From positions 128,001 through 192,000 of the forward strand of contig JACOWZ010000003.1 in NCBI GenBank assembly GCA_016176525.1: a stretch of 64,000 nucleotides of DNA, in the 5' to 3' direction. This document shows positions 1 to 64,000 of the stretch, piece after piece. The translations under genes and the position numbers were made by a program. Position 1 is the first letter of the stretch. Every line of letters begins with the position of its first letter. Under the pieces are notes generated by a model. It searched no databases, had not been told where the DNA came from, and saw only the letters and a program-made list of their open reading frames with translations. Origin of the DNA: Candidatus Colwellbacteria bacterium. Lineage in GTDB: Bacteria; Patescibacteriota; Minisyncoccia; UBA6257; Colwellbacteraceae.

Positions 1-1
1 G

Positions 2-463
2 GTAACATTTTCTCCAAAAACAAAAGGCGGAACAACTGCTTTTGATAAAAGAATGATTGCTCGGGCTGCAAAAATAGCCGAATCCAGCTCCGACTGGTGG
101 AGGCAAGTCGGGGCACTTATCGTAAAAAATGGAAAGGTGATATTAGAATCTTTTAACAAACATGTGCCGTCTCAAGATATGCCGTATATAGACGGAGACC
201 CGCGGGATTTCATAGAAGCGGGCAAATCAACCGACATTACAACTGTACTGCACGCCGAGCAGGGCCTTGTTTCGGAGGCGGCAAACCGCGGAATAAGCCT
301 TAAAGGCGCGTCGCTCTATATAACAACATTCCCGTGCGCACTTTGCGCAAAAGCTATAGCTTACGCTGGCGTAAAAAAGTGCTACTTCCGCGAGGGCTGG
401 GCAAACCTAGACGGCGAGAGAATTTTAAAATTAAAGGGCGTAGAAATTATACAAGTAAAATAA
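2..463 (+). CDS. comEB: dCMP deaminase (cytidine/deoxycytidylate deaminase family); 5' end probably outside the window
   Basis: Zinc-binding motifs HAEQ and PCALCA. The frame is open back to position 2. M53 aligns with an internal Met of homologs. Confidence 0.7.
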   Translation, partial: VTFSPKTKGGTTAFDKRMIARAAKIAESSSDWWRQVGALIVKNGKVILESFNKHVPSQDMPYIDGDPRDFIEAGKSTDITTVLHAEQGLVSEAANRGISLKGASLYITTFPCALCAKAIAYAGVKKCYFREGWANLDGERILKLKGVEIIQVK

Positions 464-465
464 AA

Positions 466-494
466 GGCCTCTCGTTTGAGAGGCTTGCCATTTT
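466..494. terminator. Bidirectional intrinsic terminator between convergent genes
   Basis: A-run, 7-bp stem GGCCTCTC/GAGAGGC with GTTT loop, then TTTT. Confidence 0.5.
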
Positions 495-495
495 A

Positions 496-1002
496 CTACC
501 CAATCGGGAAGTAGACAGCAGCTGGGTAGAACTTTCGTCTGCTACCGTCTACATCAACAAGCAGTGTTGGCTTTTCGTCTTCCCCCGGAATGCGCGGCAC
601 GATTAAATGCACGTGAGGGTGCATAATTGTGGCGCCGGAGAGTCTTGGATCACCAAAGCGCATACACAAGCCCCCGCCGGTTATATTTAATTTCTCGCGT
701 AGCGCACCGGCAACGCCGAACATATCCAACACATCCCTTTCCTGTATGTCACCCGTCGCATGCCAACGCGGCATAATAAGGAAATGATACTGCGGCGAAT
801 TACCACTCCAGTCCTTTGTCGGGTACTGGTTTTGTACTGCGATCCAACCACCGTGTTCTGCAATAACACGTTCTGGAGCTTGAAACTCCGGCTTACAGAA
901 TGGGCACTCGCCTGTTTTTTGCGCTTCCTGAAGCTTCTCGGCGTACTCTCCGCCGTACTGAACGTTGGCAACTACTGGTTCGTCTCCCGTGTTTATTCCT
1001 CC
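496..1002 (-). CDS. HIT-family (histidine triad) protein, GalT-like with CPFC zinc motif; paralog 1 lacks a canonical start codon
   Basis: C-terminal 92 aa (MPRWH...HPHVHLIVP...VYFPIG) are in the ORF track. Hand translation of 775-1002 in the same frame continues the homology to the neighbouring paralog (CPFCKPEF...GGWIAVQNQYP...YHFLIM). There is no ATG/GTG/TTG in that stretch. A GGAGGA Shine-Dalgarno sits right after the upstream stop. Confidence 0.5.
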   Translation of the reverse strand, partial: GGINTGDEPVVANVQYGGEYAEKLQEAQKTGECPFCKPEFQAPERVIAEHGGWIAVQNQYPTKDWSGNSPQYHFLIMPRWHATGDIQERDVLDMFGVAGALREKLNITGGGLCMRFGDPRLSGATIMHPHVHLIVPRIPGEDEKPTLLVDVDGSRRKFYPAAVYFPIG

Positions 1003-1170
1003 TTATATAGAGCTGCTAACAAAATACTAATTATTATGTTAGAATTCAAGTAGATCTTGCATGCAGGTTGTACAACAAATAGCAATGGTGGAGTGCCCGA
1101 CCTGTAGAGACCTTGTCTGTAAGCCGCCGGAGGGGCAAACCGAATGCAATCGTTGTCTCTCACGGAACAA

Positions 1171-1207
1171 GGGGCGATGAATCGTAAGATTCCGCCCCAT
1201 TTTTTTA
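1171..1207. terminator. Hairpin GGGGCG..CGCCCC followed by ATTTTTTTATCC
   Basis: GC stem plus T-run seen in sequence. The same TTTTTTTATCC tail recurs at 16202 and 17149. Confidence 0.45.
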
Positions 1208-1642
1208 TCCTATCGGGAAATATACTGCTTTAGCTCTGCCGCGCGAAACTTTTGGCACAATTAAGTGAGCGTGGAGATGGCGAACGGTAGCGCCTGTGTG
1301 TGTTGAGTCCCCAAAGCGCATAATAAACCCCCCGCCTTTAATCGAAAATTCTTTTATAACCCACTTAACTAAATAAGAAATATACCGCCAATCATTCGCA
1401 GTCACCTCTTTAAATTGCTCCTTATGTTTCGGCGCAACCATAATAAAGTGATATTTGCTATTTTTATATGGTTGCATGCTCTCGGTAATAATCCAGCCGC
1501 CGCGCACGCGCAATATCGGCTTTTTATGCCACTTAAAATGTTTTGGACAAAAAGGGCAAACACGAGATTCATTAATCTCTGTTAGTACTTCTTTGTAATA
1601 TTCGCTTTTTGCGTAACGCTTGTCTATAAACTTGTTGGCCAT
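1205..1642 (-). CDS. HIT-family protein paralog 2 (CPFCP zinc motif, HLHAHLIVP triad)
   Basis: HxHxHxx motif; ends VYFPIG like paralog 1. Confidence 0.8.
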   Translation of the reverse strand: MANKFIDKRYAKSEYYKEVLTEINESRVCPFCPKHFKWHKKPILRVRGGWIITESMQPYKNSKYHFIMVAPKHKEQFKEVTANDWRYISYLVKWVIKEFSIKGGGFIMRFGDSTHTGATVRHLHAHLIVPKVSRGRAKAVYFPIG

Positions 1643-1653
1643 CAGCTATTAAA

Positions 1654-2481
1654 TTATAGCGCAACCGGAATTTTTATAGGCGGGTGCGGGTCGTAGTCTA
1701 AAAGCTCAAAGTCTTCAAATTTAAAGTCAAAAATATTTTTAACGTCGGGGTTAATCTTTACGCGCGGCAGTTTGCGGGGCTCGCGTGTAAGCAACTGCTT
1801 AACTGGTTCAATTTGGTCCAAATATATATGCGTATCGGACAATGTATGAATAAATTCTTTTGGTTTTAGACCCGTAGCCTGCGCTACCATCATCAAAAGA
1901 AGCGTATACTCTGCAATATTAAATGGCACGCCTATAGGCACATCTGCTGATCTCTGGAAAAGATGCAGGCTCAAATTGCCGTTTGAGTGGAAAAACTGGA
2001 AAAAGCAGTGGCATGGTGCGACAAAAACTTTCTCTACATCCACAGGGTTCCAAGAGCTTACAATCCATCTGCGAGAATCCGGATTTTTCTTGAGCCCATC
2101 TATAACCAAAGAGATTTGGTCAATAGGTTTATCTCCCCCGCCATCAAATGCCCTCCACTGTTTGCCGTAAATCGGCCCAAGTTCGCCGGGCGGTAGCCCC
2201 ATTTGTTTGCAAATCTCCGGGGTTGCCCATATGTCCCAAAGTTTTACACCGTGTTTGTTTAAATCTGCCACCTTAGTGGAACCGGATAAAAACCAAAGGA
2301 GCTCATAAACCATCGCTTTCCAAGAACCCTTCATAGAGCGCGTTGTAATTAATGGAAAACCATCATCTAAATTAAAGCGCATCTGGTAGCCACATACACC
2401 GATGTTACCCACACCCTGTGGGTCGGTTTTCTTAGTGCCGTTTTTTAGAACATGCTCAACTAAATCTAAGTATTGCCGCAT
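1654..2481 (-). CDS. thyA: Thymidylate synthase ThyA
   Basis: Full-length similarity including the PCHxxFQF active-site region and DxxxGxPFN. Confidence 0.9.
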
Positions 2482-2483
2482 AA

Positions 2484-2858
2484 TTAATTAATACCCAACA
2501 ACGTTTTAACTTTTGAGACAACCTCTTCAAGCTTCCAATTTGTTTTTACCAAAAAGGTAAATACACCATGCCTAATGCCTTCGTCCACACTTGTCGCAGA
2601 AGAAAGGTTAGTAAGAATCACCACTTTAGCGCTTTTACCCCATTCATCTTTTCTTAGTTCCCTTAGCATTGTTATGCCGTCCATTTTTGGCATTATAATA
2701 TCTAAAAGTATTAGATCTGGCTTATTTGACAGCGCATTTTTTAAACCCTCTTCGCCGTTTACGGCCTTTAGCACATTAAAGCCCTCTCGTCCAAACTTCT
2801 CGTATAAAACGTTTAAAAGAGGTAGCTCGTCTTCTACTATTAAAATAGTTTTGTTCAT
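2484..2858 (-). CDS. Single-domain response regulator (CheY-like receiver)
   Basis: IVEDE...[10 protein letters not shown]...K pattern. Confidence 0.8.
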
Positions 2859-2870
2859 AAGTTAATTATA

Positions 2871-4283
2871 TCAAACCCCCCCCTCCGGCGAAAGTTTTCT
2901 GGTGCCAGATTTTTTCTCCATCCAGTTGACCGGCGCAGATATATAAAATGTAGTGCCTTTGTTTTCGACAGACTCAAACCAAATTCTGCCGGTGGTTTGG
3001 TCAAGAACTGATTTTATTATATACAAACCCAAGCCAGTTCCGCCAGAGTCAATAACACGTGCATTGTCCGCTCTAAAAAGTTTTTGAAATATTTTATTTT
3101 TTTGAGCCTCTGGAATGCCTATGCCCGTGTCCGATACCTTTATTAAAAGTTCTTTTTTGCCGCTCAAAGAAATATCAATATTAACTTTACCGCCTTCTGG
3201 AGTGTATTTAACGGCGTTAGATAATAGGTTTTGTAAGATTATGAGCACTAAATCTTTGTCTGCGGTAATCTTAGGAATCTTTGCACCATAATTTTCTATA
3301 AGCTCAATATTTTTCTTCTTCGCATCTATTCTTATTCCACTGCAAACACCTTTTGCAAAATCTTTAATATCTAATTGTTCCGGCTCCACAGTAAAAGAAC
3401 CTACTTCCAACCGCGACACATTTAGAAGTGCGTTTACAAGCTCAATCATGCGCCTGTTGCCTTCATTTACTTCTTCTAGATATTTCTTCTGGCTGATTGT
3501 TATTTTGCCAACGTCGCCGGAGAGAAGCATTTCTGTATACCAGCTTATTGCCGTAAGCGGGGTCCTTAATTGATGCGATGCTATAGCTATAAAATCTGCC
3601 TTTACTTTCTCAAGCTGAAGTTCTTCTGTAATATCTCTAAATACCAAGACAGCTCCTATTATTTTGCCGCTTAGAAATATCGGCGATACGGCCATATATA
3701 CGGGAAACTTATCTCCATTTCTCTTTTTTAAATATAAAGTGGTTTTTACCGAAACTGGGCCAGAAGAAACCATTTTTTTTAAACTAAAGGCCTTGCTGAT
3801 TAGCCTCTCTTTTTTGGGTAATTCTTTACCGTCTGCATTATATATATTTGTTATAGATAGCCAATTTTTGCCAATCATCTCATTATGCATAAAACCCAAC
3901 AATGTTTCAGCTGTCTCATTTACTTCAATCACATTATTATTTTCATCTATTGCAACAACGCCTTCTCCTATACTCGCCAAGATTGATTTTATTCTGGTGT
4001 TAATTGTTTCCAGCTCAACTTTCGTGATGTCTAGATCTTCTAAAATATTTAAAGCTGCAACTTTCGTATCTTCTAAATCTTTGTTTGCGCTAATCAGAGC
4101 TTGATTTCTTTCGTAGACTGCCTGTCTCGCCTCTTTAATTTCTGCCATAGACTTTTCAAAAGTTCTTGCTTCAGCGCCCAACCTCTCTAGCTTTTCTTTT
4201 AGCTTATTTCTACTTCTCCAAAAAAAGGATAAAATCCCCGCAAAAGCGGCTAAATTAAGCAATACAAATAGCAAAATTTGCAT
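2871..4283 (-). CDS. Sensor histidine kinase: N-terminal TM helix, coiled coil, PAS, HisKA, HATPase_c
   Basis: H-box ASHQLRTPL; G1/G2 boxes DTGIGIP and GTGLGL. Confidence 0.85.
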   Translation of the reverse strand: MQILLFVLLNLAAFAGILSFFWRSRNKLKEKLERLGAEARTFEKSMAEIKEARQAVYERNQALISANKDLEDTKVAALNILEDLDITKVELETINTRIKSILASIGEGVVAIDENNNVIEVNETAETLLGFMHNEMIGKNWLSITNIYNADGKELPKKERLISKAFSLKKMVSSGPVSVKTTLYLKKRNGDKFPVYMAVSPIFLSGKIIGAVLVFRDITEELQLEKVKADFIAIASHQLRTPLTAISWYTEMLLSGDVGKITISQKKYLEEVNEGNRRMIELVNALLNVSRLEVGSFTVEPEQLDIKDFAKGVCSGIRIDAKKKNIELIENYGAKIPKITADKDLVLIILQNLLSNAVKYTPEGGKVNIDISLSGKKELLIKVSDTGIGIPEAQKNKIFQKLFRADNARVIDSGGTGLGLYIIKSVLDQTTGRIWFESVENKGTTFYISAPVNWMEKKSGTRKLSPEGGV

Positions 4284-4289
4284 ATTCCT

Positions 4290-4661
4290 CTATTTTGCTT
4301 TTAAAAGCTGTGTTTTTACCTTTTCTATAACTTCTTTCAGCGGGTGGTTAGACTTTACAAAATAGTCCGCTGCACCAAGAGCCATTGATTTTTTAATATC
4401 TTCGTCGGTATCTAAGTTTGAAAGTATTATAACCGGCACCGATTTTAACTCTTCATCGTCTTTTATTTCTTTTAACACTTCGTACCCTCCTTTTTTGGGG
4501 AGTAAAAGATCTAAGAGCACGATATCCGGCTTAAATTCTTTGGCAGCTTTAAACGCAGAGCCTCCTTCGTAGACAACTTTTGTCTGATAACCTTCGTGCT
4601 TAAACTTATCGTCTAAGGCATCGGCTAAAGCCGCCTCATCTTCAACTATAAATATCTTCAT
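4290..4661 (-). CDS. Single-domain response regulator
   Basis: Receiver-domain motifs. C-terminal DYFVKSNHPLKEV is shared with the receiver of 4683-6746. Confidence 0.8.
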   Translation of the reverse strand: MKIFIVEDEAALADALDDKFKHEGYQTKVVYEGGSAFKAAKEFKPDIVLLDLLLPKKGGYEVLKEIKDDEELKSVPVIILSNLDTDEDIKKSMALGAADYFVKSNHPLKEVIEKVKTQLLKAK

Positions 4662-4682
4662 GGGGTTTATTATAGCACGCGC

Positions 4683-6746
4683 CTAAACGTCTGTCTGCCG
4701 CCGTATTTTTTTGATAATATCTTTAGTAATTTGGTCTCTAGCTTTAGTTCGCTCTTCTGTGATTTTTTGCGCTGCCTTTTTACGCTCTGCTTTAAATATC
4801 TTTTCTTTCTCGGCTCTAAGTTTCGCTTGATCGCGCACTTCATCTTCAGCAAGTATTGCCCGCGTTTTTGTGCGTTCTACACGAAGAGCCGCAGACGCCT
4901 TTGCGCGTTCTTTTGCAACCGCAGATGCAACACGGATTTTCGCCGCATGCACTGCCTCATGCGCCCTCTCGCGTACACTCCTTAAAAGTTTTTCTGTTTT
5001 TCGTGCGCGTGCGAGTGCAGCCTTTGCTCTTTCTTTCTCTGCTTTAATTTCGCCTTCGGCCTTGCTCTTTACAGCTTTTAGGCGCGCTTCTTCTAACTTC
5101 TTGTGAGCAGCTATACGCTTTGCTTTTTGATTCTTTAGGCGGGTTAATTCCAGTTTAACTTTTGCGAGCTCTTTTAAGATATCTCTTTCTTTCTTTTTCT
5201 CTTCCATTAAAGCGAATTTGGTTGCTTTATTTACTCCGCTTAGTTTGATTTTTTTCTTTAGCGCAGCAATTTTTGTCTTGGCTCTCTCTTTTTGGCTTGC
5301 AATCAACTTTGACTCTTTCTCTAGCGTTTTAATCGCCTCCCTCGCGCGCTCGCGCGCATCTCTAATCGCGGCTTTTGCTTTATGCCTTGCCTCTGCAATA
5401 CTTTTTTGCTTTTCTTTGGTTTTTTCCGCGAGAAGTTTTTTAACCCTTTCATGCTCTTTTGCAAGCGCAAGTTCCGCCTCTTCTTTCTCTTTCTCTGCCT
5501 GCTCGGCAGCTTTTTTAGCTTCAATAAGCGAAGAGTCGCGCAGGTCGCGCTCAACATGCGTAGATTCGGCAAGTTTTTCTTCTGCAGAAAGCGCTGCCGC
5601 TTCCGCTTTTCTCTTCTCTTCAAATATTGCCTCTTCTGCATCTTTCTTTAGTTTTGCAAGCGTCTCTTCTGCGCGCCTTCTTTCGTCTGCGAGCGCGGTT
5701 TCTGCGCGTTCGCGTTCAATTGCAAGCTTTTCTTCAGCTACCTTTTTCTCAACAAGCGCCGCCTCTGCCATTTGCTTTGCACGCTCTGCCTCCTCTGCTT
5801 TCTTTTTAGCCTCCACTAGGGCCTTGCGAGCTTTTTCTATCTCTGCAGCCGCGGCTTTGGATTTTTTCTTCTCGCGTAAAAGCGCTTCTTGAAGTTTAAC
5901 CTTTTCCCCAAGCACTTCTTCGGTCGAAGTTGCCTTTACCGCTTTCTCCTCTGCGCGCTTTTTCTCAATGGCAATAGAAGCAGTAGTTCTTTTTCTCTCT
6001 TCAACAAGCGCCGCTTCAGCCCGTCTGCGCTCTTCTTTAAGGGCTTCTTCTGCGCGCTTATGCTCTTTTTCAAGCGCTTCTTCTTTGCGCTTAGCTTCTT
6101 CTTCTATTTTTTTGTGTTCTACTTCTCTCTCTGCTTCTGCTCTCTCGCGCTCTTTTGCTGAAGCCTCGGCCGCCCTTGCCCTCTCGGCTTCATGTGCTGC
6201 TTCTCTCTTTCTTCTCTCTTCTGCAAGCGCCTTTGCTGCATGCTTTCGCTCTGCATCAAGTGCTTCGCGAGCTTGGGCCTTTTCTTTTTCGTGCGCAGCT
6301 TCTTCCTCTTTATGGCGTTTTACCTCTAGCGCAGTTTTCGCATCTTCAATATCGGCAGTAGTTGGCAGCTGCACCCCGGCGCGCTCCATTATTTCACTAG
6401 CTTTCTCTACAACTTCTTTCAACGGATGGCTAGCTTTAACAAAATAATCCACAGCGCCCAACCGCAAGGCGCGTTTAATATCTTCATCGTTGCCGAGGTT
6501 TGAGAGCATTATTACATCGGCTTTCTTAAGCTCGTTGTCTCTTTTTAGTTCTTGTAAAACTTCAAAACCGTCTTTTATCGGCAACAGAATATCCAGCAAT
6601 ATAACATCTGGCAAAAAACGCCTTGCAATATCTACAGCCTCGCCGCCATTTTGCGCAATTTCAGCCTCAAAACCACTTGTTATAAATTTATCGCGTAAAG
6701 CTTCGGCGAGCGCAACCTCATCTTCTACAATAAGAACTTTCGCCAT
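4683..6746 (-). CDS. Response-regulator receiver domain fused to a ~550-aa highly charged E/K/R/A-rich helical (coiled-coil or single alpha-helix) region
   Basis: N-terminal 125 aa is a CheY-like receiver (VEDE...LLDILLP). The rest is low-complexity AEEKR repeats. Long + strand S/A/F-rich ORFs are mirror-image artifacts. Confidence 0.75.
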   Translation of the reverse strand: MAKVLIVEDEVALAEALRDKFITSGFEAEIAQNGGEAVDIARRFLPDVILLDILLPIKDGFEVLQELKRDNELKKADVIMLSNLGNDEDIKRALRLGAVDYFVKASHPLKEVVEKASEIMERAGVQLPTTADIEDAKTALEVKRHKEEEAAHEKEKAQAREALDAERKHAAKALAEERRKREAAHEAERARAAEASAKERERAEAEREVEHKKIEEEAKRKEEALEKEHKRAEEALKEERRRAEAALVEERKRTTASIAIEKKRAEEKAVKATSTEEVLGEKVKLQEALLREKKKSKAAAAEIEKARKALVEAKKKAEEAERAKQMAEAALVEKKVAEEKLAIERERAETALADERRRAEETLAKLKKDAEEAIFEEKRKAEAAALSAEEKLAESTHVERDLRDSSLIEAKKAAEQAEKEKEEAELALAKEHERVKKLLAEKTKEKQKSIAEARHKAKAAIRDARERAREAIKTLEKESKLIASQKERAKTKIAALKKKIKLSGVNKATKFALMEEKKKERDILKELAKVKLELTRLKNQKAKRIAAHKKLEEARLKAVKSKAEGEIKAEKERAKAALARARKTEKLLRSVRERAHEAVHAAKIRVASAVAKERAKASAALRVERTKTRAILAEDEVRDQAKLRAEKEKIFKAERKKAAQKITEERTKARDQITKDIIKKIRRQTDV

Positions 6747-6767
6747 ATTTAGATTTTAATTTTACTT

Positions 6768-8504
6768 TTACTTTTCAATTTCACCAATTTGTTCGCCTAT
6801 ATATTTGGCAGAATTTGCCGTGTTTTCTTTAAGGCGCAAAAGCATGGTTTTAATTTCGCGTGCTTCGCGCTCGTCAATCTTTTGGTCGGCATATTTTACC
6901 ATAATAGCGTCAATTTCTTTTTCAACATTCTTAAAGGCATTTACCACATCGCGGCGGGTAATAAACAAATCTCTTGATCTTTTTTCAGAGAGCTTTTTTT
7001 CAAACCAAAAGCCGCCTGCAAATGCCCCAGCAAGGAAAATTATAGCAAGAACAAAAAACCAAGTTTTTGAAATGTCTATGCCAAAGAGAGATAAGAGAGG
7101 CTTGTCTTTAACAGTTATCTTACTTGTTTCTGCAGGCAAGCTCTGCGCACCGCGGGAATCAACTGTGGTTGCAAGTATCACATAATTGCCGCGCCTAATT
7201 GAGGCCTCGCTAAATTCGCCGCTCCAATTTCCGAGCGGGTCAACAGCTACATCTTTTTGCGCCGCTACATCTCCGCGTTCCGAGCGCAGGACAAGGCGCA
7301 CTTTCTCTTCGGCAAGCGCAGTGCCAGCAATGCTAATATTCTGCTCATCTAAAATTACTCTCTCACTAAAAAACGTAATAACAGGAGACTCAATCGGCAA
7401 AATTTCTATATCCAAACTTGCTTCTGTTCTATTGCCTGCGTTATCAACCGCGGCAACAACTATCGTGTGCGCCCCGGGCGGAAGAGGTTTAATTTTATAA
7501 GTTGTTTCGTTGGTGTATTCCACTTCGCCGCCTATCGCACGGATTGCATAGTGTTCTAATCCCGACAAATCGTCGCCAGATTGATAAGTGAGTGTTGGCG
7601 ATGGGTTGTCTGTTACACCATCGACATCTGAACTAATATTGAATTCTACAGGTGGTGCCGTATCTATTGCTATTCTATAGTGTGTTGTGGGGCCCCAGCC
7701 AATATTATTGCGAAAGCGCACATGGAGATACCAAATGCCGTCATCAAGCGGCACAAATTCGCGCGCTTCAAAAAGGCCTTCGGAGGTTACAGGGCTTGAT
7801 GTAGGTATTTTGTTTATCAGCGTATCTACATTTGTTACATCATCTGGTAAGCTCCAAATTGCGGAAAACTTTGATTTTATATTAAACCAGCCCTCGGGGT
7901 CGGGATAAAGCGGCACCTGAACTTCCGGTTTAACAGGCAGATTGCCTGTTGGCACAGCGGGGCGCTCAATTTGCACAGGCGGAGCAACCGGAGAGGGTGT
8001 TACGCCCGGCACAACTTGTGAACCGGCTAAAATATTAACTGTTACACCCTGAAATTCGCGGAGCACATTGGTGCCACTGCCATCCGAGGCAGTTACGGCA
8101 CCATCTAGAAAGGTAATATTGCCTTCTCCGCCGCCCTTAACCCTAAATGTAATATTTAAAACCTGAAGTGACTGGCCGGATTTGCCAGAAGTTGCCCCGC
8201 CAACGAAAGTGACTCTGCCTTCAGTGTTATCAAATGCAGGCTCCTCTAACCAAAAATTAAAAATAGAATCGGTTTTACTCAGACTTGTTACCTCTAAAAT
8301 ACTCGTAGGAAAACTTATTGCAGCTTCGGCAGCGTTCACGCCAATCCCTTCTGAATTTATCTGGACATCAACTGTTATTGTATCCCCAATAGCTGCTGTT
8401 TCTTTGTCAGATGAAAGCTTTAAAATAGCCGCGCTTGCAGTATTTACTCCAAAAAACACTGTAAACGTTGCCGCTACCAAAACTAGTCTTAAAAATTTAT
8501 TCAT
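6768..8504 (-). CDS. Cell-surface protein: signal peptide, cohesin-like domain, Ig/FN-like beta domains, C-terminal TM anchor and charged cytoplasmic tail
   Basis: N-terminal MNKFLRLVLVAATFTVFFGVNTASA. Cohesin-like segment (ITVDVQIN...ISFPTSILEV...ITFRVKG). TM helix WFFVLAIIFLAGAFAGGFWF near the C-terminus. Confidence 0.6.
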   Translation of the reverse strand: MNKFLRLVLVAATFTVFFGVNTASAAILKLSSDKETAAIGDTITVDVQINSEGIGVNAAEAAISFPTSILEVTSLSKTDSIFNFWLEEPAFDNTEGRVTFVGGATSGKSGQSLQVLNITFRVKGGGEGNITFLDGAVTASDGSGTNVLREFQGVTVNILAGSQVVPGVTPSPVAPPVQIERPAVPTGNLPVKPEVQVPLYPDPEGWFNIKSKFSAIWSLPDDVTNVDTLINKIPTSSPVTSEGLFEAREFVPLDDGIWYLHVRFRNNIGWGPTTHYRIAIDTAPPVEFNISSDVDGVTDNPSPTLTYQSGDDLSGLEHYAIRAIGGEVEYTNETTYKIKPLPPGAHTIVVAAVDNAGNRTEASLDIEILPIESPVITFFSERVILDEQNISIAGTALAEEKVRLVLRSERGDVAAQKDVAVDPLGNWSGEFSEASIRRGNYVILATTVDSRGAQSLPAETSKITVKDKPLLSLFGIDISKTWFFVLAIIFLAGAFAGGFWFEKKLSEKRSRDLFITRRDVVNAFKNVEKEIDAIMVKYADQKIDEREAREIKTMLLRLKENTANSAKYIGEQIGEIEK

Positions 8505-8523
8505 AATTCTAATATTAAGTATA

Positions 8524-11370
8524 TCATCTTCTTAATCCTCGTATAAATATGGAAAAGTCCGAAATGTCGGTTTTGCCGTCTTGGTTGAGATCTAGCGTAC
8601 CGCGCAAAGAGGTGTCGGTTGATGCCCAACGGAACAAAAATATGCTCCAATCGCTGATATTGGCTTTGCCGTCGCCGTTTAAGTCGGTTGCCGGCACTAG
8701 TAAAGTGGAGATAATAAAACTCTTAACAATGGATTTAGGCGATCTGGGTCCGAGATTTCTGTCTTGTTGCCAAACGCTTATAGCGTGGGTGCCAACGCCC
8801 AGATCTGCAGTATTCACCAGCAGTTTATACGAGCCAGTATCCGGATATTCCGGATCTACACCACCCTCCACGCCGTCAATTTCGTATTTAATGCTTGAAG
8901 TTACAAATTTAGAGCCGCTAACCGCCAAGAAATCTCCCTTGCGCACAGTAGCCCGCGAGAGCAATATTGTTGGAGGTAAAAATATGTTTTCTACCGATGT
9001 TAAACCTCTTTGAATGTTTACTTCATAAAAAGTGGACTGTGCAGATGCCCCAAACTTGTCTGTGGCCCTAATTGCGTAATAAAAAACATCCGGCTGGGTG
9101 CTCGTAAATTCAATATAGAAAAAGCCCGAAGTTTGCACCGGAATATTGCTATCAACTTCGTAAGTCGGAGCAAAAGTACTTCCGCCGCGAGCAAGCAACG
9201 ATAGCGAGGCGTCTGGATATGCTTTGCCATGAAAATAAAGTCTGCCGATAGGAGTCGCCCCGCCTGGCGGAGGTGGTGGCGGAGGCGGAGGCGGTGGTGG
9301 CGGAGGTGGCGGTCCTGGAGGCGGAGGTGGAGGTGGCGGAGAGGTATTAGTAGTTCCGCTCGGCACATTTGAAATAGCGGAAACATTCGGCACTTCATCT
9401 GAAGTTTTAAGCGCAAAAAAGTATGTAGTGCTCTCGGAAAGCCCTGTAACAGTCATAGACTCGGAACTGCCAGCTACAGATGGCGTAGGCTCGCCGCTTA
9501 CAGCAGTTGCGGAAGAAAAATTGCCGTCAGTTATGGTAGAGGTTGAATACCTTATATCATAACTTGTGGCAGTCCCCGTACTTCCATCGTCCCCCGGCGC
9601 AGTCCAGTCGAGATCAAGTGTAGATGACGACGGGTTTGAAGCCGCTAGATCGCTTACTGCCGCAGGCGCGGTTGTGTCGGCAGATGCGGAAGTGGTGCCA
9701 CTTGGAATATTGGAAATAGCAGAAGTATTTGGCACTTCGTCAGATGTTTTGAGCGCAAAGAAGTATGTGGTACTCGCAGAGAGCCCCGTCACTGTTTTTG
9801 ATTCTGACGAACCAGCGACAGAAGGAGTAGGTTCTCCAGAAACTTGTGTAGCAGAAGAAAAATTGCCGTCGGTTATAGTTGAAGTAGAATAACGCAAATC
9901 ATAAGTAGTGGCAGTTCCCGTGTTTCCGTCGTCCCCTGGAGCCGTCCATGTAACTACAATAGACGAAGACGTAACCGAGCCGGTGGCTAAATCACTTACT
10001 GCTGCCGGCGCGGTAGTGTCCCCCGCTGCAGCAGGTGTAAATGGGCTTCCAGTCGGTACAACGCCGGTAGCGGAATAGTTCACATCATCGTCGCGGGTGT
10101 AGATGCGGTAATGGTACGCGGTGCCGTTTGTAAGGCCTGTATCCGTGCACGATGTAGACGATGTCACGCAGGCAACAGTTGAGGAACCGATGGTATTGCC
10201 GACTACATATGTTGTCCCCTCGGTTGGAGTATCGGAGGTGGCGGCGCCGGCTCTGCGCAAGATAATCGTGCTTGTATAGTCGGAATCGGCCGGGTTAGTC
10301 CAAGAAAGAGAAACCTGCGCGTCACCTGCCGTGCCAGTTGCGCCCGTGACATTTGCCGGCGACTCGTTGTCGATTGTGACTGTGGCGGAGTTGGTGTCGG
10401 TTCCTGCTTGTGTGTTGGTGCTTGTGAAAGCGGTAATTGTGCCGGTCACAGAATAAGTTGAGCCAGAAGGCGCGGGCATGTCGGCGTGTGATTTTGGAGT
10501 GATACGAATTTTGAATGAGGTGAGAGTTGTTGTGACAGGAATCCCGCAGCTTGTAAGCGAGACGGTGCTTGAGGCTGGGTCGACCTGCGAACAATACGTA
10601 GTAGAACCAGCGTTATTTGTTATCTCAACAAGCGAGAGACCGCCGGAAACGCCTGATGCTAAGGTTGCAGTCGCCGCTGTAACTGTGTCTGTGCCGGTTG
10701 AAGTTTGGAGAGTAAATGTATCAAGTTCGGTGGCAGAAGCGCCTGGGGCGATAGAGGAATTTGAGGGATTCGTGCCGTTGCCGATGGTCGTTGTCGCCGC
10801 GGGAGGAGTATATGTAACTGTTATCCATAAGTAATCAAAATGAATGGCGTCGGCTGCTCCGCCGTCGTTCGAGGTAAACTCAATATCAATATTTTGTATT
10901 TCGCTCAAGGTATCAACACCAGCCGAGAAAAGATTGTAGCTCTGCTCCGCGCTAAAACCAGTGATGTCGGTTGGAGTAATTGTTGTGTTTGTTAGCCCTC
11001 CGCCGTTGTCATAACGCACAGAATTTGTGCCGTTATACCCATCTTCAGCGCCGAACTGCAAACGGAGAGACACAGCAGTAATAGTAGAGCCAACTGGAAT
11101 CGACGAAACATCAAAAGTTATAAACTGCATAACAGCGCCTTTATCTACAGTGTAAACCCCATCGCTTGCAACAACCGCAGAAAGTGTGTCTGGGTCTACA
11201 GATGAATTATCGGTTGTAATTTCACTAAGCGCTTCGCCTGTGTTGTCGTTGGCATGCTTTGCATTAGGCACAGCGTTTAGCGTGTCTGCCAAAACCAGAG
11301 ATGTGCCATCAAAAAACCCAAACAAAACAACAATAGCAATAATAAATATAAAAAACTTAATTAACTTCAC
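8524..11370 (-). CDS. Large secreted protein: signal peptide, beta-rich domains, two tandem FN3-like repeats, poly-proline linker, C-terminal type-I dockerin
   Basis: Dockerin Ca-binding repeats DLNGDGKANISD and DLNQDGKTDISD. PPPPPPPPGPPPPP... tract. Two 114-aa near-identical repeats. Confidence 0.7.
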   Translation of the reverse strand: MKLIKFFIFIIAIVVLFGFFDGTSLVLADTLNAVPNAKHANDNTGEALSEITTDNSSVDPDTLSAVVASDGVYTVDKGAVMQFITFDVSSIPVGSTITAVSLRLQFGAEDGYNGTNSVRYDNGGGLTNTTITPTDITGFSAEQSYNLFSAGVDTLSEIQNIDIEFTSNDGGAADAIHFDYLWITVTYTPPAATTTIGNGTNPSNSSIAPGASATELDTFTLQTSTGTDTVTAATATLASGVSGGLSLVEITNNAGSTTYCSQVDPASSTVSLTSCGIPVTTTLTSFKIRITPKSHADMPAPSGSTYSVTGTITAFTSTNTQAGTDTNSATVTIDNESPANVTGATGTAGDAQVSLSWTNPADSDYTSTIILRRAGAATSDTPTEGTTYVVGNTIGSSTVACVTSSTSCTDTGLTNGTAYHYRIYTRDDDVNYSATGVVPTGSPFTPAAAGDTTAPAAVSDLATGSVTSSSIVVTWTAPGDDGNTGTATTYDLRYSTSTITDGNFSSATQVSGEPTPSVAGSSESKTVTGLSASTTYFFALKTSDEVPNTSAISNIPSGTTSASADTTAPAAVSDLAASNPSSSTLDLDWTAPGDDGSTGTATSYDIRYSTSTITDGNFSSATAVSGEPTPSVAGSSESMTVTGLSESTTYFFALKTSDEVPNVSAISNVPSGTTNTSPPPPPPPPGPPPPPPPPPPPPPPPPGGATPIGRLYFHGKAYPDASLSLLARGGSTFAPTYEVDSNIPVQTSGFFYIEFTSTQPDVFYYAIRATDKFGASAQSTFYEVNIQRGLTSVENIFLPPTILLSRATVRKGDFLAVSGSKFVTSSIKYEIDGVEGGVDPEYPDTGSYKLLVNTADLGVGTHAISVWQQDRNLGPRSPKSIVKSFIISTLLVPATDLNGDGKANISDWSIFLFRWASTDTSLRGTLDLNQDGKTDISDFSIFIRGLRR
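9266..9340. repeat. (GGN)n tract encoding the poly-Pro linker on the minus strand
   Basis: ggcggaggtggtggcggaggcggagg... seen in sequence. Confidence 0.8.
9345..10030. repeat. Tandem direct repeat, ~342 bp x 2 (FN3-like modules of the dockerin protein)
   Basis: cacttcatctgaagtttt at 9391 and cacttcgtcagatgtttt at 9733. Long near-identical blocks by eye. Confidence 0.7.
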
Positions 11371-11400
11371 GTTAGAGTAATTTTAGCACATCTAATACCC

Positions 11401-11922
11401 TTACTTTAAGCTCTTTATCTTTTTTTTCAGCTCAACCATCTTGAGCTCTCTGCCAACCATAAATTTATTCATTCTCTCAATCTCTTTTGTGTGACGCTCG
11501 GCTTCTTTCTGACTTTCCACCTCTTTTGTTATGTCTCTAAAAATCTCTATAGAGCCAATTGGCTTATTATCTAAAATAATCGGCGAGGCGGTTATAAAGA
11601 CCGGGAAAACACTGCCGTCTTTTCTAACATAGTTTGATGTGCCGCTTACAGACTCCCCCGTTTGCAAAGATTTAGTAACCAATCTATCTGTAGCCGGCAC
11701 CGGTCTGCCGTCATTATCTATATCTTTAACCACATCCGGAAACCACTTGCCTAAAAGGTCGCTTTCTTCGCATCCAAGGAAACTAAGGGCGGGTTTATTT
11801 ACTTTATTAATTTTCCCGCTCTCGTCTATTGCAATAAAGCCGTCGCCAATACTTTCTATTGTCGCCTCAAGACGCAAACGCTCTTCTGTAATTTTCGCGT
11901 TCTCATCTGTATTTTTAACCAT
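11401..11922 (-). CDS. PAS-domain sensor protein with C-terminal helix ending in MNKFMVGRELKMVELKKKI motif
   Basis: PAS signature (GDGFIAIDESGKI...N.A...LG). No output enzyme domain. Confidence 0.7.
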   Translation of the reverse strand: MVKNTDENAKITEERLRLEATIESIGDGFIAIDESGKINKVNKPALSFLGCEESDLLGKWFPDVVKDIDNDGRPVPATDRLVTKSLQTGESVSGTSNYVRKDGSVFPVFITASPIILDNKPIGSIEIFRDITKEVESQKEAERHTKEIERMNKFMVGRELKMVELKKKIKSLK

Positions 11923-11928
11923 TTTTTA

Positions 11929-12171
11929 TCAACGAGTAAGGCTTATAAGTCTGGAGGTGAATTTATTTACTACCTCTGGGTCATTAGTAAGCAAAGCAAC
12001 CGAAACTTTCATCCAATCTATAAGTTTTAATAAATCTTCTGTTGTCATCTCCGACGGAGCTTTATGCAAATGGGTTCTAATTTGCCTGTCTATAAACCTG
12101 CCAGAGGCAGGGCCCAAGAAGTCATCGGCAACTTTTACAACTTCATCATATAACATAACTGTTGAAACCAT
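11929..12171 (-). CDS. Hypothetical small protein (80 aa), probably co-transcribed with the PAS protein
   Basis: 6-nt spacing to the downstream gene. No recognizable motif. Confidence 0.4.
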   Translation of the reverse strand: MVSTVMLYDEVVKVADDFLGPASGRFIDRQIRTHLHKAPSEMTTEDLLKLIDWMKVSVALLTNDPEVVNKFTSRLISLTR

Positions 12172-12179
12172 GATTTGTA

Positions 12180-13133
12180 TTATACTGACTCAATTTTTGT
12201 TAGCTTTCTAACGCCAATTGCAAGTGATATGTATGCGACTGCAATAATAAATATTAAAATGTAAATAAGGGCCAGAATCTGCCATAAGCCAAGTTGCAAA
12301 ATAGCTGCTGAACCTATCGACCTTAATCCTTCCAAGAAAATCGACAAAAATACAAGAAAAACTATTCCTAAAGAGATCCAATTAAACATACTTTTGTAAA
12401 TTATTCCTGTAGCTTCTTTAACATACCTGGAGAAACCTTGAATTGAAGCAATACCCAAAAACCACGCAATAAAAGTTGGCACAATAAGAGTTAGTGTCGC
12501 CGCAGCTGGACCTATATAATATGTCGGCCTAATATCTCCAACTTGTTGAAAAGAAGCTTCGTGCGAGAAAATTAAAGTAAGAAAAATATAACCCAGAAGA
12601 CTAATGAATACTGATGCAGCAATGATAAATTTCTTGGTAAACTTCAACGTTTTACCATGCAGGTTAAAAAAACGCATCGATGAACGCAGAAAATAACTAA
12701 ACCCTATAAGATAAGGTATAACAAAGAAATATTGGCTTAAAGTTGAGGTAATTGGTCTCCAAGAAAAATCAGAAGCACCTTGGGCAAAATAAGAACTTGT
12801 TGTTGAAATAATAGAAGATAATATTCCCAACCAAACAATAAAACCAACACCTTTTAGCATATCGCGGAATGCTGGTTCTTCTTTGGTGTCACGTATTAAA
12901 TTTACATAACGCTTTAAAGCTGAAAAAGCGAAAACCCCAGCGAACCAGATAATAAACATTGGTATTGCGAGGGTAACTCTTATTATAAATAACCCTTGTT
13001 CGGAAATATTGTACAAAGCCGCGGATTGCGGGTTTACAGGTGTGTTAAGTATAAGTGTTGAATAGACCAGTATCCAGAGAACAAGTATCGTGTAATATAT
13101 ATTCCACCCCTTAGTTTTTGCGGGCATAGCCAT
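12180..13133 (-). CDS. Hypothetical polytopic membrane protein (~8 TM)
   Basis: Hydrophobic segments throughout. Confidence 0.5.
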   Translation of the reverse strand: MAMPAKTKGWNIYYTILVLWILVYSTLILNTPVNPQSAALYNISEQGLFIIRVTLAIPMFIIWFAGVFAFSALKRYVNLIRDTKEEPAFRDMLKGVGFIVWLGILSSIISTTSSYFAQGASDFSWRPITSTLSQYFFVIPYLIGFSYFLRSSMRFFNLHGKTLKFTKKFIIAASVFISLLGYIFLTLIFSHEASFQQVGDIRPTYYIGPAAATLTLIVPTFIAWFLGIASIQGFSRYVKEATGIIYKSMFNWISLGIVFLVFLSIFLEGLRSIGSAAILQLGLWQILALIYILIFIIAVAYISLAIGVRKLTKIESV

Positions 13134-13166
13134 ATTATTATAGATTATAGCACATCTATTTTAGTT

Positions 13167-13240
13167 TGGTCGGGCTGCTGGGAATTGAACCCAGTCTTTA
13201 CGCACCCGAAGCGCACGTACTACCGGTATACTACAGCCCG
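13167..13240 (-). tRNA. tRNA-Pro (anticodon CGG), CCA encoded
   Basis: Cloverleaf folded by hand. Anticodon loop UUCGGGU. T-loop TTCAATT. Confidence 0.65.
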
Positions 13241-13251
13241 TGGCTCAAATA

Positions 13252-13653
13252 TTATGCTCGATCCTTCTTTTTGTGAAGCTCTTTTGATTTTTGAGTAATC
13301 GCAAAAAGCGTCAGCACGCCTAAGTAGACACCGACAATTACATCGGATGGAATATGATAATCCTCGCCTAAGATAAAGGCAGCGGCAAGAATAGCAACCA
13401 TCACAACGGTCCAGAGTATCACGAATAACTCTCCCGGATGGCGCGATTCATGATGTTCATACCACCTTTCAAACTCTTTTGTCGTAACATACAAACCTAA
13501 TACGCCGGTATATAGCATACTAAGCGGCACAACTAAAAAGTTGTATGCGTTGTGGTTTATAAAATTCCACACGATAAAGCTGAGCATAACGAAAGTCCAA
13601 AAATTGGTAAGCCGCCTCCAGAATCTTCCTTGGTTAAGAATAATGTCTGCCAT
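13252..13653 (-). CDS. Hypothetical small membrane protein
   Basis: 3-4 hydrophobic helices. Confidence 0.45.
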   Translation of the reverse strand: MADIILNQGRFWRRLTNFWTFVMLSFIVWNFINHNAYNFLVVPLSMLYTGVLGLYVTTKEFERWYEHHESRHPGELFVILWTVVMVAILAAAFILGEDYHIPSDVIVGVYLGVLTLFAITQKSKELHKKKDRA

Positions 13654-15152
13654 TACTTAATAAAATATTTCGTTTTTATTTCCTCGTCAATTCTGTTTTG
13701 CGCCTCTTCGGCACTTTTCTTTGCGCCCGCTGAAAGTTTGTTTAATTCCTTATCGCTTAACTTGTTTAGTTCCGCAGCTTTTTCTAAAAGCTTTGTTTTA
13801 GTGTTTTCCTTGGGCTCTGCTAAAACTTCTTCTAAGAGAATAGTGATAATTTGGCCTAGCCGCGGTCCTGCCTCAATTTTAATTTCTTTTATTAAATCGT
13901 TGCCGTTAATTTTTAGCATCTTAGGGCTAATCGGGTCGGACTTAACTTTCTCTATCATTGCTTGGAGCGCACGCAATCTGTATGGCTGGGCTTTTGGAAC
14001 GCCGGAACCAATGCGGTCTGCCTCGCGCACTTTTATTAAATCGCCTACATTTTCTTCGCCAACACGCTTTATAAGTCTGCGCACTCCAGCCGGAGTTACA
14101 ACCTCTGGGTCGTAAACAAACATATGCTCGCGCACCAATAAAGACACTTTATCTACAATCTCGCGCGAAAATTTTAGGCGCTCCAAGATTTTCTTCGCCA
14201 TTCGCTCACCCACAACCTGGTGGCCGTAAAAAGTGCAGTCTGGCCCCTCGCCTCTTTTACTCTTGGGCTTGCCAACATCGTGTAACAGCGAAGCAATTCG
14301 GACTTCCAACGAATAGCCCTTTTTTGCAGAATACTCTAGCGACTTAACATTGTGCTCGAAAACCGTATAGATATGGTGTTTGTTCTGCCCAACGCCAATT
14401 CCATCTCGAAGTTCCGGAATAATGTGTTTCAAAAGTCCGGAGACCTCTAATAATTCAACTCCCGCACGAGCATTTTCTGCCATAATAAGTTTTGCAAACT
14501 CATCTCTAATACGCTCTTTGGCAATTTTCTCTAATAAATCAGAATTATTGTTTATAGCAAACTGTGTTTGGGACTCTATACTAAAACTAAATTGAGTAGC
14601 AAAACGTACCGCACGCATCAGCCGCAGTGCGTCTTCGCTAAACCGTTCTTCTGCATTGCCCACAGCACGGATTATTTTATCTTTGAGGTCTTTCAAGCCA
14701 TTATATGGATCAACCAAAATTAGCCCTTTAACGGTGTTATGATGTGTCATAACACCGTTTAACTCGTTAGATAAGTTAAAAGCTATGGCATTGATTGTAA
14801 AATCTCTGCGAGAAAGATCTTCTTCTATAGTCTTGGCAAACTCAACTTTGTCTGGATGGCGCGCATCAGAATAGCTGCTTTCTTTGCGAAAGGTTGTAAC
14901 TTCTACAACTTTAAGTATTTCGTCATCGGAGTCGGTTTTTATGCCAACTGTGCCGAACTTGTTTTCGTAAACGCTATCTGAAAAAACTTTTTGTATTTCT
15001 TCCGGCCTAGCATCCGTAGCTATGTCCCAATCACTGGGAGTGCGGTTAATTAGTAAGTCGCGCAAACAACCGCCTACTAAATATGCCGAAAAATTATTTT
15101 TCGCGAGCTTTTCTGCAATTACTGAAACTTCTTTTGGAATGTTGAATTTCAT
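13653..15152 (-). CDS. cca: CCA-adding tRNA nucleotidyltransferase with HD domain
   Basis: Polymerase-beta-type motif GGCLRDLL...DWDIAT, RRDFTINAIA, HD motif HDVGK. Confidence 0.8.
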   Translation of the reverse strand: MKFNIPKEVSVIAEKLAKNNFSAYLVGGCLRDLLINRTPSDWDIATDARPEEIQKVFSDSVYENKFGTVGIKTDSDDEILKVVEVTTFRKESSYSDARHPDKVEFAKTIEEDLSRRDFTINAIAFNLSNELNGVMTHHNTVKGLILVDPYNGLKDLKDKIIRAVGNAEERFSEDALRLMRAVRFATQFSFSIESQTQFAINNNSDLLEKIAKERIRDEFAKLIMAENARAGVELLEVSGLLKHIIPELRDGIGVGQNKHHIYTVFEHNVKSLEYSAKKGYSLEVRIASLLHDVGKPKSKRGEGPDCTFYGHQVVGERMAKKILERLKFSREIVDKVSLLVREHMFVYDPEVVTPAGVRRLIKRVGEENVGDLIKVREADRIGSGVPKAQPYRLRALQAMIEKVKSDPISPKMLKINGNDLIKEIKIEAGPRLGQIITILLEEVLAEPKENTKTKLLEKAAELNKLSDKELNKLSAGAKKSAEEAQNRIDEEIKTKYFIK

Positions 15153-15191
15153 GTGTTTTAATTATAACCTGTTCTTGAAAGTAAAAAACTT

Positions 15192-15263
15192 GCCCCTGTC
15201 GTTCAACGGATAGGATAACTGGCTTCGAACCAGTGGATGGGAGTTCGATTCTCTCCGGGGGCA
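15192..15263 (+). tRNA. tRNA-Arg (anticodon UCG), no encoded CCA
   Basis: Hand fold: acceptor GCCCCTG/CGGGGGC, anticodon loop CTTCGAA, T-loop TTCGATT. Sister tRNA at 54612 has near-identical arms with anticodon CCT. Confidence 0.7.
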
Positions 15264-15266
15264 CAC
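15246..15266 (+). repeat. Direct repeat copy 1 (3' end of tRNA-Arg): CGATTCTCTCCGGGGGCACAC
   Basis: Identical 21-mer recurs at 15413-15433. Confidence 0.85.
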
Positions 15267-15273
15267 AAACAAA

Positions 15274-15306
15274 AACAAACCCAATAAAAGTGGGTTTGTC
15301 TTTGTT
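15274..15306 (+). terminator. Intrinsic terminator after tRNA-Arg
   Basis: Perfect 9-bp stem ACAAACCCA/TGGGTTTGT with 7-nt loop, then CTTTGTTTG. Confidence 0.7.
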
Positions 15307-15412
15307 TGATATGTTTTAGCGAATCGAAGACCGCAGCCGATTTTTAAGCTTCAAAAATCGGCGAGGGGCGGCCTGCGAGCGCGACGAGCGACGGCGAGGA
15401 GCGACTTGTAGG

Positions 15413-15433
15413 CGATTCTCTCCGGGGGCACAC
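15413..15433 (+). repeat. Direct repeat copy 2 of the tRNA-Arg 3' end (att-like remnant)
   Basis: Exact 21/21 match to 15246-15266, immediately upstream of the GC-rich genes. Confidence 0.85.
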
Positions 15434-15463
15434 TTGACAATTTAGGTTAAATATGCCATACTA
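15434..15463 (+). promoter_or_regulatory. Candidate sigma70-type promoter (TTGACA, ~17-18 nt spacer ending tatgc, weak -10)
   Basis: Same TTGACA-N17(..ttatgc)-TAnnAT architecture recurs at 16225 and 17174. Confidence 0.4.
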
Positions 15464-15545
15464 GTGGCAGTCCCTTTAATTAAAGGAGGAATGTTGTACG
15501 AACCAAACAGTAGAGAAAACCAACCAGCTTGGTCCTGCAGTACGA

Positions 15546-16151
15546 ATGGCTCTCGTGCAGATGGATTTTACTAATGAGGAGCTTGTGCCTCTCATTATTA
15601 AAAAACTCCAGCGCGAGAAGAAGCAACAGTTCGCAACCCGTAAAAGCAGACGAAGCGGCGCGCAACTCGTAGACATCCGGGATATTCTGGTGTCGGCAGA
15701 AACTCTCGCCGAAGGCCTGAAAAACGCCGGCTACGAGCTAACAGACGCGCACTACGAACCCCGGCAAGACCAGCGCAACCAAAACCGAACCTACCACATG
15801 GTGCGGTTCTGGTTTACGAGGAGTGAGCATGCAAAACCCTCCACAGACTTTCTGTCTGTGCGAGAGGGTGTGCTCTCCGAACTTGAGCGAATGCTTACAA
15901 CCAACTTCTGGAAGCAGTTGCGGGTATACCGCAACCCCTTCTACAGTCCGGAAACGGGCGAAGAAGTTGAAGAAGCGCGCACAATGTCGGTGAACCTCGG
16001 CGTGCCGGAACGGATCTTCGATGAAAAGAACGTCCGCCGCGAAGTATGGGTTCGGGACCAAAACGGGCTAAAAACCCACAAAACCGCGATCTCCCACGAT
16101 CTTAGCATCTACGCGGACAAAACCGCGATACATGCTGTAGGTCCGAGCTAG
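15546..16151 (+). CDS. Hypothetical protein (201 aa), GC-rich foreign-looking codon usage
   Basis: Long ORF with own promoter and terminator. No recognizable motif. Confidence 0.5.
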   Translation: MALVQMDFTNEELVPLIIKKLQREKKQQFATRKSRRSGAQLVDIRDILVSAETLAEGLKNAGYELTDAHYEPRQDQRNQNRTYHMVRFWFTRSEHAKPSTDFLSVREGVLSELERMLTTNFWKQLRVYRNPFYSPETGEEVEEARTMSVNLGVPERIFDEKNVRREVWVRDQNGLKTHKTAISHDLSIYADKTAIHAVGPS

Positions 16152-16170
16152 CGGTATCTCTCCCCAACTA

Positions 16171-16208
16171 GGGGCACAAAGGCAATCGCCAATGTGCCCC
16201 ATTTTTTT
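16171..16208 (+). terminator. Intrinsic terminator GGGGCACA..TGTGCCCC then ATTTTTTTATCC
   Basis: 8-bp GC stem plus T7. Confidence 0.65.
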
Positions 16209-16224
16209 ATCCACATATGGTGAC

Positions 16225-16253
16225 TTGACATAGAACAAGCTTTATGCTAACAT
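16225..16253 (+). promoter_or_regulatory. Promoter: TTGACA, 17-nt spacer, TAACAT
   Basis: Seen in sequence; conserved module. Confidence 0.5.
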
Positions 16254-16348
16254 TAGAAGCAGAGTTGGAAGAGGGTCTTCCAACTAACAGTACCTAGACA
16301 AAAGAAAAAGAGACCGGTAAAGCCGGAAAAATGAAGGAGAGAAGGGAA

Positions 16349-17089
16349 ATGCAAAAACTGCAAAACGGAATAACCGTAAAGAACGACGACCAGCGAACGA
16401 AGGAAGCTCTGGAGCGGGCGGAAGCAAAGAAGGCGAGCGTGATGCCGTGCATCACGGTACGCCTTGCGAAGAGTTCCGCAAGGCTTCTCGATGAGCTCAA
16501 GGAGAAGGGCATCAAACTGATCCCCGACCTTGAAAGCGACGGGCATGTGCTCGCTGCGTTCAAGGATGGAGAGAAAGTTCCCCTCGTCCTGGAGAGCGCG
16601 GTTGCAACCGGAGGAGCTCGCCCCACGATCCTTGAGTTCATGGGGCCGAAAGAACTCCGAAGCACCTACACTCGCTTCGCCGTGTCGCAGAGGGACTTCA
16701 GGGAGAAGACCTTTGCTCCGACCAAGCGCACGCGCTACAACAACTCCGCTGGTGAAGACGAGGTGCGGTGCATGTCGGAAGGACATGGCAAGGTTCAGGC
16801 GCCAGCGAAAACCGAGCTTGTCGTGTCCGAGGTCAACACCGATGGAGGGTGTATCATCACGGAGTACACCTTCACCGTCTCCACGAAGGACGGCGCGGTC
16901 AGCATCACGGCTCGCAAACTCGCCCAGTTCCAGATGGTTCCCCGAGAACTTCTGGGTCTGAAGCCTGCCATGGACCACGCATACGACGAAGCAACGCGTG
17001 ACGTGGAATTCTGGCAAGAGCGAGACAGGCAGAACAGGATCGGCCGGAACGGGAGCAACCACTTCCGCAACGGCCACCAGCACCGCTAA
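16349..17089 (+). CDS. Hypothetical protein (~246 aa), strongly GC3-biased (foreign) codon usage; start moved to the Met preceded by AAGGAGA
   Basis: Third-codon positions mostly G/C in contrast to native genes such as recA. The antisense 302-aa ORF 16253-17161 is a GC artifact. Confidence 0.55.
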   Translation: MQKLQNGITVKNDDQRTKEALERAEAKKASVMPCITVRLAKSSARLLDELKEKGIKLIPDLESDGHVLAAFKDGEKVPLVLESAVATGGARPTILEFMGPKELRSTYTRFAVSQRDFREKTFAPTKRTRYNNSAGEDEVRCMSEGHGKVQAPAKTELVVSEVNTDGGCIITEYTFTVSTKDGAVSITARKLAQFQMVPRELLGLKPAMDHAYDEATRDVEFWQERDRQNRIGRNGSNHFRNGHQHR

Positions 17090-17120
17090 GACCTTCGAAC
17101 TCTCTACCCACTCTTTTCCC

Positions 17121-17155
17121 GCCCAAACAGATTCGTCTGTTTGGGCACTTTTTTT
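17121..17155 (+). terminator. Intrinsic terminator GCCCAAACAG..CTGTTTGGGC then ACTTTTTTTATCC
   Basis: 10-bp stem plus T7. Confidence 0.7.
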
Positions 17156-17173
17156 ATCCAAATATTATATATA

Positions 17174-17202
17174 TTGACAATATAATATATTTATGCTAAA
17201 AA
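17174..17202 (+). promoter_or_regulatory. Promoter: TTGACA, 17-nt spacer, TAAAAA
   Basis: Same architecture as 16225. Confidence 0.5.
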
Positions 17203-17239
17203 ATAAGCAGTACTCCAAAAGATAGGGAGTCTGTTGTAG

Positions 17240-17881
17240 ATGAATGGAATGGAACTCGTGAGAACACTGCCGGTTTTAAAGCCGGTTGGAGTGCAGTTCC
17301 AAAAAGACACACTTGGGCAAGAAGAACTGCACCAAAACCTAAGGCATCTAGAAGATGCCGGTGTACCAGATACCGCCGTTAAAGTTGCCGAAACCAAAAA
17401 AGGCAGAGCTATAAGAGTTACGCTCTTAAACGGCATAGATGCACATGGATTGCAGAAAGACAATTCGTGGAAGCTGGGCGTAATCTTAGAGCTAGTGAGA
17501 AGCAAAGACCCGGACGAAAATTACGGAATCGGCCTTGCAGCCGTATACAGGATTCCGTTTGAGTATATCCAGGCACTTTGTTTACACCACAACGGAACCC
17601 GCAAATGGATAGCGCAGCTTAAGCGCAGCAACGCTTATGTTGTGCGAGCAAAAAAAGACGGCACATTAAACTTCTTCCACATTGATGCAAACTTTCCAGA
17701 TGGAAAGGTAAACGCTTTTTTGGAAGAAGACGAAGAACGCAGCCGAACTGATTATGCAGAAAGGCCACAACTCTTTACTGCTTTCGGCTTCGCTTTTCAG
17801 AACATGCAAACGAGACTGCCGGAACAATGGCAGCAATTTAGCCGCAACGGGCAGGCAAAAAGCTCTAGTGAAATTCACTAG
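17240..17881 (+). CDS. Hypothetical protein (213 aa), native-like codon usage
   Basis: ORF with promoter. No motif recognized. Confidence 0.5.
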   Translation: MNGMELVRTLPVLKPVGVQFQKDTLGQEELHQNLRHLEDAGVPDTAVKVAETKKGRAIRVTLLNGIDAHGLQKDNSWKLGVILELVRSKDPDENYGIGLAAVYRIPFEYIQALCLHHNGTRKWIAQLKRSNAYVVRAKKDGTLNFFHIDANFPDGKVNAFLEEDEERSRTDYAERPQLFTAFGFAFQNMQTRLPEQWQQFSRNGQAKSSSEIH

Positions 17882-17927
17882 AGCAATTTTTGTTTTGTAT
17901 TTGATGAAATATTCTAAATAGATAACG

Positions 17928-18527
17928 TTATAGACTAGATTGTTTATCTGCGATTCTCTTTTTAAGATCCGCTATTCTCAACTCCCTGGTGATCATATTT
18001 TTATTGAACTCCTTCAACTTGCTATTTTTCATAGAAATTTCCTTATAAACAGTCTCTAAAGATAAGGTTTCTGTGACTAATTCTTTTTCTATTTTCTTAA
18101 CGCCATCAACTTGCCTAGAAAGCTCTTTGTTTATTTCTCTGAGTTTTGTAGGACTAATTAGTTTTAACATAGAAGGAACGGCAACCGCATATGCGACAAA
18201 TGATGCAAAAGATATAAGACCCGTGCCGAGATCAATCGTACCGGCGAGATAATACGCCGGATAAAAAAATACTAAGGCGTTAATAAAATGGCTGGTGCTG
18301 CACCAAACCCCAAAGACGGTAATAACCAAAAAGACCCATCTAAAAGAGAAATCCTTCCTTTTGATATAGATATAAAAAAGCTCGGCTGGAATAACAAGAT
18401 AAGTGATGCCGATTAAAATATTGGCAATTATAAGCGTCCACATCAGCCCGATATTATTTGGAATAAAATGCGCACTGTGAGGCTCGAACCCGCCGGAGTT
18501 TAATATTAGATTAATAAAATCAAGCAT
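17928..18527 (-). CDS. Ethylene-binding-domain (ETR1 N-terminal)-like membrane sensor with C-terminal coiled coil; no kinase domain
   Basis: IPAELFYIYIKRK...FRWVFLVITVFGVWCSTSHFINAL aligns with ETR1 IPLELIYFVKK...[23 protein letters not shown]. C-x3-H copper ligands conserved. Confidence 0.65.
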   Translation of the reverse strand: MLDFINLILNSGGFEPHSAHFIPNNIGLMWTLIIANILIGITYLVIPAELFYIYIKRKDFSFRWVFLVITVFGVWCSTSHFINALVFFYPAYYLAGTIDLGTGLISFASFVAYAVAVPSMLKLISPTKLREINKELSRQVDGVKKIEKELVTETLSLETVYKEISMKNSKLKEFNKNMITRELRIADLKKRIADKQSSL

Positions 18528-19116
18528 GTTTGTTGTCTATATCAACCAATTGGGCTTCTAATTCTTTGACGGCGCTATCGCGATTCGCCATGATTCTATT
18601 AAAATTTTCCAATTCCTCGTTTTTCAATATCAAATTCTCGCTGGCTTTTTTGAGCTCTTCTTTCTTTACCGCAAGTTCTCCTAATTTAGACTCTCGACTT
18701 TTAATTTCATCAGAGAGAGATTTGTTGGCTTGCTGCATTTGTTCCGGGCTTACCAAACTAACAATGATAGGCAAGAAGTAAAGCATAGCTACCGCGGTCG
18801 CGGCCGAAACCAAAAAAGTTACGACGCTGATTATCGCCTGCAGATAATATGCCGGATACCAGAAGATAAGAACATGCATTAAATGGGTAAGGCCGCATAA
18901 GAAGATAAAAGCCCCGAAAAGCAAAACCATCCAGTTCAGATACAAATCCCTTCTTTTTCTAACGAAATATATGATTACAACCGGGATTAAGAGATAAGCC
19001 AAGAAACTGAAGGCATTCCCATACACCGACAGATCCATTGCAATCGGAGTATCAAAAAAGTGTGCTCTATGAGGTTCAAAAACAGAACCATCAAAAATTA
19101 ATTTAAGAAAGTCCAT
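18520..19116 (-). CDS. Ethylene-binding-domain-like membrane sensor, paralog 2. Start moved to the Met matching the paralog's N-terminus; the track's start at 19173 is GTG.
   Basis: IPVVIIYFVRKRR...NWMVLLFGAFIFLCGLTHLMHVL; Cys/His spacing as in ETR1. Extended -10 TGgTATAAT upstream. Confidence 0.65.
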   Translation of the reverse strand: MDFLKLIFDGSVFEPHRAHFFDTPIAMDLSVYGNAFSFLAYLLIPVVIIYFVRKRRDLYLNWMVLLFGAFIFLCGLTHLMHVLIFWYPAYYLQAIISVVTFLVSAATAVAMLYFLPIIVSLVSPEQMQQANKSLSDEIKSRESKLGELAVKKEELKKASENLILKNEELENFNRIMANRDSAVKELEAQLVDIDNKHA

Positions 19117-19278
19117 AGTAGAATACACAAAAAAATTATACCACGCGCTATTTAATAACAATCTAAAAAACACAACAGAAATCCGGTTTTGAATAATTTC
19201 CTATTCACCCCGACGCTACGTCGGGGCAAGCGGGAAACTCCCGTTTCCCGATCCCTTCCCAGTTCGATTCCCTATAAA

Positions 19279-19312
19279 TATAGAAACTTCACAATTATGT
19301 GAAGTTTCTATA
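19279..19312. terminator. Strong palindromic hairpin (13-14-bp perfect stem) downstream of tRNA-Glu
   Basis: TAGAAACTTCACA att ATGTGAAGTTTCTA. Confidence 0.6.
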
Positions 19313-19318
19313 TTTCAG

Positions 19319-19390
19319 TAGTCCCAAGGGGAATCGAACCCCTATTTGCGCCGTGAAAGGGCGCTGTCCTAGCCGTTAGACGATGAGACC
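19319..19390 (-). tRNA. tRNA-Glu (anticodon UUC)
   Basis: Hand fold: anticodon stem GCGCC/GGCGC, loop CTTTCAC, T-loop TTCGATT. Confidence 0.65.
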
Positions 19391-19440
19391 TTACGCATTG
19401 AATCGTATATAAAAATATTTTGTTTGTCTATTATAAAAAT

Positions 19441-20094
19441 AATAGCCGGGTAGGATGCGCGCAAAGCTCTCCTCCCGGCTTTTGTGATAGGGATGCACTC
19501 ATCTTGCGGTTGCAAGACCCTCATAGTTCGCCCAAGATTCTATCGGAGCATGTACACGTTGCCGATTACTCTGTCATCTCCGAAGAGACGACGGTGGTAG
19601 CTCTTGGTTTTTATTTTTGAGGTGTCCAGCGTGTTGTGCTGGATTTAAGGCCCTGTGATTCCGGCTCGGATTAATCCTGTTGCTACTCCCTTCGGATTTA
19701 CAACAAGATTCACACCAAGCATTTGCCCTTGCTCCGCTGCTGACGGATGGGCCGCCTTTATCTTGATCTGCGATTGGGTAATTCTGCTAGCATGCTTCCT
19801 TTTACCCTATTTCGCACGTCGCTTCCAAAGCTGCTTCAAGGTTTAACCCGGAGGGTTGCTCCTTGGAGCCGCATAGCGTGGCGCTTTTAGCTTTAGCCTT
19901 TCGGCTTTGGCTTTTGGGCGTTGTTGCGCTATGGGTAGCGGCGCTTAATCAAGATTCAGCCAGGTTCGGACCTTAGACCTATCGGTCGGGTTCTTGCCTG
20001 GGTTCCCGTTCTTCTAAGTATTTTTTAGGTACTTAGGAAACGGGTTAGGCTACGGATGTCACTGTGATGTTAGGTGCTTTCGCTCTCTATCGGT
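19441..20094 (-). ncRNA. Putative large structured noncoding RNA (~650 nt), identity unknown
   Basis: No ORF >66 aa on either strand. Minus-strand promoter (TTGACA-16-TAATAT) at 20102-20121. Hairpin plus U-run terminator at 19454-19492 read on the minus strand. Several GNRA (GCGAAAGC, GCCGAAAGGC) and UUCG (UCUCUUCGGAGA) tetraloop hairpins. Confidence 0.3.
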
Positions 20095-20101
20095 ACTCAC
20101 T

Positions 20102-20121
20102 ATATTACTCTCGCTAAAAAA
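20102..20121 (-). promoter_or_regulatory. Near-consensus promoter on the minus strand driving the ORF-free region
   Basis: The reverse complement reads TTGACAgcttttttagcgagagTAATAT. Confidence 0.5.
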
Positions 20122-20267
20122 GCTGTCAATACCCCCAAAATCGCGAAAAATAGGGCTTTTTACCCTATAAAATGAATAACTTGTTTAGAACCCTGTGGAA
20201 AATTTGTGGAAAAATCGGCACTTTTTGGCTTTGCTTTCCATGAGAATCCAATTAACATATAGCTACT

Positions 20268-21296
20268 ATGCGGATTTTAGCAATAGAAACATCTTGCGAC
20301 GAGAGTGCAATAGCGTTGGTTGAGGCGACTGGAACTCTAATCAGGAATCCCCGCTTCAACGTGCTCGCTAACCTAATATCGTCTCAAGTAAAAGTACATC
20401 GCCCATTCGGCGGCGTAGTGCCAAACTTAGCAAAAAGAGAACATATTAAAAATTTGCCTCTGCTTCTACAGCAACTAGAAACTAAAAACTTAAAACTAGA
20501 AACCATTGACTTAATCGTAGTCACTGTAGGCCCTGGGCTTGAACCGGCGCTTTGGACAGGAATAAACTTTGCCGAAGATTTAGCTAAGAAACTAGAGAAA
20601 TCCATCTTGGGAGTAAATCACCTAGAAGGACACCTCTACAGCTTTTTATTGGAGCAAAAAGCTGGCTTACAGTTTCCGGCAATGGTGTTGTCTGTAAGTG
20701 GAGGACACACTATGTTAATTCATTTGGAAAAGCTCGGGCAAGCTAAAAAAATAGGCGAAACGCGCGACGACGCCGCAGGCGAGGCGTTTGATAAAGTTGC
20801 CCGCCTTCTTGGTTTGCCCTACCCCGGCGGGCCGGAGATTGAAAAATTAGCTAAAAAAGGCGACGAAAACGCAATAGATTTTCCGCGCCCGATGATACAC
20901 CAAAAGAACTTTGACTTTAGCTTCTCCGGCATAAAAACATCTGTTCTTTATTATATTAGAGACTTAAAACTGAAAACTTTAAACTTAAAACAAAAGGCGG
21001 ATATAGCCGCGAGCTTTCAGAAAGCGGTTTCAGAAACGCTTGTTGCAAAAACAATACGCGCTGCAGAAGAATTTGGAGTAAAATCAATTGCCCTTGTGGG
21101 AGGCGTTTCGGCAAATAAATATTTAACTAAAAAAATGGAAAAGGCAGCCAAGAATATTGGACTCGCATTTACCTCGCCACAGCTCCAATTCAATACCGAC
21201 AACGCCGCAATGATAGCCGCAGCGGCCTACATTAATACTTTAAAAAAGAAAAAAATAAAAAATAAAATTGAGGCAAATTCTAATTTAAATTTGTAA
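20268..21296 (+). CDS. tsaD: tRNA N6-adenosine threonylcarbamoyltransferase TsaD (Kae1/YgjD family)
   Basis: ETSCDE..., GVNHLEGH, VSGGHT motifs. Confidence 0.85.
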   Translation: MRILAIETSCDESAIALVEATGTLIRNPRFNVLANLISSQVKVHRPFGGVVPNLAKREHIKNLPLLLQQLETKNLKLETIDLIVVTVGPGLEPALWTGINFAEDLAKKLEKSILGVNHLEGHLYSFLLEQKAGLQFPAMVLSVSGGHTMLIHLEKLGQAKKIGETRDDAAGEAFDKVARLLGLPYPGGPEIEKLAKKGDENAIDFPRPMIHQKNFDFSFSGIKTSVLYYIRDLKLKTLNLKQKADIAASFQKAVSETLVAKTIRAAEEFGVKSIALVGGVSANKYLTKKMEKAAKNIGLAFTSPQLQFNTDNAAMIAAAAYINTLKKKKIKNKIEANSNLNL

Positions 21297-21313
21297 TAAA
21301 AAACCCAACTATT

Positions 21314-21952
21314 TTAGTTAGGTTTGGCGATTACTACAGTTCCCTCGACGCGAAGCTGCTGCTCCGGTATCACAAAGGCATTTATGTAGACTGGGCCTTG
21401 AATTACCTGAATCGTAGGAAGTGGTATCACCCAGAGCCACGAAGTCTCGTTTCTGCCTATCGGCTGCACTGGACCAATAAGCGCGAGAGGCGAACGACCC
21501 TTGGGCCAATCAGAGATCAATCTCCAGTCGGTCGAACCATCGGTCGCATTAATAGACTTGGCCCAAATACTTAGACCAAATCGTTCCGTGGTTGGAGAAA
21601 CCGCGCTCCATGTCATTGTAAAGTTCGCCTGGGTTATGTTCCCTAAAGGAAGCTCCAGTGACGGATTGGCGGTTTGCCCAAAAACGCTGCTGGTGCTAAA
21701 ACACTCGACCACCAAACAGCCAGCCACATAGGTCTGCATTTTTGCATCCCAGGGCCCAACCTCAATTGTTTTAGTCGAAGTTTCATTATCCTTGGTTGTT
21801 GAGTCTGCGTTAGCCGTGGCCGACACCGAAGTTACAGCCGCAACAACATTTTCCGAGCCGTTTTCTGAGCCGGAGAATTCATCATTGCCGCCTACGCACC
21901 CGGAAAGAGAAAGCGCAGCTGCGATAACTACGGTCACTGCTTGTTTTGTCAT
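21314..21952 (-). CDS. Hypothetical lipoprotein
   Basis: Signal peptide with lipobox LSLSGC. Confidence 0.55.
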   Translation of the reverse strand: MTKQAVTVVIAAALSLSGCVGGNDEFSGSENGSENVVAAVTSVSATANADSTTKDNETSTKTIEVGPWDAKMQTYVAGCLVVECFSTSSVFGQTANPSLELPLGNITQANFTMTWSAVSPTTERFGLSIWAKSINATDGSTDWRLISDWPKGRSPLALIGPVQPIGRNETSWLWVIPLPTIQVIQGPVYINAFVIPEQQLRVEGTVVIAKPN

Positions 21953-22057
21953 TTTTCATCGTATCCTTGTTCTAAAAGAGCTGAAATTAGGGTATTAAAC
22001 CGACTGGCGCGTGTCAACCCCTGAAGATTTTGATTTTTAATTTTTAAACCTTACACT

Positions 22058-24181
22058 TTGTATACAGATAAAGATATGGAATCCCGCTACGATTTTAAAG
22101 TAATAGAAGAGAAAAATTACAAACTTTGGGAAAAGTCGGGTTTTTTTAATCCGGATAAACTCCCCGCTTCGCACAAAAAACCCTTCACAATAATAATGCC
22201 TCCGCCAAATGCAAATGGGCGGCTCCATGCCGGGCACGCACTCTTTATTACGCTTCAAGACATTGTCACCCGCTATAAACGTATGCGCGGTTATAAAGCC
22301 CTATGGGCTCCGGGCGCAGACCATGCAGGCTTTGAAACGCAAATTGTTTATGAAAAGAAATTAGAAAAAGAGGGGCGCTCTCGTTTTAAAATGACTCCGG
22401 ACGAACTCTTTAAAGAAATTATGGCCTTTACGCTTGAAAACAAAAAATATATGGAGGAAGACGTCCGTAAGCTTGGAGCCTCCTGCGACTGGTCAAGAGA
22501 AAAATTCACTCTTGATAAAGATGTGATTAAAGAAACTCAAAATACATTTAAGAAGATGTATGACGACGGATTGGTCTACCGCGGCAACCGCATTGTTAAT
22601 TGGTGCCCAAAACACCAAACATCACTATCTGACGTAGAAACCGAAAGCGTTGAAGAAAAATCTAAGCTTTATTACCTAAAATACGGCCCATTTACAATAG
22701 CAACCGCAAGGCCAGAGACAAAATTTGCAGATAAATATGTAGTAATGCACCCTAGCGACGCGCGTTACAAAAAATGGAAAGACGGCGACAAAATTGAAGT
22801 TAACTGGTTGAACGGCAAGGTAACAGCAACTATTATCAAAGATCCGGTTATAGATATGGACTTCGGAACCGGGGTTATGACTATGACACCATGGCACTCG
22901 CAAGTTGACTTTGATATAGCAGAAAAACACAAACTTGATATAGAACAAATTATAGACTGGAGAGGTAAACTACTGCCTATAGCCCACGAATTTGAAGGAA
23001 TGAAAATCGGCGAGGCGCGAGAGAAAATTGTAGAAAAACTAGAAAAGATGGGGCTAGTAGAGAAGATAGATGAAAATTACAGCAACGTTCTAAAAAAATG
23101 CTACAAGTGCTTAAACCCAATAGAGCCGCAGGTTCGCCCGCAATGGTTTGTAAAAATGAAGCCGCTCGCAGAGCTTGCCATAAAGGCAGTGAAATCAGGA
23201 GAGGTTAAATTTATCCCAGAAAACTACGAGAAAATTTTCTTGTACTGGATGGAAAACACAATTGACTGGAATATATCTCGTCAAATTGTGTGGGGTATAA
23301 AAATTCCTGCGAAGATTTGCGACAAATGCGGCAACGGAATTCCTGATTTAGAAGATAAATTATCTCAATGTGAAAATTGCAGCGGTGAACTGCGCGAAGA
23401 CAGCGACACATTTGACACCTGGTTTTCGTCCGGGCAATGGCCACTACTCGTTTTAGGCTACCCGAATGGAAAAGACTTTAAAAAATATTATCCAACTGAT
23501 GTTATGGAAACCGGGCACGATTTGATATTTAAATGGGTTCCGCGAATGGTAATATTCGGGCTCTATCTTACAAAAAAAGTTCCATTCCACACAGTTTATC
23601 TGCATGGACTTGTAAATGACGCCCAGGGCAGAAAAATGAGCAAGAGTAAAGGGAATGTTATAAATCCAATTGAACTTACGGAAAAATATGGAGTAGACGC
23701 GCTGCGTATGGCGCTTATCGTTGGCAACACCCCGGGAACTGATTTAGCTCTTTCAGAAGATAAAATCCGCGGTTACAGAAACTTTGGTACAAAAATTTGG
23801 AATATAGCACGGTTTATAATATCAAACCTAAAAGATAGTGATATAAAACCGAAGCTTTCCCAAGAAGACAAAAAGAATTTAAAAGAGCTGGAAGATGTAA
23901 AAGCTAAAATAACAAAATTAATTGATAAATATGACTTTAATCAGTCTTCTTATGAGATTTACCACTATGTCTGGCACACTTTTGCGGACAAAATTATTGA
24001 AAGTTATAAGCCGAGGCTTGCCGCAGAAGAGAGTGCAGGCCGCGCAGCAGCCCAAGAAACACTGTTAAAAATACTGGAGGGCTCTTTAAAAATGCTCCAC
24101 CCGTTTGTGCCGTTTGTTACAGAAGAAATCTGGAGCAAGCTGCCTGATAGGAAAAACCCTATTATAATAGAAAGGTGGTAA
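22058..24181 (+). CDS. valS: Valyl-tRNA synthetase (short form, no C-terminal coiled coil)
   Basis: PPPNANGRLHAGHA (HIGH), KMSKS, DTWFSSGQWP motifs. Confidence 0.75.
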   Translation: MYTDKDMESRYDFKVIEEKNYKLWEKSGFFNPDKLPASHKKPFTIIMPPPNANGRLHAGHALFITLQDIVTRYKRMRGYKALWAPGADHAGFETQIVYEKKLEKEGRSRFKMTPDELFKEIMAFTLENKKYMEEDVRKLGASCDWSREKFTLDKDVIKETQNTFKKMYDDGLVYRGNRIVNWCPKHQTSLSDVETESVEEKSKLYYLKYGPFTIATARPETKFADKYVVMHPSDARYKKWKDGDKIEVNWLNGKVTATIIKDPVIDMDFGTGVMTMTPWHSQVDFDIAEKHKLDIEQIIDWRGKLLPIAHEFEGMKIGEAREKIVEKLEKMGLVEKIDENYSNVLKKCYKCLNPIEPQVRPQWFVKMKPLAELAIKAVKSGEVKFIPENYEKIFLYWMENTIDWNISRQIVWGIKIPAKICDKCGNGIPDLEDKLSQCENCSGELREDSDTFDTWFSSGQWPLLVLGYPNGKDFKKYYPTDVMETGHDLIFKWVPRMVIFGLYLTKKVPFHTVYLHGLVNDAQGRKMSKSKGNVINPIELTEKYGVDALRMALIVGNTPGTDLALSEDKIRGYRNFGTKIWNIARFIISNLKDSDIKPKLSQEDKKNLKELEDVKAKITKLIDKYDFNQSSYEIYHYVWHTFADKIIESYKPRLAAEESAGRAAAQETLLKILEGSLKMLHPFVPFVTEEIWSKLPDRKNPIIIERW

Positions 24182-24846
24182 ACGCTTATACAATTTGGGT
24201 TGCAATATTCGCGGTTATACCGCCTATACTTTGGCTCTTATTCTTTTTGCGGCAAGATAAGCTAAAACCCGAACCGCCGTGGGTACTCTCTAGAGTTTTT
24301 ATTGCAGGCGCAGTTTCCGCTTGGCTTGCCGGAATTCTGCAACTATATCTTATTGCCCGCTACCCGCAATTTAATGGGCTTCTCTCTGCAAGCTTATTCA
24401 CACTCCAACCTATAATTTTGGTTGGGCTTATAGGCCTTGCTTTTATTGAAGAGGTATTTAAATTCGTAGCAGTGTATATCACTGCCTCAAAAAGCAAATA
24501 CTTTGATGAATCAATAGACAGAATGATTTATATGATAACCGGCTCTTTGGGGTTTGCCGCGTTTGAGAATATTTTATATCTGCTCTCCGCAGGCGAGAGC
24601 TTTGTAAGCGTAAACATTTTTAGGGCAATCGGGGCAATACTCTTGCACGCCGTGGCCGGTGGATTTATCGGCTACTACTGGTCAAAAGGCAAAATAATTT
24701 TAGGCATAGTGCTTGCTGTTATAATCCATGCACTTTTCAATTATCTGCTGATTTATTCCGGCAACACGCTATATGCCGTAATGGCACTCACAATCTTTGC
24801 GCTTTTACTCTTTAAGGATTTTGCTATAATTAGAAGAAATGTATAA
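24175..24846 (+). CDS. PrsW/CPBP-like intramembrane metalloprotease
   Basis: EE..K, FEN..Y and H...N motifs in a polytopic membrane protein. Confidence 0.5.
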   Translation: MVNAYTIWVAIFAVIPPILWLLFFLRQDKLKPEPPWVLSRVFIAGAVSAWLAGILQLYLIARYPQFNGLLSASLFTLQPIILVGLIGLAFIEEVFKFVAVYITASKSKYFDESIDRMIYMITGSLGFAAFENILYLLSAGESFVSVNIFRAIGAILLHAVAGGFIGYYWSKGKIILGIVLAVIIHALFNYLLIYSGNTLYAVMALTIFALLLFKDFAIIRRNV

Positions 24847-25210
24847 CGAAGAGAGTTTAGAGAAAATAACTGATGAAGGCGAGGGCCAGTTGGCGGTTGA
24901 TGTCTACCAAACGCCAAATGAAATTATAATTGAGTCCACTATTGCAGGCGTAAAGCCGGACGACATAGAAGTTGATGTAACAGGAGAGTCTGTAACAATA
25001 CGCGGGGAGCGCCACCAAGAAGACACAATAGACGAGAGTGACTATTTCTACCGCGAGTGTTTTTGGGGCAGGTTTTCGCGCTCAATAATACTGCCGCAAG
25101 AGGTAGACCCAGAAAAAGCGCATTCAACTCTAAAAAATGGCGTGCTTACAATTAAGCTGCCAAAAATCTATAGGGGTTCTTCGCGCAAAATCAAAGTAAA
25201 AGCTGAATAA
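24839..25210 (+). CDS. Hsp20 / alpha-crystallin small heat-shock protein
   Basis: ACD core (...VTIRGER...GRFSRSIILP...GVLTIKLPK). Confidence 0.8.
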   Translation: MYNEESLEKITDEGEGQLAVDVYQTPNEIIIESTIAGVKPDDIEVDVTGESVTIRGERHQEDTIDESDYFYRECFWGRFSRSIILPQEVDPEKAHSTLKNGVLTIKLPKIYRGSSRKIKVKAE

Positions 25211-25218
25211 AAAACGAA

Positions 25219-25815
25219 TTAATCGGCAATACTAAACTCAATACTCGGATTGAGGGTTTTAATCTTTTCTACCGGAATTACATAAGCGGACTCAGGCTGG
25301 GTGATTAAAACAGACAATCCATCCATCTTTTCTCCCAGATTCATAAGCTTAGAAAGAAAATCAGTAATTCTTTTTTCTTCGTTATACAGCAAAAAAGCCA
25401 TTACAGAGTCAACAAACAAAAACTTTTTCTCGGATTTTATATTATTTATAGCTTCGGTGGCGCATTTATAGATATCATCCAGAGAAAACGGCCCTTCAAC
25501 AAAATCAACCCCATTTATATTGGTAACACCCTTTTCTGCAACTCCGTATGACACGGAAATTGCGTCAATTACCATAATATTGTCCGCCCAATGGATGCCG
25601 CGATCTTTTATCTGTTGCATAAACTCCGTGGCGCTTTTGAACGCGCTTAATAAAACACCTTTATAGCCCATAGAGATAAGTTCGGAGAGAACCCTGGAGG
25701 TTATTTCAAAATCGTCTCGGAGCGCGGCCTTTATAGTAATGATTCTTGGATTTTGAACCAAGGCTTTTTGAAGCTCAGACTCTATTTCCTTCTTTTTAAT
25801 TGCCTTCTGTAACAT
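25219..25815 (-). CDS. Hypothetical protein with degenerate RecA/KaiC-like fold lacking a P-loop; downstream partner of the KaiC-like ATPase
   Basis: hhhhDS segment (FLFVDSVMAFLL) and overall pattern resemble a KaiC domain. No GxxGxGKT. Confidence 0.4.
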   Translation of the reverse strand: MLQKAIKKKEIESELQKALVQNPRIITIKAALRDDFEITSRVLSELISMGYKGVLLSAFKSATEFMQQIKDRGIHWADNIMVIDAISVSYGVAEKGVTNINGVDFVEGPFSLDDIYKCATEAINNIKSEKKFLFVDSVMAFLLYNEEKRITDFLSKLMNLGEKMDGLSVLITQPESAYVIPVEKIKTLNPSIEFSIAD

Positions 25816-25834
25816 TAATACTCTTATTTGCCGC

Positions 25835-27310
25835 TTATTTATTTAACGGCCCTGTAATACTGATTCCTTTTTTATTGATTTCATATTCTATAATTTCTTT
25901 TTCATGCCATGAGCCGCGAAGTTTTAAAATATTAAGAACGTTTATAATCTTTTTTTCGCGCTCTATATAGCGGGCTAGAATTACGCCGTCAACGAGCGAG
26001 CTTAGGCGAAGCGCTGTTGCGGATGTGGGCCCGAAGGTCTGTGGCGGAACAGATACGAATAAACTTGGCTCTAAGTGATTCACATACGCCGTGATGCCCT
26101 CGCTCTTTAAAAAGAAGTTTAGCTGGACTAAAAATTCGCGAACAAGTTCAAGAGGAATTTTACGCGATTCAATTGAAGATATTGAGTCAATTAAAATCCG
26201 TTTTGTATCCGGCTTATTTTTGGCTGCATTCACTATTTTATAGAGCAGCTTATCAAGATTGGTGTCTAGAAGACTCTCGCTAACAAATGCAAGTTGGCCG
26301 GATTTCTTAAATTTCTCGAGATCAAAGCCATATTCAGCCGCTGTTTTAACAATCTGTTCTGGCGGCTCTTCCATCGTCAGATAAATAACATCTTCTCCTT
26401 TTAGCAAGCCGTCCATAAGAAAATGCAGGCCAAAGGTTGTCTTGCCGGTGCCGGTGTTTCCGCTTATTAGCATTAAGTGCCCATAAGGAACTCCGCCACC
26501 CAGCATCTTGTCTAAAGCGGGCAGGCCGCTTGAGAGCCTTTCTGTAATATCAGTTTTAAAAGTGGAGCTGTAAGATGGAATTTTGGGGTAAATAATAACT
26601 CCATCGCCTGTGATATCAAAAATAACCTGACCGCTTCTGTAAGATACGCCGCGCATCTTTTCTACGTTCAACCTGCGGATCATAGACTGTTCCCCAAGAG
26701 TGTAGTTCAGCACAATAATTCCATCCGCCACAGAGTCTTCTACTCCGAATACCGACAAGCCCTGGTTATTTCTTTCAGCTATTAATAAGAGAGTCGCATT
26801 TCTAATTGACATAGCCCTTATAAGCCTTGAGAGAAATACCCTTGCCGTGGCCACATCTGTAAGCCTATATAAAAATCCTGTAATGTTGTCAAAAACCACT
26901 CGTTTTGAGCCAAGTTTATCAACTAAATTGGTAATAGCTTGAACAACTGCATTTATATCTTTTGAATCCAACTTTTTTTCCTCAAGATTCCGGCCTTTTA
27001 CCAAAATTTCTAAGTCAGAAAAATAAACTCCTGCTTCATCCACCGCGCTCTGGCTATAAAACCCAAGGGTTCTAGTATTTTTTATAGCCGAAGCAATAGG
27101 CTCCGTTGTGCTTATGTATACTCCCGGCTCTTTAAACTTTGTATAACCGGTAAATAGCCACTGCAAGCCAATAACAGTTTTTCCCGTACCGGGCTGACCA
27201 GAAAGTATAACAGAAGAACCTTCCACCAACCCGCCATTTAAAACCGAATCCAGGCCGGGAATTCCCATGGGCTGAATTTGCAATTTTTCCTCTACAAGCG
27301 GTTTTTTCAT
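25835..27310 (-). CDS. KaiC-like double RecA-domain ATPase
   Basis: Two Walker A motifs (SGQPGTGKT, SGNTGTGKT), each preceded by G.P.LD..L.GG. Confidence 0.8.
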   Translation of the reverse strand: MKKPLVEEKLQIQPMGIPGLDSVLNGGLVEGSSVILSGQPGTGKTVIGLQWLFTGYTKFKEPGVYISTTEPIASAIKNTRTLGFYSQSAVDEAGVYFSDLEILVKGRNLEEKKLDSKDINAVVQAITNLVDKLGSKRVVFDNITGFLYRLTDVATARVFLSRLIRAMSIRNATLLLIAERNNQGLSVFGVEDSVADGIIVLNYTLGEQSMIRRLNVEKMRGVSYRSGQVIFDITGDGVIIYPKIPSYSSTFKTDITERLSSGLPALDKMLGGGVPYGHLMLISGNTGTGKTTFGLHFLMDGLLKGEDVIYLTMEEPPEQIVKTAAEYGFDLEKFKKSGQLAFVSESLLDTNLDKLLYKIVNAAKNKPDTKRILIDSISSIESRKIPLELVREFLVQLNFFLKSEGITAYVNHLEPSLFVSVPPQTFGPTSATALRLSSLVDGVILARYIEREKKIINVLNILKLRGSWHEKEIIEYEINKKGISITGPLNK

Positions 27311-27339
27311 TATTTGTCTTAGTCTTTTAGTTTATTATA

Positions 27340-27380
27340 CAAAATCCAATATGCCAACCAGCTGGCGTATTGGATTTTGT
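27340..27380. terminator. Perfect 12-bp inverted repeat CAAAATCCAATA..TATTGGATTTTG between tRNA-Leu and the KaiC-like gene
   Basis: Seen in sequence. Weak U-tract, so function uncertain. Confidence 0.35.
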
Positions 27381-27382
27381 TT

Positions 27383-27469
27383 TGGTGCCCGGGGTGGGAT
27401 TTGAACCCACAACCCAAAATTTGGGCAAGGATTTTAAGTCCTCTGCGTAAACCATTCCGCCACCCGGGC
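27383..27469 (-). tRNA. tRNA-Leu (anticodon UAA), long variable arm, CCA encoded
   Basis: Hand fold: loop CTTAAAA, variable arm, T-loop TTCAAAT. Confidence 0.65.
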
Positions 27470-27529
27470 GTATTCGCACTCAAAAGTCTAAATCAGACTA
27501 AAAAAAATTTCAACAAAAAAGCCGCGTGC

Positions 27530-28063
27530 CTAATTGGCAAGCGGTGATTCGGTTTCGATAATCTCCTTTTTGAGAGAAAGCTGCAGCTTAAACTTCCCAT
27601 TGGTCGGGAAATTCCTGCGGATGATCTTTTCTTCGTCGGGAGTGAGAGACCAGACGAAATTGGAAAGCCTGGTTTTTTGTCCCGCGAAGCGCAGACCCAT
27701 ATGATCATGGGATTGATCTGCACTCATCAGTAGAATAGGGTGTCGCTCATCATCAATCTCAAGCGCGATCAATGTTAGAACGACGTCTTCAGGATTTCGC
27801 GCCTCCTTCATCATCAAGACGCTGGAGTCCAGAGTGCAAACGAGCGTGTGGCGCTCCGGGAAAAATTCGGTCGGTATCTTGGCTCGCTGACTGAAAAAGT
27901 GTTGGCTGACCATGATAAACTCTTCGCTGAATTCAATCCCATTGGGAAGGTTCAGTTCGCCCGGAATGTCCTGAGATTGGAAAATTATTTTCCGAAGACC
28001 ATCTCCGGTCAAGACTACTTCTCTCACTTCAAGTTCCTTCGTAATTTTTACCACAAAAACCAT
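27530..28063 (-). CDS. Hypothetical protein (177 aa) between two tRNA genes; GC slightly above local background
   Basis: ORF only. No motif recognized. Confidence 0.45.
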   Translation of the reverse strand: MVFVVKITKELEVREVVLTGDGLRKIIFQSQDIPGELNLPNGIEFSEEFIMVSQHFFSQRAKIPTEFFPERHTLVCTLDSSVLMMKEARNPEDVVLTLIALEIDDERHPILLMSADQSHDHMGLRFAGQKTRLSNFVWSLTPDEEKIIRRNFPTNGKFKLQLSLKKEIIETESPLAN

Positions 28064-28128
28064 CTCCTTTGATGGTAAAGTGCTGAAATTAATATGCTGT
28101 TATTCGCGATAAATGTCAACTTTATTTG

Positions 28129-28200
28129 AGGCCGCAGTCGGAATTGAACCGACGCATAGGGGATTTGCAGTCCCCTGCCTTACCACTTGGCTATGCGGCC
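28129..28200 (-). tRNA. tRNA-Cys (anticodon GCA), U73 discriminator
   Basis: Hand fold: anticodon stem GGGGA/TCCCC, loop CTGCAAA. Confidence 0.7.
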
Positions 28201-28213
28201 AAACATATAGATA

Positions 28214-28546
28214 TTACTCATCCATTAGCTTTTTTTCAATCTTCGCCGCATGCTCCACACCCTCATCTATAACAAAATTCAGTTGGGGCACTGTGCGTAT
28301 ATTTAATATTCTAATAAGTTTGTAATGCAAGCCGCCTGAAGATTTTTTCAGCTGATCAACTATTTCTACAGCTTTTCCGTCTGGAAATACGCTTACGCCA
28401 ATTTTTGCAGAGTTTAAGTCACTGGAGAGCTCAACACTCGTTAAGCTAACCAAAACTCCAGAGGGAAGATCAAGTTCGCGCGCAATAAGCTTGCTAAGCT
28501 CTTGCTCAATCAGGCTCTCCAACTTAGGCTGGCGTTTAATGTCCAT
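28214..28546 (-). CDS. rbfA: Ribosome-binding factor A
   Basis: Size, position next to infB, and KH-like sequence pattern. Confidence 0.7.
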   Translation of the reverse strand: MDIKRQPKLESLIEQELSKLIARELDLPSGVLVSLTSVELSSDLNSAKIGVSVFPDGKAVEIVDQLKKSSGGLHYKLIRILNIRTVPQLNFVIDEGVEHAAKIEKKLMDE

Positions 28547-29964
28547 TAATAAACTTTAATTATATCTCCCGGCTGCACCATAAAAACCGAATCCAGCATT
28601 ATTCCACACTCACCCTCACTTACTTCTCGCCTATCCTCTTTACCTTGCTGAAGGTTAACAATTCTTCCTTCGCCTACTTTTTCGCTACCCCGATGAATAT
28701 CTGCATCCGAATTATTCTGCACAACACCAGAGGCAACCTTACACCCTACAACTTGCTTTTTGCCCTTAACGCTAAATACTTTTAGAACCTCCAATTGCCC
28801 CCTGGCTTGCGAGCCAGACTCGCCCTTTATATAACTCTCTAAATCTTCTAAAAGCTTGTATATAATATCGTGTTTAATTATCTGAATATTCTGGACTCTG
28901 GCCAAGCTTTCGGCGCCCTTATCGGGCTCTACACCAAACCCCAAAATAACACTGCCGGTGTTTTTAGCCATATTTACATCATTGGATGTAATCTCTCCAA
29001 CCGATGCGTCCAACACCTGCACTTTTGCCCCAACTAGTTCGCGCAAGGCTTCTAAAGATCCTGCAACATCGGCTTTAAGCACTGCCTTTATTCTTTCTTC
29101 ACCTTCGCCACTCGGAGCAACTGCCGATGCTTCTTTTTGCAAACCTGGTTCTTTGCCAACCCCCCAAATTTCGCCAACTTTAGGAATAGCCTCCCAGCCA
29201 AGAATTCTAATGGGCATTGATGGTATAGCGTATTTAATTCTCTTGCCGAGAAAGTCTTCCATAATTTTTACTTTGCATGCTGCAGAGTCCGTGCCAATTT
29301 CGTCTCCTATTTTTAGTTCGCCGTCTTTTATAATACAGCTCGCTACAATCCCTCTGCGGCTGTCTTTGTGCGCTTCAATAATAAAGCCTTTACCTTTTGC
29401 TGCAGTATCATATTTTAATTCTTCAAGCTCGCCTAAAAGAACAATTAAACTTAAAAGCTCTTCAATCCCCTCGCCGCTAACAGTTGATGTGCCATGCCAG
29501 CTAACATCGCCCCCATATTTTTCTAGCATAACACCCATATGCCCTAGCTCGCGCGCAGCGCGCTCAATATCCGCATTGTTTTTATCTATTTTAGTGAGTG
29601 CAACTATAAAAGGCGTTTCAGTTTTTTTTAGAATCTCTATCGCTTCTTTTGTCTGCGGCTTTACGCCATCATCTGCGGCAACAACAAGTATTGCAACATC
29701 TGCCACAGCCGCACCGCGCCTGCGCATTGCAGAGAATGCCTCGTGGCCCGGGGTGTCAATAAATGTAATTTTTTTGCCGTCTTTTTCTACCTCATATGCG
29801 CCTGTTGCCTGCGTTATGCCGCCGGCTTCACGCGCAGCAATGTTGGTCTTGCGAATATAGTCCAGCAAACTAGTCTTGCCATGGTCAACATGGCCGACAA
29901 CAACGACCACGGGGGGCCTTGTAAGTAATGTTTCTTTAGTTTTAGTAGCAGTTTTTGAGGCCAT
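28546..29964 (-). CDS. infB: Translation initiation factor IF-2 (short form: G domain to C-terminus)
   Basis: GHVDHGKT, DTPGH, NKID motifs. Confidence 0.85.
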   Translation of the reverse strand: MASKTATKTKETLLTRPPVVVVVGHVDHGKTSLLDYIRKTNIAAREAGGITQATGAYEVEKDGKKITFIDTPGHEAFSAMRRRGAAVADVAILVVAADDGVKPQTKEAIEILKKTETPFIVALTKIDKNNADIERAARELGHMGVMLEKYGGDVSWHGTSTVSGEGIEELLSLIVLLGELEELKYDTAAKGKGFIIEAHKDSRRGIVASCIIKDGELKIGDEIGTDSAACKVKIMEDFLGKRIKYAIPSMPIRILGWEAIPKVGEIWGVGKEPGLQKEASAVAPSGEGEERIKAVLKADVAGSLEALRELVGAKVQVLDASVGEITSNDVNMAKNTGSVILGFGVEPDKGAESLARVQNIQIIKHDIIYKLLEDLESYIKGESGSQARGQLEVLKVFSVKGKKQVVGCKVASGVVQNNSDADIHRGSEKVGEGRIVNLQQGKEDRREVSEGECGIMLDSVFMVQPGDIIKVY

Positions 29965-30033
29965 AAGTTTCTACAAGATAGCAGAATAAATTGATTATTA
30001 CAATCGTTTACGATATTCTGTAATAAGAAATTT

Positions 30034-30122
30034 GGAGGGGACGCATAGCGGCTAGTGCAAAAGTTTGCTAAACTTTGGCCCCGGAAGGGACCAGGTGGGT
30101 TCGACTCCCACTCCCTCCGCCA
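30034..30122 (+). tRNA. tRNA-Ser (anticodon GCU), long variable arm, CCA encoded
   Basis: Hand fold: loop TTGCTAA, T-loop TTCGACT. Confidence 0.65.
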
Positions 30123-30125
30123 GCA

Positions 30126-30419
30126 ATGTTTAAGCTAATTGTAACAATTATGGGAGCCTTAATGTCTATCGGATATCTCCCACAGGCATATAAGATTATA
30201 AAGACGAAATCAGCTGAAGATGTCTCTGTTATTACTTATCTAATTTTAAGCATAGGTACACTTGTTTGGACAATATATGGTATACAAATTAGAGACCTGC
30301 CAATTATAATAGGATTCTCTATAGGGGTTTTTGGTTCCTGGCTTGTGTTAGGCGCAACACTATATTACAACTATAAAAATGGCAAAAAAGGTATCATTCA
30401 AGAGAAACCAAAGCCTTAG
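30126..30419 (+). CDS. SemiSWEET / PQ-loop small sugar transporter
   Basis: Three TM helices with LPQ motif (IGYLPQAYKIIKTKS). Start taken at the Met after the tRNA. Confidence 0.55.
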   Translation: MFKLIVTIMGALMSIGYLPQAYKIIKTKSAEDVSVITYLILSIGTLVWTIYGIQIRDLPIIIGFSIGVFGSWLVLGATLYYNYKNGKKGIIQEKPKP

Positions 30420-31080
30420 GGAATTTCAGCGAATAAACGGAGAGATTTATAACGAGAACGACGATCGTCTGTATTCCCTGCCAGATATAATGGCTAACCA
30501 GCTGCGCTTTACAATGCGCGCCATAAAAGGCGTTCGCAAGAAAAATAAAAGCAGATTAGAAAATAATCTTCTTATTGCATTTTCATGGCTTATGACGCTT
30601 GCAAGTCGACTGCATATCGACGTTGAAGATTCTATTTGGAAAAGATTCCCGGGATATTGCCCATATTGCGGAGGATGCCCTTGCAAATGCCGCTTTAGAA
30701 AGGTTAAGCCGAAGAAAATGGTGCGCCTTGTGCGAAAAGATTCTAAGCGTCCAAAATCATTGGCCGAATTTCAAGAAATGGTTGAGTCAATATACCCACA
30801 AGGCGAAAAAACATTAATTGACTCTACAATTCACTTAGCGGAAGAAGCTGGAGAAGTGAGCGAGGCAATACAAATATATTACGGAGAGCATAAAGATAGC
30901 CAGTTTAAGGATGTAGCTAAAGAGATTGCCGATTTTGCCTGCCATTTTTTTAATGTTGCAAGCGCTGCAGGAATTGATATAGCAAGGGGGCTCGCAAAAC
31001 AATATAAAAATAATTGCCATGTTTGCCACAAGGCACCGTGTATATGCAAGTTTTCGTACGTAGCTAAATTTAAATCCTAA
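30379..31080 (+). CDS. MazG-like nucleotide pyrophosphohydrolase domain protein with two Cys clusters
   Basis: AEEAGEVSEA and EIADFACHFF helices (MazG-like). CPYCGGCPCKC and CHVCHKAPCIC. Confidence 0.45.
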   Translation: MAKKVSFKRNQSLREFQRINGEIYNENDDRLYSLPDIMANQLRFTMRAIKGVRKKNKSRLENNLLIAFSWLMTLASRLHIDVEDSIWKRFPGYCPYCGGCPCKCRFRKVKPKKMVRLVRKDSKRPKSLAEFQEMVESIYPQGEKTLIDSTIHLAEEAGEVSEAIQIYYGEHKDSQFKDVAKEIADFACHFFNVASAAGIDIARGLAKQYKNNCHVCHKAPCICKFSYVAKFKS

Positions 31081-31926
31081 ATGAAATTCTCTATCGGCCT
31101 ACTTGGGCTTTCACTCGCGATTATTGGGCTTTTTACACTTACAATTTTTACTCCGACAGAAAAAATAAACATTAAAACATCCGCCTCTGCAAACAAAACA
31201 GAACTGGCTATAAAATATGACCCACGCCTACTGCCGGACCTTATACCCTACCCGGCAAAAGATTTAGAGATTCAAGAAGAAGACGACAATATATATCTGC
31301 TCTTTACCACAATGTTTTATAACAATGGCCGCGGGCCATTGGAACTCATTGCAGACCCGGCGACAAAGGGAATAAGAGCCGACATTGAAAGAAATGTCTT
31401 ACAAAGAATATACAACGAAAATGGCACATATGAAGATAAAATAGCCGGCACATTTCTATGGCATCAAGAACATTTACACTACCACTACAAAGATTTTGTA
31501 ATTTATGATCTAGAGCCGATTAAGGCCCTCGGCGCAACTGACCTAGAAGGTAATCGCGTAAAATCTACTTTTTGTATAAGGGATGTAAGCAAAACTGATG
31601 CAATTCTAGAAAATACGCTGGAAAAGGCAAAATATCTAATCTGCGGCAAAGAACTGCAGGGAATATCAGTGGGCTGGGCAGATACATACTTTAACTATTA
31701 CCCCGACCAGCGACTGAACATCACCGATTTGCCAAGCGGCACATATCGCCTTAGTTTTATAGTAAACCCAGAAAGTATCTTAGAAGAGTCTGACAGTACA
31801 AATAACATAAGCAGTATAGAGTTTAGATATAATAAGAATTCAGGTGAAGTAAAAATATTAGATGAATCGCCTGCAGACTTGCCGAACTTTGAACACGTGC
31901 ATATTGACCAACAATTTGAGCAATGA
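31081..31926 (+). CDS. Lysyl-oxidase-like (LOX family copper amine oxidase) domain protein, secreted/anchored
   Basis: WHQEHLHYHYKDF copper site. GWADTYFNYYPDQRLNITDLPSGTYRLSFIVNP matches the LOX C-terminal signature (DTY...IDITD...G.Y.L.V.VNP). N-terminal signal/TM. Confidence 0.55.
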   Translation: MKFSIGLLGLSLAIIGLFTLTIFTPTEKINIKTSASANKTELAIKYDPRLLPDLIPYPAKDLEIQEEDDNIYLLFTTMFYNNGRGPLELIADPATKGIRADIERNVLQRIYNENGTYEDKIAGTFLWHQEHLHYHYKDFVIYDLEPIKALGATDLEGNRVKSTFCIRDVSKTDAILENTLEKAKYLICGKELQGISVGWADTYFNYYPDQRLNITDLPSGTYRLSFIVNPESILEESDSTNNISSIEFRYNKNSGEVKILDESPADLPNFEHVHIDQQFEQ

Positions 31927-33038
31927 GAATAAAAATAATAATTTTAATAATAATTGCAGCTGTAATAGGTGTGTTTCTAATAAACCGCGGTGGGGAGGAT
32001 GAAATAATTGTGGTAACAGGTGAGCCAGCAGAAACCGCAGCAGAATCGGTAAAAGTAATAGCCGAGGGCCTTGAAATACCATGGGATATAGCATTTTTGC
32101 CTTATGGTGATTTACTTGTAACAGAGCGGCCCGGGCGGCTTGTTAGGATCGACGTGGATGGCACACGCACGCAAATTCCTGTTGAATCGGTGCGCCACGC
32201 TGGCGAAGGAGGCCTTTTGGGTTTGGTTCTACATCCAAATTTTACCCAAAATAATTGGCTGTACATTTATCTTTCTTCTCCCGAAGCGGGAGGCGAGACA
32301 ATAAATCGTGTTGAGCAATATAAGCTTGTAAACAATATTTTAACGAAAAAGAAAATAATTATTGATAATATTCCGGGCGCTCCATACCACGACGGCGGGC
32401 GAATTGAGTTTGGCCCTGATGACAAGCTTTATATTTCAACAGGCGACGCAACCCGGCCAGAGATTGCGCAAGACTTAAACTCACTTGGCGGCAAAATACT
32501 GCGCCTAAACGAGAATGGTACAAGCGAAGTTTATTCATACGGCCATAGAAATCCGCAGGGCTTAGCGTGGGACAATAAGGGTAATTTATGGGAAACAGAG
32601 CACGGCCCATCCGCTGTGGTTTTCCCAAATTGCTGCCAAGACGAGCTTAATTTAATTAAGCCTGGCGCAAACTATGGCTGGCCTGATAGCGTTGGCGATA
32701 AAGTGCTTACAGAAACTATAGCTCCAGCGTTACACTCGGGCCGCGACACATGGGCGCCTGCAAGTTTGGTTTATTGGAAGAACCCCGACGCTTCGGTCGG
32801 GGCAGGTAGTTTATTCTTCGGCGGGCTAAAAGGCGAGGCGCTATACGAAGCGGTGTTAGATGGCGACAAAGTTAGAGAACTCAAAACCCATTTTAAGAAT
32901 GAATTCGGCCGCATACGCACTGTGCGCATAGGGCCGGATAATATGCTCTATATTACGACCTCCAACCGCGACGGCCGCGGCGCTGTGCGTACTGGAGACG
33001 ATAAGATAATCAGAATTAACCCTAGATTTCTAGATTAG
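31923..33038 (+). CDS. PQQ-dependent soluble sugar dehydrogenase (YliI-like beta-propeller)
   Basis: GLEIPWDIAFLPYGDLLVTERPGRL. N-terminal TM/signal. ATGA overlap with the upstream gene. Confidence 0.65.
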   Translation: MRIKIIILIIIAAVIGVFLINRGGEDEIIVVTGEPAETAAESVKVIAEGLEIPWDIAFLPYGDLLVTERPGRLVRIDVDGTRTQIPVESVRHAGEGGLLGLVLHPNFTQNNWLYIYLSSPEAGGETINRVEQYKLVNNILTKKKIIIDNIPGAPYHDGGRIEFGPDDKLYISTGDATRPEIAQDLNSLGGKILRLNENGTSEVYSYGHRNPQGLAWDNKGNLWETEHGPSAVVFPNCCQDELNLIKPGANYGWPDSVGDKVLTETIAPALHSGRDTWAPASLVYWKNPDASVGAGSLFFGGLKGEALYEAVLDGDKVRELKTHFKNEFGRIRTVRIGPDNMLYITTSNRDGRGAVRTGDDKIIRINPRFLD

Positions 33039-33055
33039 TGTGCTAGAATTATTCT

Positions 33056-33199
33056 ATGCATAAGTGCTTTCATTGCCATAGACCACTTGTTAAAGAAATA
33101 AAATCTGATAGACCCGTATTTGCAAAATTGTGTTATAACTGCGGCAGAGTGCAGGCTCCGCGCAGATCAGAAAAACCACAAAAACCACGCAGCAAATAG
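33056..33199 (+). CDS. Unannotated 47-aa C4 zinc-ribbon ORF (below the ORF-track size cutoff)
   Basis: Hand translation MHKCFHCHRP...CYNCGRVQAPRRSEKPQKPRSK. CxxC-N17-CxxC with basic tail. No Shine-Dalgarno. Confidence 0.3.
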   Translation: MHKCFHCHRPLVKEIKSDRPVFAKLCYNCGRVQAPRRSEKPQKPRSK

Positions 33200-33201
33200 A
33201 T

Positions 33202-33498
33202 ATGGAGTACTTTTCAGGTATAAATTGGTTTGCTGTTTTCGGAGTGGCCGCAATAGGGCTTGCGATAAGAATTATTTGGAAAAAAGATAATGGTTTAGCC
33301 GCAGCCGCGCTTGCCCTAATTAGCTCGTTTGTACTTGCTACTCTTATTGCAAACCTTGGGGTTGCAAATCCGCTAAAAGGCGCAGCTTTCGGTGCGCTTA
33401 TATGGCTCGGTTTTGTGGCACCAACACGTGCGCAAGACCTTGGGTTGCACCTTACAACGCTTGTGATAATGGGGCTTGCGCTAACTTGGTGGCAATAA
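33202..33498 (+). CDS. Hypothetical small membrane protein (3 TM)
   Basis: Hydrophobic helices. Confidence 0.45.
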   Translation: MEYFSGINWFAVFGVAAIGLAIRIIWKKDNGLAAAALALISSFVLATLIANLGVANPLKGAAFGALIWLGFVAPTRAQDLGLHLTTLVIMGLALTWWQ

Positions 33499-33510
33499 AT
33501 TTTTATAGCG

Positions 33511-34500
33511 TTACTTACGCTTTACAACACGCCTTACTGCAGAGACAATATCTTTTACACCCATACCGTATTTTTCTATAACCTCGTTTGGCGGGCCAGA
33601 TTCACCGAACACTCCCTGCATACCTATAAACTCTTGAGGAGTCGGATAATTCTTAGCTAACACCTCTGCGACTGCAGAACCCATGCCTCCCGCAACTTGG
33701 TGCTCTTCAACAGTTACAACCGCACCGCATTTTTTAGCAACTTCTATAATCTTTCTCTCGTCCATCGGCTTAACAGTATGGTTATTTAAAACGATTGTGC
33801 CTATTTTTATTTTCTCCAGCTCTTTAGCGGCTAAAAGCGCGTTGTACAAAAGCGGGCCGCAGCCAATAATCGCGCACTGCGGCTTTTTAGATTCCCAAAA
33901 AACTTCGGCTTTGCCCGGCGTATAAGGCGTAGATTCGGTTGTAAAAACCGGAGACTTTTCGCGGGCAAAACGTATGTAAATCGGGCCCCAGATTTTGGCT
34001 GCGGCGACGGTCGCCTTTTTGGCCTCAACTGCATCGCAAGGCACAAAAACTTTCATATTTGCCATAACACGCATTGTCGCGATGTCTTCCACTGCTTGGT
34101 GCGTTGCGCCGTCTGGGCCGACCGAGACTCCCGCGTGCGAACCGGCAATTTTAACATTAGAATCATTGTAAGAAATAGTGGTTCTAATTTGCTCCCAATT
34201 TCTGCCTGGAGAAAAAGTTGCATAAGAAGAAATAAATGGAACTTTGCCGGAAATTCCCAAACCAGCTGCAATAGTTGCCATATTTTGTTCGGCAACGCCC
34301 ATTTCTATAAATCTCTCCGGGTATTTTTTAGAAAAAGCTTCTGAACGCGTAGACTCTGTTAAATCTGCGCAGAGCACTACAACGTTTTTGTCTGCCTCGC
34401 CTGCGACAAGTAGGCCTTCACCATAACCATTGCGTGTAGGCGCTTGTTTTATATCATCCTTAAATACTTCCGGGCTCAATTTTGCTTCTTTGTTTATCAT
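33511..34500 (-). CDS. tktB: Transketolase C-terminal subunit (pyrimidine-binding and C-terminal domains)
   Basis: Split transketolase pattern (...GVAEQNM...GPDGATHQ...). Confidence 0.85.
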   Translation of the reverse strand: MINKEAKLSPEVFKDDIKQAPTRNGYGEGLLVAGEADKNVVVLCADLTESTRSEAFSKKYPERFIEMGVAEQNMATIAAGLGISGKVPFISSYATFSPGRNWEQIRTTISYNDSNVKIAGSHAGVSVGPDGATHQAVEDIATMRVMANMKVFVPCDAVEAKKATVAAAKIWGPIYIRFAREKSPVFTTESTPYTPGKAEVFWESKKPQCAIIGCGPLLYNALLAAKELEKIKIGTIVLNNHTVKPMDERKIIEVAKKCGAVVTVEEHQVAGGMGSAVAEVLAKNYPTPQEFIGMQGVFGESGPPNEVIEKYGMGVKDIVSAVRRVVKRK

Positions 34501-35384
34501 TCGTGTTCTGATTTAATTTTACCGCCTAATGTGCGCAGTTCTTTCAGCGCCAACTTTGCCTGCTCGGCTTTCGGCGGCTCGCCAGGCATATCACTTGCTC
34601 CTGGCGGCGTGCCATGCCATTTAAAATCATTTTCCATAAAGCTAACGCCTTTGCCCGGAATAGTATGCGCTATTATCACTGTAGGCTTTTCGTAAATTGC
34701 TTTAGCTTCGTTTACTGCATCAACAATTGCTTGCATGTTGTGGCCATCAATCTCTAGTACATGCCATCCGAAAGATTCATATTTATCGCGCAGAGACTCC
34801 AAAGGCATAACGTTTTCTGTAAAACCATCTATCTGAATATTATTGCGGTCTATTACCGCAGTAAGATTATTCAGTTTGTTGTTCGCTATAAACATTGCGG
34901 ATTCCCAAGTATTGCCGGCATCGTGTTCGCCATCCGACATAAAACAATAGGTTCTATACTTTTTCCCGTCCATCTTCGCAGCAAGGGCAACGCCGGCGGC
35001 TTGCCCTAATCCAGAACCCAAAGGGCCAGAAGTGGTTTCCACACCCGGCAAAGCTGTGCGGTGCGGATGCCCCTGTAGACGAGAGTTGATTTTGCGCAAA
35101 GTCATCAATTCTTTTTTCGGGAAATAGCCGGCCTCTGCCATTGTTACATAGCGCACGGGGCAAATATGGCCGTTGGAGAGAATTAACCTGTCTCTATCTT
35201 CCCAATTAGGGTTCTTAGGGTCATGGTTAAGTATATGGAAATAAAAAGCAGTAAAAATATCTGCCATGCCTAAAGGGCCGGCAGTATGGCCGCTTTTTGC
35301 CTCAACCAGCACCTCAATAATAGTTTTGCGAATCTTATTCGCCGTTTCTTCCAAAAACCTTATTTTAGATTCGTGTAAGTTCAT
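34497..35384 (-). CDS. tktA: Transketolase N-terminal (TPP-binding) subunit. Start moved to the internal Met at 35384; the track's ORF begins at 35471.
   Basis: GH(T/P)...GPLGSGL...SDGE..AG. ATGA overlap with the C-terminal subunit. Confidence 0.8.
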   Translation of the reverse strand: MNLHESKIRFLEETANKIRKTIIEVLVEAKSGHTAGPLGMADIFTAFYFHILNHDPKNPNWEDRDRLILSNGHICPVRYVTMAEAGYFPKKELMTLRKINSRLQGHPHRTALPGVETTSGPLGSGLGQAAGVALAAKMDGKKYRTYCFMSDGEHDAGNTWESAMFIANNKLNNLTAVIDRNNIQIDGFTENVMPLESLRDKYESFGWHVLEIDGHNMQAIVDAVNEAKAIYEKPTVIIAHTIPGKGVSFMENDFKWHGTPPGASDMPGEPPKAEQAKLALKELRTLGGKIKSEHE

Positions 35385-36009
35385 TATATGCTCTTTGTGG
35401 ACTCCTACTTTTAAATATGTAAGATGCCGAGACCGCGATATCTGCGCCGGCGTCTTTCGCGAGTTTTGCAACTTCCGGCTCTACACCACCATCAACTTCA
35501 ATTTTAACATGTCTTTGCTCCCCACGTAAGAATTTAATTTTTTTAAGTGCAGATACATCAAACTTTTGGCCCGCAAAACCGGGCTCAACCGCCAAAAACT
35601 GGAAAGAGTCAAAAATACCAAAATATTTCTTTAGCCACTCTGCCGGAGTACGCACGCCGCAAGCGAGCATTGCCTCAACCCCATGTTTTTTACAAAGCGC
35701 GGCCACACGGACAGGGTCGCGCAAAGATTCTATATGGAATATAAGCCTCTTCGCGCCAGATTTGAGCCAGCTTTTAAGCACGACTTCTGGGTGCGCGACC
35801 ATAAGATGAATTTCAAAATTGATATGGCTGTACTTGTGAGTGAGTTCTATAACTTCACCTGGGCTGCCCCAAGTCACAACATTTGCAAACTCACCATCTA
35901 CAACATCAATATGCACCCAGCCCGACGCGCTAAAAAAACTGTCTGCTTTTTTTATTTGCTTTAATGCAGAGTCTCTATCTTTGCAGTTTATTGCAGGTAT
36001 AACCAACAT
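35365..36009 (-). CDS. rpe: Ribulose-phosphate 3-epimerase
   Basis: HIDVVDG, HLMV, EPGFAGQ, VDGG motifs. Confidence 0.85.
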   Translation of the reverse strand: MLVIPAINCKDRDSALKQIKKADSFFSASGWVHIDVVDGEFANVVTWGSPGEVIELTHKYSHINFEIHLMVAHPEVVLKSWLKSGAKRLIFHIESLRDPVRVAALCKKHGVEAMLACGVRTPAEWLKKYFGIFDSFQFLAVEPGFAGQKFDVSALKKIKFLRGEQRHVKIEVDGGVEPEVAKLAKDAGADIAVSASYIFKSRSPQRAYNELTRI

Positions 36010-36017
36010 AAATCTGA

Positions 36018-36656
36018 TTATACCATTCGCAGAAGCCGATTTAACAGAAAATCACTAAACAAAAATATGCCCAAAATTCCGAAAATCACTTTGCTAAAAT
36101 GCCATATTGGCAAAATTGATACAACCCATAATAACTCTATAGAAATTAGAGCAGTTGCCGCAGGCAAGATCTTGTTTTTTTCATTGCCTAAAATCCAGAA
36201 AAATTCTTTTGATAAGAAAAACACAGCTATAAACAAACCTATTTGTGCAAATATGCTAGAACCTAAACGAATATAAAAATAAAGTGCGCTAAGCGAGCCA
36301 ATGCCGGCGGCATATACAATATAATACAAAACATCTCGCCTTAAAAAGACCAGGTTTTTTACTCCCACTAATAGAGAAAACGCTGCTGCATAAAATACGG
36401 CTATAAAGCCCGATACAAAGCCAGAAATAAACTTTGGGAATAGGATTAGTGAGATAGTAAGCACAAAAAAAGAAGTCAGAAATTTTTGCAAATCCATCGG
36501 GGGCCTAAAATAGAACCACAAAAGCGCACCGGCAAGGAATATCATCCAAAAACCTGATTCCAGACGAGTGTAATATATAATTAAGGCTAGTGTTAGCGCT
36601 TTAAGCGCCAACCTTAACTCCTGATTTTTCCAGACTAATTTTAACTTTTCCGCCAT
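36018..36656 (-). CDS. Hypothetical polytopic membrane protein (start may be the internal Met near 36545)
   Basis: Hydrophobic throughout. The track's start overlaps the clpB 3' end. Confidence 0.45.
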   Translation of the reverse strand: MAEKLKLVWKNQELRLALKALTLALIIYYTRLESGFWMIFLAGALLWFYFRPPMDLQKFLTSFFVLTISLILFPKFISGFVSGFIAVFYAAAFSLLVGVKNLVFLRRDVLYYIVYAAGIGSLSALYFYIRLGSSIFAQIGLFIAVFFLSKEFFWILGNEKNKILPAATALISIELLWVVSILPIWHFSKVIFGILGIFLFSDFLLNRLLRMV

Positions 36657-39237
36657 TCTTTATGTCGCCGCTTATTAGCTTGTCTGCTAATTTGTCCAAA
36701 ATAACTTTTTGTATAATGCGCTTAAGCGGCCTTGCGCCATACTCGGGGCTAAACCCATGTTCAATTATATGTTTGCGAACAGACGGGTCTATTTGAAGCT
36801 TTAGATTTTTATTTTTCAGCATTTCAAGGAGCTTCTCAAGCTGAATATCTACAATAGCTTCTATATTTTTGCGCGAGAGCGTGTTGAAAACAATAACATC
36901 ATCAATCCTGTTTAAAAACTCCGGACGGAAATGGTCTTTTAATTCGCTCATAACGCGGGATTTATAATCTTCTGACGTCGCTTCTGTAGATGTTTTATCC
37001 TCTCCGCTAAAACCGAGTTTAGACATTTCTCTTAAGTGTTCGCTGCCCACATTAGAAGTCATAACTATAATTGTATTTTTAAAGTTAACTACCCTGCCTT
37101 TGCCGTCTGTTAACCTGCCGTTGTCTAGCACCTGCAAAAGCACATTAAACACCTCTGGATGGGCTTTCTCAATTTCGTCAAAAAGGATAAGGCTATACGG
37201 CTTGTGGCGCACAATCTCTGTTAGCTGACCGCCTTCTTCGTGCCCAACATAGCCTGGGGGCGAGCCGATAAGCCTAGAAACTGCGTGCTTCTCCATATAC
37301 TCAGACATATCAATGCGGACTAAGAATTTTTCGTCGTTAAACATAAACTCCGCAAGCGCGCGCACAAGCTCCGTTTTGCCGACGCCGGTGGGGCCCAAGA
37401 ACATAAAAGATGCAATGGGCTTATCTTCTGGAGAAAGGCCGGTGCGCGCTCTGCGCAGTGCGCTTGATACCGTCGTTATCGCCTCCTCTTGGCCTACAAC
37501 GCGCCCGCCTAAAACTTTTTCAATTCTTTTTAGCTTGTCCGCTTCGGATTCTAAGATTCTCTGCACAGGAATGCCCGTCCAGCGCGCGATAACAGATGCG
37601 ATGTCTTCCACATCAACTTCTTCTTTTAGAAACTTCCCCTTAGACCCTTTTGGAGAAGTAAAGTATTTTTTCTCATAAGCGTCGTATTCCCTCTGGGCCT
37701 CCGGCAATTCGCCATAAATTATCTTGGCAACGCGCTCAAGCTGGCCTTCGCGCTCGGCAACTTCTTTCTCTCTTTTTAGAGATTCAAGGCGGCCGCGCAA
37801 TGCGTTTAATTTTTCAAAAACCATTTTTTCCGCTTTCCAATCGCCTGAAAGCTCGTCGTTCTTGTTTTTTAACATCTCAATGTTTTTCTCAAGCTCTTGC
37901 AAACGCTTAGTGTTGGACGCAGACTTTCTGGTTTTGCTCTCTAGCGCCGCGCGCTCAATCTCAAGGTTTGTAATTTCTCTGCGAGTTTTATCAATCTCTG
38001 CCGGCAAGCTTTCTGTATCAATTTTTCTGGCTGATGCCGCCTCGTCAACTACATCTACCGCCTTGTCGGGCAAAAATCTGTCTGTTATATAACGCGCAGA
38101 CAAATTAACCGCTGCAGTTAGCGCCTCGTCTGAAATACGCAAACCGTGATGAAGCTCATATTTTTCTTTTAAGCCGCGCAGAATTGTTACAGTGTCTCTT
38201 ATAGAAGGCTCTTCAACCATAACAGGTTGAAACCTGCGTTCCAAGGCCGCGTCACGTTCTATGTGGCGGTTGTACTCTTTTATTGTGGTTGCTCCAACAG
38301 CATGTAGTTCGCCGCGGGCAAGGGCTGGCTTTAAAAGATTAGAGGCATCCACCGCGCCTTCTGCGGCGCCAGCGCCCACAATCATGTGTATTTCGTCTAT
38401 AAACAATATTATCCGCCCCGAAGAATTCTGCACTTCTTTTATAAAAGCTTTAAGTCTGTCTTCAAACTCACCGCGGAATTTCGTGCCGGCTATAAGCGAA
38501 CCTAAATCTAGCGCAATAATTTCTTTGCCTTTTAATATCTCTGGAACATCATTGGATATAATCCTTTGCGCGAGCCCCTCAACAATCGCAGTTTTACCAA
38601 CTCCAGGTTCACCGATTAAAACCGGGTTGTTCTTGGTTCTCCGCGACAAAATCTGGATTACTCTTCTCAACTCTTCTTCACGGCCAACCAAAGGATCTAG
38701 CTTACCCTCTTTTGCACGAGTCGTTAGGTTTATGCCGTATTTCTCTAAAACCTGGAATTTGCTTTCAGGAGTCTCGTCTGTTACGCGCGCACCACCGCGC
38801 AGGCCAGAGAGCGTAGAAAAAGCTATATCTTTTTTAACTCCAAAACTTTCTAATATTTCTTTTGCGGAAGAATCCACTTCTAAAATTCCCAAAAGAAGGT
38901 GTTCGCATGATATAAACTCGTCTTTGTTGGCAAGCGCAGTTTTTGCAGCTCTGTCTAAAACGCGCAGCACTTCGTGCGACAAATAAAGCTGGCCGGTTGA
39001 AGAAGTTGAAAATACCTTTGGTAGTTTCTTTAAATGCAAGTTTATCTCTTTATCTAATTCTTCTAAATTAACTCCGAGTTTCACAATAACCGGCCGCACA
39101 AGCGAATCTGCATCTGCAATTAAGGCAGACAAAAGATGCAAGGTTTTAAACTCGCCATGACCCTGCGCACCGGCCAAATCTTGTGCGTTCTGGAGTGCCT
39201 CCTGCGCCTTTATTGTAAAACGATTAAAGTGGTTCAT
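36601..39237 (-). CDS. clpB: ClpB disaggregase (two AAA+ modules with M-domain coiled coil)
   Basis: Two Walker A motifs ([16 protein letters not shown]), Clp N-domain, coiled-coil insert. Confidence 0.9.
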
Positions 39238-39251
39238 CTTTCACTTATAGA

Positions 39252-40385
39252 CTACTCTGATTCCGGCCTTTCTTCAAGAGTTGCGCTTATAAACAAAACC
39301 TGTTCGTCTCTCTGTACTTTTAGAGAAACTCTGTCTCCAACGTTATATTTCTGTATAACAAACGCAAGGCTTCTATTCTCGCTAAGGCGCTCTCCACCCA
39401 TTTCTAATATTATGTCTCCGTCTTTAAGGCCCGCCCGCTCTGCCGGAGAATCCGGAACAATACCAGGGCTATCGCCGCTTACAATCTCTGCGCCGTCTTC
39501 TGTCATTTGATACCTAACCCCTAGGTAGGGCACAGAAATAGTGCCGGTTCGCCGGACAGACTCTATGGCGCGCTTTGCATGATTTATAGGTATTGCAAAG
39601 CCAACATTTTGTGCATCCAAAGCCACTGCGGTATTTATGCCTATTACTTCTCCTTTAAGGTTTAAAAGCGGCCCGCCGGAATTGCCCGGGTTAATTGCCG
39701 AATCTGTTTGTATTAAATCTTCAATAAATTCGCTACCGCCATTGCCGGAAGCCGTAATATTTCTTGAAAGACCCGAAACAACGCCAACAGAAACCGTATT
39801 TCTAAACTCACCTAAGGCATTGCCTATAGCAATAGAGGTTTGCCCTAAGCGGATAGTAGAGGAATCGCCTAATTTAGCTGGTTTTAAATCTTTAGGAGGC
39901 TCAATAAACTTTAAAACAGCTATATCTAAAACAGGATGCTTAGCAAGAACCTGCGCCTCGTATTTTTTACCATCGTTTGTAAGCACGGTGTACTCGGCTT
40001 TAACGTCGGCAACCACATGTTTATTTGTAACTACAAGCCCGTCGGGAGAAACCACGAATCCGCTCCCGCCTCCAACCTCGCGCTTTTCGGTGCCTTTCTC
40101 ACAAGGCACAAAGAAGTTAAAGCCTGGCGCCGGGCTATACGGGCATCGTTCGATAACCGGCAAATCTTTAGAAACTATAACAGAAACAACACTATTCTCC
40201 GCAGACTCAACTGCGCTGATTACAGTTTTTTCATAATCTTCTGTAGAGAGATATACAATCTCCTCACCAGACTCTTGCAGTTGGTTTTCTGGAACAATAC
40301 TTTTAAGCCCAACAACACCGACAAATGCAATAGAAAGCAAAAGTATTCCACCCAATAAAGTAAATACTGAAAGTTTAGCCCTCAT
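39252..40385 (-). CDS. htrA: HtrA/DegP-family serine protease with PDZ domain
   Basis: Catalytic motifs TNKHVV...D...GNSGGPL. PDZ-like C-terminus. Confidence 0.85.
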   Translation of the reverse strand: MRAKLSVFTLLGGILLLSIAFVGVVGLKSIVPENQLQESGEEIVYLSTEDYEKTVISAVESAENSVVSVIVSKDLPVIERCPYSPAPGFNFFVPCEKGTEKREVGGGSGFVVSPDGLVVTNKHVVADVKAEYTVLTNDGKKYEAQVLAKHPVLDIAVLKFIEPPKDLKPAKLGDSSTIRLGQTSIAIGNALGEFRNTVSVGVVSGLSRNITASGNGGSEFIEDLIQTDSAINPGNSGGPLLNLKGEVIGINTAVALDAQNVGFAIPINHAKRAIESVRRTGTISVPYLGVRYQMTEDGAEIVSGDSPGIVPDSPAERAGLKDGDIILEMGGERLSENRSLAFVIQKYNVGDRVSLKVQRDEQVLFISATLEERPESE

Positions 40386-40393
40386 CTTGATGA

Positions 40394-41653
40394 CTATTTT
40401 AAAACCTCGGTTAGAATAGTCAATACTTTATCTAACTCCTTTTTAGTAGTAAGCCTACCTAACGTTATACGCAAACTACTTTTTGCCCTTGCGTTTGGAT
40501 AACCCAATGCATTTAGAACATAAGAAGGCTCTAATGAGCGCGCTGTGCAAGCAGAACCAGCAGAAACTGCAACACCCGCAAGGTCTAGTTTTATAATCAA
40601 CTGCTCTGCGGCAAACCCATTAAAGTAGATGTTGAGATTATTAGGTAATCGATTTTTAGCATCTCCGTTTAGTTCAATTTTTGGATAAGTTTTTCTAAGG
40701 CGACCAAAAAAATAGTCGCGCAAGGCCTGCACTCTTTTAGCTTCCTTATTTCTATTTTGAGCCGCAATTTCTACAGCACTCGCAAACCCTACAATTGCCG
40801 GAACGTTTTCTGTGCCAGAACGCATGCCAAATTCTTGACCGCCACCAGTAAGAATAGTTTTAAGTTCTAAGTTTCTAGTATTTAGATCGCCTTGGCCGCG
40901 AATATATAATGCGCCGGCACCCTTGGGCCCATATATTTTGTGGGAAGATATAGTCATCAAATCCACACCGAGTTTATCTACATTGCAGTCTAAGTATTGA
41001 AAAGCCTGCGTCGCATCCGTGTGTAACAACGGATAGCTCGCGGTGTTATGATTAATCATAACACCGCTTAGCTTGTTAGTGTCTTTGGAATTTCTAATAA
41101 TTTTTGCGATCTTAGGGATATCTTGAATAACACCGATTTCGTTATTCGCATAGATTATAGAGACCAAAACTGTGTTTTTTGTTAAAGATTTCTCCAGTTT
41201 CTTTAAATCAATCAAGCCGTTTTTATCAACTGGAATATAGATTACTTCAACGCCTTGCTTCTCTAGATCTTTTGCAGTTTCTAAAATTGATTCGTGCTCA
41301 ATAGCAGAAACAACTATTCTAGGCACAAGTTTTAAGTTTTTAGTTTTCAGTTGAGATGCAACTCCTCTTAAAGCTAGATTGTTCGCTTCCGTTGCACTAC
41401 TCGTAAAAACTATCTCATCAAACTTTGCGCCGATTGCCTTTGCTATAGTTTCGCGGCTCTTATCAACCGCGGCAATTGCCTCCTGCCCAAAAGAGTGTAT
41501 TGAGCCCGGGTTACCGAATTTTTCCGCAAAATACGGCTGCATAGCCTTGAGAACTCGCGAGTCAACGGGAGTAGTGGAGGCGTAATCCAAATATATTCGC
41601 TTATCGCTCATAATTTTTAATTTAGAATTTTCAATTTTCAATAAATGTATCAA
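40394..41653 (-). CDS. Cysteine desulfurase (class V aminotransferase, NifS/IscS-like); start possibly the internal Met at 41611
   Basis: SSATEANN...SSHKIYGPKG... pattern. Confidence 0.8.
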   Translation of the reverse strand: MIHLLKIENSKLKIMSDKRIYLDYASTTPVDSRVLKAMQPYFAEKFGNPGSIHSFGQEAIAAVDKSRETIAKAIGAKFDEIVFTSSATEANNLALRGVASQLKTKNLKLVPRIVVSAIEHESILETAKDLEKQGVEVIYIPVDKNGLIDLKKLEKSLTKNTVLVSIIYANNEIGVIQDIPKIAKIIRNSKDTNKLSGVMINHNTASYPLLHTDATQAFQYLDCNVDKLGVDLMTISSHKIYGPKGAGALYIRGQGDLNTRNLELKTILTGGGQEFGMRSGTENVPAIVGFASAVEIAAQNRNKEAKRVQALRDYFFGRLRKTYPKIELNGDAKNRLPNNLNIYFNGFAAEQLIIKLDLAGVAVSAGSACTARSLEPSYVLNALGYPNARAKSSLRITLGRLTTKKELDKVLTILTEVLK

Positions 41654-41749
41654 TTTTTAATTACTAAAACAAATAGAATAAAAAAGACCCAGCAGAACGA
41701 ATCTTGCGGGGGGAGTAGTTTTTGAAGAACTGCTCAAATCAGGCTTGAA

Positions 41750-42337
41750 TTAGAATAACGTGCCGTTTTTTATTTCGGCTGGCGCTATAGCGCTTAAATC
41801 TGGAAATTCAAATTCTACTTTCTTTAAGTTGCCGCCCCAGCGCTCTGGCACTATTAAATAACCTTGGCGCTCGGCCAGGTCATACAAATCTTTTGTAACT
41901 TTTACGTCTTGCAAACAATATTTCTCTAGTGCTTCCCAGTCGCCCATCGCGTAATATTTGATGGCATCTAGGCCATGGCCGGTTTTGCCGAACCCTAGAT
42001 TCGTGCGCGCCAGAATATCTAAAGACACGCGCTTGCCTGTAGTCCGCTCTATTTCTTCTAAAATATCAAAACTAGGTAAACTCATTACATCAAAATTAAA
42101 ATGTTTTTTAAGCACCGGCAGGTCAAACCTGTTGCTTGAAAAGCCGATTATAAGCCCGGCGTTTTTGAATTGGTCTGCCAGAGACTCAATATTCCCCTCA
42201 CGTATGGCAAAAAATCTGTCGCTGTTGTAAGAATAAACACCGACTAAAGAAACAGAAAGTTTTTCTAAATTATGCTTGCCGCCAACATCATCAAAAGTGT
42301 TAGACGTTTCTATATCTATTACCAACTTATCTTTCAT
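41750..42337 (-). CDS. DEDD-type 3'-5' exonuclease (RNase H-like fold)
   Basis: VIDIETS Exo I motif, later FD and Y..D motifs. Confidence 0.5.
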   Translation of the reverse strand: MKDKLVIDIETSNTFDDVGGKHNLEKLSVSLVGVYSYNSDRFFAIREGNIESLADQFKNAGLIIGFSSNRFDLPVLKKHFNFDVMSLPSFDILEEIERTTGKRVSLDILARTNLGFGKTGHGLDAIKYYAMGDWEALEKYCLQDVKVTKDLYDLAERQGYLIVPERWGGNLKKVEFEFPDLSAIAPAEIKNGTLF

Positions 42338-42688
42338 AGTAATTATTTATAACAGATCAAAGTCGCTCGGGCAATATATCTTAAACTCACCAAACCCACA
42401 GTATCTCGCGGCACCGCGATAAATCTGCTCCAGCGGCAGATTTTCGCTTCTACTCGGCCAGTGGTCTCCGTAGGACCTTACGGCCTATATAACGGAGTAC
42501 CAAGCTCCACTGGCCTCCGTAAATGCCGCTCGACACAATGGGTTTGGTTCGTGGAAAGTTAATGAAGCCGCCCAGCTATGCTCGTAAAGTCATCTTCGGA
42601 GCGCGACGGCGCGAGAAAAAGGCGAAAATTCAGTAAGAATTTTATGCCGGTGACTTGTAGAGTATGGGTGGGTGGCGAATAAATATAT

Positions 42689-43165
42689 CTAGACGTGCCT
42701 GTCGGCAACTGAAGTTGCTGCGTAGCTTTCTGGTTTTGTGCGCACTTCGTAATTTAGCGAACGGATCATGCCGGTAAGCTCTTGAATCATAGCGCGAGTT
42801 TCACCGTGCTCGCCAATATCTACGTGTATCTCAAAGCTAAAATTAGGAGGGTCTAGTTCTTTTATCGCAGCTAAGGTTTCTTTTGCAACATCAAGCGACA
42901 TTATAACTTCTTTTATTATTCTGTCGCGCAAAGTATGAAAATTTTTTAACTCTGTTCTCCGCCAAAAATAACGCGCCCCGTTGCCAACGCGGTGCACAAC
43001 AATAGCGGTTATAAAATCCGCTTTGCTTTTTTCATATAAAGCGGAGTCTGTGCCGATGGTAACGCGGTACTCGCGGTTTTTGTCTTCGGACATAAAATCA
43101 ACTGTGGCTTTAGCCACGGCGCTTATATCAAACTTCATTCCATATGGGCCGTTAAAACTAGACAT
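42689..43165 (-). CDS. Hypothetical protein (158 aa), possible RNase H-like fold
   Basis: ORF. VTIGTDSA and HVDIGEHGE acidic motifs. Weak assignment. Confidence 0.35.
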   Translation of the reverse strand: MSSFNGPYGMKFDISAVAKATVDFMSEDKNREYRVTIGTDSALYEKSKADFITAIVVHRVGNGARYFWRRTELKNFHTLRDRIIKEVIMSLDVAKETLAAIKELDPPNFSFEIHVDIGEHGETRAMIQELTGMIRSLNYEVRTKPESYAATSVADRHV

Positions 43166-43179
43166 AACTTAAAATTACT

Positions 43180-44103
43180 CTATTTAAACCGCTTTATCAA
43201 GATAATTAGATTTTTCCTAAGTGCAGAGAGTGTTTTTTTGTCTTTAGCCTCGGCGGTAATCCTTATTACAGACTCGGTTTTAGACAAACGAACGTTAAAC
43301 CAATACCCCGGCTCACGTACAGTAATCCCATCCGCCGTTGAAACTTTTTTCCCGCTTCGGCGAAAGTGTTCTATAAGCTTTTTTACAACTACCCCCCTGT
43401 CTTTTGCATTAACTTCACCCCTAAACCTAAAATAGAGTGTTCTAAACTTATTAGCCCACTTTGCGGGCGTTAGACCCCTCTTTTTTATTTCAGAAAAAGC
43501 GTTAATTACAAAAACGGCGGAAAGTATTCCAGAATTTAGATAGATATATTTAGGCTTGCCGCGCAATCTAGGGCACTTTAAATGGAAGTAATAGTGGCCG
43601 GATCTCTCGGATCCATAGGAGGCCCCGCGGGCACGCATTACTCCCACAATATAATAAGGCCCTGGTTTGGAGGCGAATACTTTAATGTCTTTACTAAAAG
43701 CCTTACGCACAACATCGCTAGTGGAGGTGTCTATTACAACCTTTTTTGGTTTTAAATAATTTATAAGAAGGCGGCTTATTATGTCTTGGTCTATAAGCCT
43801 GCCTAAATTATCAACAAAAAGCGCCCTATCGCCATCTCCATCGAAGATGACGCCCAAATCAGCTTTTTGTTTTAAAACTGTTTTTTTAAGCTGTGTTGTA
43901 GAGCCATGGTCCAGAGGGTTGGGGCCGTGTGCCGGAAACCGCCCATCCGGCTTGTCATTTAAAAACTTTAATTCCAGCGCTCTGTGCTTAAAAGCGCCTT
44001 TTGCAAACTCCCCCGTGCTGCCGTTTGAATTGTCTACCACAACCTTAAGCGGTTCCGAAACATCCAAAAAACTGTTTAAAAATTCCGCGTAAACAGATTT
44101 CAT
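43180..44103 (-). CDS. Phosphomannomutase/phosphoglucomutase domains II-IV (second half of a split or frameshifted gene)
   Basis: FDGDGDR Mg loop, GSERSGH sugar-binding loop. Starts with an ATGA overlap on the upstream ORF. Confidence 0.7.
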   Translation of the reverse strand: MKSVYAEFLNSFLDVSEPLKVVVDNSNGSTGEFAKGAFKHRALELKFLNDKPDGRFPAHGPNPLDHGSTTQLKKTVLKQKADLGVIFDGDGDRALFVDNLGRLIDQDIISRLLINYLKPKKVVIDTSTSDVVRKAFSKDIKVFASKPGPYYIVGVMRARGASYGSERSGHYYFHLKCPRLRGKPKYIYLNSGILSAVFVINAFSEIKKRGLTPAKWANKFRTLYFRFRGEVNAKDRGVVVKKLIEHFRRSGKKVSTADGITVREPGYWFNVRLSKTESVIRITAEAKDKKTLSALRKNLIILIKRFK

Positions 44104-44519
44104 TTTAATTGATGCAATGCCTTCAATATTTGCTTGCCGCTTATTGGGTTATTGTCGGCACCCACTACTTTAATGCCGTTGTAATCTTTAGGGCTGTGTG
44201 ATGCAGTTATTGCAACACCTAAATCCGCTCCAAAATAATTGGCTAAGAAATACATCATAGGTGTGGTTATTAAACCTGCAGATATTATGCGTACACGCTT
44301 GCCAAGGGTATGCTCTAAACCCTTTATAAACGAGTGGTAAAGCGCAGGCGAGCTAACCCGAGCATCGTGCCCTACTAAAATAAACGGGCGCGCAGAACCA
44401 GCGATTTTTTTGGCTAAAACTTCTGCAACTAAATGAGCAGTTTTTACATTTAACTCATCTGGGTAGCGGCCGCGGATGTCATAAGCCCTAAATATTGACT
44501 CGTCTATTTGCAAATTCAT
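44100..44519 (-). CDS. Phosphomannomutase/phosphoglucomutase domain I (first half); start moved to internal Met MNLQIDE
   Basis: FRAYDIRG and the TASHSPKDYNGIK active-site serine loop. Confidence 0.7.
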   Translation of the reverse strand: MNLQIDESIFRAYDIRGRYPDELNVKTAHLVAEVLAKKIAGSARPFILVGHDARVSSPALYHSFIKGLEHTLGKRVRIISAGLITTPMMYFLANYFGADLGVAITASHSPKDYNGIKVVGADNNPISGKQILKALHQLK

Positions 44520-44540
44520 GTGATAAGATATTACAAGATA

Positions 44541-46616
44541 ATGACAAAAAAACGAAAATCTAAAAACTCGAATTCGGCGCTTCACCCCGAAACTAAGGCG
44601 AGTATCACCGCCCTTACGCTCACATCAACCGCCATAATACTAATGCTCTCGGCGCTTGGTTGGGCCGGGTCTGTGGGCAAAGTAATATTCGAGATACTTT
44701 ATAAATTTTTTGGTGTTGGATATTACCTACTGCCCTTGGTTTTGGCGGGCGTAAGTTTGGGCCTTGTTTCGGGCAGAAAACAAAAAAGAGTGGGTGTTGC
44801 CGCAATAGGAGGAGGAATATTTCTTATAGCAGCATTGGGAATAATCGAAGTAATAAACCCAGATGGCGGAGGCTTAATTGGAAAAATATTAGGAAGCCTA
44901 AAATTTGTGTTTGGCGCACCGGCAACTGTGGTCTTAGGCGTTACTACGCTAATAATTTCAATTTTAATTGGTTTAAACACATCTCTAAAAATACACCTTA
45001 CAAAAAAGAGGGGTGATTATGCCGAAGAAGAAAAACTAAAAATAACCGGTGCAACGGAAGAATCAGAAGAAGAACAAGAAGATGAGGATAAAAGAAAACC
45101 TGAAGAAGACGAAGAACCCGAGGAAGAAGATGAAAAAGATAAAGAAATAGAAATTAAGATTACCGAAGGACAAAAGAATATGCGCATGCAAGCCGTAGCG
45201 CCTGTAAATTGGGAAAACTATGTTCCCCCGCCGGCCAATCTTTTGCACTCTGCCGTAGAAAAACCAACTGTGGGCGACCTAAGAGCGAATGCAAATATAA
45301 TAAAACGCACACTAGAGGGCTTTGGTATACCGGTTGAAATGGGAGAAATAACAATCGGACCTAAAGTTACCCGCTACACTCTAAAACCGGCAGAGGGTGT
45401 AAAGCTCTCCAAAATAACGGCCTTGAACCAAGATTTGTCCTTAGCTGTAGCGGCCCACCCGATACGCATTGAGGCCCCAATACCCGGAAAGTCCTTGGTA
45501 GGCATTGAGATACCAAACAAAACCGCAAGCTTGGTAAGACTTGGCAGTCTTATAACATATGCAGATTTTGTAAAAGCCCCGAACCTTACATTTGCGCTTG
45601 GCAGGGATGTCGCCGGCGAAGCGGTGCTTGCGAACCTTGCTAAAATGCCGCACCTGCTTATCGCCGGCACAACCGGAAGCGGCAAATCAATAATGATTCA
45701 CAGCCTTTTGATATCTCTAATATACAAAAATTCTCCAGAGACTATGCGGATGTTATTAATTGACCCGAAGCGAGTTGAGCTTTCTATCTACGAAGGAATC
45801 CCGCACTTAATGACGCCTGTTATAACAGAGGGTAAAAAAGTTGTGTCAATCTTGCGGTTTGCAATAGAAGAAATGGAAAGAAGGTACAACACGTTGCTTG
45901 CCGCAGGCAAAAGAGATATAGCTTCTTACAACAGCGGGCGCAAAAACGACATAATGCCATATATTGTAATAGTGGTAGACGAACTTGCAGATTTGATGAT
46001 GTCTTACGGCCGCGAGATAGAAAACTCTATAATACGCCTTGCGCAGATGGCCCGCGCTACCGGCATTCACTTAGTGCTTTCTACCCAGCGGCCCTCGGTT
46101 GAAGTTATAACAGGGCTTATAAAAGCAAACATTACCTCGCGCATAGCCTTGCAAGTTGCCTCGCAAGTTGACTCGCGAACCATATTAGACATGGCCGGGG
46201 CCGAAAAACTTTTGGGCGGCGGAGATTTACTTTTTGTATCATCGGATCTTGGAAAACCTAAAAGGATACAGGGGGCCTATGTTTCTAACGAAGAACTTAA
46301 GAAAGTGGTAGATTTTATAAAAAACAAAAATACATTTGATTCTACCGGTGAACTAGAAACAAAAATACAAGAAAGCTTAGAAAATAAAAATATGAATCTA
46401 GGTGGGGTGGAAGGTGAAGATGAACTCTACGACGAGGCAGTGCAGGTTGTACGCGAATCTAAAAAAGCTTCTGCGTCGCTTCTGCAAAGGCGCTTAAAAG
46501 TAGGATATGCAAGAGCCGCCAGGCTTCTAGACCTTATGGAAGAAGCGGGTATAATAGGCCCGGGAGAGGGCGCAAAACCAAGAGAAGTTTTTCTAAGCGA
46601 AGAAAATGAATCCTAA
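44541..46616 (+). CDS. ftsK: DNA translocase FtsK/SpoIIIE (TM N-terminus, acidic linker, motor, gamma winged helix)
   Basis: LLIAGTTGSGKS Walker A. C-terminal gamma domain. Start moved to the second Met. Confidence 0.85.
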   Translation: MTKKRKSKNSNSALHPETKASITALTLTSTAIILMLSALGWAGSVGKVIFEILYKFFGVGYYLLPLVLAGVSLGLVSGRKQKRVGVAAIGGGIFLIAALGIIEVINPDGGGLIGKILGSLKFVFGAPATVVLGVTTLIISILIGLNTSLKIHLTKKRGDYAEEEKLKITGATEESEEEQEDEDKRKPEEDEEPEEEDEKDKEIEIKITEGQKNMRMQAVAPVNWENYVPPPANLLHSAVEKPTVGDLRANANIIKRTLEGFGIPVEMGEITIGPKVTRYTLKPAEGVKLSKITALNQDLSLAVAAHPIRIEAPIPGKSLVGIEIPNKTASLVRLGSLITYADFVKAPNLTFALGRDVAGEAVLANLAKMPHLLIAGTTGSGKSIMIHSLLISLIYKNSPETMRMLLIDPKRVELSIYEGIPHLMTPVITEGKKVVSILRFAIEEMERRYNTLLAAGKRDIASYNSGRKNDIMPYIVIVVDELADLMMSYGREIENSIIRLAQMARATGIHLVLSTQRPSVEVITGLIKANITSRIALQVASQVDSRTILDMAGAEKLLGGGDLLFVSSDLGKPKRIQGAYVSNEELKKVVDFIKNKNTFDSTGELETKIQESLENKNMNLGGVEGEDELYDEAVQVVRESKKASASLLQRRLKVGYARAARLLDLMEEAGIIGPGEGAKPREVFLSEENES

Positions 46617-47280
46617 TATAAATAAAAACGATTTGGGCGAAGTTTTAGAAGAATTAATGCAAGCCCACGGCACAGATGACGAAAAGCTTGCCCAAATTAC
46701 AGAAATACCCCTGCGCTTTATAAAAGCGCTAAAAACCGGAGATTATAAAATTCTTCCTGCGTCTCCATATGTGCGCGGGTATATTAAAAAAATCGCTATT
46801 GCACTAAAAACTGACCCTGCAGAACTTATCGCTATATATAAAAGCACGGCGCAAATGAAAAAATCCGGCAGTCAGGATTTGCTGCCCAGTAATAGATTCG
46901 CAAGTGTGCCTTTAAGAAGGGGTGTAATAATTTTTATTATCGTGGCATTAGCCGCCGCACTAATAATAGTATTACGGTTTAACCAAGTGTTCGGCCTGCC
47001 AACGCTAAATGTAGAAGTTCCGGGAACTACAGCTCTTAGCACACTAGAGATAAGTGGCAGTATTAACCCGAAAGACAAACTAACCATAAACGAAGAGGCA
47101 ATTTACACGGATGAAAACGGAGTTTTCAATAAACTTGTATTCTTGGAACCAGGCTTAAATATTCTTGAATTTAAAGTTAAAAGGTTTTTGGGTAAAGAAA
47201 AAACTGTTGTAAAACAGGTTTATTACGAACCCTCGGTGGAGAATACTACCATTCCACAATTAGACAACAGCTTATTTTAA
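46606..47280 (+). CDS. RodZ-like protein (N-terminal HTH, single TM, C-terminal domain)
   Basis: HTH_25-like N-terminus then TM IIFIIVALAAALIIV. Confidence 0.45.
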   Translation: MNPNINKNDLGEVLEELMQAHGTDDEKLAQITEIPLRFIKALKTGDYKILPASPYVRGYIKKIAIALKTDPAELIAIYKSTAQMKKSGSQDLLPSNRFASVPLRRGVIIFIIVALAAALIIVLRFNQVFGLPTLNVEVPGTTALSTLEISGSINPKDKLTINEEAIYTDENGVFNKLVFLEPGLNILEFKVKRFLGKEKTVVKQVYYEPSVENTTIPQLDNSLF

Positions 47281-47304
47281 GCTGCGTGGTATCATAACTA
47301 TCAC

Positions 47305-48306
47305 ATGGCTAAGAAAAAAGAACCTCAAAAGAATGGGCAGTTAGACACGCTACTCCAATCTCTTCGCGAGAAATATGGCGAAGAATCAATTATGAAGTTG
47401 GGCGAAGCCCGCAGGGTGGATGTAGATACTGTGCCTTCCGGCTCTTTTTCTCTTGATTTGGCTTTGGGAGTTGGCGGCTTGCCGCGCGGGAGAGTTATAG
47501 AAATATACGGCCCGGAATCCAGCGGCAAAACAACGCTAGCCTTGTCTGTTGTGGCACAAGTTCAAAAACGCGGAGGCAAGGCCGCTTTTATTGATGCAGA
47601 ACACGCTTTAGACCCGGAATATGCCGCAAAAATCGGAGTGCAAACCAAAGATTTGATAATTTCCCAGCCGGATTCCGGCGAAGATGCGCTAAATATACTA
47701 GAGAGCCTGGTACGCTCCGGAATAATAAGCGTTGTTGTAGTAGACTCTGTCGCCGCGCTTACGCCGAAAACAGAAATTGAGGGCGAAATGGGGGCGCAAT
47801 ACGTTGGGTTGCAAGCCCGTATGATGTCTCAAGCACTGCGTAAACTTACAGCAATTACTTCAAAATCAAACACAATGATAATTTTTATAAACCAACTGCG
47901 CGAGAAGGTTGGTATTATGTTCGGCAACCCAGAAACAACTCCGGGAGGCCGCGCCCTAAAATTCTACTCTTCGGTGCGGCTAGATGTGCGGCGAATCGCT
48001 CAAGTTAAGAAGGGAGAGGAAATAGTGGGCAACAGAGTTAAGGTAAAGGTTGTTAAAAATAAGGTTGCTCCGCCGTTCCAAGTTGCAGAATTTGACATAA
48101 TATACGGCGAAGGCATTTCTTACGAAGGCGATGTGCTAAATGCTGCACTCTCTCGCGGAGTTATAACAAAATCCGGCGCCAGCTACAGTTTTGAGAGCGA
48201 AAAATTGGGTGTAGGTTTTGAAAACGTGCGCGAAAAGCTTAAATCGGATTCAAAACTTTTAGATAGAATAAAAAATAAAATAACTGCGGAGGTAGAGTTA
48301 GAATAA
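47305..48306 (+). CDS. recA: Recombinase RecA
   Basis: [16 protein letters not shown] and overall conservation. Confidence 0.95.
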
Positions 48307-48642
48307 ATAAGGCCAGAAGATAATTACTCCGACTATTGCGGCACCAACACTCGCCAAAAGCACAATAAAGGCCATTATATCTTTTACTTCCTTGATAGTT
48401 TGATGGTGCTCCATTTGAATAAAATCCATAATACGCTCAATAACAGAATTAATAAGCTCTAAAGCCAAAAGCATAAAAATCGTAACTATTAAGATTAGTT
48501 TTTCTATTGTTGTAGTCGGAAAATAAACCATTGCCGCTATAACTAATCCGGCTACAACAACAAATATTCTGAAATTTTTCTCATACATGAGCGCATCCTT
48601 TAGGCCATCTAATGCATATTTAATACTTTTAAGAATTCTCAT
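48298..48642 (-). CDS. dgkA: Diacylglycerol/undecaprenol kinase (DgkA family)
   Basis: ELINSVIE motif, three TM helices. Confidence 0.75.
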
Positions 48643-49456
48643 TTAATTTGTAGAAATTTTCAAAGAGTTTTGACACAAGTATAGGGCCTGTTCCGCCGGG
48701 GGTTGGAGTGTAGAAATTAGTTTTAAGTTCTAAGTTCTTAGTTTTAAGTTTCGGCGGAGAAAAATCTCCGAGCATCTTACCATTATGGAAAGAATAGCCG
48801 AAGTCAATAACGCTTGCTCCAGGTTTTAGCATCTCCGGCATAATTATCCCCGCCTTGCCAACGCCGGAGATTACAACATCTGCATCTTTAATATCTTTAA
48901 TATCTCTTTTGGAATCTATAACAATTACCTCTTTTGCCACGCCTAGTAACCAAGTTGCCACTGGCCTGCCAATTAAAAAACCGAACCCAACAACAGCTAC
49001 GATTGAATGCTGCCAGTCAATTTTATAGAGCTTGGCTAGTTCTTCCACAACCCCAATAGCAGGCGGTAAAACTTTGCTTTTCCCAACATAAAACATACCA
49101 AGTGCGTCTCTGCCTAGAACATCAACGTCTTTCTCTTCCGGAACAGCGGTCAAAACCATATGCTTATTAATCTTCTCTGGCAGTGGAAGCTGAATTACTA
49201 TGCCGCCGACATCGTTACTTGCACCCAGACTTGAAACCTCGCTTATTAATTCGTCTTCTGGAATATCAGAGGCAAAATTCATCACCCGGAAAGAAAGGCC
49301 CAACGATTTGGCCACGTTTTCTTTTTCTTTAATAAAATTAAGTGAAATTGGGTAAGTTCCAACTTGGACCACCACAAGTTTTTTGTCTATCGGCACCCGC
49401 TTTTTAAGTTTTGATATTAGCTTTTTAGAAATCTCTTGGCCGGAAACTGCTTGCAT
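48629..49456 (-). CDS. folD: Methylenetetrahydrofolate dehydrogenase/cyclohydrolase FolD
   Basis: VIQLPLP and TPGGTGP motifs. Confidence 0.85.
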   Translation of the reverse strand: MQAVSGQEISKKLISKLKKRVPIDKKLVVVQVGTYPISLNFIKEKENVAKSLGLSFRVMNFASDIPEDELISEVSSLGASNDVGGIVIQLPLPEKINKHMVLTAVPEEKDVDVLGRDALGMFYVGKSKVLPPAIGVVEELAKLYKIDWQHSIVAVVGFGFLIGRPVATWLLGVAKEVIVIDSKRDIKDIKDADVVISGVGKAGIIMPEMLKPGASVIDFGYSFHNGKMLGDFSPPKLKTKNLELKTNFYTPTPGGTGPILVSKLFENFYKLNENS

Positions 49457-50634
49457 AATTTTACAACTCTCGCTTTTATATCTCGACCTAACAGAGCTTG
49501 GTAAATAAAGAATGCTAAAATTTTCATTTCACGTTCTTTCATGCCGCGCGATGTTATAGAAGGTGTGCCAAGCCTTACACCAGACGGCTTAAACGGTGAT
49601 GGATCACCCGGCACGGTGTTGCGGTTGGCAATAATGCCCGATTTTTCTAATCTATTTTGCGCCTCCATACCATCTATTCCTAAGTTTCTAACATCCAACA
49701 AAAGCAAGTGGCTGTCTGTGCCTCCGCTAACAAGCTGGATGCCAAATTGTTTTAACTCTTTTGCAAGCGCACGAGCATTTTTTATAATCTGCGCCGCATA
49801 TTTCTTAAACGGCCTCTGCATAGCCTCGTAGAGCGCAACCGCAATGCCTGCGGTCGTATTGTTGTGCGGCCCGCCCTGCAGACCCGGGAAAACCGCTTTA
49901 TCAATTTTTTCTGAAAGTTCTTTTTTGGAAAATATCATGGCGCCTCGCGGCCCGCGAAGAGTTTTGTGCGTGGTAGTTGTTACAACATCTGCGTATGGAA
50001 ATGGCGTTGGATACACTCCACCGGCAATCAAGCCCGCAATGTGGGCCATATCTACCATATGGTATGCGCCTACTTCGTCGGCAATAGCCTTAAATTTTTT
50101 AAAATCAATTTTGCGAGGGTATGCGCTAAAGCCCGAGATTATAATTTTAGGCTTGTGTTTGTGCGCTAAACGCTTAACTTCTTTGTAGTCAACAATGCCT
50201 TCGCCATCTACGCCATACTGCACCGCCTTCCAATGTTTGCCGGTTATAGAAACTTTGTGCCCGTGGGTTAAGTGCCCGCCAGAAGAGAGTTTTAGCCCCA
50301 TCAACGTATCACCGGGCTCTAAAAGCGCGAAATAAACCGCAAGGTTTGCAGGCGAACCAGAAAGCGGCTGAACATTAACGCTCCACTTTTTAGGATTAAG
50401 TTTAAAAAGCTTAAGTGCGCGCTTACGGGCGAGGTTCTCTACCATGTCGCAATAAACGTTCCCGGGGTAATAACGCTTGCCCGGGTAGCCTTCGGAATAT
50501 TTGTTTGTGAAGGGCGATCCCAGCGCTTCTAAAATATCGTGCGATGCAAAATTCTCGGAGGCTATAAGGTCTAAAGTCTCTGTCTGCCTTTTTGATTCTT
50601 TCTTTATTAAATTAGAAATAGCCTTATCTTTCAT
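49417..50634 (-). CDS. glyA: Serine hydroxymethyltransferase
   Basis: LIASENF, HLTHGH and the PLP lysine region TTTTHKTLRGPRG. Confidence 0.9.
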   Translation of the reverse strand: MKDKAISNLIKKESKRQTETLDLIASENFASHDILEALGSPFTNKYSEGYPGKRYYPGNVYCDMVENLARKRALKLFKLNPKKWSVNVQPLSGSPANLAVYFALLEPGDTLMGLKLSSGGHLTHGHKVSITGKHWKAVQYGVDGEGIVDYKEVKRLAHKHKPKIIISGFSAYPRKIDFKKFKAIADEVGAYHMVDMAHIAGLIAGGVYPTPFPYADVVTTTTHKTLRGPRGAMIFSKKELSEKIDKAVFPGLQGGPHNNTTAGIAVALYEAMQRPFKKYAAQIIKNARALAKELKQFGIQLVSGGTDSHLLLLDVRNLGIDGMEAQNRLEKSGIIANRNTVPGDPSPFKPSGVRLGTPSITSRGMKEREMKILAFFIYQALLGRDIKARVVKLCKQFPAKRFLKS

Positions 50635-50667
50635 AGGCTAGATTATAGCATAATTCACACCCTTGAC

Positions 50668-50696
50668 TTGACATAAAGTTTGTTGTGTGCTATACT
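50668..50696 (+). promoter_or_regulatory. Near-consensus sigma70 promoter (TTGACA, 17-nt spacer, TATACT)
   Basis: Seen in sequence. No annotated gene downstream except tiny ORFs. Confidence 0.55.
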
Positions 50697-50744
50697 TACC
50701 AAAGGACGATAAGGTATCGTCCATACAGTACCCCAAGGAGGGAT

Positions 50745-50780
50745 ATGAAGTGGAGAACAAGCAAGCACAACGTGGGATGA
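50745..50780 (+). CDS. Tiny ORF (11 aa, MKWRTSKHNVG) behind a strong Shine-Dalgarno AAGGAGG
   Basis: Hand translation. SD 3-4 nt upstream. Overlaps the next small ORF by ATGA. Confidence 0.25.
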   Translation: MKWRTSKHNVG

Positions 50781-50854
50781 CTATGGAGGAAACGAGACAG
50801 AGACTGAAAGATTTGGGCTTCCCATACTGGAAGAAGCCACAACCATCTGACTAA
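50777..50854 (+). CDS. Small ORF (25 aa, MTMEETRQRLKDLGFPYWKKPQPSD)
   Basis: Hand translation. Sits between the promoter and the terminator. Confidence 0.25.
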   Translation: MTMEETRQRLKDLGFPYWKKPQPSD

Positions 50855-50865
50855 CCTCTCTACCC

Positions 50866-50898
50866 AACCCTACCAGGCGAGCCGCAATTGCGACTCGC
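50866..50898 (+). terminator. Intrinsic terminator GGCGAG..CTCGCC then TCTTTTTTT
   Basis: Stem with palindromic loop plus T7. Confidence 0.65.
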
Positions 50899-50906
50899 CT
50901 CTTTTT

Positions 50907-51572
50907 TTACCACGGCATCCGTTCACTCTTAAACCAAAAACCGCCAGTTTCCGGGTTTGAAAACGCGAATTTATAAATATCGTCGGCGACCTCCTTGCAT
51001 GTATATGTCGCTTCCATTCCGCCAATGTCAGTTTGCACCCAACCCGGGTGCACAGAAGAAACAACAATACCTTTAAGTCTCTTAGAAAGAGTGGCCGTGT
51101 ACATATTAAGCGCGGCTTTAGACATTTTATAACTCGGGTAATACCCGGGGAAGTGGCTCTCGCCTTTTATTGTTTTATCCAACGAGCCTGCCCGCGAAGT
51201 TATATTTATTATGTGCCCGCCGCGCGCTATAAGCGGAATAAGCCGTTCGGTAAAATCAATGGTTCCGATAAGATTTACTTCCAATGTCGCTCTTAATTTT
51301 TCCACAATTACTGTAGCGTCATATTCGTCTAAAAGCACGCCGGCGTTGTTTATAAGAATATCTATTTTCTTACCTAGACTCTTAATTTTATCTACACAAT
51401 CGCTAATACTTTGCGGATTATTTAGATCTAACGACAGCGCAACCAAATTCTCGTCTTTAAAATCTATAGACTTATGGTATGTTCCGATTACAAAATCGCC
51501 TTCTTTCAAAAATTTTTCTGCAAGGGCTTTGCCAATACCTTTGTCTATGCCGGTTATTACAACAACGCGCAT
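50907..51572 (-). CDS. Short-chain dehydrogenase/reductase (SDR)
   Basis: TGIDKGIG cofactor motif, NAG, YxxxK (YPSYKMSK). Confidence 0.8.
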   Translation of the reverse strand: MRVVVITGIDKGIGKALAEKFLKEGDFVIGTYHKSIDFKDENLVALSLDLNNPQSISDCVDKIKSLGKKIDILINNAGVLLDEYDATVIVEKLRATLEVNLIGTIDFTERLIPLIARGGHIINITSRAGSLDKTIKGESHFPGYYPSYKMSKAALNMYTATLSKRLKGIVVSSVHPGWVQTDIGGMEATYTCKEVADDIYKFAFSNPETGGFWFKSERMPW

Positions 51573-51616
51573 AGAGAAAGTATATCAAATGGGTCGGATT
51601 GTGGAGAATATTAGAA

Positions 51617-52156
51617 CTATATTTGCTTCTCTTTCTTATCAGTCGTAACACGCCCTCCCTGCCATTGCCCCCGATACTTACTCCCACCGCCATCTACTCT
51701 ATAAAACTGCGCATGCACAATTCTAGCTCCTAATTCCAACGTCACAGGCACAGGACCTTCGTTCTTCAGTGCAAACGTAAAGTTACCTTTATATCCAGGC
51801 GCAGCATTCCCCATTCGTATATAGAGACCGCTTCTATATGTTGTTGAGCGCGGCTCAAGATTAACAGTGATGTCTTTCGGGAGATTCACTTCTTCTATGG
51901 TTGTAATTAAATAAAAATCACCTGGATTGATAGTAAATTTTTCACGAACCCCCTTTTTATATGAAGCAACTAACTTGGTTTTAGGAGTCTCCCGATAATC
52001 TATCCCTAAAAATGCTTCACCCTCAATGGAATAAATTTCTTTTAATCTCAAATCGAACCCCGCGCCCTCTGGGTTTGTCAACTCACGCTCACTCAAATTT
52101 TTAACAAGTCCCTTTTCCTTTACTAATCTTAATAACTCATCTGTGCCGATAATCAT
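51617..52156 (-). CDS. dcd: dCTP deaminase-like (dUTPase superfamily)
   Basis: AGFDLRL, PRSTTYRSGL, jelly-roll pattern. Confidence 0.6.
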   Translation of the reverse strand: MIIGTDELLRLVKEKGLVKNLSERELTNPEGAGFDLRLKEIYSIEGEAFLGIDYRETPKTKLVASYKKGVREKFTINPGDFYLITTIEEVNLPKDITVNLEPRSTTYRSGLYIRMGNAAPGYKGNFTFALKNEGPVPVTLELGARIVHAQFYRVDGGGSKYRGQWQGGRVTTDKKEKQI

Positions 52157-52185
52157 AAAAGAATTATATCAAACCCGACATTAGT

Positions 52186-52734
52186 TTAACTTATCAGTTT
52201 CCTTGCTCGCAGAGCAGAAAACAGTTTATTATATTCATCTTTATGTGGGACGAAAACAGATTTCTTATCGCAGTCCTTTAGTAACTCATCTAAACTAACG
52301 AACTTAACTTTCTGCACTTCTTCTTTTTGTAGTTTTAGTTTAGATAAGTCCAGGTCTTTTCTAACTAAGAAAATATCGTGAAACTCCCTTTCAATATATG
52401 TTCCGTTGTTTAATACTACATCGGTGGTAGTTACAAAAAGGTGTTCGAACTCATTCTTGCTTAACTTAATCCCAAGTTCTTCCTTGGCTTCCCTTATACC
52501 CCCTTCAATTGATGTCTCACCAGTAAATATATGCCCCGCAGCTGAGATATCCCATAGATCAGGGTAATTGACTTTTATTTTAGACCTTTTTTGGACAAGA
52601 ATCTTACCGTCAGAATTAATAATCCAAATATGCGTGCTTTTATGCCAGTCTCCATCCTTATGAACGTTGTCCCTTAGTTTACTTTCTCCAGTTGGATTGC
52701 CTAGTTCGTCCAATATATCTATGTATTCCATCAC
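52186..52734 (-). CDS. Nudix hydrolase
   Basis: Nudix box GETSIEGGIREAKEELGI. Confidence 0.8.
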   Translation of the reverse strand: MMEYIDILDELGNPTGESKLRDNVHKDGDWHKSTHIWIINSDGKILVQKRSKIKVNYPDLWDISAAGHIFTGETSIEGGIREAKEELGIKLSKNEFEHLFVTTTDVVLNNGTYIEREFHDIFLVRKDLDLSKLKLQKEEVQKVKFVSLDELLKDCDKKSVFVPHKDEYNKLFSALRARKLIS

Positions 52735-52860
52735 AAAATACTACCAAAGCTGGCATAAAAAATCACACGACCAAAAACTTTTCTAAAATCTTTAATAGTA
52801 GGTCGGAACCATTATAGCAAGGCAGGATGGGTATATTTATGTGCCTGACCTTGGAAATAT

Positions 52861-53403
52861 TTAGTCGGCGTTATTTGTTAAATCGTAAGTAAATAATTGT
52901 ACGGGTATCCCTTTCTGATGTGCCTTTTCAACGGTATCTTCTGTCCCTAAACTCTCACTCATTTCAGTTTTAACTCGGAACGCGACTAACTCATCTGAAG
53001 CATTTACCACCTTTGCGTTCCTTTCATAGTATCTTGCTTTTTTGTTTTCCTCATTAAAATCTGTATCTGGATTTTCCATAAGACTACTTGAATTTGTGTT
53101 CTTTAATTTATTGAGTTGGTTTATTAAGTTCTCTGCCTGTTCTTTTGTGATATTTCCTAAGCTAGCGTGCTTGCGATAATGTTCTGAATATTTCTCTAAT
53201 GTTGTAGGTAAAAAAATTCTAATTTGAGTTGCTTCTGGATTATGTTTAAGTGCTTCATCGGTTGCTATAAAGTCAACTCCCAATGCACCGCCAGAGACAA
53301 CACCATCTCCTCTTTGAATAATGTCCTTAACTATTCCTCTTAATTTCTCTTCAATTTCTTGGTTAATTTTTCTCCAACTGCCACTAATTCCAATCCATTT
53401 CAT
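52861..53403 (-). CDS. SLOG-superfamily DprA-like Rossmann domain protein (standalone)
   Basis: VVSGGALGVDFIATDEAL resembles DprA GxARGID..AH..AL. ...ERNAKVVNASDELVAF...GT.DTVEKAHQKGIPV resembles the DprA C-terminal strand/helix pattern. Confidence 0.5.
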   Translation of the reverse strand: MKWIGISGSWRKINQEIEEKLRGIVKDIIQRGDGVVSGGALGVDFIATDEALKHNPEATQIRIFLPTTLEKYSEHYRKHASLGNITKEQAENLINQLNKLKNTNSSSLMENPDTDFNEENKKARYYERNAKVVNASDELVAFRVKTEMSESLGTEDTVEKAHQKGIPVQLFTYDLTNNAD

Positions 53404-53448
53404 AGTTAAAATTATATCACCCCGCCCCGCTGCTCACTATTTCTGTAT

Positions 53449-53859
53449 CTACTTTTTTAGAAATGCTATCAACTCTTCTGGGTCTTCAAACACTTTGGTA
53501 TAAATTGACTCGATCCAATCTTGAACTTTCTGGCCAAAATCAAGCAATCTCGGAGTCCGAACTCCATAAAGCGGCTTGCCGATACCATTGGCGTAGCCAC
53601 TCTCTGCATATATTCCGGGAGTGTTGCCCATCAGCACAATAACACCCTTTGCATCTTTAATGAGTTGAAACTCCTTTTCTCTCAGCCAAGCTCCGCTTTT
53701 TTTCTGTGGCAAATCTCTAAAAGCAACCACTATTTTCAAACCAGAGCTCTCTAATTTCTTCACGACGCTCTCCCAACCTTTATGCATCTCCTCATCCCAA
53801 ACCAGTTTACTGCCATTCCAAGAATAAAGTGGAGTGCATAGAAAATAATAATCCTTCAT
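53449..53859 (-). CDS. Nucleoside 2-deoxyribosyltransferase-like protein (SLOG superfamily)
   Basis: YFLCTP...VIVLMGNTPGIYAESGYANGIGKPLYG matches the NDT family core. Confidence 0.6.
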   Translation of the reverse strand: MKDYYFLCTPLYSWNGSKLVWDEEMHKGWESVVKKLESSGLKIVVAFRDLPQKKSGAWLREKEFQLIKDAKGVIVLMGNTPGIYAESGYANGIGKPLYGVRTPRLLDFGQKVQDWIESIYTKVFEDPEELIAFLKK

Positions 53860-53896
53860 AAATTAAATTTTACTACAGTTCTAATGTCATCTACTT

Positions 53897-53970
53897 TGGG
53901 TGCCTAACGGGAGTCGAACCCGTATCAAAAGCTCCACAAGCTTCTGTGTTGCCGCTACACCATAGGCACC
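53897..53970 (-). tRNA. tRNA-His (anticodon GUG) with G-1
   Basis: Hand fold: loop TTGTGGA, extra 5' G pairing C73. Confidence 0.6.
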
Positions 53971-54042
53971 ATAAAAACCCTAAAAACTATACCTACCTTT
54001 CCGGATTTTGCCAAGTAAACAGGTTTATAGTAGGATGACTAT

Positions 54043-54423
54043 ATGAGAGAAAAAATTAAGTTCCCCACAGAGGGCGAAAACAAAAAAGAGGAAGAGATTA
54101 AGATAAATCCAAAAAATCCAGAAGACAAAAAGCTTATGGAAAACGCTGATAAGCTTATTAAGGAAGCTGAAGCCGAGCAAGAGGTTCTAAATGAAATATT
54201 AGAGTTAGATCCAAAAACACGAGTTGATGATGCCGAGAGCCTTGTTACAGAAAGGTGGGCTAAGGGTTTGTATAAACAACTAGGCGGTAATGTAAAAGAT
54301 TTTAGCTGGGAGAATTTTAAGAAGACTTGGAAAAAAGTTAAAAAAGAAGCTCCGGAAAGACGAAAAGTATTGGCAGATCTGCGAAAAAACGTAGACGAAA
54401 CCAGCTGGAAATCTTATACATAA
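54043..54423 (+). CDS. Hypothetical charged protein (126 aa)
   Basis: ORF followed by a strong terminator. Confidence 0.45.
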   Translation: MREKIKFPTEGENKKEEEIKINPKNPEDKKLMENADKLIKEAEAEQEVLNEILELDPKTRVDDAESLVTERWAKGLYKQLGGNVKDFSWENFKKTWKKVKKEAPERRKVLADLRKNVDETSWKSYT

Positions 54424-54430
54424 GCACAAT

Positions 54431-54460
54431 AAAAAAATCCCCGGAGGGGGATTTTTTTAT
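54431..54460. terminator. Bidirectional intrinsic terminator (AAAAAAATCCCC gga GGGGGATTTTTTT)
   Basis: Seen in sequence. Serves the + strand ORF and minus-strand tRNA-Phe. Confidence 0.7.
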
Positions 54461-54462
54461 TG

Positions 54463-54534
54463 TGCCGCGGGGGTGAATCGAACACCCGACGCCAGCCTCT
54501 TCAGGGCTGCGCTCTACCACTGAGCTACCACGGC
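54463..54534 (-). tRNA. tRNA-Phe (anticodon GAA)
   Basis: Hand fold: GCCGTGGTAGCTCAGTGGTAGAGC..., loop CTGAAGA. Confidence 0.7.
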
Positions 54535-54611
54535 ATTTAAAGAATATAAACATCTTAAACTTTAAGTTTTAAAATTGCAATTAGAAAAAACACAATGTAT
54601 TCTCTCTGTAA

Positions 54612-54686
54612 GCCCCTGTCGTTCAATGGATAGGACGGAGGTTTCCTAAACCTCAAATCCAAGTTCGATTCTTGGTGGGGGCACCA
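54612..54686 (+). tRNA. tRNA-Arg (anticodon CCU), CCA encoded
   Basis: Hand fold: loop TTCCTAA. Arms near-identical to tRNA-Arg at 15192. Confidence 0.7.
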
Positions 54687-54691
54687 GAATT

Positions 54692-55639
54692 TTACCTAAG
54701 CGCTCCTTCAATTTGAAGTTCCCGCTTTGATAGGTAGAAGAAAAGCCCCACAACCAGAAATGTTATTAGCGGCGCCGTTAAGGATGATATATGTATTCCC
54801 AAGCTTTCACCTGTCATTATAAGCCCCAGAAATCCCACAGAATACATCGCTCCATTCTTAAGATAACGGTATTTCTTCACGGTTTTAATGCCATGGATGG
54901 TGAACCACCTTACAACAAAAGCGCCTAGCCCGTTTCCGAGAAGTATTAGCGGCACCGATATAGTAAATGCGAAAGCGCCAAGCACACCGTCAATTGAAAA
55001 AGTTGTGTCAATAACTTCCAAATACATAATTTTGCTTACGTCAGAAAAGTGGGCGTGCTTAAGCTCTCTTTCTTTCTGCTCTGCATTCTCTTTAAAGCCA
55101 GTGGTTATGAAAAACGCGGTTGAGCCGATAACTGCACCTAGCGCGATGAGTGGATTTATATAAATTGTTGTCCACACAACTGTAAGAAGTATTATTGATG
55201 CAAGAGCATAGAACCAAAACGAGTAATTCTTGTGTATGTGTTTTTCTAAAAAAAATGCATACTCTTTTGTTTGTAAGAAAAGCCAGTGTAGAAACAAAAA
55301 TATAAGATATATTCCCCCTCCGGCCAAAAGTATGGGCTTAGACCGCTCGATACTCTCCATTACTGCCGGGTCGGAACTGAACATTGCGGTAAATGCGCCC
55401 CAAATCCCCAAAGATGGGTTCGCTGCATAAACTATGGCAAGAGGCAAAAGGCCGCGAACAACTACAACCGCTATTATTATTCCATATAAAAGAAACCAGC
55501 GCCTCGCACGCTCCGACATAGTGGACAGTACATCTGCGTTGATTACCGCGTTGTCAACGCTTGAAATTGTTTCAAAGAGAACAAGCCCGACAACAATCAA
55601 TATAATCTCTAAAATGTCCATTGTAGGAGTATTAAACAA
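54692..55639 (-). CDS. TerC/DUF475-like integral membrane protein (two internal repeats)
   Basis: Repeats ETISSVDNAVI and EVIDTTFSIDGVLGAFA. Many TM helices. Confidence 0.5.
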   Translation of the reverse strand: MFNTPTMDILEIILIVVGLVLFETISSVDNAVINADVLSTMSERARRWFLLYGIIIAVVVVRGLLPLAIVYAANPSLGIWGAFTAMFSSDPAVMESIERSKPILLAGGGIYLIFLFLHWLFLQTKEYAFFLEKHIHKNYSFWFYALASIILLTVVWTTIYINPLIALGAVIGSTAFFITTGFKENAEQKERELKHAHFSDVSKIMYLEVIDTTFSIDGVLGAFAFTISVPLILLGNGLGAFVVRWFTIHGIKTVKKYRYLKNGAMYSVGFLGLIMTGESLGIHISSLTAPLITFLVVGLFFYLSKRELQIEGALR

Positions 55640-55685
55640 TAATTATACAAAATAGAAAATTTGTTTTAAACTTCTAAAAGTTTAT

Positions 55686-55757
55686 GCTCCTGTAGTTCAA
55701 TGGACAGAACAGAAGGTTTCTAACCTTTTAATGGGGGTTCGATTCCCTCCGGGAGCA
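55686..55757 (+). tRNA. tRNA-Arg (anticodon UCU)
   Basis: Hand fold: D-stem GTTC/GAAC, loop TTTCTAA. Confidence 0.65.
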
Positions 55758-55764
55758 CAAGCTA

Positions 55765-55835
55765 CGGGCTGTCGTATAATGGCAGTATACGTGTTTTGGG
55801 AACACGCGGCCTGGGTTCGATTCCCAGCAGCCCGA
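55765..55835 (+). tRNA. tRNA-Pro (anticodon UGG)
   Basis: Hand fold: loop TTTGGGA. Arms near-identical to tRNA-Pro at 13167. Confidence 0.6.
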
Positions 55836-55888
55836 CAAAAATAAAATATCTCGAGCGAGCAGTGAGAAGCGCAGCGTCCCAGCAGACC

Positions 55889-55915
55889 GACCAAAAGCGA
55901 AACCCCCTATTCGGG
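55889..55915. terminator. Bidirectional terminator GCGAAACCCCC tatt CGGGGGTTTCGC
   Basis: 11-bp perfect stem followed by an A/T-rich run. Confidence 0.65.
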
Positions 55916-55933
55916 GGTTTCGCATATAAATTT

Positions 55934-56332
55934 TTACATCTGACCTCCTTGTCGCGAAGGTGGGGTCTGCATTGGCATAGCTCCACTTTTTCTGCCTGCA
56001 AAACCTGCCCACAAAAGGACAACTGCTACAACAAGCTGCAACCAACTTGAGGCCGCGTTTGTAGCGACTAGCCCCAAAATTTTACCGTCTTGCGCAAAGA
56101 ATCCTAAAACTGCCAAAATCACGTAAATTACGCCCAAGGCCTTAAGGTACATCGCACCGGACGCGCCGCCTTTAGCAGCCCACAAAACCACGATGCCTGT
56201 GGCAAGAAGCAGTATTCCATGTGTGGCGTCTGCCGCGAAAAATGCTCCTTCTCCAACTATCGGGTTGCCTATAAAACTAAGAAGCCCCAAAAGCGCAAGT
56301 ATAGCGCCTGTTGCCATTACTACATTCTTCAT
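55934..56332 (-). CDS. Hypothetical small membrane protein (4 TM)
   Basis: Hydrophobic helices. Confidence 0.45.
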   Translation of the reverse strand: MKNVVMATGAILALLGLLSFIGNPIVGEGAFFAADATHGILLLATGIVVLWAAKGGASGAMYLKALGVIYVILAVLGFFAQDGKILGLVATNAASSWLQLVVAVVLLWAGFAGRKSGAMPMQTPPSRQGGQM

Positions 56333-56416
56333 GATGATTGAATTGTTAAAAGAAGTAATAAATCGACCTTTACATTGTAAATTATAACAAATTAGGTAAA
56401 ATCAAAACTATTGCTA

Positions 56417-56487
56417 CCCCCCATAGCTTAGTGGTAAAGCTACGGACTCTTAATCCGCAGATCAAGGTTCGATTCCTTGTGGGGGGA
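56417..56487 (+). tRNA. tRNA-Lys (anticodon CUU) with unusual C1:G72 acceptor end
   Basis: Hand fold: GACTCTTAATC anticodon arm, T-loop TTCGATT, acceptor CCCCCCA/TGGGGGG. Confidence 0.55.
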
Positions 56488-56489
56488 CA

Positions 56490-56828
56490 ATGAATTTAGT
56501 AAATAAAAAATGTGTGCCGTGCAAGGGGGGAACACCTCCGATAGAATACGGTGAGGCAAAAAAACTGCACGAACAAATACCTTCTTGGCAATTAATAGAA
56601 GAATACAAAATTTGGCGGCTAAAGAAGACTTACAAATTCAAAGAATTTGCGCAAGCGATGCAATTTGTAAATAAAGTTGCCGATATCGCAGAGCGCGAGG
56701 GGCACCACCCAAACATCAATATACATGATTGGAATAGAGTGGATTTAGAAATCTATACACATAAAATAAAGGGCTTGCACGAAAACGACTTTATACTGGC
56801 GGCAAAAATTGAACAGCTGGCTCTATAA
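56490..56828 (+). CDS. Pterin-4a-carbinolamine dehydratase (PCD/DCoH)
   Basis: EREGHHPNI signature. Confidence 0.8.
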   Translation: MNLVNKKCVPCKGGTPPIEYGEAKKLHEQIPSWQLIEEYKIWRLKKTYKFKEFAQAMQFVNKVADIAEREGHHPNINIHDWNRVDLEIYTHKIKGLHENDFILAAKIEQLAL

Positions 56829-56835
56829 TTAAGAT

Positions 56836-58983
56836 ATGCTTGTAAAGCTGGAGACTCCATTAGGCGAAATTCGCGGTATTGGGCCACATTTTTTGCCTCG
56901 CCTGAAAAAGCTAGGGATTTTAACAGCGCGTGACCTTTTGTACCATTTTCCTTCCCGCTACGAAGACTGGAGTGAAATTGTTAATATTGCGGAATTAAAA
57001 TCAGAGACAGCCTCCTCCGCTAAAGCTACGGGCGGCCAAAGTAAAACAATACGCGCAAGGGTTATAAAAATTGAATCCCGCAGAGCTTGGACAAGGCGAA
57101 AAATGCTAATTATTGAAGGCCTTCTCGCAGACGACTCTGGCGAAATACAAGCAGTTTGGTTTAACCAGCCATATATAAAAAATATATTAAAACCCGGTAC
57201 ACTTGCGAACTTTGCGGGAAAAATCTCGGCGCGCAACAGCAAATTAATTCTCTCAAATCCGACTTATGAATTGGTTGGCAAAACAGAGGCAAAACACACC
57301 GGCCGGCTTGTGCCAATTTATCCAGAAACTAAAGGACTAACATCCAAAGGATTAAGATTTGTTATAAAAGGCGTGTTGGATCACCTAGAAGAAATAGGCG
57401 ACTTTATCCCACCAGAAATTCTTAAATCGGAGAAGATTCCAGAGATAAATAAAGCTCTGCAAAACATACATTTCCCAAAAACTTCTAAAAGCGCGGGAGA
57501 TGCAAAAAACAGGTTCGCATTTGAAGAGCTCTTTTTATTGCAGCTGCGCAACTTACGCGAAAAACTTGCTATTCGCCGCGAGCGCGCACATAAGATAGCA
57601 CACACAAACGATGAAATTAAAGATATATTAAAGGGACTGCCGTTTGAGCTTACAATATCGCAAAAGAAAGCTCTTGTAGAAATATTAAAAGATTTAGACC
57701 AAAACCACCCAATGAACCGCCTGCTCCAAGGCGACGTGGGTTCCGGCAAAACAGTTGTGGCGGGTATTGCTGCGCTTATTGCCGGCAAAGTTGGGCAGGT
57801 TGCAATTATGGCCCCAACCGAAATTTTAGCCCGCCAGCACTACAAAACACTTGTCAAACTCTTTGGTGACGCACACACAAATATCGCACTCTTAATTGGA
57901 AAAGAAGCACGCATACATTACGGCAAAGAACTAGAGACAGCATCAACAAAATCAGATTTAATAAAAAAAATTGCCTCCGGCGAGATAAAAATAGTCGTTG
58001 GCACGCATGCTTTAATACAAAAGAATGTAAAGTTCAAGAATCTCGGCTTAGTTGTTATTGACGAACAGCATAGATTTGGAGTTAGCCAAAGAGCACAGCT
58101 TACCCATTCGACAAGCTCAGGGCAAACTATGCCGCATTTTTTAAGTATGTCTGCAACACCAATACCTAGAACACTAATGCTCTCTATATTCGGCGATTTA
58201 GACTTATCAATAATAGATGAGCTCCCAAAAGGAAGAAAGACAATTTTAACTAAAGTCGTATCCCCTCATAACCGCGACAAAGCATACGCTTTTATACGCG
58301 GACAAGTGCGCCGCGGCAGGCAGGTATTTGTGGTATGCCCACGAATAACAATAAATAATCAAGAACAAGTAACCAAGAATAAATTAGAATTACAGGACAT
58401 AAAAAATGTTGAAGAAGAATATAAAAAGCTGTCTAAAAATGTATTCCCAGACCTAATGGTTCAAATGCTGCACGGTAAGTTAAAAAGTGAAGAAAAGAAA
58501 AAAGTAATGTCTGATTTTACAGATGGCAAAATTGACATACTTGTAACAACTTCTGTTATTGAAGTTGGCGTTGATGTGCCCAATGCCACAATTATGATGA
58601 TAGAAGGGGCAGAAAGGTTCGGACTCGCACAACTTTACCAATTTCGTGGGCGCGTTGGCCGAGGCGAGCACCAATCTTTTTGTTTTTTGTTTACAGAGGC
58701 GGAGTCTAAAACTGCAGAAAAACGCCTTGAGGCAATTGCAAAGGCGAAAAATGGATTTGAATTAGCAGAAGTTGACTTAAAAATACGCGGGCCGGGAGAA
58801 TTTTTGGGCCAATCTCAAACCGGAATACCGGATATCGCCATGGAATCCTTAAAAAATCCGGAGTTACTTGGGCGCGTCCGCACTACAGCGCTAGAAATAA
58901 TTGCGAAAGACCCAGACCTTAAAACACACACCGCCTTATTAGAAAAACTGCGAGAATTCAAACAAAGAGTGCACTTAGAATAA
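56836..58983 (+). CDS. recG: ATP-dependent DNA helicase RecG
   Basis: Wedge domain, GDVGSGKT, DEQH, QLRGRVGRG motifs. Confidence 0.9.
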   Translation: MLVKLETPLGEIRGIGPHFLPRLKKLGILTARDLLYHFPSRYEDWSEIVNIAELKSETASSAKATGGQSKTIRARVIKIESRRAWTRRKMLIIEGLLADDSGEIQAVWFNQPYIKNILKPGTLANFAGKISARNSKLILSNPTYELVGKTEAKHTGRLVPIYPETKGLTSKGLRFVIKGVLDHLEEIGDFIPPEILKSEKIPEINKALQNIHFPKTSKSAGDAKNRFAFEELFLLQLRNLREKLAIRRERAHKIAHTNDEIKDILKGLPFELTISQKKALVEILKDLDQNHPMNRLLQGDVGSGKTVVAGIAALIAGKVGQVAIMAPTEILARQHYKTLVKLFGDAHTNIALLIGKEARIHYGKELETASTKSDLIKKIASGEIKIVVGTHALIQKNVKFKNLGLVVIDEQHRFGVSQRAQLTHSTSSGQTMPHFLSMSATPIPRTLMLSIFGDLDLSIIDELPKGRKTILTKVVSPHNRDKAYAFIRGQVRRGRQVFVVCPRITINNQEQVTKNKLELQDIKNVEEEYKKLSKNVFPDLMVQMLHGKLKSEEKKKVMSDFTDGKIDILVTTSVIEVGVDVPNATIMMIEGAERFGLAQLYQFRGRVGRGEHQSFCFLFTEAESKTAEKRLEAIAKAKNGFELAEVDLKIRGPGEFLGQSQTGIPDIAMESLKNPELLGRVRTTALEIIAKDPDLKTHTALLEKLREFKQRVHLE

Positions 58984-58984
58984 G

Positions 58985-60532
58985 CTAACGTTCTTCACTC
59001 TGGTAATCTTGGTACTGTTGATCCTGGTATTGTTGGTCTTGATATTGCTGATCATATTCCTCTTGATGCTGTTCATCGTAATACTGCTGAGACTGCTCCT
59101 CGTATTGCCTTTGATATTCTTCGCGCTTCGGGAAAACACACTGGCCTTCCTGCCAATATCCCCCTTGTTCAGCGCAGACTCTGGCAGCTTCGTCCTCGCG
59201 CCCTCCGCGCTCTTCACTATTGCCATAACCTCCACAGTCTTGTGGGTTTGCCTCACAATAAGCACGACATTCTTCCTGAGTACTACACCCGCCAGGCCCA
59301 GAAGATTCAAAACCTCCACCCTCTCGCTGAGCTCCGCTTTCATTTGAGCCAGGGCCAAAACCACGGCATTCTTCTGGGTTTTCCTTACAATAAGCCATAC
59401 ATTCCTCTTCGGTTTGGCAACCTCCAGGTCCAGAAAAACCGCCCTCGTGATCTCCAAACCCCTCTGGACCGGGCTGGAAACTTTGGAAACACGCCTCCAT
59501 TTTTTCACCCAATTGCGGAGTTGGGAAACCCTCGCCATTCAACAGCCGGTTAAACTCCGCCTCACCTATACTTTGTTTCAAGCACTCTATAACTTCGGGC
59601 GGAGCTTGCTCCAAACCGCGAGAAAATTCTTGTAAGCCCTCTTTCATACGAGCCTTATCTTCGTCGGATATAAAGCCAGCTTCTTCTGCAAAACGGAAAC
59701 ACTCTTCTACATTATTCTCGTCGTTGCAATACGCCTCGCACTGCTCTTTAGTTCTACAGCCACCCGGCATCTTGCCTTCTTTCATAAAAGTAAGCATCTT
59801 GCGAGCTTGCGATGCCTCCTCCTCATTCATAAGTCCCATCTTTAAACCAAACTCCATACATTCCTCTATGTTTTCGCCCTCAAAACAATACGCTTCACAT
59901 TCTCTTTGCGTACGACATCCACCAGGGGTTTCGCCGTTTCTCATAAGCTCCATAGCGCGCTTTGCGGTTTCCAGTTCGCCCTTATCCATAAAGCCGGCTT
60001 CTTCGGCAAAGGCCAAACATTCTTCCATATTGTCCGGGTTCATGCAGTATTCTTCGCAAGCTTCTTTGTTTGTGCAGCCTGCTGGAATTTGCACACCGCG
60101 CTTGATAGCCGACCGGATTTTTTTAGCTTCGTCTAAATCTTCATTGTCAATAAACCCGTGACGTTCTGCAAACTCTATGCACTCATCTAAGTTTTGGACA
60201 TTATTGCAGTAAGCCTCACAAGAAACATGACTTGTGCAACCTCCAGGACCACCCTCTTTCATCGCACTAGCAAACTTATCTAGGTCTTCTTCTTTTTGCT
60301 CTGCAATAGGCCCTTCAACTAAATTGTGCTTTTTAGCAAAAGCAAAACATGCGCGGAAATTATCCGGATTGTCGCAATACGAGCGGCACTCCTCCTCGCT
60401 TGTGCAACCACCAAGTTCTTCAACTGGGAATACAATATCATCTTTGGAGGCGGCATCTGCAATAGACACGAGAGATGCAACAAAGAGCGGTAAAAAAGCT
60501 AGCGCTAAAACAAGTGTAATGCGTTTATTCAT
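58985..60532 (-). CDS. Secreted Cys-rich repeat protein: signal peptide, seven ~40-aa 4-Cys repeats (GGC.S.EEC.AYC..P.N.EEC..FA...GF), Q/Y-rich acidic tail
   Basis: Repeats read directly from the translation. Opposite-strand ORFs are artifacts of the repeats. Confidence 0.65.
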   Translation of the reverse strand: MNKRITLVLALAFLPLFVASLVSIADAASKDDIVFPVEELGGCTSEEECRSYCDNPDNFRACFAFAKKHNLVEGPIAEQKEEDLDKFASAMKEGGPGGCTSHVSCEAYCNNVQNLDECIEFAERHGFIDNEDLDEAKKIRSAIKRGVQIPAGCTNKEACEEYCMNPDNMEECLAFAEEAGFMDKGELETAKRAMELMRNGETPGGCRTQRECEAYCFEGENIEECMEFGLKMGLMNEEEASQARKMLTFMKEGKMPGGCRTKEQCEAYCNDENNVEECFRFAEEAGFISDEDKARMKEGLQEFSRGLEQAPPEVIECLKQSIGEAEFNRLLNGEGFPTPQLGEKMEACFQSFQPGPEGFGDHEGGFSGPGGCQTEEECMAYCKENPEECRGFGPGSNESGAQREGGGFESSGPGGCSTQEECRAYCEANPQDCGGYGNSEERGGREDEAARVCAEQGGYWQEGQCVFPKREEYQRQYEEQSQQYYDEQHQEEYDQQYQDQQYQDQQYQDYQSEER

Positions 60533-60755
60533 TAAAAGGATTTTGATATGTTTGGGTAAAGGGATTAGTTTCTCTAAGCGGGTTGGTATCTGGCAAATCG
60601 GAAGCTGGGTTTTGTTCTATAGGGGCAAGGATAGACGGGGTTGTTAAATCTTCCAGCGTTGCAGGCGCGCTTTGTTTTTTGAAGAAAAATAAATAATAAA
60701 TGGCCGCAGCTACAAGCACCAATATGGCAATTAGAACAATAGTGTTCTTCTGCAT
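60525..60755 (-). CDS. Small single-pass membrane protein (76 aa) overlapping the start of the Cys-rich protein gene
   Basis: TM IVLIAILVLVAAAIYYLFFF. 8-nt overlap suggests coupling. Confidence 0.4.
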   Translation of the reverse strand: MQKNTIVLIAILVLVAAAIYYLFFFKKQSAPATLEDLTTPSILAPIEQNPASDLPDTNPLRETNPFTQTYQNPFNE

Positions 60756-60813
60756 GTTATAGAAATTATATCATAATTGATTTTTATTACAGAGTGGATA
60801 TTATTATATGTAC

Positions 60814-60885
60814 GCGGGTATCGTATAGTGGCTATTATACCTCGTTGCCAACGAGGAGATGGCGGTTCGATTCCGCTTACCCGCT
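60814..60885 (+). tRNA. tRNA-Gly (anticodon GCC)
   Basis: Hand fold: anticodon stem CCTCG/CGAGG, loop TTGCCAA. Confidence 0.7.
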
Positions 60886-61971
60886 CTGTTTGTTTTTGAG
60901 TTTTTCTAACTCTTCTTTTAGCTTTATCATCTTTAGTTCTCTTCCTATCATTAGTTTGTTCATTGTTTCTAACTCATTGATTTTTTCTTGTAGTTCCTGT
61001 GTTCGCTCTTTTACTTGTTTTTCTAATTGTATTTTTAAAGAAGCCAATATCTCTTTTTTTTCTCTTTCAGTCTGCTCCGCTTCTTTTAAAACTGCTTTTT
61101 CTCTTTCGCGCCGTTTAACCTCTTCGGTGCGATCGTTTACAAAAAATGCAATTCCAATTTGCCTGTTATGGCCGTTTTGCACCGGCGAGAGTGCAGTAGA
61201 AATTATTAAATCTTCTCCTTTACGGTTTTTGGTTTTAACCTCCAAAGCGGTAGTTGATTTGTTTTTTATGGCTTCTTTAAAAAGACCGAGTAATTTATCT
61301 TTAAACTCGCCAACCGCTTTATCAAAAATTAATTTTCCAGAAACATCAACTTCGCTCAAGCCAAAAAGTTTTTGCGCACTCACGTTCCACTGAGTAATTC
61401 TTCCATCCAAATCTGTGATAAATATAGCCTCTCCGGCGTTGTCTAAAACATTTTTAAAATAACGCGATGAGAGCAAAAGACGGCGATATTCGGGTACGTC
61501 AAGCGGCGGGTCTGTACGTATTTGTTCGCGCACCGCGCCGATTGTAGTGCGCATTCTTCTTTTCTGTTTTATGCCTTGAATAAGCTCTAAAACTCGGTTT
61601 TTAAAATCGAAAATGGAATTTATATCTATAACAAGCCAAGAATCGCCTACTCGCGCGGCATATTTAAAATCTCGCTCCATATCTTCTTTTCTTTTTTTAT
61701 TTTCTGTTAAAAATATATAAACCATATCTGGTTCAAGCGAATAAAAATAACGTGCCAATTCAAGTGAAGCAGCCAAATCTTGCTCAAAAATAACTATGAG
61801 GGGGTGCCTCCGCTCATCAAAAAGTTGCTTAAATATTTCTTTAGCTTTATCCCTCTTTGCTATTACACAATCTAAGCTTTCTACAAATAAATCTTTAAAA
61901 AGAATGCGTTCTTTATCCGAAATTTTTCCGGATTCGTTTACATATAAATAACAATCACTTTTAGTCTGCAT
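60877..61971 (-). CDS. Signalling protein: degenerate receiver-like N-domain, PAS domain, ERT-containing coiled coil, C-terminal MNKLMIGRELKMIKLKEEL motif
   Basis: PAS core (AIFITDLDGRITQWN). S-helix-like KERTQEL. No enzymatic output. Confidence 0.6.
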   Translation of the reverse strand: MQTKSDCYLYVNESGKISDKERILFKDLFVESLDCVIAKRDKAKEIFKQLFDERRHPLIVIFEQDLAASLELARYFYSLEPDMVYIFLTENKKRKEDMERDFKYAARVGDSWLVIDINSIFDFKNRVLELIQGIKQKRRMRTTIGAVREQIRTDPPLDVPEYRRLLLSSRYFKNVLDNAGEAIFITDLDGRITQWNVSAQKLFGLSEVDVSGKLIFDKAVGEFKDKLLGLFKEAIKNKSTTALEVKTKNRKGEDLIISTALSPVQNGHNRQIGIAFFVNDRTEEVKRREREKAVLKEAEQTEREKKEILASLKIQLEKQVKERTQELQEKINELETMNKLMIGRELKMIKLKEELEKLKNKQSG

Positions 61972-61977
61972 AATTTA

Positions 61978-63150
61978 TTACAATAACGGTAAACCCAAAA
62001 GATATCTTCCAAGCCATTCTTTTAAAATCTGTGTTGTGGGGGCCATAACATGACTCGCACGCACGTCCCTTAATAATCGCGAGAGATATGAATTCTGGGC
62101 ATAAGCCCTGCCGCCGGCAAGCGACATTGCTTCGTTTACAACATACACTGCCATATCGGCAACATCTGCCTTACAGCCAAGGATAGAAGAAAGCGCGCCG
62201 GGGTCTGCGACATCTCCTCTTTGTCCTGCATCATAAATAAGGCCGCGAGTTTTCTCTACCTGAATCCAAAGATCTGCTAAAGAAATCTGGAGCGCCTGCA
62301 CATTTGAAAGCGAAGTGCCAGAGTGGCTATAGCGGCGAGCTTTAAGATGTTCTTTTACATAATCCAGCGCACCTTGAGCGGCGCCCAAATAACTGCCGGA
62401 CATAGAGAGTAAAAAATAAGGCGCGACTACTTCAAAGACATACCATGTTTGGTCACCTTCTTCGCCTAAAAGATTTTCAACAGGAATTTCTGTATTTTTT
62501 AGCATCATACCGCGCGATGAGTTGCCGCGCATACCAAAACCGTTCCATGCCGGCCCCCATTCAATACCACGCGCACGCTTATCTAAAATAAGCATATTGA
62601 ATTTGCCTTCTCCAGCTTCGCCCTGCAATTCTTCGCTAATATGTGTAGATACAACGTACGAATCGGCGTACCCGCCGTTGGTAATAAAATCTTTCTCCCC
62701 ATTCGCCAAAAATTTTTTGCCGGATTTTGTAAGTTTAGTTTCTGGAAAATAAAAGTGCGCTCCGGAACCGGACTCGGACAAAGCAAGCGTGGTAATATGC
62801 TTGCCTTCGGCTATTGGTTTTAAATAATTCTCCTCTTGGTACGGAGTTGCCTTTGCCGCGATAACTGCAGTACCTACGCAATGCATACCAAAGCAAAGCG
62901 CACAAGAAGGGTCAACCTTACCAATTTCTTCGGAAATTACAGCCAAGGCCTGCAAGCCTTGTTCGTGCCCGCCAAAACGTTTGGGCACATTTAAGCCTAA
63001 GAGGCCTGCATCGCCTAAAGCACGCATGCCCTCTTCGGGCCACCGCGCTTCGCGGTCGTTGCGCTCGGAGTGCGGCCGAATATATTTTTCGCTAACTTCT
63101 CGTGCAACGTCGCGCAAATCTAATATTGTTTTAGATAAAAAGCCCTCCAT
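61978..63150 (-). CDS. Acyl-CoA dehydrogenase family protein. Start moved to MEGFLS; the track's N-terminal extension to 63381 looks spurious.
   Basis: ACAD N-terminal, middle and C-terminal pattern. GC noticeably above window average. Confidence 0.65.
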   Translation of the reverse strand: MEGFLSKTILDLRDVAREVSEKYIRPHSERNDREARWPEEGMRALGDAGLLGLNVPKRFGGHEQGLQALAVISEEIGKVDPSCALCFGMHCVGTAVIAAKATPYQEENYLKPIAEGKHITTLALSESGSGAHFYFPETKLTKSGKKFLANGEKDFITNGGYADSYVVSTHISEELQGEAGEGKFNMLILDKRARGIEWGPAWNGFGMRGNSSRGMMLKNTEIPVENLLGEEGDQTWYVFEVVAPYFLLSMSGSYLGAAQGALDYVKEHLKARRYSHSGTSLSNVQALQISLADLWIQVEKTRGLIYDAGQRGDVADPGALSSILGCKADVADMAVYVVNEAMSLAGGRAYAQNSYLSRLLRDVRASHVMAPTTQILKEWLGRYLLGLPLL

Positions 63151-63220
63151 ATTACAACTATAAGTATACAATATCAGCACAAAAAGAAGCTCCGACCCAA
63201 ATCGGAGCTTATGCGCTTTA

Positions 63221-63685
63221 TTAGTGCCTGTGCGCAATGGGTAGAGGGGGGAGCGTTGCCGCAACGTCGGCATGGCGGTGCTCGAGTTGCGCAAAGCTCC
63301 TTTTGAGTTCTTCGCTCTGCGGATGTTCGCGGCGCGAAGCAGTGTTCTCCTGCATCGCGGCAGTGTAGAACGAGACTTCACGTTCTTTCGGCCCCATCAA
63401 CTCATCGGGGCCGTGGTGATGGTCTCGAACCTGCTCAACCAAGAGCTTTGCCAAGAGTTCGCCAGGATCAAGCTCCAAGCTCATCTCTCCGTACCGGAGT
63501 GCAGCGTGGTCTGTCTTCTCGCCACCGGTGACGTACACGTGCCAACCCTTAAGGGCGAAGAGCGTAGATCGGGTGCTAACGATGATATCTGGCGGCAACC
63601 CTAACGCTTCCTCCAGCTCTTCTCTGGCTTCGTGGAACCGGCCGTTTTCCATCAGCATACGTACCTTCTCTGCATACGTTGGCAT
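63221..63685 (-). CDS. Hypothetical protein (~155 aa), GC-rich; start taken at MPTYAEK behind a GAGGAGG Shine-Dalgarno
   Basis: ORF plus SD. No motif. Confidence 0.4.
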   Translation of the reverse strand: MPTYAEKVRMLMENGRFHEAREELEEALGLPPDIIVSTRSTLFALKGWHVYVTGGEKTDHAALRYGEMSLELDPGELLAKLLVEQVRDHHHGPDELMGPKEREVSFYTAAMQENTASRREHPQSEELKRSFAQLEHRHADVAATLPPLPIAHRH

Positions 63686-63826
63686 TTTTTCTTCCTCCTC
63701 TTCTTTTTTTAACCTAGCCAACCACCTTAGTTGGCCTGCTGCTTTGCAGCTTAGCAGATTTTTAACGCTTTGTCAAGATTGGCGTTTGATTTTATACAAA
63801 TTCCGTAGTAATTTTTCAGAGTACAA

Positions 63827-63897
63827 GGGCCCATAGTTCAATGGCAGAATGACGGTCTCCAAAACCGTTGATCTAGGTTCAAATCCTGGTGGGCCCG
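63827..63897 (+). tRNA. tRNA-Trp (anticodon CCA)
   Basis: Hand fold: acceptor GGGCCCA/TGGGCCC, loop CTCCAAA. Confidence 0.7.
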
Positions 63898-63926
63898 CCG
63901 ACTGCTGCACATTAAAAGGTGAATAC

Positions 63927-64000
63927 ATGGACAACAACAAAATCTTAGAAGTAATAGCTAAATACCGAGAAATGTTTGAGCGGAAAAATATCCCTAAAAA
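63927..64000 (+). CDS. 5' fragment of an unidentified gene (MDNNKILEVIAKYREMF...)
   Basis: ATG preceded by AAAGGTG. Runs off the window. Confidence 0.35.
   Translation, partial: MDNNKILEVIAKYREMFERKNIPK

What the first reader, a model, noticed from the sequence alone, without database searches (positions are those of the whole stretch)
4683..6746. Response-regulator receiver fused to a ~550-residue E/K/R/A charged helix
After a normal CheY-like receiver the protein continues for about 1.6 kb as uninterrupted ERKA-type low complexity (AERKHAAKALAEERRKREAAHEAERARAAE...). This is the composition of stable single alpha-helix (ER/K) or long coiled-coil rulers. A phosphorylatable domain on a very long charged rod is an unusual architecture. 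The neighbouring receivers (2484-2858, 4290-4661) share the DYFVK.NHPLKEV C-terminus, indicating tandem duplication followed by fusion.
Basis: seen in the sequence. Interest (0 to 1): 0.55.

Follow-up and report, generated by a model that had tools for sequence, protein, structure and literature searches.

The report
Receiver domain on an 11-residue-repeat helical rod
An ultrasmall Candidatus Colwellbacteria bacterium encodes a signalling switch (a phosphorylatable receiver domain) hinged to a roughly 80-nm charged alpha-helical rod of about 50 eleven-residue repeats; the gene is real and conserved in a few relatives, resembles the Myxococcus scaffold regulators FrzS/AglZ in layout only, and has no demonstrated function.

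Summary
Window 4683-6746 (-) is one 687-aa ORF: a canonical CheY-like receiver (residues 1-120), a Gly/Pro hinge, then a 562-residue tail of A/E/K/R.

The tail is not featureless low complexity.
- It has a strong 10.65-11-residue periodicity, consensus [RK]-A-E-[EA]-A-[LI]-x-E-E-[RK]-[KR], about 50 units.
- It has no heptad signal.
- AlphaFold2 splits it into four long helices with three breaks.
- Its last ~250 residues are net basic.

It is not an assembly artefact. The exact protein is encoded on three independently assembled contigs. Collinear orthologues lie at the same position in two other metagenomes, directly after a cohesin-domain membrane anchor, and differ mostly by indels of about one repeat unit.

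Closer and more distant Parcubacteria carry only a plain ~123-aa receiver there. The gene therefore looks like a lineage-restricted duplicate of that receiver (58% identical to its neighbour) that acquired the repeat tail.

The tail matches no Pfam or NCBIfam family and nothing in about 1.8 billion representative proteins.

The closest known architecture is FrzS/AglZ. Here, however, the receiver keeps all phospho-site residues and the rod fits neither a heptad coiled coil nor a classical ER/K single helix.

Verdict: new variant of a known kind. The scaffold/rod function is inferred, not shown.

The parts
4683..6746 (-). Whole gene: 687-aa response regulator (REC + hinge + 562-residue helical repeat tail).
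   Evidence: ORF list. The exact protein is called on 3 independently assembled contigs. Orthologues: L012 5445-7952 and L097 4555-5670.
6387..6746 (-). CheY-like receiver domain, residues 1-120. Active-site residues E8/D9, D52 (codon 6591-6593), S82, K104 and switch Tyr101 are all present and invariant in the three orthologues.
   Evidence: Pfam PF00072, 1.1e-19. Best PDB relative is Thermotoga RR468, 3dge_C, 2e-15. Alignment.
6354..6386 (-). Hinge, residues 121-131 (ERAGVQLPTTA), with Gly124 and Pro128. Gly and Pro are also present in both orthologues.
   Evidence: AF2 coil at residues 123-129. Alignment.
5934..6359 (-). Helix 1 of the tail, residues 130-271. Near-neutral hendecad-type repeats such as ALEKEHKRAEE / ALKEERRRAEA / ALVEERKR.
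   Evidence: AF2 secondary structure, pLDDT 74-81. Periodicity.
6029..6104 (-). The only DNA-level tandem repeat left in the gene: 33 nt x 2.3 copies, 81% match, equal to one 11-residue unit.
   Evidence: TRF. L012 has 33/66-nt repeats at 6255-6421, within a region where it carries residues that the window protein lacks.
5565..5924 (-). Helix 2, residues 275-394. It lies in the best-conserved tail block (residues 271-400: 57-61% identity to orthologues, as high as the receiver).
5241..5549 (-). Helix 3, residues 400-502. The net charge of the tail turns positive from about residue 440.
4689..5222 (-). Helix 4, residues 509-686. Basic (about +6 to +11 per 50 residues), less conserved (32% identity), and includes a Leu-rich stretch, ILKELAKVKLELTRL. 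It follows a conserved break: SGVNKA here, KQPEPRG in L012.
4290..4661 (-). Paralogous stand-alone receiver, 123 aa, 58% identical to the receiver of the tailed protein. It corresponds to the plain receiver found in relatives.
   Evidence: NCBI name 'response regulator [Candidatus Colwellbacteria bacterium]', MBI2013357.1.
2871..4283 (-). PAS-HisKA-HATPase histidine kinase, the likely phosphodonor. It starts 6 nt downstream of the preceding gene.
   Evidence: Pfam. ORF spacing.
2484..2858 (-). Third stand-alone receiver, 39% identical, a different subfamily.
6768..8504 (-). Cohesin/Big_13 single-pass membrane anchor with an 80-aa cytoplasmic helical tail. It ends 21 nt upstream of the tailed regulator. 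This family is followed by a receiver gene in nearly all relatives examined.
   Evidence: Pfam. 453 homologues at E<=1e-10. Synteny. Tail retention.
8524..11370 (-). FN3-repeat, dockerin-bearing surface protein, the presumed partner of the cohesin anchor.
   Evidence: Pfam fn3 and Dockerin_1. Same gene order in L012, L102 and L103.
11401..11922 (-). PAS-only protein at the head of the gene string.
   Evidence: Pfam.

Best explanation
The gene encodes a lineage-restricted response regulator of a Candidatus Colwellbacteria (Parcubacteria/CPR) bacterium whose output is structural, not enzymatic or DNA-binding by any recognisable domain.

SHOWN
- A canonical receiver with every phospho-site residue is joined by a Gly/Pro hinge to about 543 helical residues, roughly 80 nm if fully extended.
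- The tail is built from about 50 degenerate 11-residue units, [RK]AE[EA]A[LI]xEE[RK][KR], arranged as four long helices.
- The front of the tail is near-neutral and well conserved; the rear ~250 residues are basic and poorly conserved.
- The gene sits in a tight string: dockerin surface protein, cohesin membrane anchor, REC-rod, REC, PAS histidine kinase, REC.
- Relatives have only a plain receiver at this position. The rod differs between orthologues mostly by indels of about one repeat unit, and 33/66-nt DNA repeats are still visible.

INFERRED
- The gene arose by duplication of the anchor-adjacent receiver, and the tail grew by unit duplication.
- The adjacent PAS kinase phosphorylates Asp52.
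- Because the hinge prevents direct helical transmission, phosphorylation most likely acts through receiver dimerisation or partner switching on the alpha4-beta5-alpha5 face. That would bring two rods into register so that the thin Ala/Leu stripe can pair. The stripe is one large hydrophobic residue every three turns, nearly parallel to the helix axis. The result would be a change in assembly state or location of a long rod or scaffold, as in FrzS/AglZ-type regulators.
- The basic rear segment may hold the rod on an anionic surface such as membrane or nucleic acid.
For: Architecture.

Periodicity and consensus unit:
-; conserved in the orthologues.
- LIVMFWY peak power 17.3-18.8, against a shuffle mean of 5.8 and a highest single shuffle of 16.9.

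Real gene:
- Identical protein on 3 independent contigs.
- Orthologues L012 (835 aa) and L097 (at least 372 aa, cut by the contig end) at the syntenic position.

Selection on the tail:
- Global alignment scores are 9.6-15 SD above controls in which 11-mer blocks are shuffled.
- Residues 271-400 are 57-61% identical, against 59-65% for the receiver.
- Hydrophobic, acidic and basic classes are each conserved about 2-3 times above the class frequencies.

Growth by units:
- Indel lengths are 10, 11, 11, 11, 11, 13, 15 and 21 residues.
- 33-nt and 66-nt tandem repeats remain.

Origin by duplication:
- 58% identity to the adjacent receiver.
- Relatives L098, L095, L103 and L101/102 have cohesin followed by a plain REC; in L096 the kinase comes first.

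Phospho-competence: E8, D9, D52, S82, K104 and Y101 are read directly from the sequence and are invariant.

Operon: intergenic gaps are 2-21 nt and no terminator-like site lies on the minus strand between the genes.

Precedent for REC plus a long coiled coil acting as a localisation scaffold: FrzS/AglZ (PMC1974792; PMC12632262).
Against: - There is no experimental or co-variation evidence for dimerisation.
- Mean hydrophobic moment is 0.21-0.22, only about 2 SD above shuffled sequence (0.176 +/- 0.023), and there is no 3.5-3.67 harmonic. The rod could equally be a monomeric charged helix.
- The AF2 model is single-sequence, pTM 0.29, and the receiver itself is poorly modelled.
- Foldseek found nothing significant.
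- Only three lineages carry the gene, and close relatives lack it, so it is dispensable for the conserved surface/two-component module.
- No partner of the rod is identified.
- The rear half is weakly conserved (30-32% identity).
Confidence: 0.55

Rival explanations
1. The tail is a true monomeric single alpha-helix (ER/K- or EAAAK-type SAH). It acts as a stiff spacer that holds the receiver a fixed distance from whatever the basic C-terminal segment binds.
For: - 51% charged residues plus 21% Ala, almost no Gly or Pro, and AF2 predicts long uninterrupted helices.
- E->K/R at i+3 is enriched (56 observed against 34.7 expected, z=5.0), as is K/R->E at i+4 (z=2.7).
- Amphipathicity is weak.
- The charge asymmetry between a neutral front and a basic rear is conserved in L012.
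Against: - The hallmark E(i)->K/R(i+4) pairing is not enriched (z=0.4).
- Charge density is well below classical SAHs.
- A regular L/I every 11 residues, flanked by Ala, is conserved between orthologues, which a pure SAH does not need.
- There is no C-terminal globular domain to be spaced.
- Three helix breaks are predicted.
Confidence: 0.22
2. The tail is a tolerated product of runaway repeat expansion: low-complexity 'junk' appended to a duplicated receiver. It has no specific function, and the protein works, if at all, as one more stand-alone receiver or phosphate sink.
For: - Patchy distribution: the tail gene is absent where the cohesin-anchor protein of the neighbouring gene is 59%, 56% and 55% identical to the window's.
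- Tail length varies, 562 against about 710 residues.
- 33/66-nt repeats are still visible.
- No homologue of the tail exists anywhere else.
- The rear half is only 30-32% identical.
Against: - The tail stays in frame over 1.7-2.1 kb in three lineages whose receivers are only 59-65% identical.
- Collinear alignment is 9.6-15 SD above block-shuffled controls.
- A 130-residue block is as conserved as the receiver.
- The repeats have diverged at the DNA level, so most are old and have been maintained.
Confidence: 0.13
3. The 11-residue repeats form a lipid- or surface-binding amphipathic helix of the apolipoprotein / alpha-synuclein / LEA class, or a PspA/Vipp1-like membrane-remodelling hairpin polymer, recruited to the membrane under receiver control.
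For: - 11-mer periodicity, as in those families.
- Basic residues flank the L/A stripe.
- The top, non-significant, Foldseek hits are Vipp1/PspA hairpins (E=0.04-0.4).
- The gene lies next to a membrane anchor.
Against: - Mean hydrophobicity is -0.43.
- The apolar face is only about one Leu and one or two Ala wide.
- There is no Pfam PspA/IM30 or apolipoprotein hit even at E<=10.
- No Foldseek hit has E<=0.001.
Confidence: 0.1

Closest known systems
FrzS and AglZ of Myxococcus xanthus (receiver-like domain plus a long C-terminal coiled coil; polar scaffold regulators of motility)
   Same: The domain order is the same: an N-terminal receiver fold followed only by a very long alpha-helical region with no enzymatic or DNA-binding output. 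For both, the likely output is protein localisation or scaffolding. FrzS has a 258-residue coiled coil predicted to dimerise (PMC1974792, PMC12632262).
   Different: - FrzS and AglZ are pseudo-receivers that lack the phospho-acceptor Asp and do not bind Mg2+ (PMC1974792). Here all five catalytic residues are present.
- The tail here is twice as long, has an 11-residue rather than a heptad periodicity, and is far more charged and Ala-rich.
- No sequence relationship was detected: nothing resembling the tail was found in the exhaustive search.
- The gene context is a cohesin/dockerin surface module in a CPR bacterium, not a Frz chemosensory or pilus system.
ER/K single alpha-helix (SAH) domains (myosin VI/X, caldesmon, MAP-type linkers) and engineered (EAAAK)n rigid linkers
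   Same: The composition is dominated by E, K, R and A. It is predicted as very long uninterrupted helices. i/i+3 and i/i+4 opposite-charge pairs are enriched.
   Different: - The charged fraction is only 51%.
- E(i)->K(i+4) is not enriched.
- There is a regular conserved L/I stripe every 11 residues.
- There is no flanking C-terminal domain.
- Three breaks divide the rod.
   Same: There is an 11-residue repeat with Ala and small residues in the seam, ERKRA-type charged runs, and a very low hydrophobic moment (0.18 for E. coli b against 0.21 here). That fits a straight or slightly right-handed, weakly associating pair of helices.
   Different: - No Pfam ATP-synt_B hit even at E<=10.
- No membrane anchor.
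- About 4-5 times longer.
- The 11/3 harmonic expected for an a/d/e/h core is weak (power 3.0).
Stand-alone CheY-like receivers of Parcubacteria encoded after the cohesin anchor (for example MBI2013357.1, P0086, and the 127-aa REC in L101)
   Same: The receiver belongs to the same subfamily: the DYFVK[SA]xHP[IL]KEV motif and 51-71% identity. The genomic position is also the same.
   Different: These proteins end a few residues after helix alpha5. Only the window, L012 and L097 (and probably L100) copies carry the rod.

Membership tests
CheY-like receiver / response regulator (Pfam PF00072) | Profile match above the curated threshold | tested here: met
   71.1 bits against a cutoff of 30.2, residues 4-107. 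Top PDB matches are all canonical receivers.
CheY-like receiver / response regulator (Pfam PF00072) | Five catalytic residues (acidic pair, phospho-acceptor Asp, Ser/Thr, Lys) plus the aromatic switch residue | tested here: met
   E8, D9, D52, S82, K104 and Y101 were read from the sequence and are invariant in the window, L012 and L097 proteins.
CheY-like receiver / response regulator (Pfam PF00072) | Cognate histidine kinase and actual phosphotransfer | not testable with these tools
   A PAS-HisKA-HATPase kinase lies two genes downstream in the same gene string. Phosphotransfer needs biochemistry.
FrzS/AglZ-type scaffold regulators | N-terminal receiver fold followed only by a long helical or coiled-coil region | tested here: met
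   REC residues 1-120, then 543 helical residues and no other domain.
FrzS/AglZ-type scaffold regulators | Atypical pseudo-receiver lacking the phospho-acceptor Asp (PMC1974792) | tested here: not met
   Asp52 and all other catalytic residues are present.
FrzS/AglZ-type scaffold regulators | Sequence homology to FrzS or AglZ | not tested
   No FrzS or AglZ sequence was available for a direct comparison. No FrzS receiver appears by name among the 60 best PDB matches. No protein of any kind matched the tail.
FrzS/AglZ-type scaffold regulators | Heptad-based coiled coil | tested here: not met
   Spectral power is 2.9 at period 3.5 and 17.3-18.8 at period 10.65.
ER/K single alpha-helix (SAH) | Very high E/K/R content with few hydrophobic residues | tested here: not met
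   Charged residues 51%, Ala 21%, LIVMF(WY) 17%.
ER/K single alpha-helix (SAH) | Enrichment of E(i)->K/R(i+4) salt-bridge pairs | tested here: inconclusive
   E->K/R at i+4 is 36 against 34.3 (z=0.4). However, E->K/R at i+3 has z=5.0 and K/R->E at i+4 has z=2.7.
ER/K single alpha-helix (SAH) | Monomeric, stable helix in solution | not testable with these tools
   Needs CD and AUC or SEC-MALS.
Hendecad coiled coil (for example the ATP synthase b stalk) | 11-residue periodicity of apolar residues | tested here: met
   Peak at 10.65-10.8 in every third of the tail and in the full-length orthologue L012. In the truncated L097 the 10.6 peak is second to its 5.3 harmonic. Autocorrelation peaks at 11, 21/22, 32 and 43.
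Hendecad coiled coil (for example the ATP synthase b stalk) | a/d/e/h core giving an 11/3 = 3.67 harmonic, and helix pairing | tested here: inconclusive
   Power at period 3.67 is only 3.0. When Ala is counted, residues 301-480 show a 3.6 peak of 9.1. Pairing cannot be tested with these tools.
Class A amphipathic 11-mer lipid-binding repeats (apolipoprotein, alpha-synuclein, LEA) | High hydrophobic moment with a broad apolar face | tested here: not met
   Hydrophobic moment 0.21-0.22 against 0.27-0.30 for the references and 0.18 for shuffled sequence.
PspA/Vipp1 (ESCRT-III-like) | Profile or fold match | tested here: not met
   No Pfam hit at E<=10. Best Foldseek E=0.042, TM-score 0.13/0.27.

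The most novel reading that the evidence does not exclude
The REC-rod could be a new class of response-regulator output: a phosphorylation-gated mechanical or spatial element. On Asp52 phosphorylation, an ~80-nm hendecad rod would switch between a single helix and a paired or assembled state. It would physically couple the cytoplasmic tail of the cohesin-dockerin surface (attachment) complex to the cell interior, through its basic rear segment binding membrane or nucleoid. The cell itself is only about 200-300 nm across (cell size from general knowledge of CPR bacteria). This would make it a minimal cytoskeletal tether for episymbiont attachment.
Probability: 0.12. Interest if true: 0.75.

Novelty: new variant of a known kind. 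Interest (0 to 1): 0.45.

Why it matters
CPR/Patescibacteria have few recognisable transcription factors and many stand-alone receivers, so how their two-component systems produce an output is largely unknown. Here one receiver of a conserved module (surface complex plus two-component system) has acquired a conserved, very long helical rod.

If the rod is functional, it is a tractable example of signalling through protein assembly or geometry rather than gene regulation, in an organism whose cell is only a few rod-lengths wide. It is also a natural test case for the boundary between single alpha-helices and hendecad coiled coils.

If the rod is not functional, it documents how a 33-nt unit expansion can build a 560-710-residue helix on a duplicated signalling domain.

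The practical lesson is that standard homology searches missed the orthologues entirely, probably through composition-bias filtering and because these proteins are absent from the protein collections. Only synteny recovered them.

Tried and rejected
1. Whole-protein word-indexed search and exhaustive phmmer against 1.84 billion representatives. Both returned only receiver-level hits; none of the 167 retrieved proteins has an ERKA-rich stretch above 54%.
2. Tail-only search: no hit at E<=0.001.
3. Genome (GTDB) and metagenome locus scans with the protein and with a 2-sequence alignment. The back-translated patterns fell in the receiver. Of 91 loci, none other than L012 contained a REC plus ERKA tail.
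4. Pfam at E<=10 and NCBIfam at E<=1 on the tail: nothing.
5. PDB sequence search: receiver hits only.
6. Foldseek of the AF2 model against the PDB: no hit with E<=0.001, only generic helical hairpins.
7. Assembly or frameshift artefact: rejected.
8. Shadow ORFs on the + strand (for example 5218-5892 and 5968-6447): rejected as low-complexity mirror frames, because orthologue conservation and indels follow the minus-strand frame.
9. Heptad coiled coil: rejected by the spectral analysis.
10. Lipid-binding amphipathic repeat: judged unlikely from the hydrophobic moment.
11. Type IV pilus link. The nearest GTDB receiver (L009, Candidatus Niyogibacteria) sits next to pilB/pilC, but no pilus family turned up in the 29 window proteins scanned against Pfam, so this was not pursued.
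12. Possible relation of the unit ERKRAEEAL to the inter-PAS linker motif of PAS kinases. This is why the word search pulled out PAS hybrid kinases. It is noted as a lead only; there is no evidence of homology.
13. Special conservation of the cohesin anchor's cytoplasmic tail. The tail is retained but is no more conserved than the ectodomain, so it gives no support for a specific REC-anchor contact.
Full report
**1. Is it there?**

Yes. Window 4683-6746 on the minus strand is a single 687-codon ORF. Pfam finds one domain, Response_reg, at residues 4-107 (71.1 bits against a cutoff of 30.2). Residues 126-687 are 21% Ala, 19% Glu, 18% Lys and 10.5% Arg, with one Pro and three Gly.

The + strand ORFs inside the gene are mirror frames of the low-complexity sequence.

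The organism is a MAG of Candidatus Colwellbacteria (Parcubacteria, CPR). RecA and the neighbouring receiver of the window are NCBI proteins MBI2013399.1 and MBI2013357.1, on a 644,793-nt contig. The upstream gene carries locus tag HYS87_00800.

**2. Not an artefact**

The exact 687-aa product is called on three independently assembled contigs: the MAG contig and two Logan assemblies of different runs, SRR12113430 and SRR12113384.

The same receiver-tail junction occurs in two orthologues from unrelated metagenomes:
- L012 5445-7952 (835 aa, Logan SRR22387915).
- L097 4555-5670 (at least 372 aa, cut by the contig end; ENA ERZ27254861).

**3. Anatomy of the tail**

The tail is periodic, not featureless.
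- Hydrophobic residues, basic residues and Ala all peak at a period of 10.65-10.8 residues in every third of the tail.
- The LIVMFWY peak power is 17.3-18.8. The highest peak of each of 200 shuffles averaged 5.8; the single highest shuffle peak, 16.9, came close to the observed value.
- Autocorrelation peaks fall at 11, 21/22, 32 and 43.
- Acidic residues peak at half that period.
- There is no heptad signal (power 2.9 at 3.5), and only a weak 11/3 harmonic (3.0 at 3.67).

Anchoring on the L/I positions gives the unit [RK]-A-E-[EA]-A-[LI]-[AK]-E-E-[RK]-[KR], about 50 copies.

On an alpha-helix this places one large hydrophobic residue every three turns, with Ala at i-4 and i-1. That is a stripe one residue wide, running almost parallel to the axis.

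Mean hydrophobic moment is 0.21-0.22, against:
- 0.176 +/- 0.023 for shuffles;
- 0.27-0.30 for apoA-I and alpha-synuclein;
- 0.37 for GCN4;
- 0.18 for the E. coli ATP-synthase b stalk.

Opposite-charge pairs are enriched for E->K/R at i+3 (z=5.0) and K/R->E at i+4 (z=2.7). They are not enriched for the classical SAH pair, E->K/R at i+4 (z=0.4).

Single-sequence AlphaFold2 predicts helices at 130-271, 275-394, 400-502 and 509-686 (pLDDT mostly 75-89). Breaks fall at 272-274, 395-399 and 503-508, and there is a coil hinge at 123-129. That is about 543 helical residues, or about 80 nm at 0.15 nm per residue.

The front of the tail is near-neutral. The last ~250 residues carry about +40 net charge. 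The same polarity is seen in L012.

**4. Conservation and evolution**

The three orthologues align collinearly.
- Global alignment scores of the tails are 9.6-15 SD above controls in which 11-residue blocks of the partner are shuffled. This is positional orthology, not shared composition.
- Identity is 59-65% in the receiver, 46-49% in residues 131-270, 57-61% in residues 271-400, and 30-32% after residue 400.
- Indels between the window and L012 proteins are mostly about one unit long (10, 11, 11, 11, 11, 13, 15 and 21 residues).
- A 33-nt x 2.3 DNA repeat persists at window 6029-6104.
- 33/66-nt repeats lie at L012 6255-6421, within a region where L012 carries residues that the window protein lacks.

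The receiver is 58% identical to the adjacent stand-alone receiver (4290-4661) and 39% identical to the third one (2484-2858).

The upstream cohesin/Big_13 anchor belongs to a large Parcubacteria family: 453 homologues at E<=1e-10, found in Colwellbacteria, Wolfebacteria and Uhrbacteria.

In relatives, the anchor gene is followed by a plain receiver of 123-127 aa from the same subfamily:
- L098 (anchor protein 59% identical to the window's), L095, L103, and Wolfebacteria L101/L102.
- In L096 a kinase follows the anchor, and then receivers.

The tailed gene is thus confined to the window genome, L012 and L097. L100 probably has it too: its partial receiver is 71% identical but is cut before the tail.

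The simplest history is duplication of the anchor-adjacent receiver, followed by growth of a C-terminal extension through unit duplication. This is an inference.

**5. Searches for relatives of the tail**

No relatives were found.
- Word-indexed search of the whole protein returned only receiver hits.
- The tail alone gave no hit at E<=0.001.
- Exhaustive phmmer over 1.84 billion representatives gave a top 150 that all matched through receivers; none is ERKA-rich.
- GTDB and metagenome locus scans found none other than L012.
- Pfam at E<=10 and NCBIfam found none.
- PDB sequence search and Foldseek (best E=0.042) found none.

The exact sequences of the window and L012 proteins are not in the clustered protein collection. 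That explains why only synteny recovered the orthologues.

**6. Context**

All the genes below are on the minus strand, with gaps of 2-21 nt from the anchor gene onward:
- PAS-only protein (11401-11922);
- FN3/dockerin surface protein (8524-11370);
- cohesin/Big_13 single-pass anchor with an 80-aa cytoplasmic tail (6768-8504);
- REC-rod;
- REC;
- PAS-HisKA-HATPase kinase (2871-4283);
- REC;
- ThyA;
- HIT protein.

No terminator-like site lies on that strand between them. None of the receivers in this gene string has a recognisable DNA-binding output.

**7. How it most likely works**

Shown:
- A receiver with all catalytic residues (E8, D9, D52, S82, K104, switch Y101) that are invariant in the orthologues.
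- A flexible Gly/Pro hinge.
- A long, segmented helical rod with a conserved thin L/A stripe and a basic rear.
- Co-location with a kinase and a surface complex.

Inferred:
- The PAS kinase phosphorylates D52.
- Because the hinge breaks helical continuity, the signal is probably transmitted by receiver dimerisation or partner exchange. That would bring rods into register or change where the rod is held.
- The protein would therefore act as a phospho-regulated scaffold or rod, functionally analogous to FrzS/AglZ. FrzS is a receiver-like domain plus a 258-residue coiled coil required for polar localisation (PMC1974792); it is predicted to dimerise via the coiled coil (PMC12632262).

Confidence in the anatomy and evolutionary claims is high. 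Confidence in the mechanism is moderate to low.

Rivals:
- A monomeric SAH spacer (0.22).
- A tolerated repeat expansion without specific function (0.13).
- A membrane-binding amphipathic or PspA-like polymer (0.10).

**8. Comparison with known systems**

It works most like FrzS/AglZ but is not a member of that family. Those are pseudo-receivers without the acceptor Asp; here the Asp is present. The periodicity is 11, not 7, and no sequence relationship to them was tested.

It fails the compositional and i/i+4 criteria of ER/K SAHs. It also lacks the second domain that a ruler would space.

It shares the 11-residue period and low amphipathicity of hendecad stalks such as ATP-synthase b, but without any profile match.

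**9. Verdict**

This is a real, conserved but narrowly distributed gene. It is a new variant of the 'receiver plus long helical rod' architecture, with a canonical receiver and a hendecad-type charged rod, in a CPR bacterium next to a cohesin-dockerin surface module.

It is moderately interesting (0.45). The architecture has precedent and the function is unproven. On the other hand, the repeat geometry, the conservation of the tail and the context make it a good experimental handle on non-transcriptional two-component output in ultrasmall bacteria.

Noticed in passing
window 6768-11370 (-); L012, L097, L095, L098, L103, L101/L102: The gene order dockerin-bearing giant surface protein, then cohesin/Big_13 single-pass anchor, then a receiver gene (usually followed by a PAS kinase) is conserved across Colwellbacteria and Wolfebacteria and probably other Parcubacteria. 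The anchor keeps an ~80-aa cytoplasmic helical tail in 120 homologues. A full-text search for papers containing Parcubacteria, cohesin and dockerin together returned none.
   Followed up: partly
window approx. 9240-9325 (-), inside ORF 8524-11370: A run of about 27 residues that is almost pure proline (PPPPPPPPGPPPPPPPPPPPPPPPPGG) separates the FN3 repeats from the C-terminal dockerin-containing part of the surface protein.
   Followed up: no
window 4669-4697 (-): A sigma-70-like site, CAGACA-17-TATAAT with an extended -10 TG (10 of 12 matches), lies inside the last codons of the REC-rod gene, just upstream of the next receiver. It could be an internal promoter, but the number of such sites in the region equals the chance expectation.
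   Followed up: no
(database behaviour, not a coordinate): The REC-rod proteins of the window and of L012 are absent from the clustered protein collection, although their neighbours are present and the genes are called on the contigs. Standard homology searches therefore miss this family, and only synteny found it.
   Followed up: yes
window 4683-6368 (-) versus PAS-kinase hits P0001 and P0007: The repeat unit E-R-K-R-A-E-E-A-L is the same word as the helical linker that precedes PAS domains in many PAS histidine kinases (for example ITERKRTEEALQESEERF in P0001). That is why the word search returned PAS hybrid kinases. It could be coincidence, or a hint at the origin of the unit.
   Followed up: no
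L009 9845-13239: In Candidatus Niyogibacteria the closest GTDB receiver (51% identity over residues 46-113) is a stand-alone REC. It lies between a histidine kinase and type IV pilus/T2SS genes (GspE/PilB-like ATPase, PilC-like protein).
   Followed up: no
window 25835-27310 (-): A full two-domain KaiC homologue (Pfam ATPase/KaiC, 6e-96) in a CPR genome.
   Followed up: no
window 33511-35471 (-) and 28546-29964 (-): Transketolase is split into separate N-terminal and C-terminal genes. IF-2 is short, at 472 aa.
   Followed up: no
window 11401-11922 (-): A PAS-only 173-aa protein with a short charged helical C-terminus heads the surface-protein/two-component gene string. In L012 a receiver gene occupies that position instead.
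   Followed up: no

Follow-up and report, generated by a model that had tools for sequence, protein, structure and literature searches.

A predicted cohesin-dockerin gene pair linked to two-component genes as a candidate surface tether in Parcubacteria-type CPR bacteria

Beyond a few cultivated Saccharibacteria, little is known of the means by which the ultra-small CPR bacteria (Patescibacteria) adhere to hosts or surfaces. Within a 64-kb window of a Candidatus Colwellbacteria genome, by which we mean the whole stretch of DNA analysed, two adjacent genes raise the question of whether a membrane protein and its secreted neighbour are partners, and what such a partnership would serve. The gene at 6768..8504 encodes a predicted 578-aa type I membrane protein (the anchor), as judged from its ORF, Pfam matches and an AF2 model, while the gene at 8524..11370 encodes a predicted 948-aa secreted protein (the cargo) with a C-terminal Ig-Ig-dockerin cassette, as judged from its ORF and Pfam matches. 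Both ORFs are present on the minus strand, as are all features described below, and lie next to each other as originally predicted, with 19 nt from the cargo stop codon to the anchor start codon. Along the direction of transcription the gene order is PAS, dockerin gene, anchor, REC-coiled-coil, REC, histidine kinase (HK) and REC, separated by gaps of 6-30 nt, which places the pair inside the two-component cluster and not directly downstream of it, as had been proposed. A scan of the locus for promoters and terminators returned sites no more numerous than in shuffled sequence, and the operon structure is therefore read from these short gaps alone. Exactly one cohesin and one dockerin were found within the window.

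The anchor begins with a putative signal peptide (8433..8504; residues 1-24, MNKFLRLVLVAATFTVFFGVNTASA), modelled as a helix at residues 2-18, which is followed by the cohesin module at the membrane-distal tip (8025..8432; residues ~25-160). Pfam Cohesin (PF00963) scores 30.4 bits over residues 29-145, above its gathering cut-off of 24.1, and a precomputed PF00963 match is carried by many members of the anchor family. Modelled by AF2, residues 24-165 (pLDDT 94.7, pTM 0.87) adopt a compact beta-sandwich (jelly-roll) fold that is superposable on solved cohesins, and the best 50 Foldseek matches of this model in the PDB are cohesins in 50 of 50 cases (TM 0.65-0.77, E 7e-9 to 2e-6). Score and fold together bear out the proposal that the N-terminal domain of this protein is a cohesin. 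Type II cohesins possess an extra alpha-helix and beta-flaps and span about 170 residues; the module modelled here comprises ~135 residues with no helix in its DSSP string, and its target-normalised TM scores are 0.55-0.61 against type II cohesins compared with 0.70-0.78 against type I and archaeal ones. The predicted cohesin is most similar to compact cohesins, including that of Archaeoglobus fulgidus (2xdh; Foldseek TM 0.76/0.78). It was the cohesin modelled alone that proved informative: when Foldseek was given the full 578-aa model, its matches were confined to generic multi-Ig chains, headed by the archaeal S-layer protein 7ptp through generic Ig similarity, and including SiiE, PrgB and repeats of large adhesion proteins.

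Between the cohesin and the membrane lies a flexible Pro-rich linker (7920..8024; residues 161-195), with low pLDDT and no secondary structure in the model, and a predicted stalk of three beta domains (7089..7919), which Pfam and the model place at about residues 196-287, 288-370 (Big_13, 39.6 bits over residues 292-368) and 371-472. In the full-length AF2 model (pLDDT 89.5), the stalk displays a strand pattern with pLDDT >90, the signal helix is found at the N-terminus and the TM helix from residue 480 onwards, and a hairpin extends to residue 577. The stalk is the best-conserved part of the anchor family and has invariant columns; some variants carry a wall-binding SH3b insert within it, and in variant P0268 a PA14 lectin-type domain is fused to the stalk at the place of the cohesin. 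The TM helix (6996..7067; residues ~480-503), supported by sequence and by the helix modelled from residue 480, has K/R-rich residues just behind it, in agreement with an N-out, C-in topology; a predicted cytoplasmic helical hairpin (6771..6995; residues 504-578; model helices 480-537 and 545-577) follows. This hairpin is the fastest-evolving region of the anchor (mean distance 0.73); it is present in ~75 of 80 loci and missing in a few members, as seen from HMM end positions, and in one lineage (variant P0212) a PAS domain takes the place of the cytoplasmic tail. Residues R518, D519, Y568 and I576 of the tail are nearly invariant. Sequence and AF2 model thus agree with the architecture originally described, comprising a signal peptide and cohesin at the start and a TM anchor and cytoplasmic tail at the end.

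The cargo opens with a putative signal peptide with a GTG start (11287..11370; MKLIKFFIFIIAIVVLFGFFDGTSLVLA), followed by an N-terminal passenger region of ~300 aa (10381..11286) for which searches of Pfam and of PDB sequences found no relatives, and which we predict to be the lineage-specific 'business end' of the protein. Three FN3 domains follow (9361..10380; residues ~331-670), recognised by Pfam fn3 in three stretches (74 bits), and a poly-Pro/Gly linker (9271..9360) joins the passenger to the cassette, in keeping with the earlier description of an FN3/poly-Pro protein. The linker region contains a tandem repeat at 9265-9341, and alignment places a Gly-rich linker at the same position in relatives.

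The cassette of ~250 aa at the cargo C-terminus consists of two Ig-like domains (8701..9270), which alignment and profile matches liken to Big_6 and Bap repeats, and a dockerin (8527..8700; residues ~891-948). It is 33-40% identical over five distant loci whose passengers are unrelated; Big_6 matches occur in the cassette Ig domains of relatives, and a cassette profile matches Bap repeats (7dm0) with an E-value of 1e-11. A dockerin is a duplicated segment of ~22 residues, each copy consisting of a 12-residue EF-hand-like calcium loop, with Asp/Asn at positions 1, 3, 5, 9 and 12, and a subsequent helix. Two such 12-residue loops, DLNGDGKANISD and DLNQDGKTDISD, start 31 residues apart in the cargo, and each is followed by a helix, the two helices being near-symmetric (D-[WF]-S-I-F-[LI]). 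Relative to the Pfam Dockerin_1 (PF00404) cut-off of 22.9 bits, residues 895-946 score 24.4 and the C-terminal fragment alone 26.0, so that the HMM check suggested with the original prediction places cohesin and dockerin alike above their cut-offs. Both canonical loops are retained in 75/75 family members, with starts 31 residues apart in 64 of them, D1 and D12 conserved in 100% and N3, D5 and G6 in 80-98%. PF00404 was passed by all four distant relatives tested first, distant relatives scoring 26-31 bits, and by eight of ten further relatives, the other two falling slightly under the cut-off (21.1 and 22.1 bits). The cassette profile also matches solved dockerins (E 3e-7), and aligns over the Ig-dockerin junction to the X-module-dockerin chains 4wi0_B and 4u3s_B (E ~2e-4), suggesting that the two Ig-like domains are possibly equivalent to an X-module. 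Of the 'textbook type-I dockerin' originally described, the dockerin itself is upheld by Pfam and by the double calcium loops; 'type I' is too specific, since conserved Ig domains always precede the dockerin and the profile aligns to X-module-dockerin (XDoc) chains.

Beyond the source genome, anchor homologs share 40-70% identity over ~100% of their length, with 164 matching stretches in a collection holding one genome per species, and define a full-length family conserved over Parcubacteria-type CPR bacteria. Of the 84 loci with enough flanking sequence, which represent many CPR lineages, 81 have a cassette-terminated gene on the anchor's strand whose stop codon lies 2-180 nt upstream of the anchor gene, and each locus has exactly one cassette. 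This constant, one-to-one neighbourhood provides strong indirect support for a predicted cohesin-dockerin pairing of the two gene products. The remainder of the cargo is highly variable: complete proteins range from 257 to 2737 aa, and passenger domains in relatives include fn3, TIG x8, Big_13 x10, Big_3_5, YDG and InlB B-repeats; none of the ~19 proteins examined was found to carry a catalytic domain. Some cargo proteins, of 257-337 aa, are nearly the cassette alone, indicating that a large adhesin is not obligatory. Between close relatives the cassette is conserved as much as the anchor or more, while the passengers lose alignable coverage. Searches for further cassette homologs returned few proteins, mostly short (10 with a single sequence and 16 with a 75-row profile), as a result of the word index, and are unsuitable as a census of payloads. 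Coevolution was also assessed through a mirror-tree/partial-Mantel analysis, in which every region pair was 'significant', the cohesin-dockerin pair (partial r(C,D|I) 0.29) did not rise above control pairs, and the anchor tail versus REC likewise did not stand out; we read this signal as shared phylogeny, and the test is hence not discriminating. The cohesin distance matrix correlates most strongly with that of the cassette Ig region (r = 0.73).

The two-component genes, treated by the earlier reader as mere neighbours, are a conserved feature of the pair. Starting 22 nt after the anchor, the gene at 4683..6746 encodes a response-regulator receiver (Pfam REC 71 bits; 199 bits with the REC HMM) joined to a K/E/A-rich coiled coil of ~570 aa; its orthologs in relatives are usually single-domain proteins of 123-160 aa. 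Receivers (PF00072) are characterised by an acidic pocket, a phospho-acceptor Asp, a conserved Ser/Thr and a Lys, and the ortholog alignment shows conservation of E8-D9, D52 (LLD), S81 (LSN) and the lysine of FVK. The remaining set spans 2484..4661 and comprises a REC gene (4290-4661), a PAS-HisKA-HATPase kinase (2871-4283) and a second REC gene (2484-2858). Upstream, a stand-alone PAS protein of 173 aa (11401..11922; Pfam PAS_9 54 bits) ends 30 nt before the cargo gene; it is specific to the source lineage, PAS domains in other loci lying mostly within HKs. When the 20 genes of the window were followed across 80 loci, only anchor, cargo, REC, HK and PAS recurred (0/80 for the others), the orthologous receiver being found in 72 and an HK in 50. 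The receiver gene is always on the same strand as the pair, either directly after the anchor or together with the HK flanking the pair. That the linked kinase is sensor-less and senses through the anchor was considered and, as a general rule, rejected: the N-terminal regions of the HKs vary from 240 to 1146 aa in length, contain anywhere between 0 and 8 TM segments and have unrelated sensor regions. Similarly, we reject the stand-alone PAS protein as a counterpart of the PAS domain fused in P0212, the two sharing generic similarity only (26% identity, E 2e-4). The unrelated HK sensors, together with a poorly conserved and sometimes missing anchor tail, argue against one fixed signalling mechanism.

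Taking these lines of evidence together, we consider it probable that the pair is a one-socket, one-plug, calcium-dependent tether for a variable, fibrillar adhesin, genetically coupled to a two-component system. Judging from their signal peptides, both proteins would be exported by Sec, the anchor being held in the membrane by its single C-terminal TM helix. The three beta domains and the Pro-rich linker would form a stalk, probably passing through the cell wall, that holds one cohesin away from the membrane. Domain identity and strict one-to-one gene adjacency suggest that the cassette dockerin plugs into this cohesin through a non-covalent, calcium-dependent interaction. What the tether would display is an array of adhesin-type beta domains that is lineage-specific and undergoes rapid remodelling; in the source genome it consists of the ~300-aa head and three FN3 domains. 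The two-component system, with its receiver nearly always and its PAS histidine kinase usually present, presumably controls or responds to it. Attachment to a host cell or substrate is the most likely role on the basis of sequence, host attachment being plausible because the passengers are arrays of adhesin-type beta domains without enzymes.

Other explanations of the locus were weighed against the tether. The cargo could be a structural subunit of a surface layer or fibril, such as an S-layer-like coat or spacer, making the module a matter of envelope housekeeping rather than host binding; the module is nearly universal and apparently single-copy in the lineages that have it, some cargo proteins are barely more than a cassette, and the top whole-chain fold match of the anchor is the S-layer protein 7ptp, a likeness that reflects generic Ig similarity. 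We nevertheless regard this as unlikely, given that payload length and domains vary enormously even among close relatives, which is unusual for a lattice-forming protein, and that TIG, Big_13 arrays, YDG, InlB repeats and the PA14 domain of the fused variant are domain types of fibrillar adhesins. It also appears hardly credible that the pair represents a minimal cellulosome-like enzyme display for polysaccharide degradation. A cellulosome combines a multi-cohesin scaffoldin bearing a carbohydrate-binding module (CBM) with many dockerin-bearing carbohydrate-active enzymes, and cohesin and dockerin are its defining modules; here, however, each anchor has a single cohesin and no CBM, each locus offers one dockerin gene and thereby one cargo per anchor, and examination of ~19 cargo proteins revealed neither a CBM nor any catalytic domain, glycoside hydrolases included.

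A more basic objection is that the two proteins are adjacent without being partners, with the dockerin-like module serving calcium binding or stabilisation, or binding another target, the cohesin binding something else, for instance a host ligand or the dockerin of a protein from another locus, and the genes being neighbours through co-regulation. The lack of a specific cohesin-dockerin signal in the mirror-tree analysis is in line with this view, as is the existence of cohesin-like modules with no known dockerin partner, for example in TMEM132 (PMC6030884). Against it stand the strict one-to-one adjacency in 81/84 loci over deep CPR lineages and the co-conservation of both modules, above all the D-[WF]-S-I-F-[LI] helices, while other parts of the cargo turn over. 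The replacement of the cohesin by a stalk-fused adhesin-type domain in P0268 is furthermore what would be expected if the cohesin holds the cargo, and we accordingly judge the non-partner explanation to be very unlikely.

For the tether itself, one further and rather doubtful elaboration is that the anchor acts as an integrin-like transmembrane coupler between the displayed adhesin and two-component signalling. Adhesin load or ligand binding might then be relayed through the TM helix and hairpin to the CheY-like receiver and the PAS kinase or, alternatively, the phosphorylated receiver might act on the anchor tail and alter display. The same receiver ortholog, retained in 72/80 loci as the only non-surface gene conserved with the pair, and the PAS domain replacing the cytoplasmic tail in P0212 are compatible with such coupling. 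In the cultivated Saccharibacterium Southlakia epibionticum, the gene for a dockerin-domain Ig protein that is essential for epibiotic growth (SEML1_0315) immediately follows genes for an HK and a REC-only protein (PMC10633639), an arrangement likened to the present one by annotation and gene order, and likewise compatible with coupling; the supplements of that study contain no cohesin annotation.

Several known systems share features with the proposed tether. Non-cellulosomal cohesin-dockerin pairs, the subject of a review by Peer et al. 2009 (cited in PMC9012536 and PMC6030884), provide the closest kind. Like the CPR pair, those of A. fulgidus (2xdh), ANME archaea and Clostridium perfringens toxin complexes employ single modules to join proteins outside cellulose degradation; in contrast to them, the CPR pair is a fixed two-gene operon over many CPR lineages, with its cohesin raised on a stalk above a TM helix and cytoplasmic hairpin, its dockerin in a conserved Ig-Ig-dockerin cassette below a hypervariable payload, and a link to a response regulator and kinase. 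In the XDoc dyad, an Ig-like X-module lies directly N-terminal to the dockerin and contributes to the cohesin interface. The type II/III anchoring scaffoldin systems (C. thermocellum SdbA/CipA XDoc, A. cellulolyticus ScaA/ScaB 4wi0/4u3s and R. flavefaciens ScaE) resemble the predicted CPR pair in that a surface cohesin receives a dockerin preceded by an Ig-like module, a likeness extended by the profile alignment over the Ig-dockerin junction and by the cohesin-Ig distance correlation. They differ from it in that the CPR anchor uses a TM helix in place of SLH domains or sortase, the CPR cohesin model lacks the extra helix and flaps that mark type II cohesins, and the cargo is an adhesin-like protein and not an enzyme-loaded scaffoldin. 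Fibrillar adhesins are composed of a stalk of Ig, FN3 or TIG repeats and an adhesive tip, and the CPR payloads, as long arrays of Ig-like repeats above Bap-like cassette Ig domains, recall those with Ig domains such as Bap, SiiE and PrgB; whereas these are retained by sortase/LPXTG, autotransporter or T1SS retention modules, the CPR cargo would be held non-covalently through a separate cohesin-bearing membrane protein. Finally, eukaryotic adhesion molecules of the TMEM132/coherin type combine a cohesin-like module, tandem bacterial-type Ig domains, a TM segment and a short cytoplasmic tail proposed to contact intracellular partners, with no known dockerin partner (PMC6030884); the anchor, likewise crossing the membrane once, arranges its parts in the same order, which is an architectural analogy only.

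Together these comparisons place the locus within a known kind of system, non-cellulosomal cohesin-dockerin, and what is new is a family-wide CPR module of Parcubacteria-type lineages. In the searchable literature on cohesins and dockerins in CPR, Patescibacteria, Parcubacteria and episymbionts, we found no description of the anchor/cassette/receiver cluster. The work defines a compact and recognisable module of anchor, Ig-Ig-dockerin cassette and receiver in many Parcubacteria-type lineages, and makes the gene pair, which occurs beside a signalling gene in dozens of related lineages, a strong candidate for the means by which CPR cells keep a variable adhesin at the surface. In mechanical strength, cohesin-dockerin pairs rank with the highest of known protein interactions (PMC6030884), which would suit a tether under load, and the conserved plug and socket yield a predicted binding pair open to direct expression and measurement. 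The hypervariable payload is the part most likely to set partner specificity, and, in any CPR genome, the cassette can serve to find and catalogue the proteins displayed. In organisms that have very few signalling genes, the conserved two-component link further points to regulation or sensing of surface display.

Seven densely packed minus-strand genes, separated by intergenic gaps of 6-30 nt, encode in order a PAS protein (11401-11922), a 948-aa protein here termed the cargo (8524-11370), a 578-aa protein termed the anchor (6768-8504), a response-regulator receiver (REC) fused to a coiled coil (4683-6746), a REC (4290-4661), a PAS-HisKA-HATPase histidine kinase (HK; 2871-4283) and a further REC (2484-2858). 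A protein identical to the anchor is already recorded as hypothetical in a Candidatus Colwellbacteria MAG (locus tag HYS87_00800). The cluster is flanked by nucleotide-metabolism genes (53-2481), namely a dCMP-deaminase-like gene, two HIT-like genes and a thymidylate synthase gene ending 2 nt before the last REC gene; none of these lies near the module in any of 80 loci from other genomes. A scan for promoters and terminators was uninformative.

The original prediction that the anchor begins with a signal peptide and a cohesin-like module is borne out by both sequence and predicted fold. In Pfam, residues 29-145 match the Cohesin family (30.4 bits against a gathering score of 24.1) and residues 292-368 a Big_13 Ig domain. 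A confident AF2 model of the whole protein (pLDDT 89.5), built from a 77-sequence family alignment, opens with the signal helix and a beta sandwich spanning residues 26-160. A Pro-rich, disordered stretch (161-195) links this to three more beta domains, the last of which ends near residue 472. One helix then begins at residue 480 as the transmembrane (TM) segment and extends to 537, and a second occupies residues 545-577. Since this model retrieved only generic multi-Ig chains from the PDB, residues 24-165 were modelled separately (pLDDT 94.7, pTM 0.87), and all of the best 50 PDB matches were then cohesin modules (TM 0.65-0.77), among them the Archaeoglobus cohesin 2xdh, which is non-cellulosomal, and type I cohesins taken from complexes with dockerins. 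The predicted features are consistent with a type I membrane protein that would carry its cohesin at the distal tip.

The cargo likewise ends in a dockerin, as had been proposed. In addition to three fn3 domains, Pfam identifies Dockerin_1 at residues 895-946 (24.4 bits against 22.9; 26.0 bits when the C-terminal third was scanned alone), and the Ca-binding loop is present in its canonical two copies, DLNGDGKANISD and DLNQDGKTDISD, which start 31 residues apart. Both loops are present in every relative within a 75-sequence alignment, together with near-symmetric D-[WF]-S-I-F-[LI] helices, and a profile derived from this alignment matches solved dockerins with E-values down to 3e-7. Given these domain scores, the cohesin fold, the dockerin loops and the presence of exactly one cohesin and exactly one dockerin in the 64-kb window, the observation of neighbouring cohesin and dockerin genes is confirmed. 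FN3 domains 2 and 3 of the cargo (residues about 450-670; 9361-10050, minus strand) are near-identical protein copies with a common start (ADTTAPAAVSDLA...) and a common end (...TTYFFALKTSDEVPN), which suggests a recent internal duplication, consistent with remodelling of the payload through repeat gain.

The anchor belongs to a family conserved over about 100% of its length at 40-70% identity in Colwell-, Wolfe-, Uhr-, Jorgensen-, Staskawicz-, Nomura-, Yonath-, Harrison-, Azam-, Magasanik-, Buchanan-, Yanofsky- and Adlerbacteria, among others. An HMM scan of 1.84 billion cluster representatives returned more than 100 full-length members among the best 150 matches, counted at the level of 50%-identity clusters. 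Some members of the module are already annotated publicly as 'cohesin domain-containing' or 'dockerin type I domain-containing'. In four distant members a giant gene on the same strand precedes the anchor, which is followed by a small REC gene. The N-terminal parts of these giants are unrelated; their last ~250 residues are 33-40% identical to those of the window cargo and form a cassette: a linker rich in Gly and Pro is followed by a pair of Ig-like domains (Big_6-type) and then by a dockerin, which is above the Pfam cut-off in each of the four. Using HMMs on 80 species-level loci and the earlier ones, and requiring at least 900 nt of upstream sequence, we found that at 81 of 84 loci a cassette-terminated ORF precedes the anchor in the same orientation and stops 2-180 nt before it, with one cassette per locus. 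The lengths of complete cargo proteins span 257-2737 aa, and one of 3360 aa is also recorded. Recognisable domains comprise fn3, TIG (8 copies), Big_13 (10 copies), Big_3_5, YDG and InlB B-repeats, much of the sequence being unannotated, and no catalytic domain was found among about 19 proteins examined. Among close relatives the cassette is at least as conserved as the anchor, while alignable coverage of the passenger drops through domain gain and loss; the signal from a mirror-tree analysis was non-specific. A few module loci are labelled Gammaproteobacteria, Methylococcaceae or Saccharibacteria (L029, L030, L031, L057, L079 and many 'binchicken' loci). Because their contigs carry the same CPR-type module, these labels are suspect and probably reflect record errors, mislabelling or mis-binning; one such record is a complete 886-kb chromosome labelled Gammaproteobacteria, of a size typical of CPR. 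At one Patescibacteria locus (L008, 13643-17698) the module adjoins a sortase and two large CLIPPER_2/PG_binding/ice-binding-like surface proteins, placing several surface-display systems in one cluster.

Architectural variants of the anchor fit a stalk that presents an adhesive module beyond the wall. In P0212 (636 aa), found in two independent assemblies (L090 5431-7341 and L091 2739-4649), the signal peptide, cohesin, stalk and TM segment are followed by a PAS domain where the window anchor has the cytoplasmic hairpin; an 819-aa dockerin protein lies upstream with overlapping stop and start codons, and an arginase gene, rather than a REC gene, lies downstream. In P0268 the cohesin is missing, and a PA14 domain and other N-terminal modules are joined straight to the stalk, which continues into the TM segment and tail. 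The stalk of P0188 and P0201 contains an inserted SH3b domain of the wall-binding type, and the cytoplasmic part of P0218 consists of just a short basic stretch. These variants show that the cytoplasmic end of the anchor changes readily in evolution and in some cases is a signalling domain.

An unbiased test of recurrence, in which 20 genes from the first 22 kb of the window were compared with the 80 loci, recovered the anchor at 80/80, the cargo at 66 by single-sequence search (78 by HMM), the REC at 72, the HK core at 50 and PAS at 28, mostly within HKs; each of the remaining genes recurred at 0/80. The REC that comes after the anchor represents one particular ortholog, recognisable by the conserved motif LSNLxxDEDIKxAxxLGAxDYFVK, and the alignment retains the phosphorylation residues expected of a receiver. 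Across the 80 loci this ortholog and the anchor-cargo pair invariably share a strand, and the loci without it are all short-flanked. It is placed directly after the anchor, within an HK-REC pair directly before the cargo gene, or within an HK-REC pair after the anchor. The sensor parts of the linked kinases are unrelated to one another, so the input is not conserved. Most relatives have a single-domain REC of 123-160 aa. The first REC after the anchor in this window (4683-6746, minus strand) is unusual, its 687 aa including a predicted K/E/A-rich coiled coil of about 570 aa; the receiver protein at the equivalent position in L036 is likewise long (573 aa). The low-complexity coding at 4.7-6.5 kb also creates several long but spurious ORFs on the other strand.

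Together with the domain identities and topology features, the conserved gene co-location established here supports the interpretation of the two proteins as a tether pair. Both would be exported via Sec, after which the cargo dockerin would bind the anchor cohesin in a Ca-dependent manner, and the adjacent Ig domain may join in this binding, as in X-module dockerins. We consider it probable that the two modules are partners. The payload would be an adhesin, and for the role of the assembled pair we regard attachment to a host or substrate and a structural function in the envelope as evenly balanced. A direct physical link between the anchor tail and the receiver or kinase seems improbable.

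Non-cellulosomal cohesin-dockerin pairs are of an established kind, reported from archaea, C. perfringens and ANME (Peer et al. 2009, as cited in PMC9012536 and PMC6030884). The present system is not a cellulosome: there is a single cohesin, and neither a CBM nor an enzyme was found among the cargo proteins examined. Its likeness is rather to the cell-surface anchoring scaffoldins, which receive X-module dockerins, but it is anchored by a TM helix and has a compact cohesin of type I or archaeal-like character. Its function would be similar to that of fibrillar adhesins, although attachment here would be non-covalent and divided between two genes, and the anchor architecture is reminiscent of TMEM132 by analogy only. 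In the cultivated Saccharibacterium Southlakia epibionticum, SEML1_0315 is essential and encodes an Ig/FN3 protein of 927 aa that is described as having a dockerin domain. It is preceded in the same orientation by genes for a PAS histidine kinase, a response regulator consisting of REC only and tRNA-Glu (SEML1_0315 to SEML1_0318), and no cohesin neighbour is annotated (PMC10633639). Many Parcubacteria loci show this gene order. We found no description in the literature of an anchor, cassette and receiver cluster in CPR. Neither the family-wide scope nor the two-component tie is visible from the window sequence alone, and the main value of this work lies in the wider picture, a display module of proposed plug-and-socket type that recurs across CPR, with a payload that is hypervariable and a link to two-component signalling that is conserved.

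Follow-up and report, generated by a model that had tools for sequence, protein, structure and literature searches.

A C-terminal helical motif of sensor proteins without output domains as a candidate plug into histidine kinases

Four proteins encoded in the window, the 64-kb stretch of Candidatus Colwellbacteria DNA that was analyzed here as a whole, end in a shared helical motif, which is called the B-tail in this manuscript. The B-tail marks a very large and apparently undescribed family of bacterial and archaeal sensors without an output domain, and the four window proteins belong to this family by their profile match, the C-terminal position of the motif and the presence of input domains only. 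B-tail genes adjoin histidine kinases that carry a matching motif, the A-box; thus, the shared helix is most likely a plug by which sensors on separate chains are linked to a kinase. Confidence in the family membership and in the facts of gene neighborhood is high. From comparison of the sequences, we lean toward a physical contact in which the B-tail would dock its sensor in trans onto the A-box of the histidine kinase.

Four window proteins that end in the B-tail

The B-tail comprises the conserved last ~30 residues of a long C-terminal helix. Its short consensus is ELExFNKLMVGRELKMxELKKEI and its full consensus is E-L-E-(R/K)-(F/L/M)-N-K-L-(M/T)-V-G-R-E-L-K-M-(I/V)-E-L-K-K-E-I-x-x-L, in which the invariant arginine occupies a heptad core position. 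A first-pass annotation of the window had stated that such a motif closes four proteins, and all four open reading frames (ORFs) were found on the minus strand, terminating as it had described:

11401..11922, minus strand: PAS + B-tail sensor gene, 173 aa, no output domain (ORF; Pfam PAS only)
11404..11487, minus strand: B-tail of this PAS protein, KEIERMNKFMVGRELKMVELKKKIKSLK (external B HMM E = 5e-17)
60877..61971, minus strand: gene of 364 aa; putative (beta-alpha)5 domain at the N-terminus, then PAS and a long helix that carries the B-tail (ORF; Pfam PAS only)
60880..60978, minus strand: B-tail of the 364-aa PAS protein, NELETMNKLMIGRELKMIKLKEELEKLKNKQSG (external B HMM E = 2.1e-14)
17928..18527, minus strand: ethylene-binding-domain (ETR1_N) + coil + B-tail gene, 199 aa (PF25487, 72.7 bits)
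17931..18020, minus strand: B-tail variant of the 199-aa ETR1_N protein, KLKEFNKNMITRELRIADLKKRIADKQSSL (external B HMM E = 1e-7)
18520..19116, minus strand: ETR1_N paralog gene with degenerate B-tail (PF25487, 93.1 bits)
18523..18615, minus strand: weak B-tail of the ETR1_N paralog, ELENFNRIMANRDSAVKELEAQLVDIDNKHA (external B HMM E = 2.9e-4)

The C-termini read ERMNKFMVGRELKMVELKKKIKSLK in the 11401-11922 protein, ETMNKLMIGRELKMIKLKEELEKLKNKQSG in the 60877-61971 protein, EFNKNMITRELRIADLKKRIADKQSSL in the 17928-18527 protein and NFNRIMANRDSAVKELEAQLVDIDNKHA in the 18520-19116 protein, each followed directly by the stop codon. Between the end of the 10-residue core and the stop lie 7, 12, 10 and 11 residues, respectively. 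Positions 11401-11470 correspond to the stop codon and the last 22 codons of the first PAS protein. The mechanical ORF of the 18520-19116 gene extends to a GTG at 19173, and this gene overlaps the next one by 8 nt.

The motif was searched for in the window by pattern and by profile. Matches to the motif regex in all six frames were confined to the four ORFs. The B HMM was trained on 149 segments with the motif that came from other genomes and from metagenomes, with the window sequences excluded, and was run against all 669 six-frame ORFs of the window; the four proteins scored with the E-values listed above and the next ORF with 1.3. By this E-value the copy in 18520-19116, which the first-pass annotation had read as a weaker version, can be taken as weak or degenerate yet real at window scale. 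The REC protein at 4683-6746, which contains a 570-residue coil rich in E, K, R and A, obtained no score with the B HMM. Thus, the B-tail is not a generic heptad coiled-coil sequence. The ERT/ERHT segment described as lying upstream of the motif in the two PAS proteins was also found as read.

No kinase, cyclase or DNA-binding family matched any of the four proteins at E<=1 in Pfam or NCBIfam, in agreement with the annotation, and the input domains PAS or ETR1_N were their sole matches at that threshold. The PAS calls for 11401-11922 and 60877-61971 stand (PF13426/PF00989). The annotation had also labeled residues 1-165 of the 60877-61971 protein a pseudo-receiver; this label is only suggested by the (beta-alpha)5 pattern of a low-confidence AF2 model, and Pfam Response_reg does not match the protein. 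That model, computed without an alignment, has low confidence overall (pLDDT 55.7) and places residues 281-362 in a single helix with pLDDT 80-90. Both proteins labeled as carrying an ethylene-binding domain match ETR1_N well above the cut-off of 27 bits. The C-x3-H pair of the second TM helix is kept in both, as WCSTSH in 17928-18527 and as LCGLTH in 18520-19116, so that the domains retain the Cys/His copper ligands of TM helix 2 and can be classed as ETR1-like, with putative ligand binding. The 199-aa ETR1_N protein is identical to a Candidatus Colwellbacteria protein annotated as hypothetical; a homolog search with the ethylene-binding-domain + B protein returned this self-match only, and an exact-sequence lookup of the 11401-11922 PAS-B protein returned no record.

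The B-tail family, the A-box and their gene order

The annotation had allowed that the motif might turn out to be a generic heptad coil with no conservation beyond the four proteins. A search (hmmsearch) of 1.84 billion cluster representatives with the B-tail profile found instead 16,676 clusters at E<=1e-3, with 2,408 at E<=1e-10. In the best 150 clusters, which range from 36 to 962 aa, the median distance between the end of the motif and the C-terminus is 17 aa, and in 98.7% this distance does not exceed 40 aa; the same limit holds for 96% of 160 B-tail occurrences in genomic loci. A word-indexed protein search with the tail profile returned short fragments only, each of which ended 8-30 residues past NKxMVGRELKM(V/I)ELKKxI. 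Scanning one genome per species confirmed at least 510 B-tail loci. About 100 ORFs, with lengths of 97-1487 aa, likewise had the motif at their end. The loci are found in Patescibacteria, Proteobacteria, Bacteroidota, Nitrospirota, Planctomycetota, Actinobacteria, DPANN archaea, Methanosarcinales and Thermoplasmatales.

The B-tail proteins carry input domains only. Pfam counts over 118 of them gave PAS 79, HAMP 25, dCache_1 16 and CHASE4 6, and also 7TM, GAF, REC, MASE1, 4HB_MCP and PocR; HisKA, HATPase_c and GGDEF were absent from the 25 Pfam families listed for these proteins. A second protein combining an ethylene-binding domain with a B-tail was not seen among about 280 B proteins sampled. 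The B-tail itself has no match in the Pfam 2025 or NCBIfam 2026 models, and PDB 2026 profile searches gave no significant match for either the B-tail or the A-box. No description of the motif pair was found in the open-access literature. The B-tail consensus had no tblastn match among plasmids, possibly due to low-complexity masking.

The A-box has the short form QKAxLN[IL]LED and the fuller form (Q/T)(K/R)A-h-L-N-(I/L)-L-E-D-(V/F)-x-E-E-(K/R), and its place in the kinase is the coiled-coil segment that immediately precedes the PAS or DHp domain. Two kinase architectures carry it. The first, TM-HAMP-A-PAS-HisKA-HATPase_c, is typical of CPR. The second is cytoplasmic and has no sensor domain: 2-6 tandem 21-aa A-box repeats lead straight into HisKA-HATPase_c, and the gene upstream of such an A-repeat kinase encodes a protein with two to four PAS domains and a B-tail. 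The A-box also occurs in A-PAS-B proteins without any kinase. Since it is present in these otherwise unrelated architectures, the A-box tracks the B-tail and not a subfamily of the kinase core. The stoichiometry of A to B varies, with up to six A repeats for one B gene, or two to three B genes for one A-box.

B-tail genes and A-box kinases are strictly coupled in operons, in a fixed gene order. Loci were collected from both sides. The B-seeded set comprised 80 species genomes, in which 69 loci had at least 1.5 kb of room and the partner was scored by HMM. The A-seeded set comprised 80 metagenome loci selected by the A-box pattern [KVR]A[VIA]LN[IV]LED alone, from CPR-type sequences, and was likewise scored by HMM. 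From the B side, 40 of the 69 loci had an A-box downstream and on the same strand; none of the 69 had one upstream, and none had one on the opposite strand. From the A side, 47 of the 50 loci with room had a B-tail gene upstream and on the same strand; downstream there was one in 0 of 66, and again none lay on the opposite strand. In about half of the genomic loci, the A-box was encoded by the very next gene 3' of the B-tail gene, in the same orientation; 42% of the B-seeded loci had no A-box gene within 6 kb. Adjacent B and A genes are mostly spaced by -16 to +8 nt, and such overlaps or gaps of less than 10 nt are expected of co-translated partners. In non-adjacent pairs the intervening gene encodes a periplasmic substrate-binding protein (NMT1/THI5, Peripla_BP_6 or ABC_sub_bind) or a small hemerythrin.

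Neither motif was seen on the other's protein in the B- and A-seeded loci. Proteins of a chained architecture, dCache-HAMP-B-PocR-A-PAS-B, carry both motifs, as does a 98-aa mini-protein that consists of an A-box and a B-tail and whose gene starts 11 nt inside the end of a PAS-B gene. The AF2 model of this mini-protein (P0189) shows the A-box and the B-tail within one straight, unbroken helix (pLDDT > 90) and not as a hairpin. A search for a close B-A fusion on one chain, made with a chimeric query and biased towards short proteins, returned none that covered both halves, and yielded the A...B mini-protein only.

The window kinase and the proposed contact between B-tail and A-box

The first-pass annotation had suggested that the tail is a common docking or dimerization element that routes different sensors to one partner, and it had put forward, by way of example, the histidine kinase at 2871-4283. 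The comparative data on sensor-only tails and ordered operons with A-box kinases strongly support the suggestion, and the example is borne out to the extent that this kinase has both the sole A-box and the sole kinase core of the 64-kb window. Its surroundings are as follows:

2871..4283, minus strand: histidine kinase with N-terminal TM helix, coil with A-box, PAS, HisKA and HATPase_c (Pfam)
4008..4070, minus strand: A-box, DTKVAALNILEDLDITKVELE, ~12 aa before the kinase PAS (sole six-frame regex match; A HMM)
4290..4661, minus strand: candidate phospho-acceptor, a single-domain response regulator in the gene just upstream of the kinase (Response_reg 76.8 bits)
2484..2858, minus strand: candidate phospho-acceptor, a single-domain response regulator in the gene just downstream of the kinase (Response_reg 77.3 bits)

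The kinase core is unique in a phmmer comparison with all window ORFs. The residues AALNILED lie at aa 78-85, between the TM helix and the PAS domain that starts at aa 97, and the external A HMM gave this kinase E = 7.9e-9, with the next window ORF at 2.4. A gap-free alignment of its A-box with those of CPR-type A-box kinases extends over 28 residues and takes in the ER(N/T) lead-in, but the window A-box reads EDLDITK and lacks the acidic run typical of the CPR-type kinases. All four B-tail genes are located upstream of the kinase and also on the minus strand. None is adjacent; the distances are 7.1 kb (11401), ~13.6 kb, 14.2 kb and 56.6 kb. Four genes separate the 11401 PAS-B gene from the kinase, and they encode an FN3/dockerin surface protein, a cohesin/Big_13 protein, a REC + charged-coil protein and a single-domain REC. 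The PAS domain of the 11401-11922 protein is 35% identical to that of the kinase (E 2e-25), a similarity that is a window-specific link between the two. Within the 64 kb, this kinase is the best available partner candidate for the window B-tail proteins, and all four sensors may use it. Other A-box kinases may be encoded in the ~580 kb of the same contig that lie outside the window.

In the mechanism that is proposed, the B-tail would take the place of the transmitter (DHp-CA) module and act as the output of the sensor-only proteins, and the A-box would be the acidic, complementary input site on the coiled coil of the kinase. B-tail and A-box would probably assemble into a helical bundle of hetero-oligomeric make-up, through which a conformational change of the sensor would pass to the kinase stalk. 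In the window, two PAS and two ethylene-binding-domain sensors would feed the 2871-4283 kinase, which would then phosphorylate the flanking single-domain response regulators.

A direct contact of B-tail and A-box is favored for several reasons. First, the A-repeat kinases without a sensor domain present nothing else specific for a B-tail protein to bind. Secondly, cognate sensors and kinases have no other specific similarity: the cognate kinase ranked first for the sensor region of the B protein in 3 of 64 pairs. Third, the most conserved residues are polar and of opposite character, G-R-E-L-K...K-K in the B-tail and N..E-D..E-E in the A-box, which is typical of a specificity interface and not of a plain zipper. 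Lastly, there is a charge swap between the motifs. The heptad-g lysine of GRELKM is replaced by glutamate in seven pairs, and all seven have K, R, T or S, and not E or D, where EDVEEEK has its second E. Among the other B/A pairs, this A-box position is acidic in 50 of 74 (Fisher p = 7.6e-4, without correction for phylogeny), and the column pair is second by corrected mutual information among single-A pairs. This covariation may be a hint of contact, coming as it does from seven pairs and perhaps two or three independent events. In addition, the B-tail and the A-box each start ~17-20 residues after an E-R-T-like S-helix segment; as a speculation, this equal spacing would fit two parallel signaling helices in register. 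Several observations weigh against the proposed docking: the 42% of B-seeded loci that have no A-box gene nearby, the distance of the window B genes from the kinase, the missing acidic run of the window A-box, the uneven A-to-B stoichiometry and the lack of a close B-A fusion in the search biased towards short proteins.

The alternative that best survives, although we regard it as unlikely, is that the B-tail is a mere homo-oligomerization cap, that the sensor acts on the kinase through PAS-PAS, DHp, CA or a shared ligand or binding protein, and that the A-box has an unrelated role in the stalk. Long heptad helices such as those modeled in the 60877-61971 protein (residues 281-362) and in P0189 would be expected of such a cap, and the periplasmic binding proteins or hemerythrins often encoded in the operons are possibly a real link between sensor and kinase. 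The 42% of B loci without a nearby A-box can also be read in this way. However, a cap has no need for near-invariant polar G-R-E and K residues from DPANN archaea to Proteobacteria, nor for a B gene placed upstream, in fixed order, of 94% of A-box kinases. The sensor-less kinases, which expose only A repeats and the kinase core, the charge-swap covariation and the lack of any specific likeness between cognate sensor domains also argue against it.

It is improbable, to a greater degree, that the B-tail binds the DHp/CA core or the response regulator as an anti-kinase or scaffold and that the A-box was merely co-inherited in a kinase subfamily. The B-tail lead-in (..NxELExF..) does resemble the junction into the H-box helix of neighboring kinases, and single-domain response regulators flank the window kinase. 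Against DHp/CA binding, hhalign aligns the 16-column lead-in only (probability 5%), GRELKM falls one residue off register from SHDLR, HisKA matches no tail at E<=1, and the A-box is present in such unrelated architectures as TM-HAMP-A-PAS-HK, A-repeat-HK and kinase-free A-PAS-B. The notion that the four proteins are pseudogene remnants of full-length kinases, for which the resemblance of 11401-11922 to a kinase PAS module minus DHp-CA might speak, or that they share a chance or generic coil likeness, has a negligible probability and is effectively refuted by the 16,676 clusters that end alike, the steady position of the motif 8-30 aa before the stop and the specific HMM E-values, which leave the long charged coil of the window unscored; moreover, the ORFs are intact and lie in tight operons.

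Two narrower ideas were tried and rejected. One was that the B-tail mimics the H-box, with G-R in place of the S-H of the DHp helix; the same HisKA and hhalign results (lead-in only, 5%, register off by one) do not support it. The other was PAS-PAS paralogy as a general coupling rule, which is true of the window pair with its 35% identity, but not of the sampled pairs, where the cognate kinase came first in only 3 of 64.

The docking of the B-tail on the A-box can be extended to a broader proposal. The two motifs may constitute a universal plug-and-socket code that wires PAS, Cache, CHASE, GAF, 7TM and ethylene-binding sensors to kinases in trans, with chaining through A-PAS-B proteins and A-B mini-adaptors and with several sensors converging on one kinase. 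This extension is tentative, and we place its chances slightly short of even. If true, it would explain how genome-reduced CPR bacteria integrate four inputs via a single kinase. In the Candidatus Colwellbacteria genome, the suggestion is that signals of the ethylene/copper type and of the PAS type converge on one kinase. Free-standing PAS, Cache and GAF proteins that have no output are frequent, and most of them lack an explanation. A docking tail with a kinase socket, if real, would give a function and a predictable partner to tens of thousands of such orphan sensors. Wiring diagrams of two-component systems would also be revised, as the input need not sit on the kinase chain, and a natural, portable interface would be available for engineering sensor-kinase combinations.

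Comparison with known sensor systems

The B/A proteins can be placed among the accessory sensors of two-component systems, with a coupling module that is pan-prokaryotic and apparently unmodelled. Several known systems resemble them in part. The S-helix (Anantharaman, Balaji & Aravind 2006) connects a sensor with an output domain of the same polypeptide. B-tail proteins share with it an E-R-T-like signature and a long helix of heptads that emerges from a PAS or HAMP sensor. However, the B-tail helix ends in a distinct and far more conserved motif and then stops, and the output is presumed to reside on another polypeptide. The ERT/ERHT segment and the long helix are followed by the end of the protein where an S-helix would lead into a downstream domain.

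Short LOV/PAS proteins (PpSB1-LOV, SBW25-LOV and RsLOV) consist of a PAS core and a J-alpha helix without an effector. The window PAS proteins likewise have a PAS domain and a C-terminal helix but no effector, and short LOV proteins were among the top Foldseek matches for the low-confidence 60877-61971 model. The likeness is architectural only: the window PAS proteins are without the LOV flavin-cysteine motif (GxNCRFLQ; NCRFL is absent in both), and the B motif was not found on the J-alpha helix of short LOV proteins in the PDB profile search.

CetB/CetA in Campylobacter is an accessory-sensor system. In Azospira, the PAS-only membrane protein PcrP and the kinase PcrS are both genetically essential (PMC3884062). 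Both systems resemble the B/A pairs in that a separate, transmitter-less sensor works with a neighboring kinase or transducer. These accessory sensors are not known to have a docking motif in common, whereas here one B/A motif pair recurs in thousands of systems in both prokaryotic domains.

In split histidine kinases, DHp and CA are on separate proteins (PMC3591291; Hik36-Hik43, PMC7656254), and kinase function is likewise spread over two associating polypeptides. The known ones are cut inside the catalytic core, whereas the division here lies between the input module and an intact DHp-CA, with conserved helical motifs on either side. The open-access literature on the splitting of sensors and kinases yielded these DHp/CA split kinases and PcrP/PcrS only, and the motif strings had no relevant match in it. 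With regard to the ethylene-binding domains, plant and cyanobacterial receptors of the ETR1 type fuse this domain to GAF or phytochrome and a kinase, whereas the two window proteins fuse it only to a coil and a B-tail.

Arrangement of the A-box and B-tail motifs

The B-tail, a conserved C-terminal helix motif, normally ends sensor-only proteins, and the A-box motif lies in a coiled coil ahead of the PAS or DHp domain of histidine kinases. In kinases that lack a sensor domain, the A-box was found as 2-6 tandem repeats with an exact 21-residue period (unit NILEDFxxEKxxLxxxQRAxL; kinase N-termini of L038, L040, L057, L063, L068, L072 and L077). The number of repeats in these kinases did not match the count of upstream B genes. 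Both motifs also occur together in P0189 (L161 424-720), a protein of 98 aa that consists solely of an A-box and a B-tail, is predicted to form one continuous helix and is encoded directly after a PAS + B-tail gene. This protein may serve as an adaptor or relay. In addition, the large database proteins P0018, P0163, P0043 and P0085 carry two B motifs, one at the C-terminus and one internal; the internal copy is followed by ..LG.P..Y and precedes a TM-CHASE-TM or PocR module. Therefore, the B motif can also close an internal sensor module and not just the end of a protein.

Additional domains and genes in B-tail operons

A minority of B-tail proteins (L006, L017, L045, L081, L092 and L113) have a helical domain of ~85 residues added after the B-tail, with the pattern ..EA..LE..V...L...Y......LL..L..DS..HE..F.ELI.YE. 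Related operons contain a stand-alone hemerythrin-like gene (~140 aa) that separates the B gene from the A-box kinase gene:

L048 7438-7860, hemerythrin-like gene
L053 7491-7910, hemerythrin-like gene
L062 1250-1678, hemerythrin-like gene

Genes for periplasmic substrate-binding proteins of the NMT1/THI5-like, Peripla_BP_6, ABC_sub_bind and SBP_bac_5 types also recurrently separate the B-tail sensor gene from the A-box kinase gene (L012, L027, L047, L049, L014, L035 and L010), which suggests that these loci are three-input systems.

Other genes of the window

4683-6746 (-), receiver protein with charged region
6768-11370 (-), cohesin/Big_13 protein and 948-aa FN3 protein
11929-13133 (-), 317-aa multi-pass membrane protein and 80-aa protein
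17928-19116 (-), two ethylene-binding-domain proteins
58985-60532 (-), 515-aa secreted protein

The first gene, located between the PAS + B-tail gene and the kinase gene, encodes a response-regulator receiver domain fused to ~570 extremely charged residues rich in E/K/R/A, which had no Pfam match and are probably a single long helix or coiled coil. The cohesin/Big_13 and FN3 proteins, both encoded within the same signalling gene cluster of this CPR genome, appear to be a surface pair of the cohesin-dockerin type; the FN3 protein carries a dockerin at its C-terminus and has ~30 prolines in a row. Directly upstream of the PAS + B-tail gene, with spacing of 6-8 nt, are the genes for the 317-aa and 80-aa proteins, neither of which had a Pfam match and which may be operon partners of the PAS sensor.

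The tandem genes at 17928-19116 overlap by 8 nt and encode ETR1-type ethylene-binding domains, both of which retain the C-x3-H pair (WCSTSH and LCGLTH) and lack a GAF or kinase module. Because no further protein combining this domain with a B-tail was found among the ~280 B-tail proteins sampled, the pair may be a CPR bacterium's split version of an "ethylene receptor".

Lastly, the 515-aa secreted protein, which had no Pfam match, is composed of repeated cysteine-rich units of ~45 aa (GGC..EEC..YC....N.EEC..FA...GF) followed by a Q/E/Y-rich tail.
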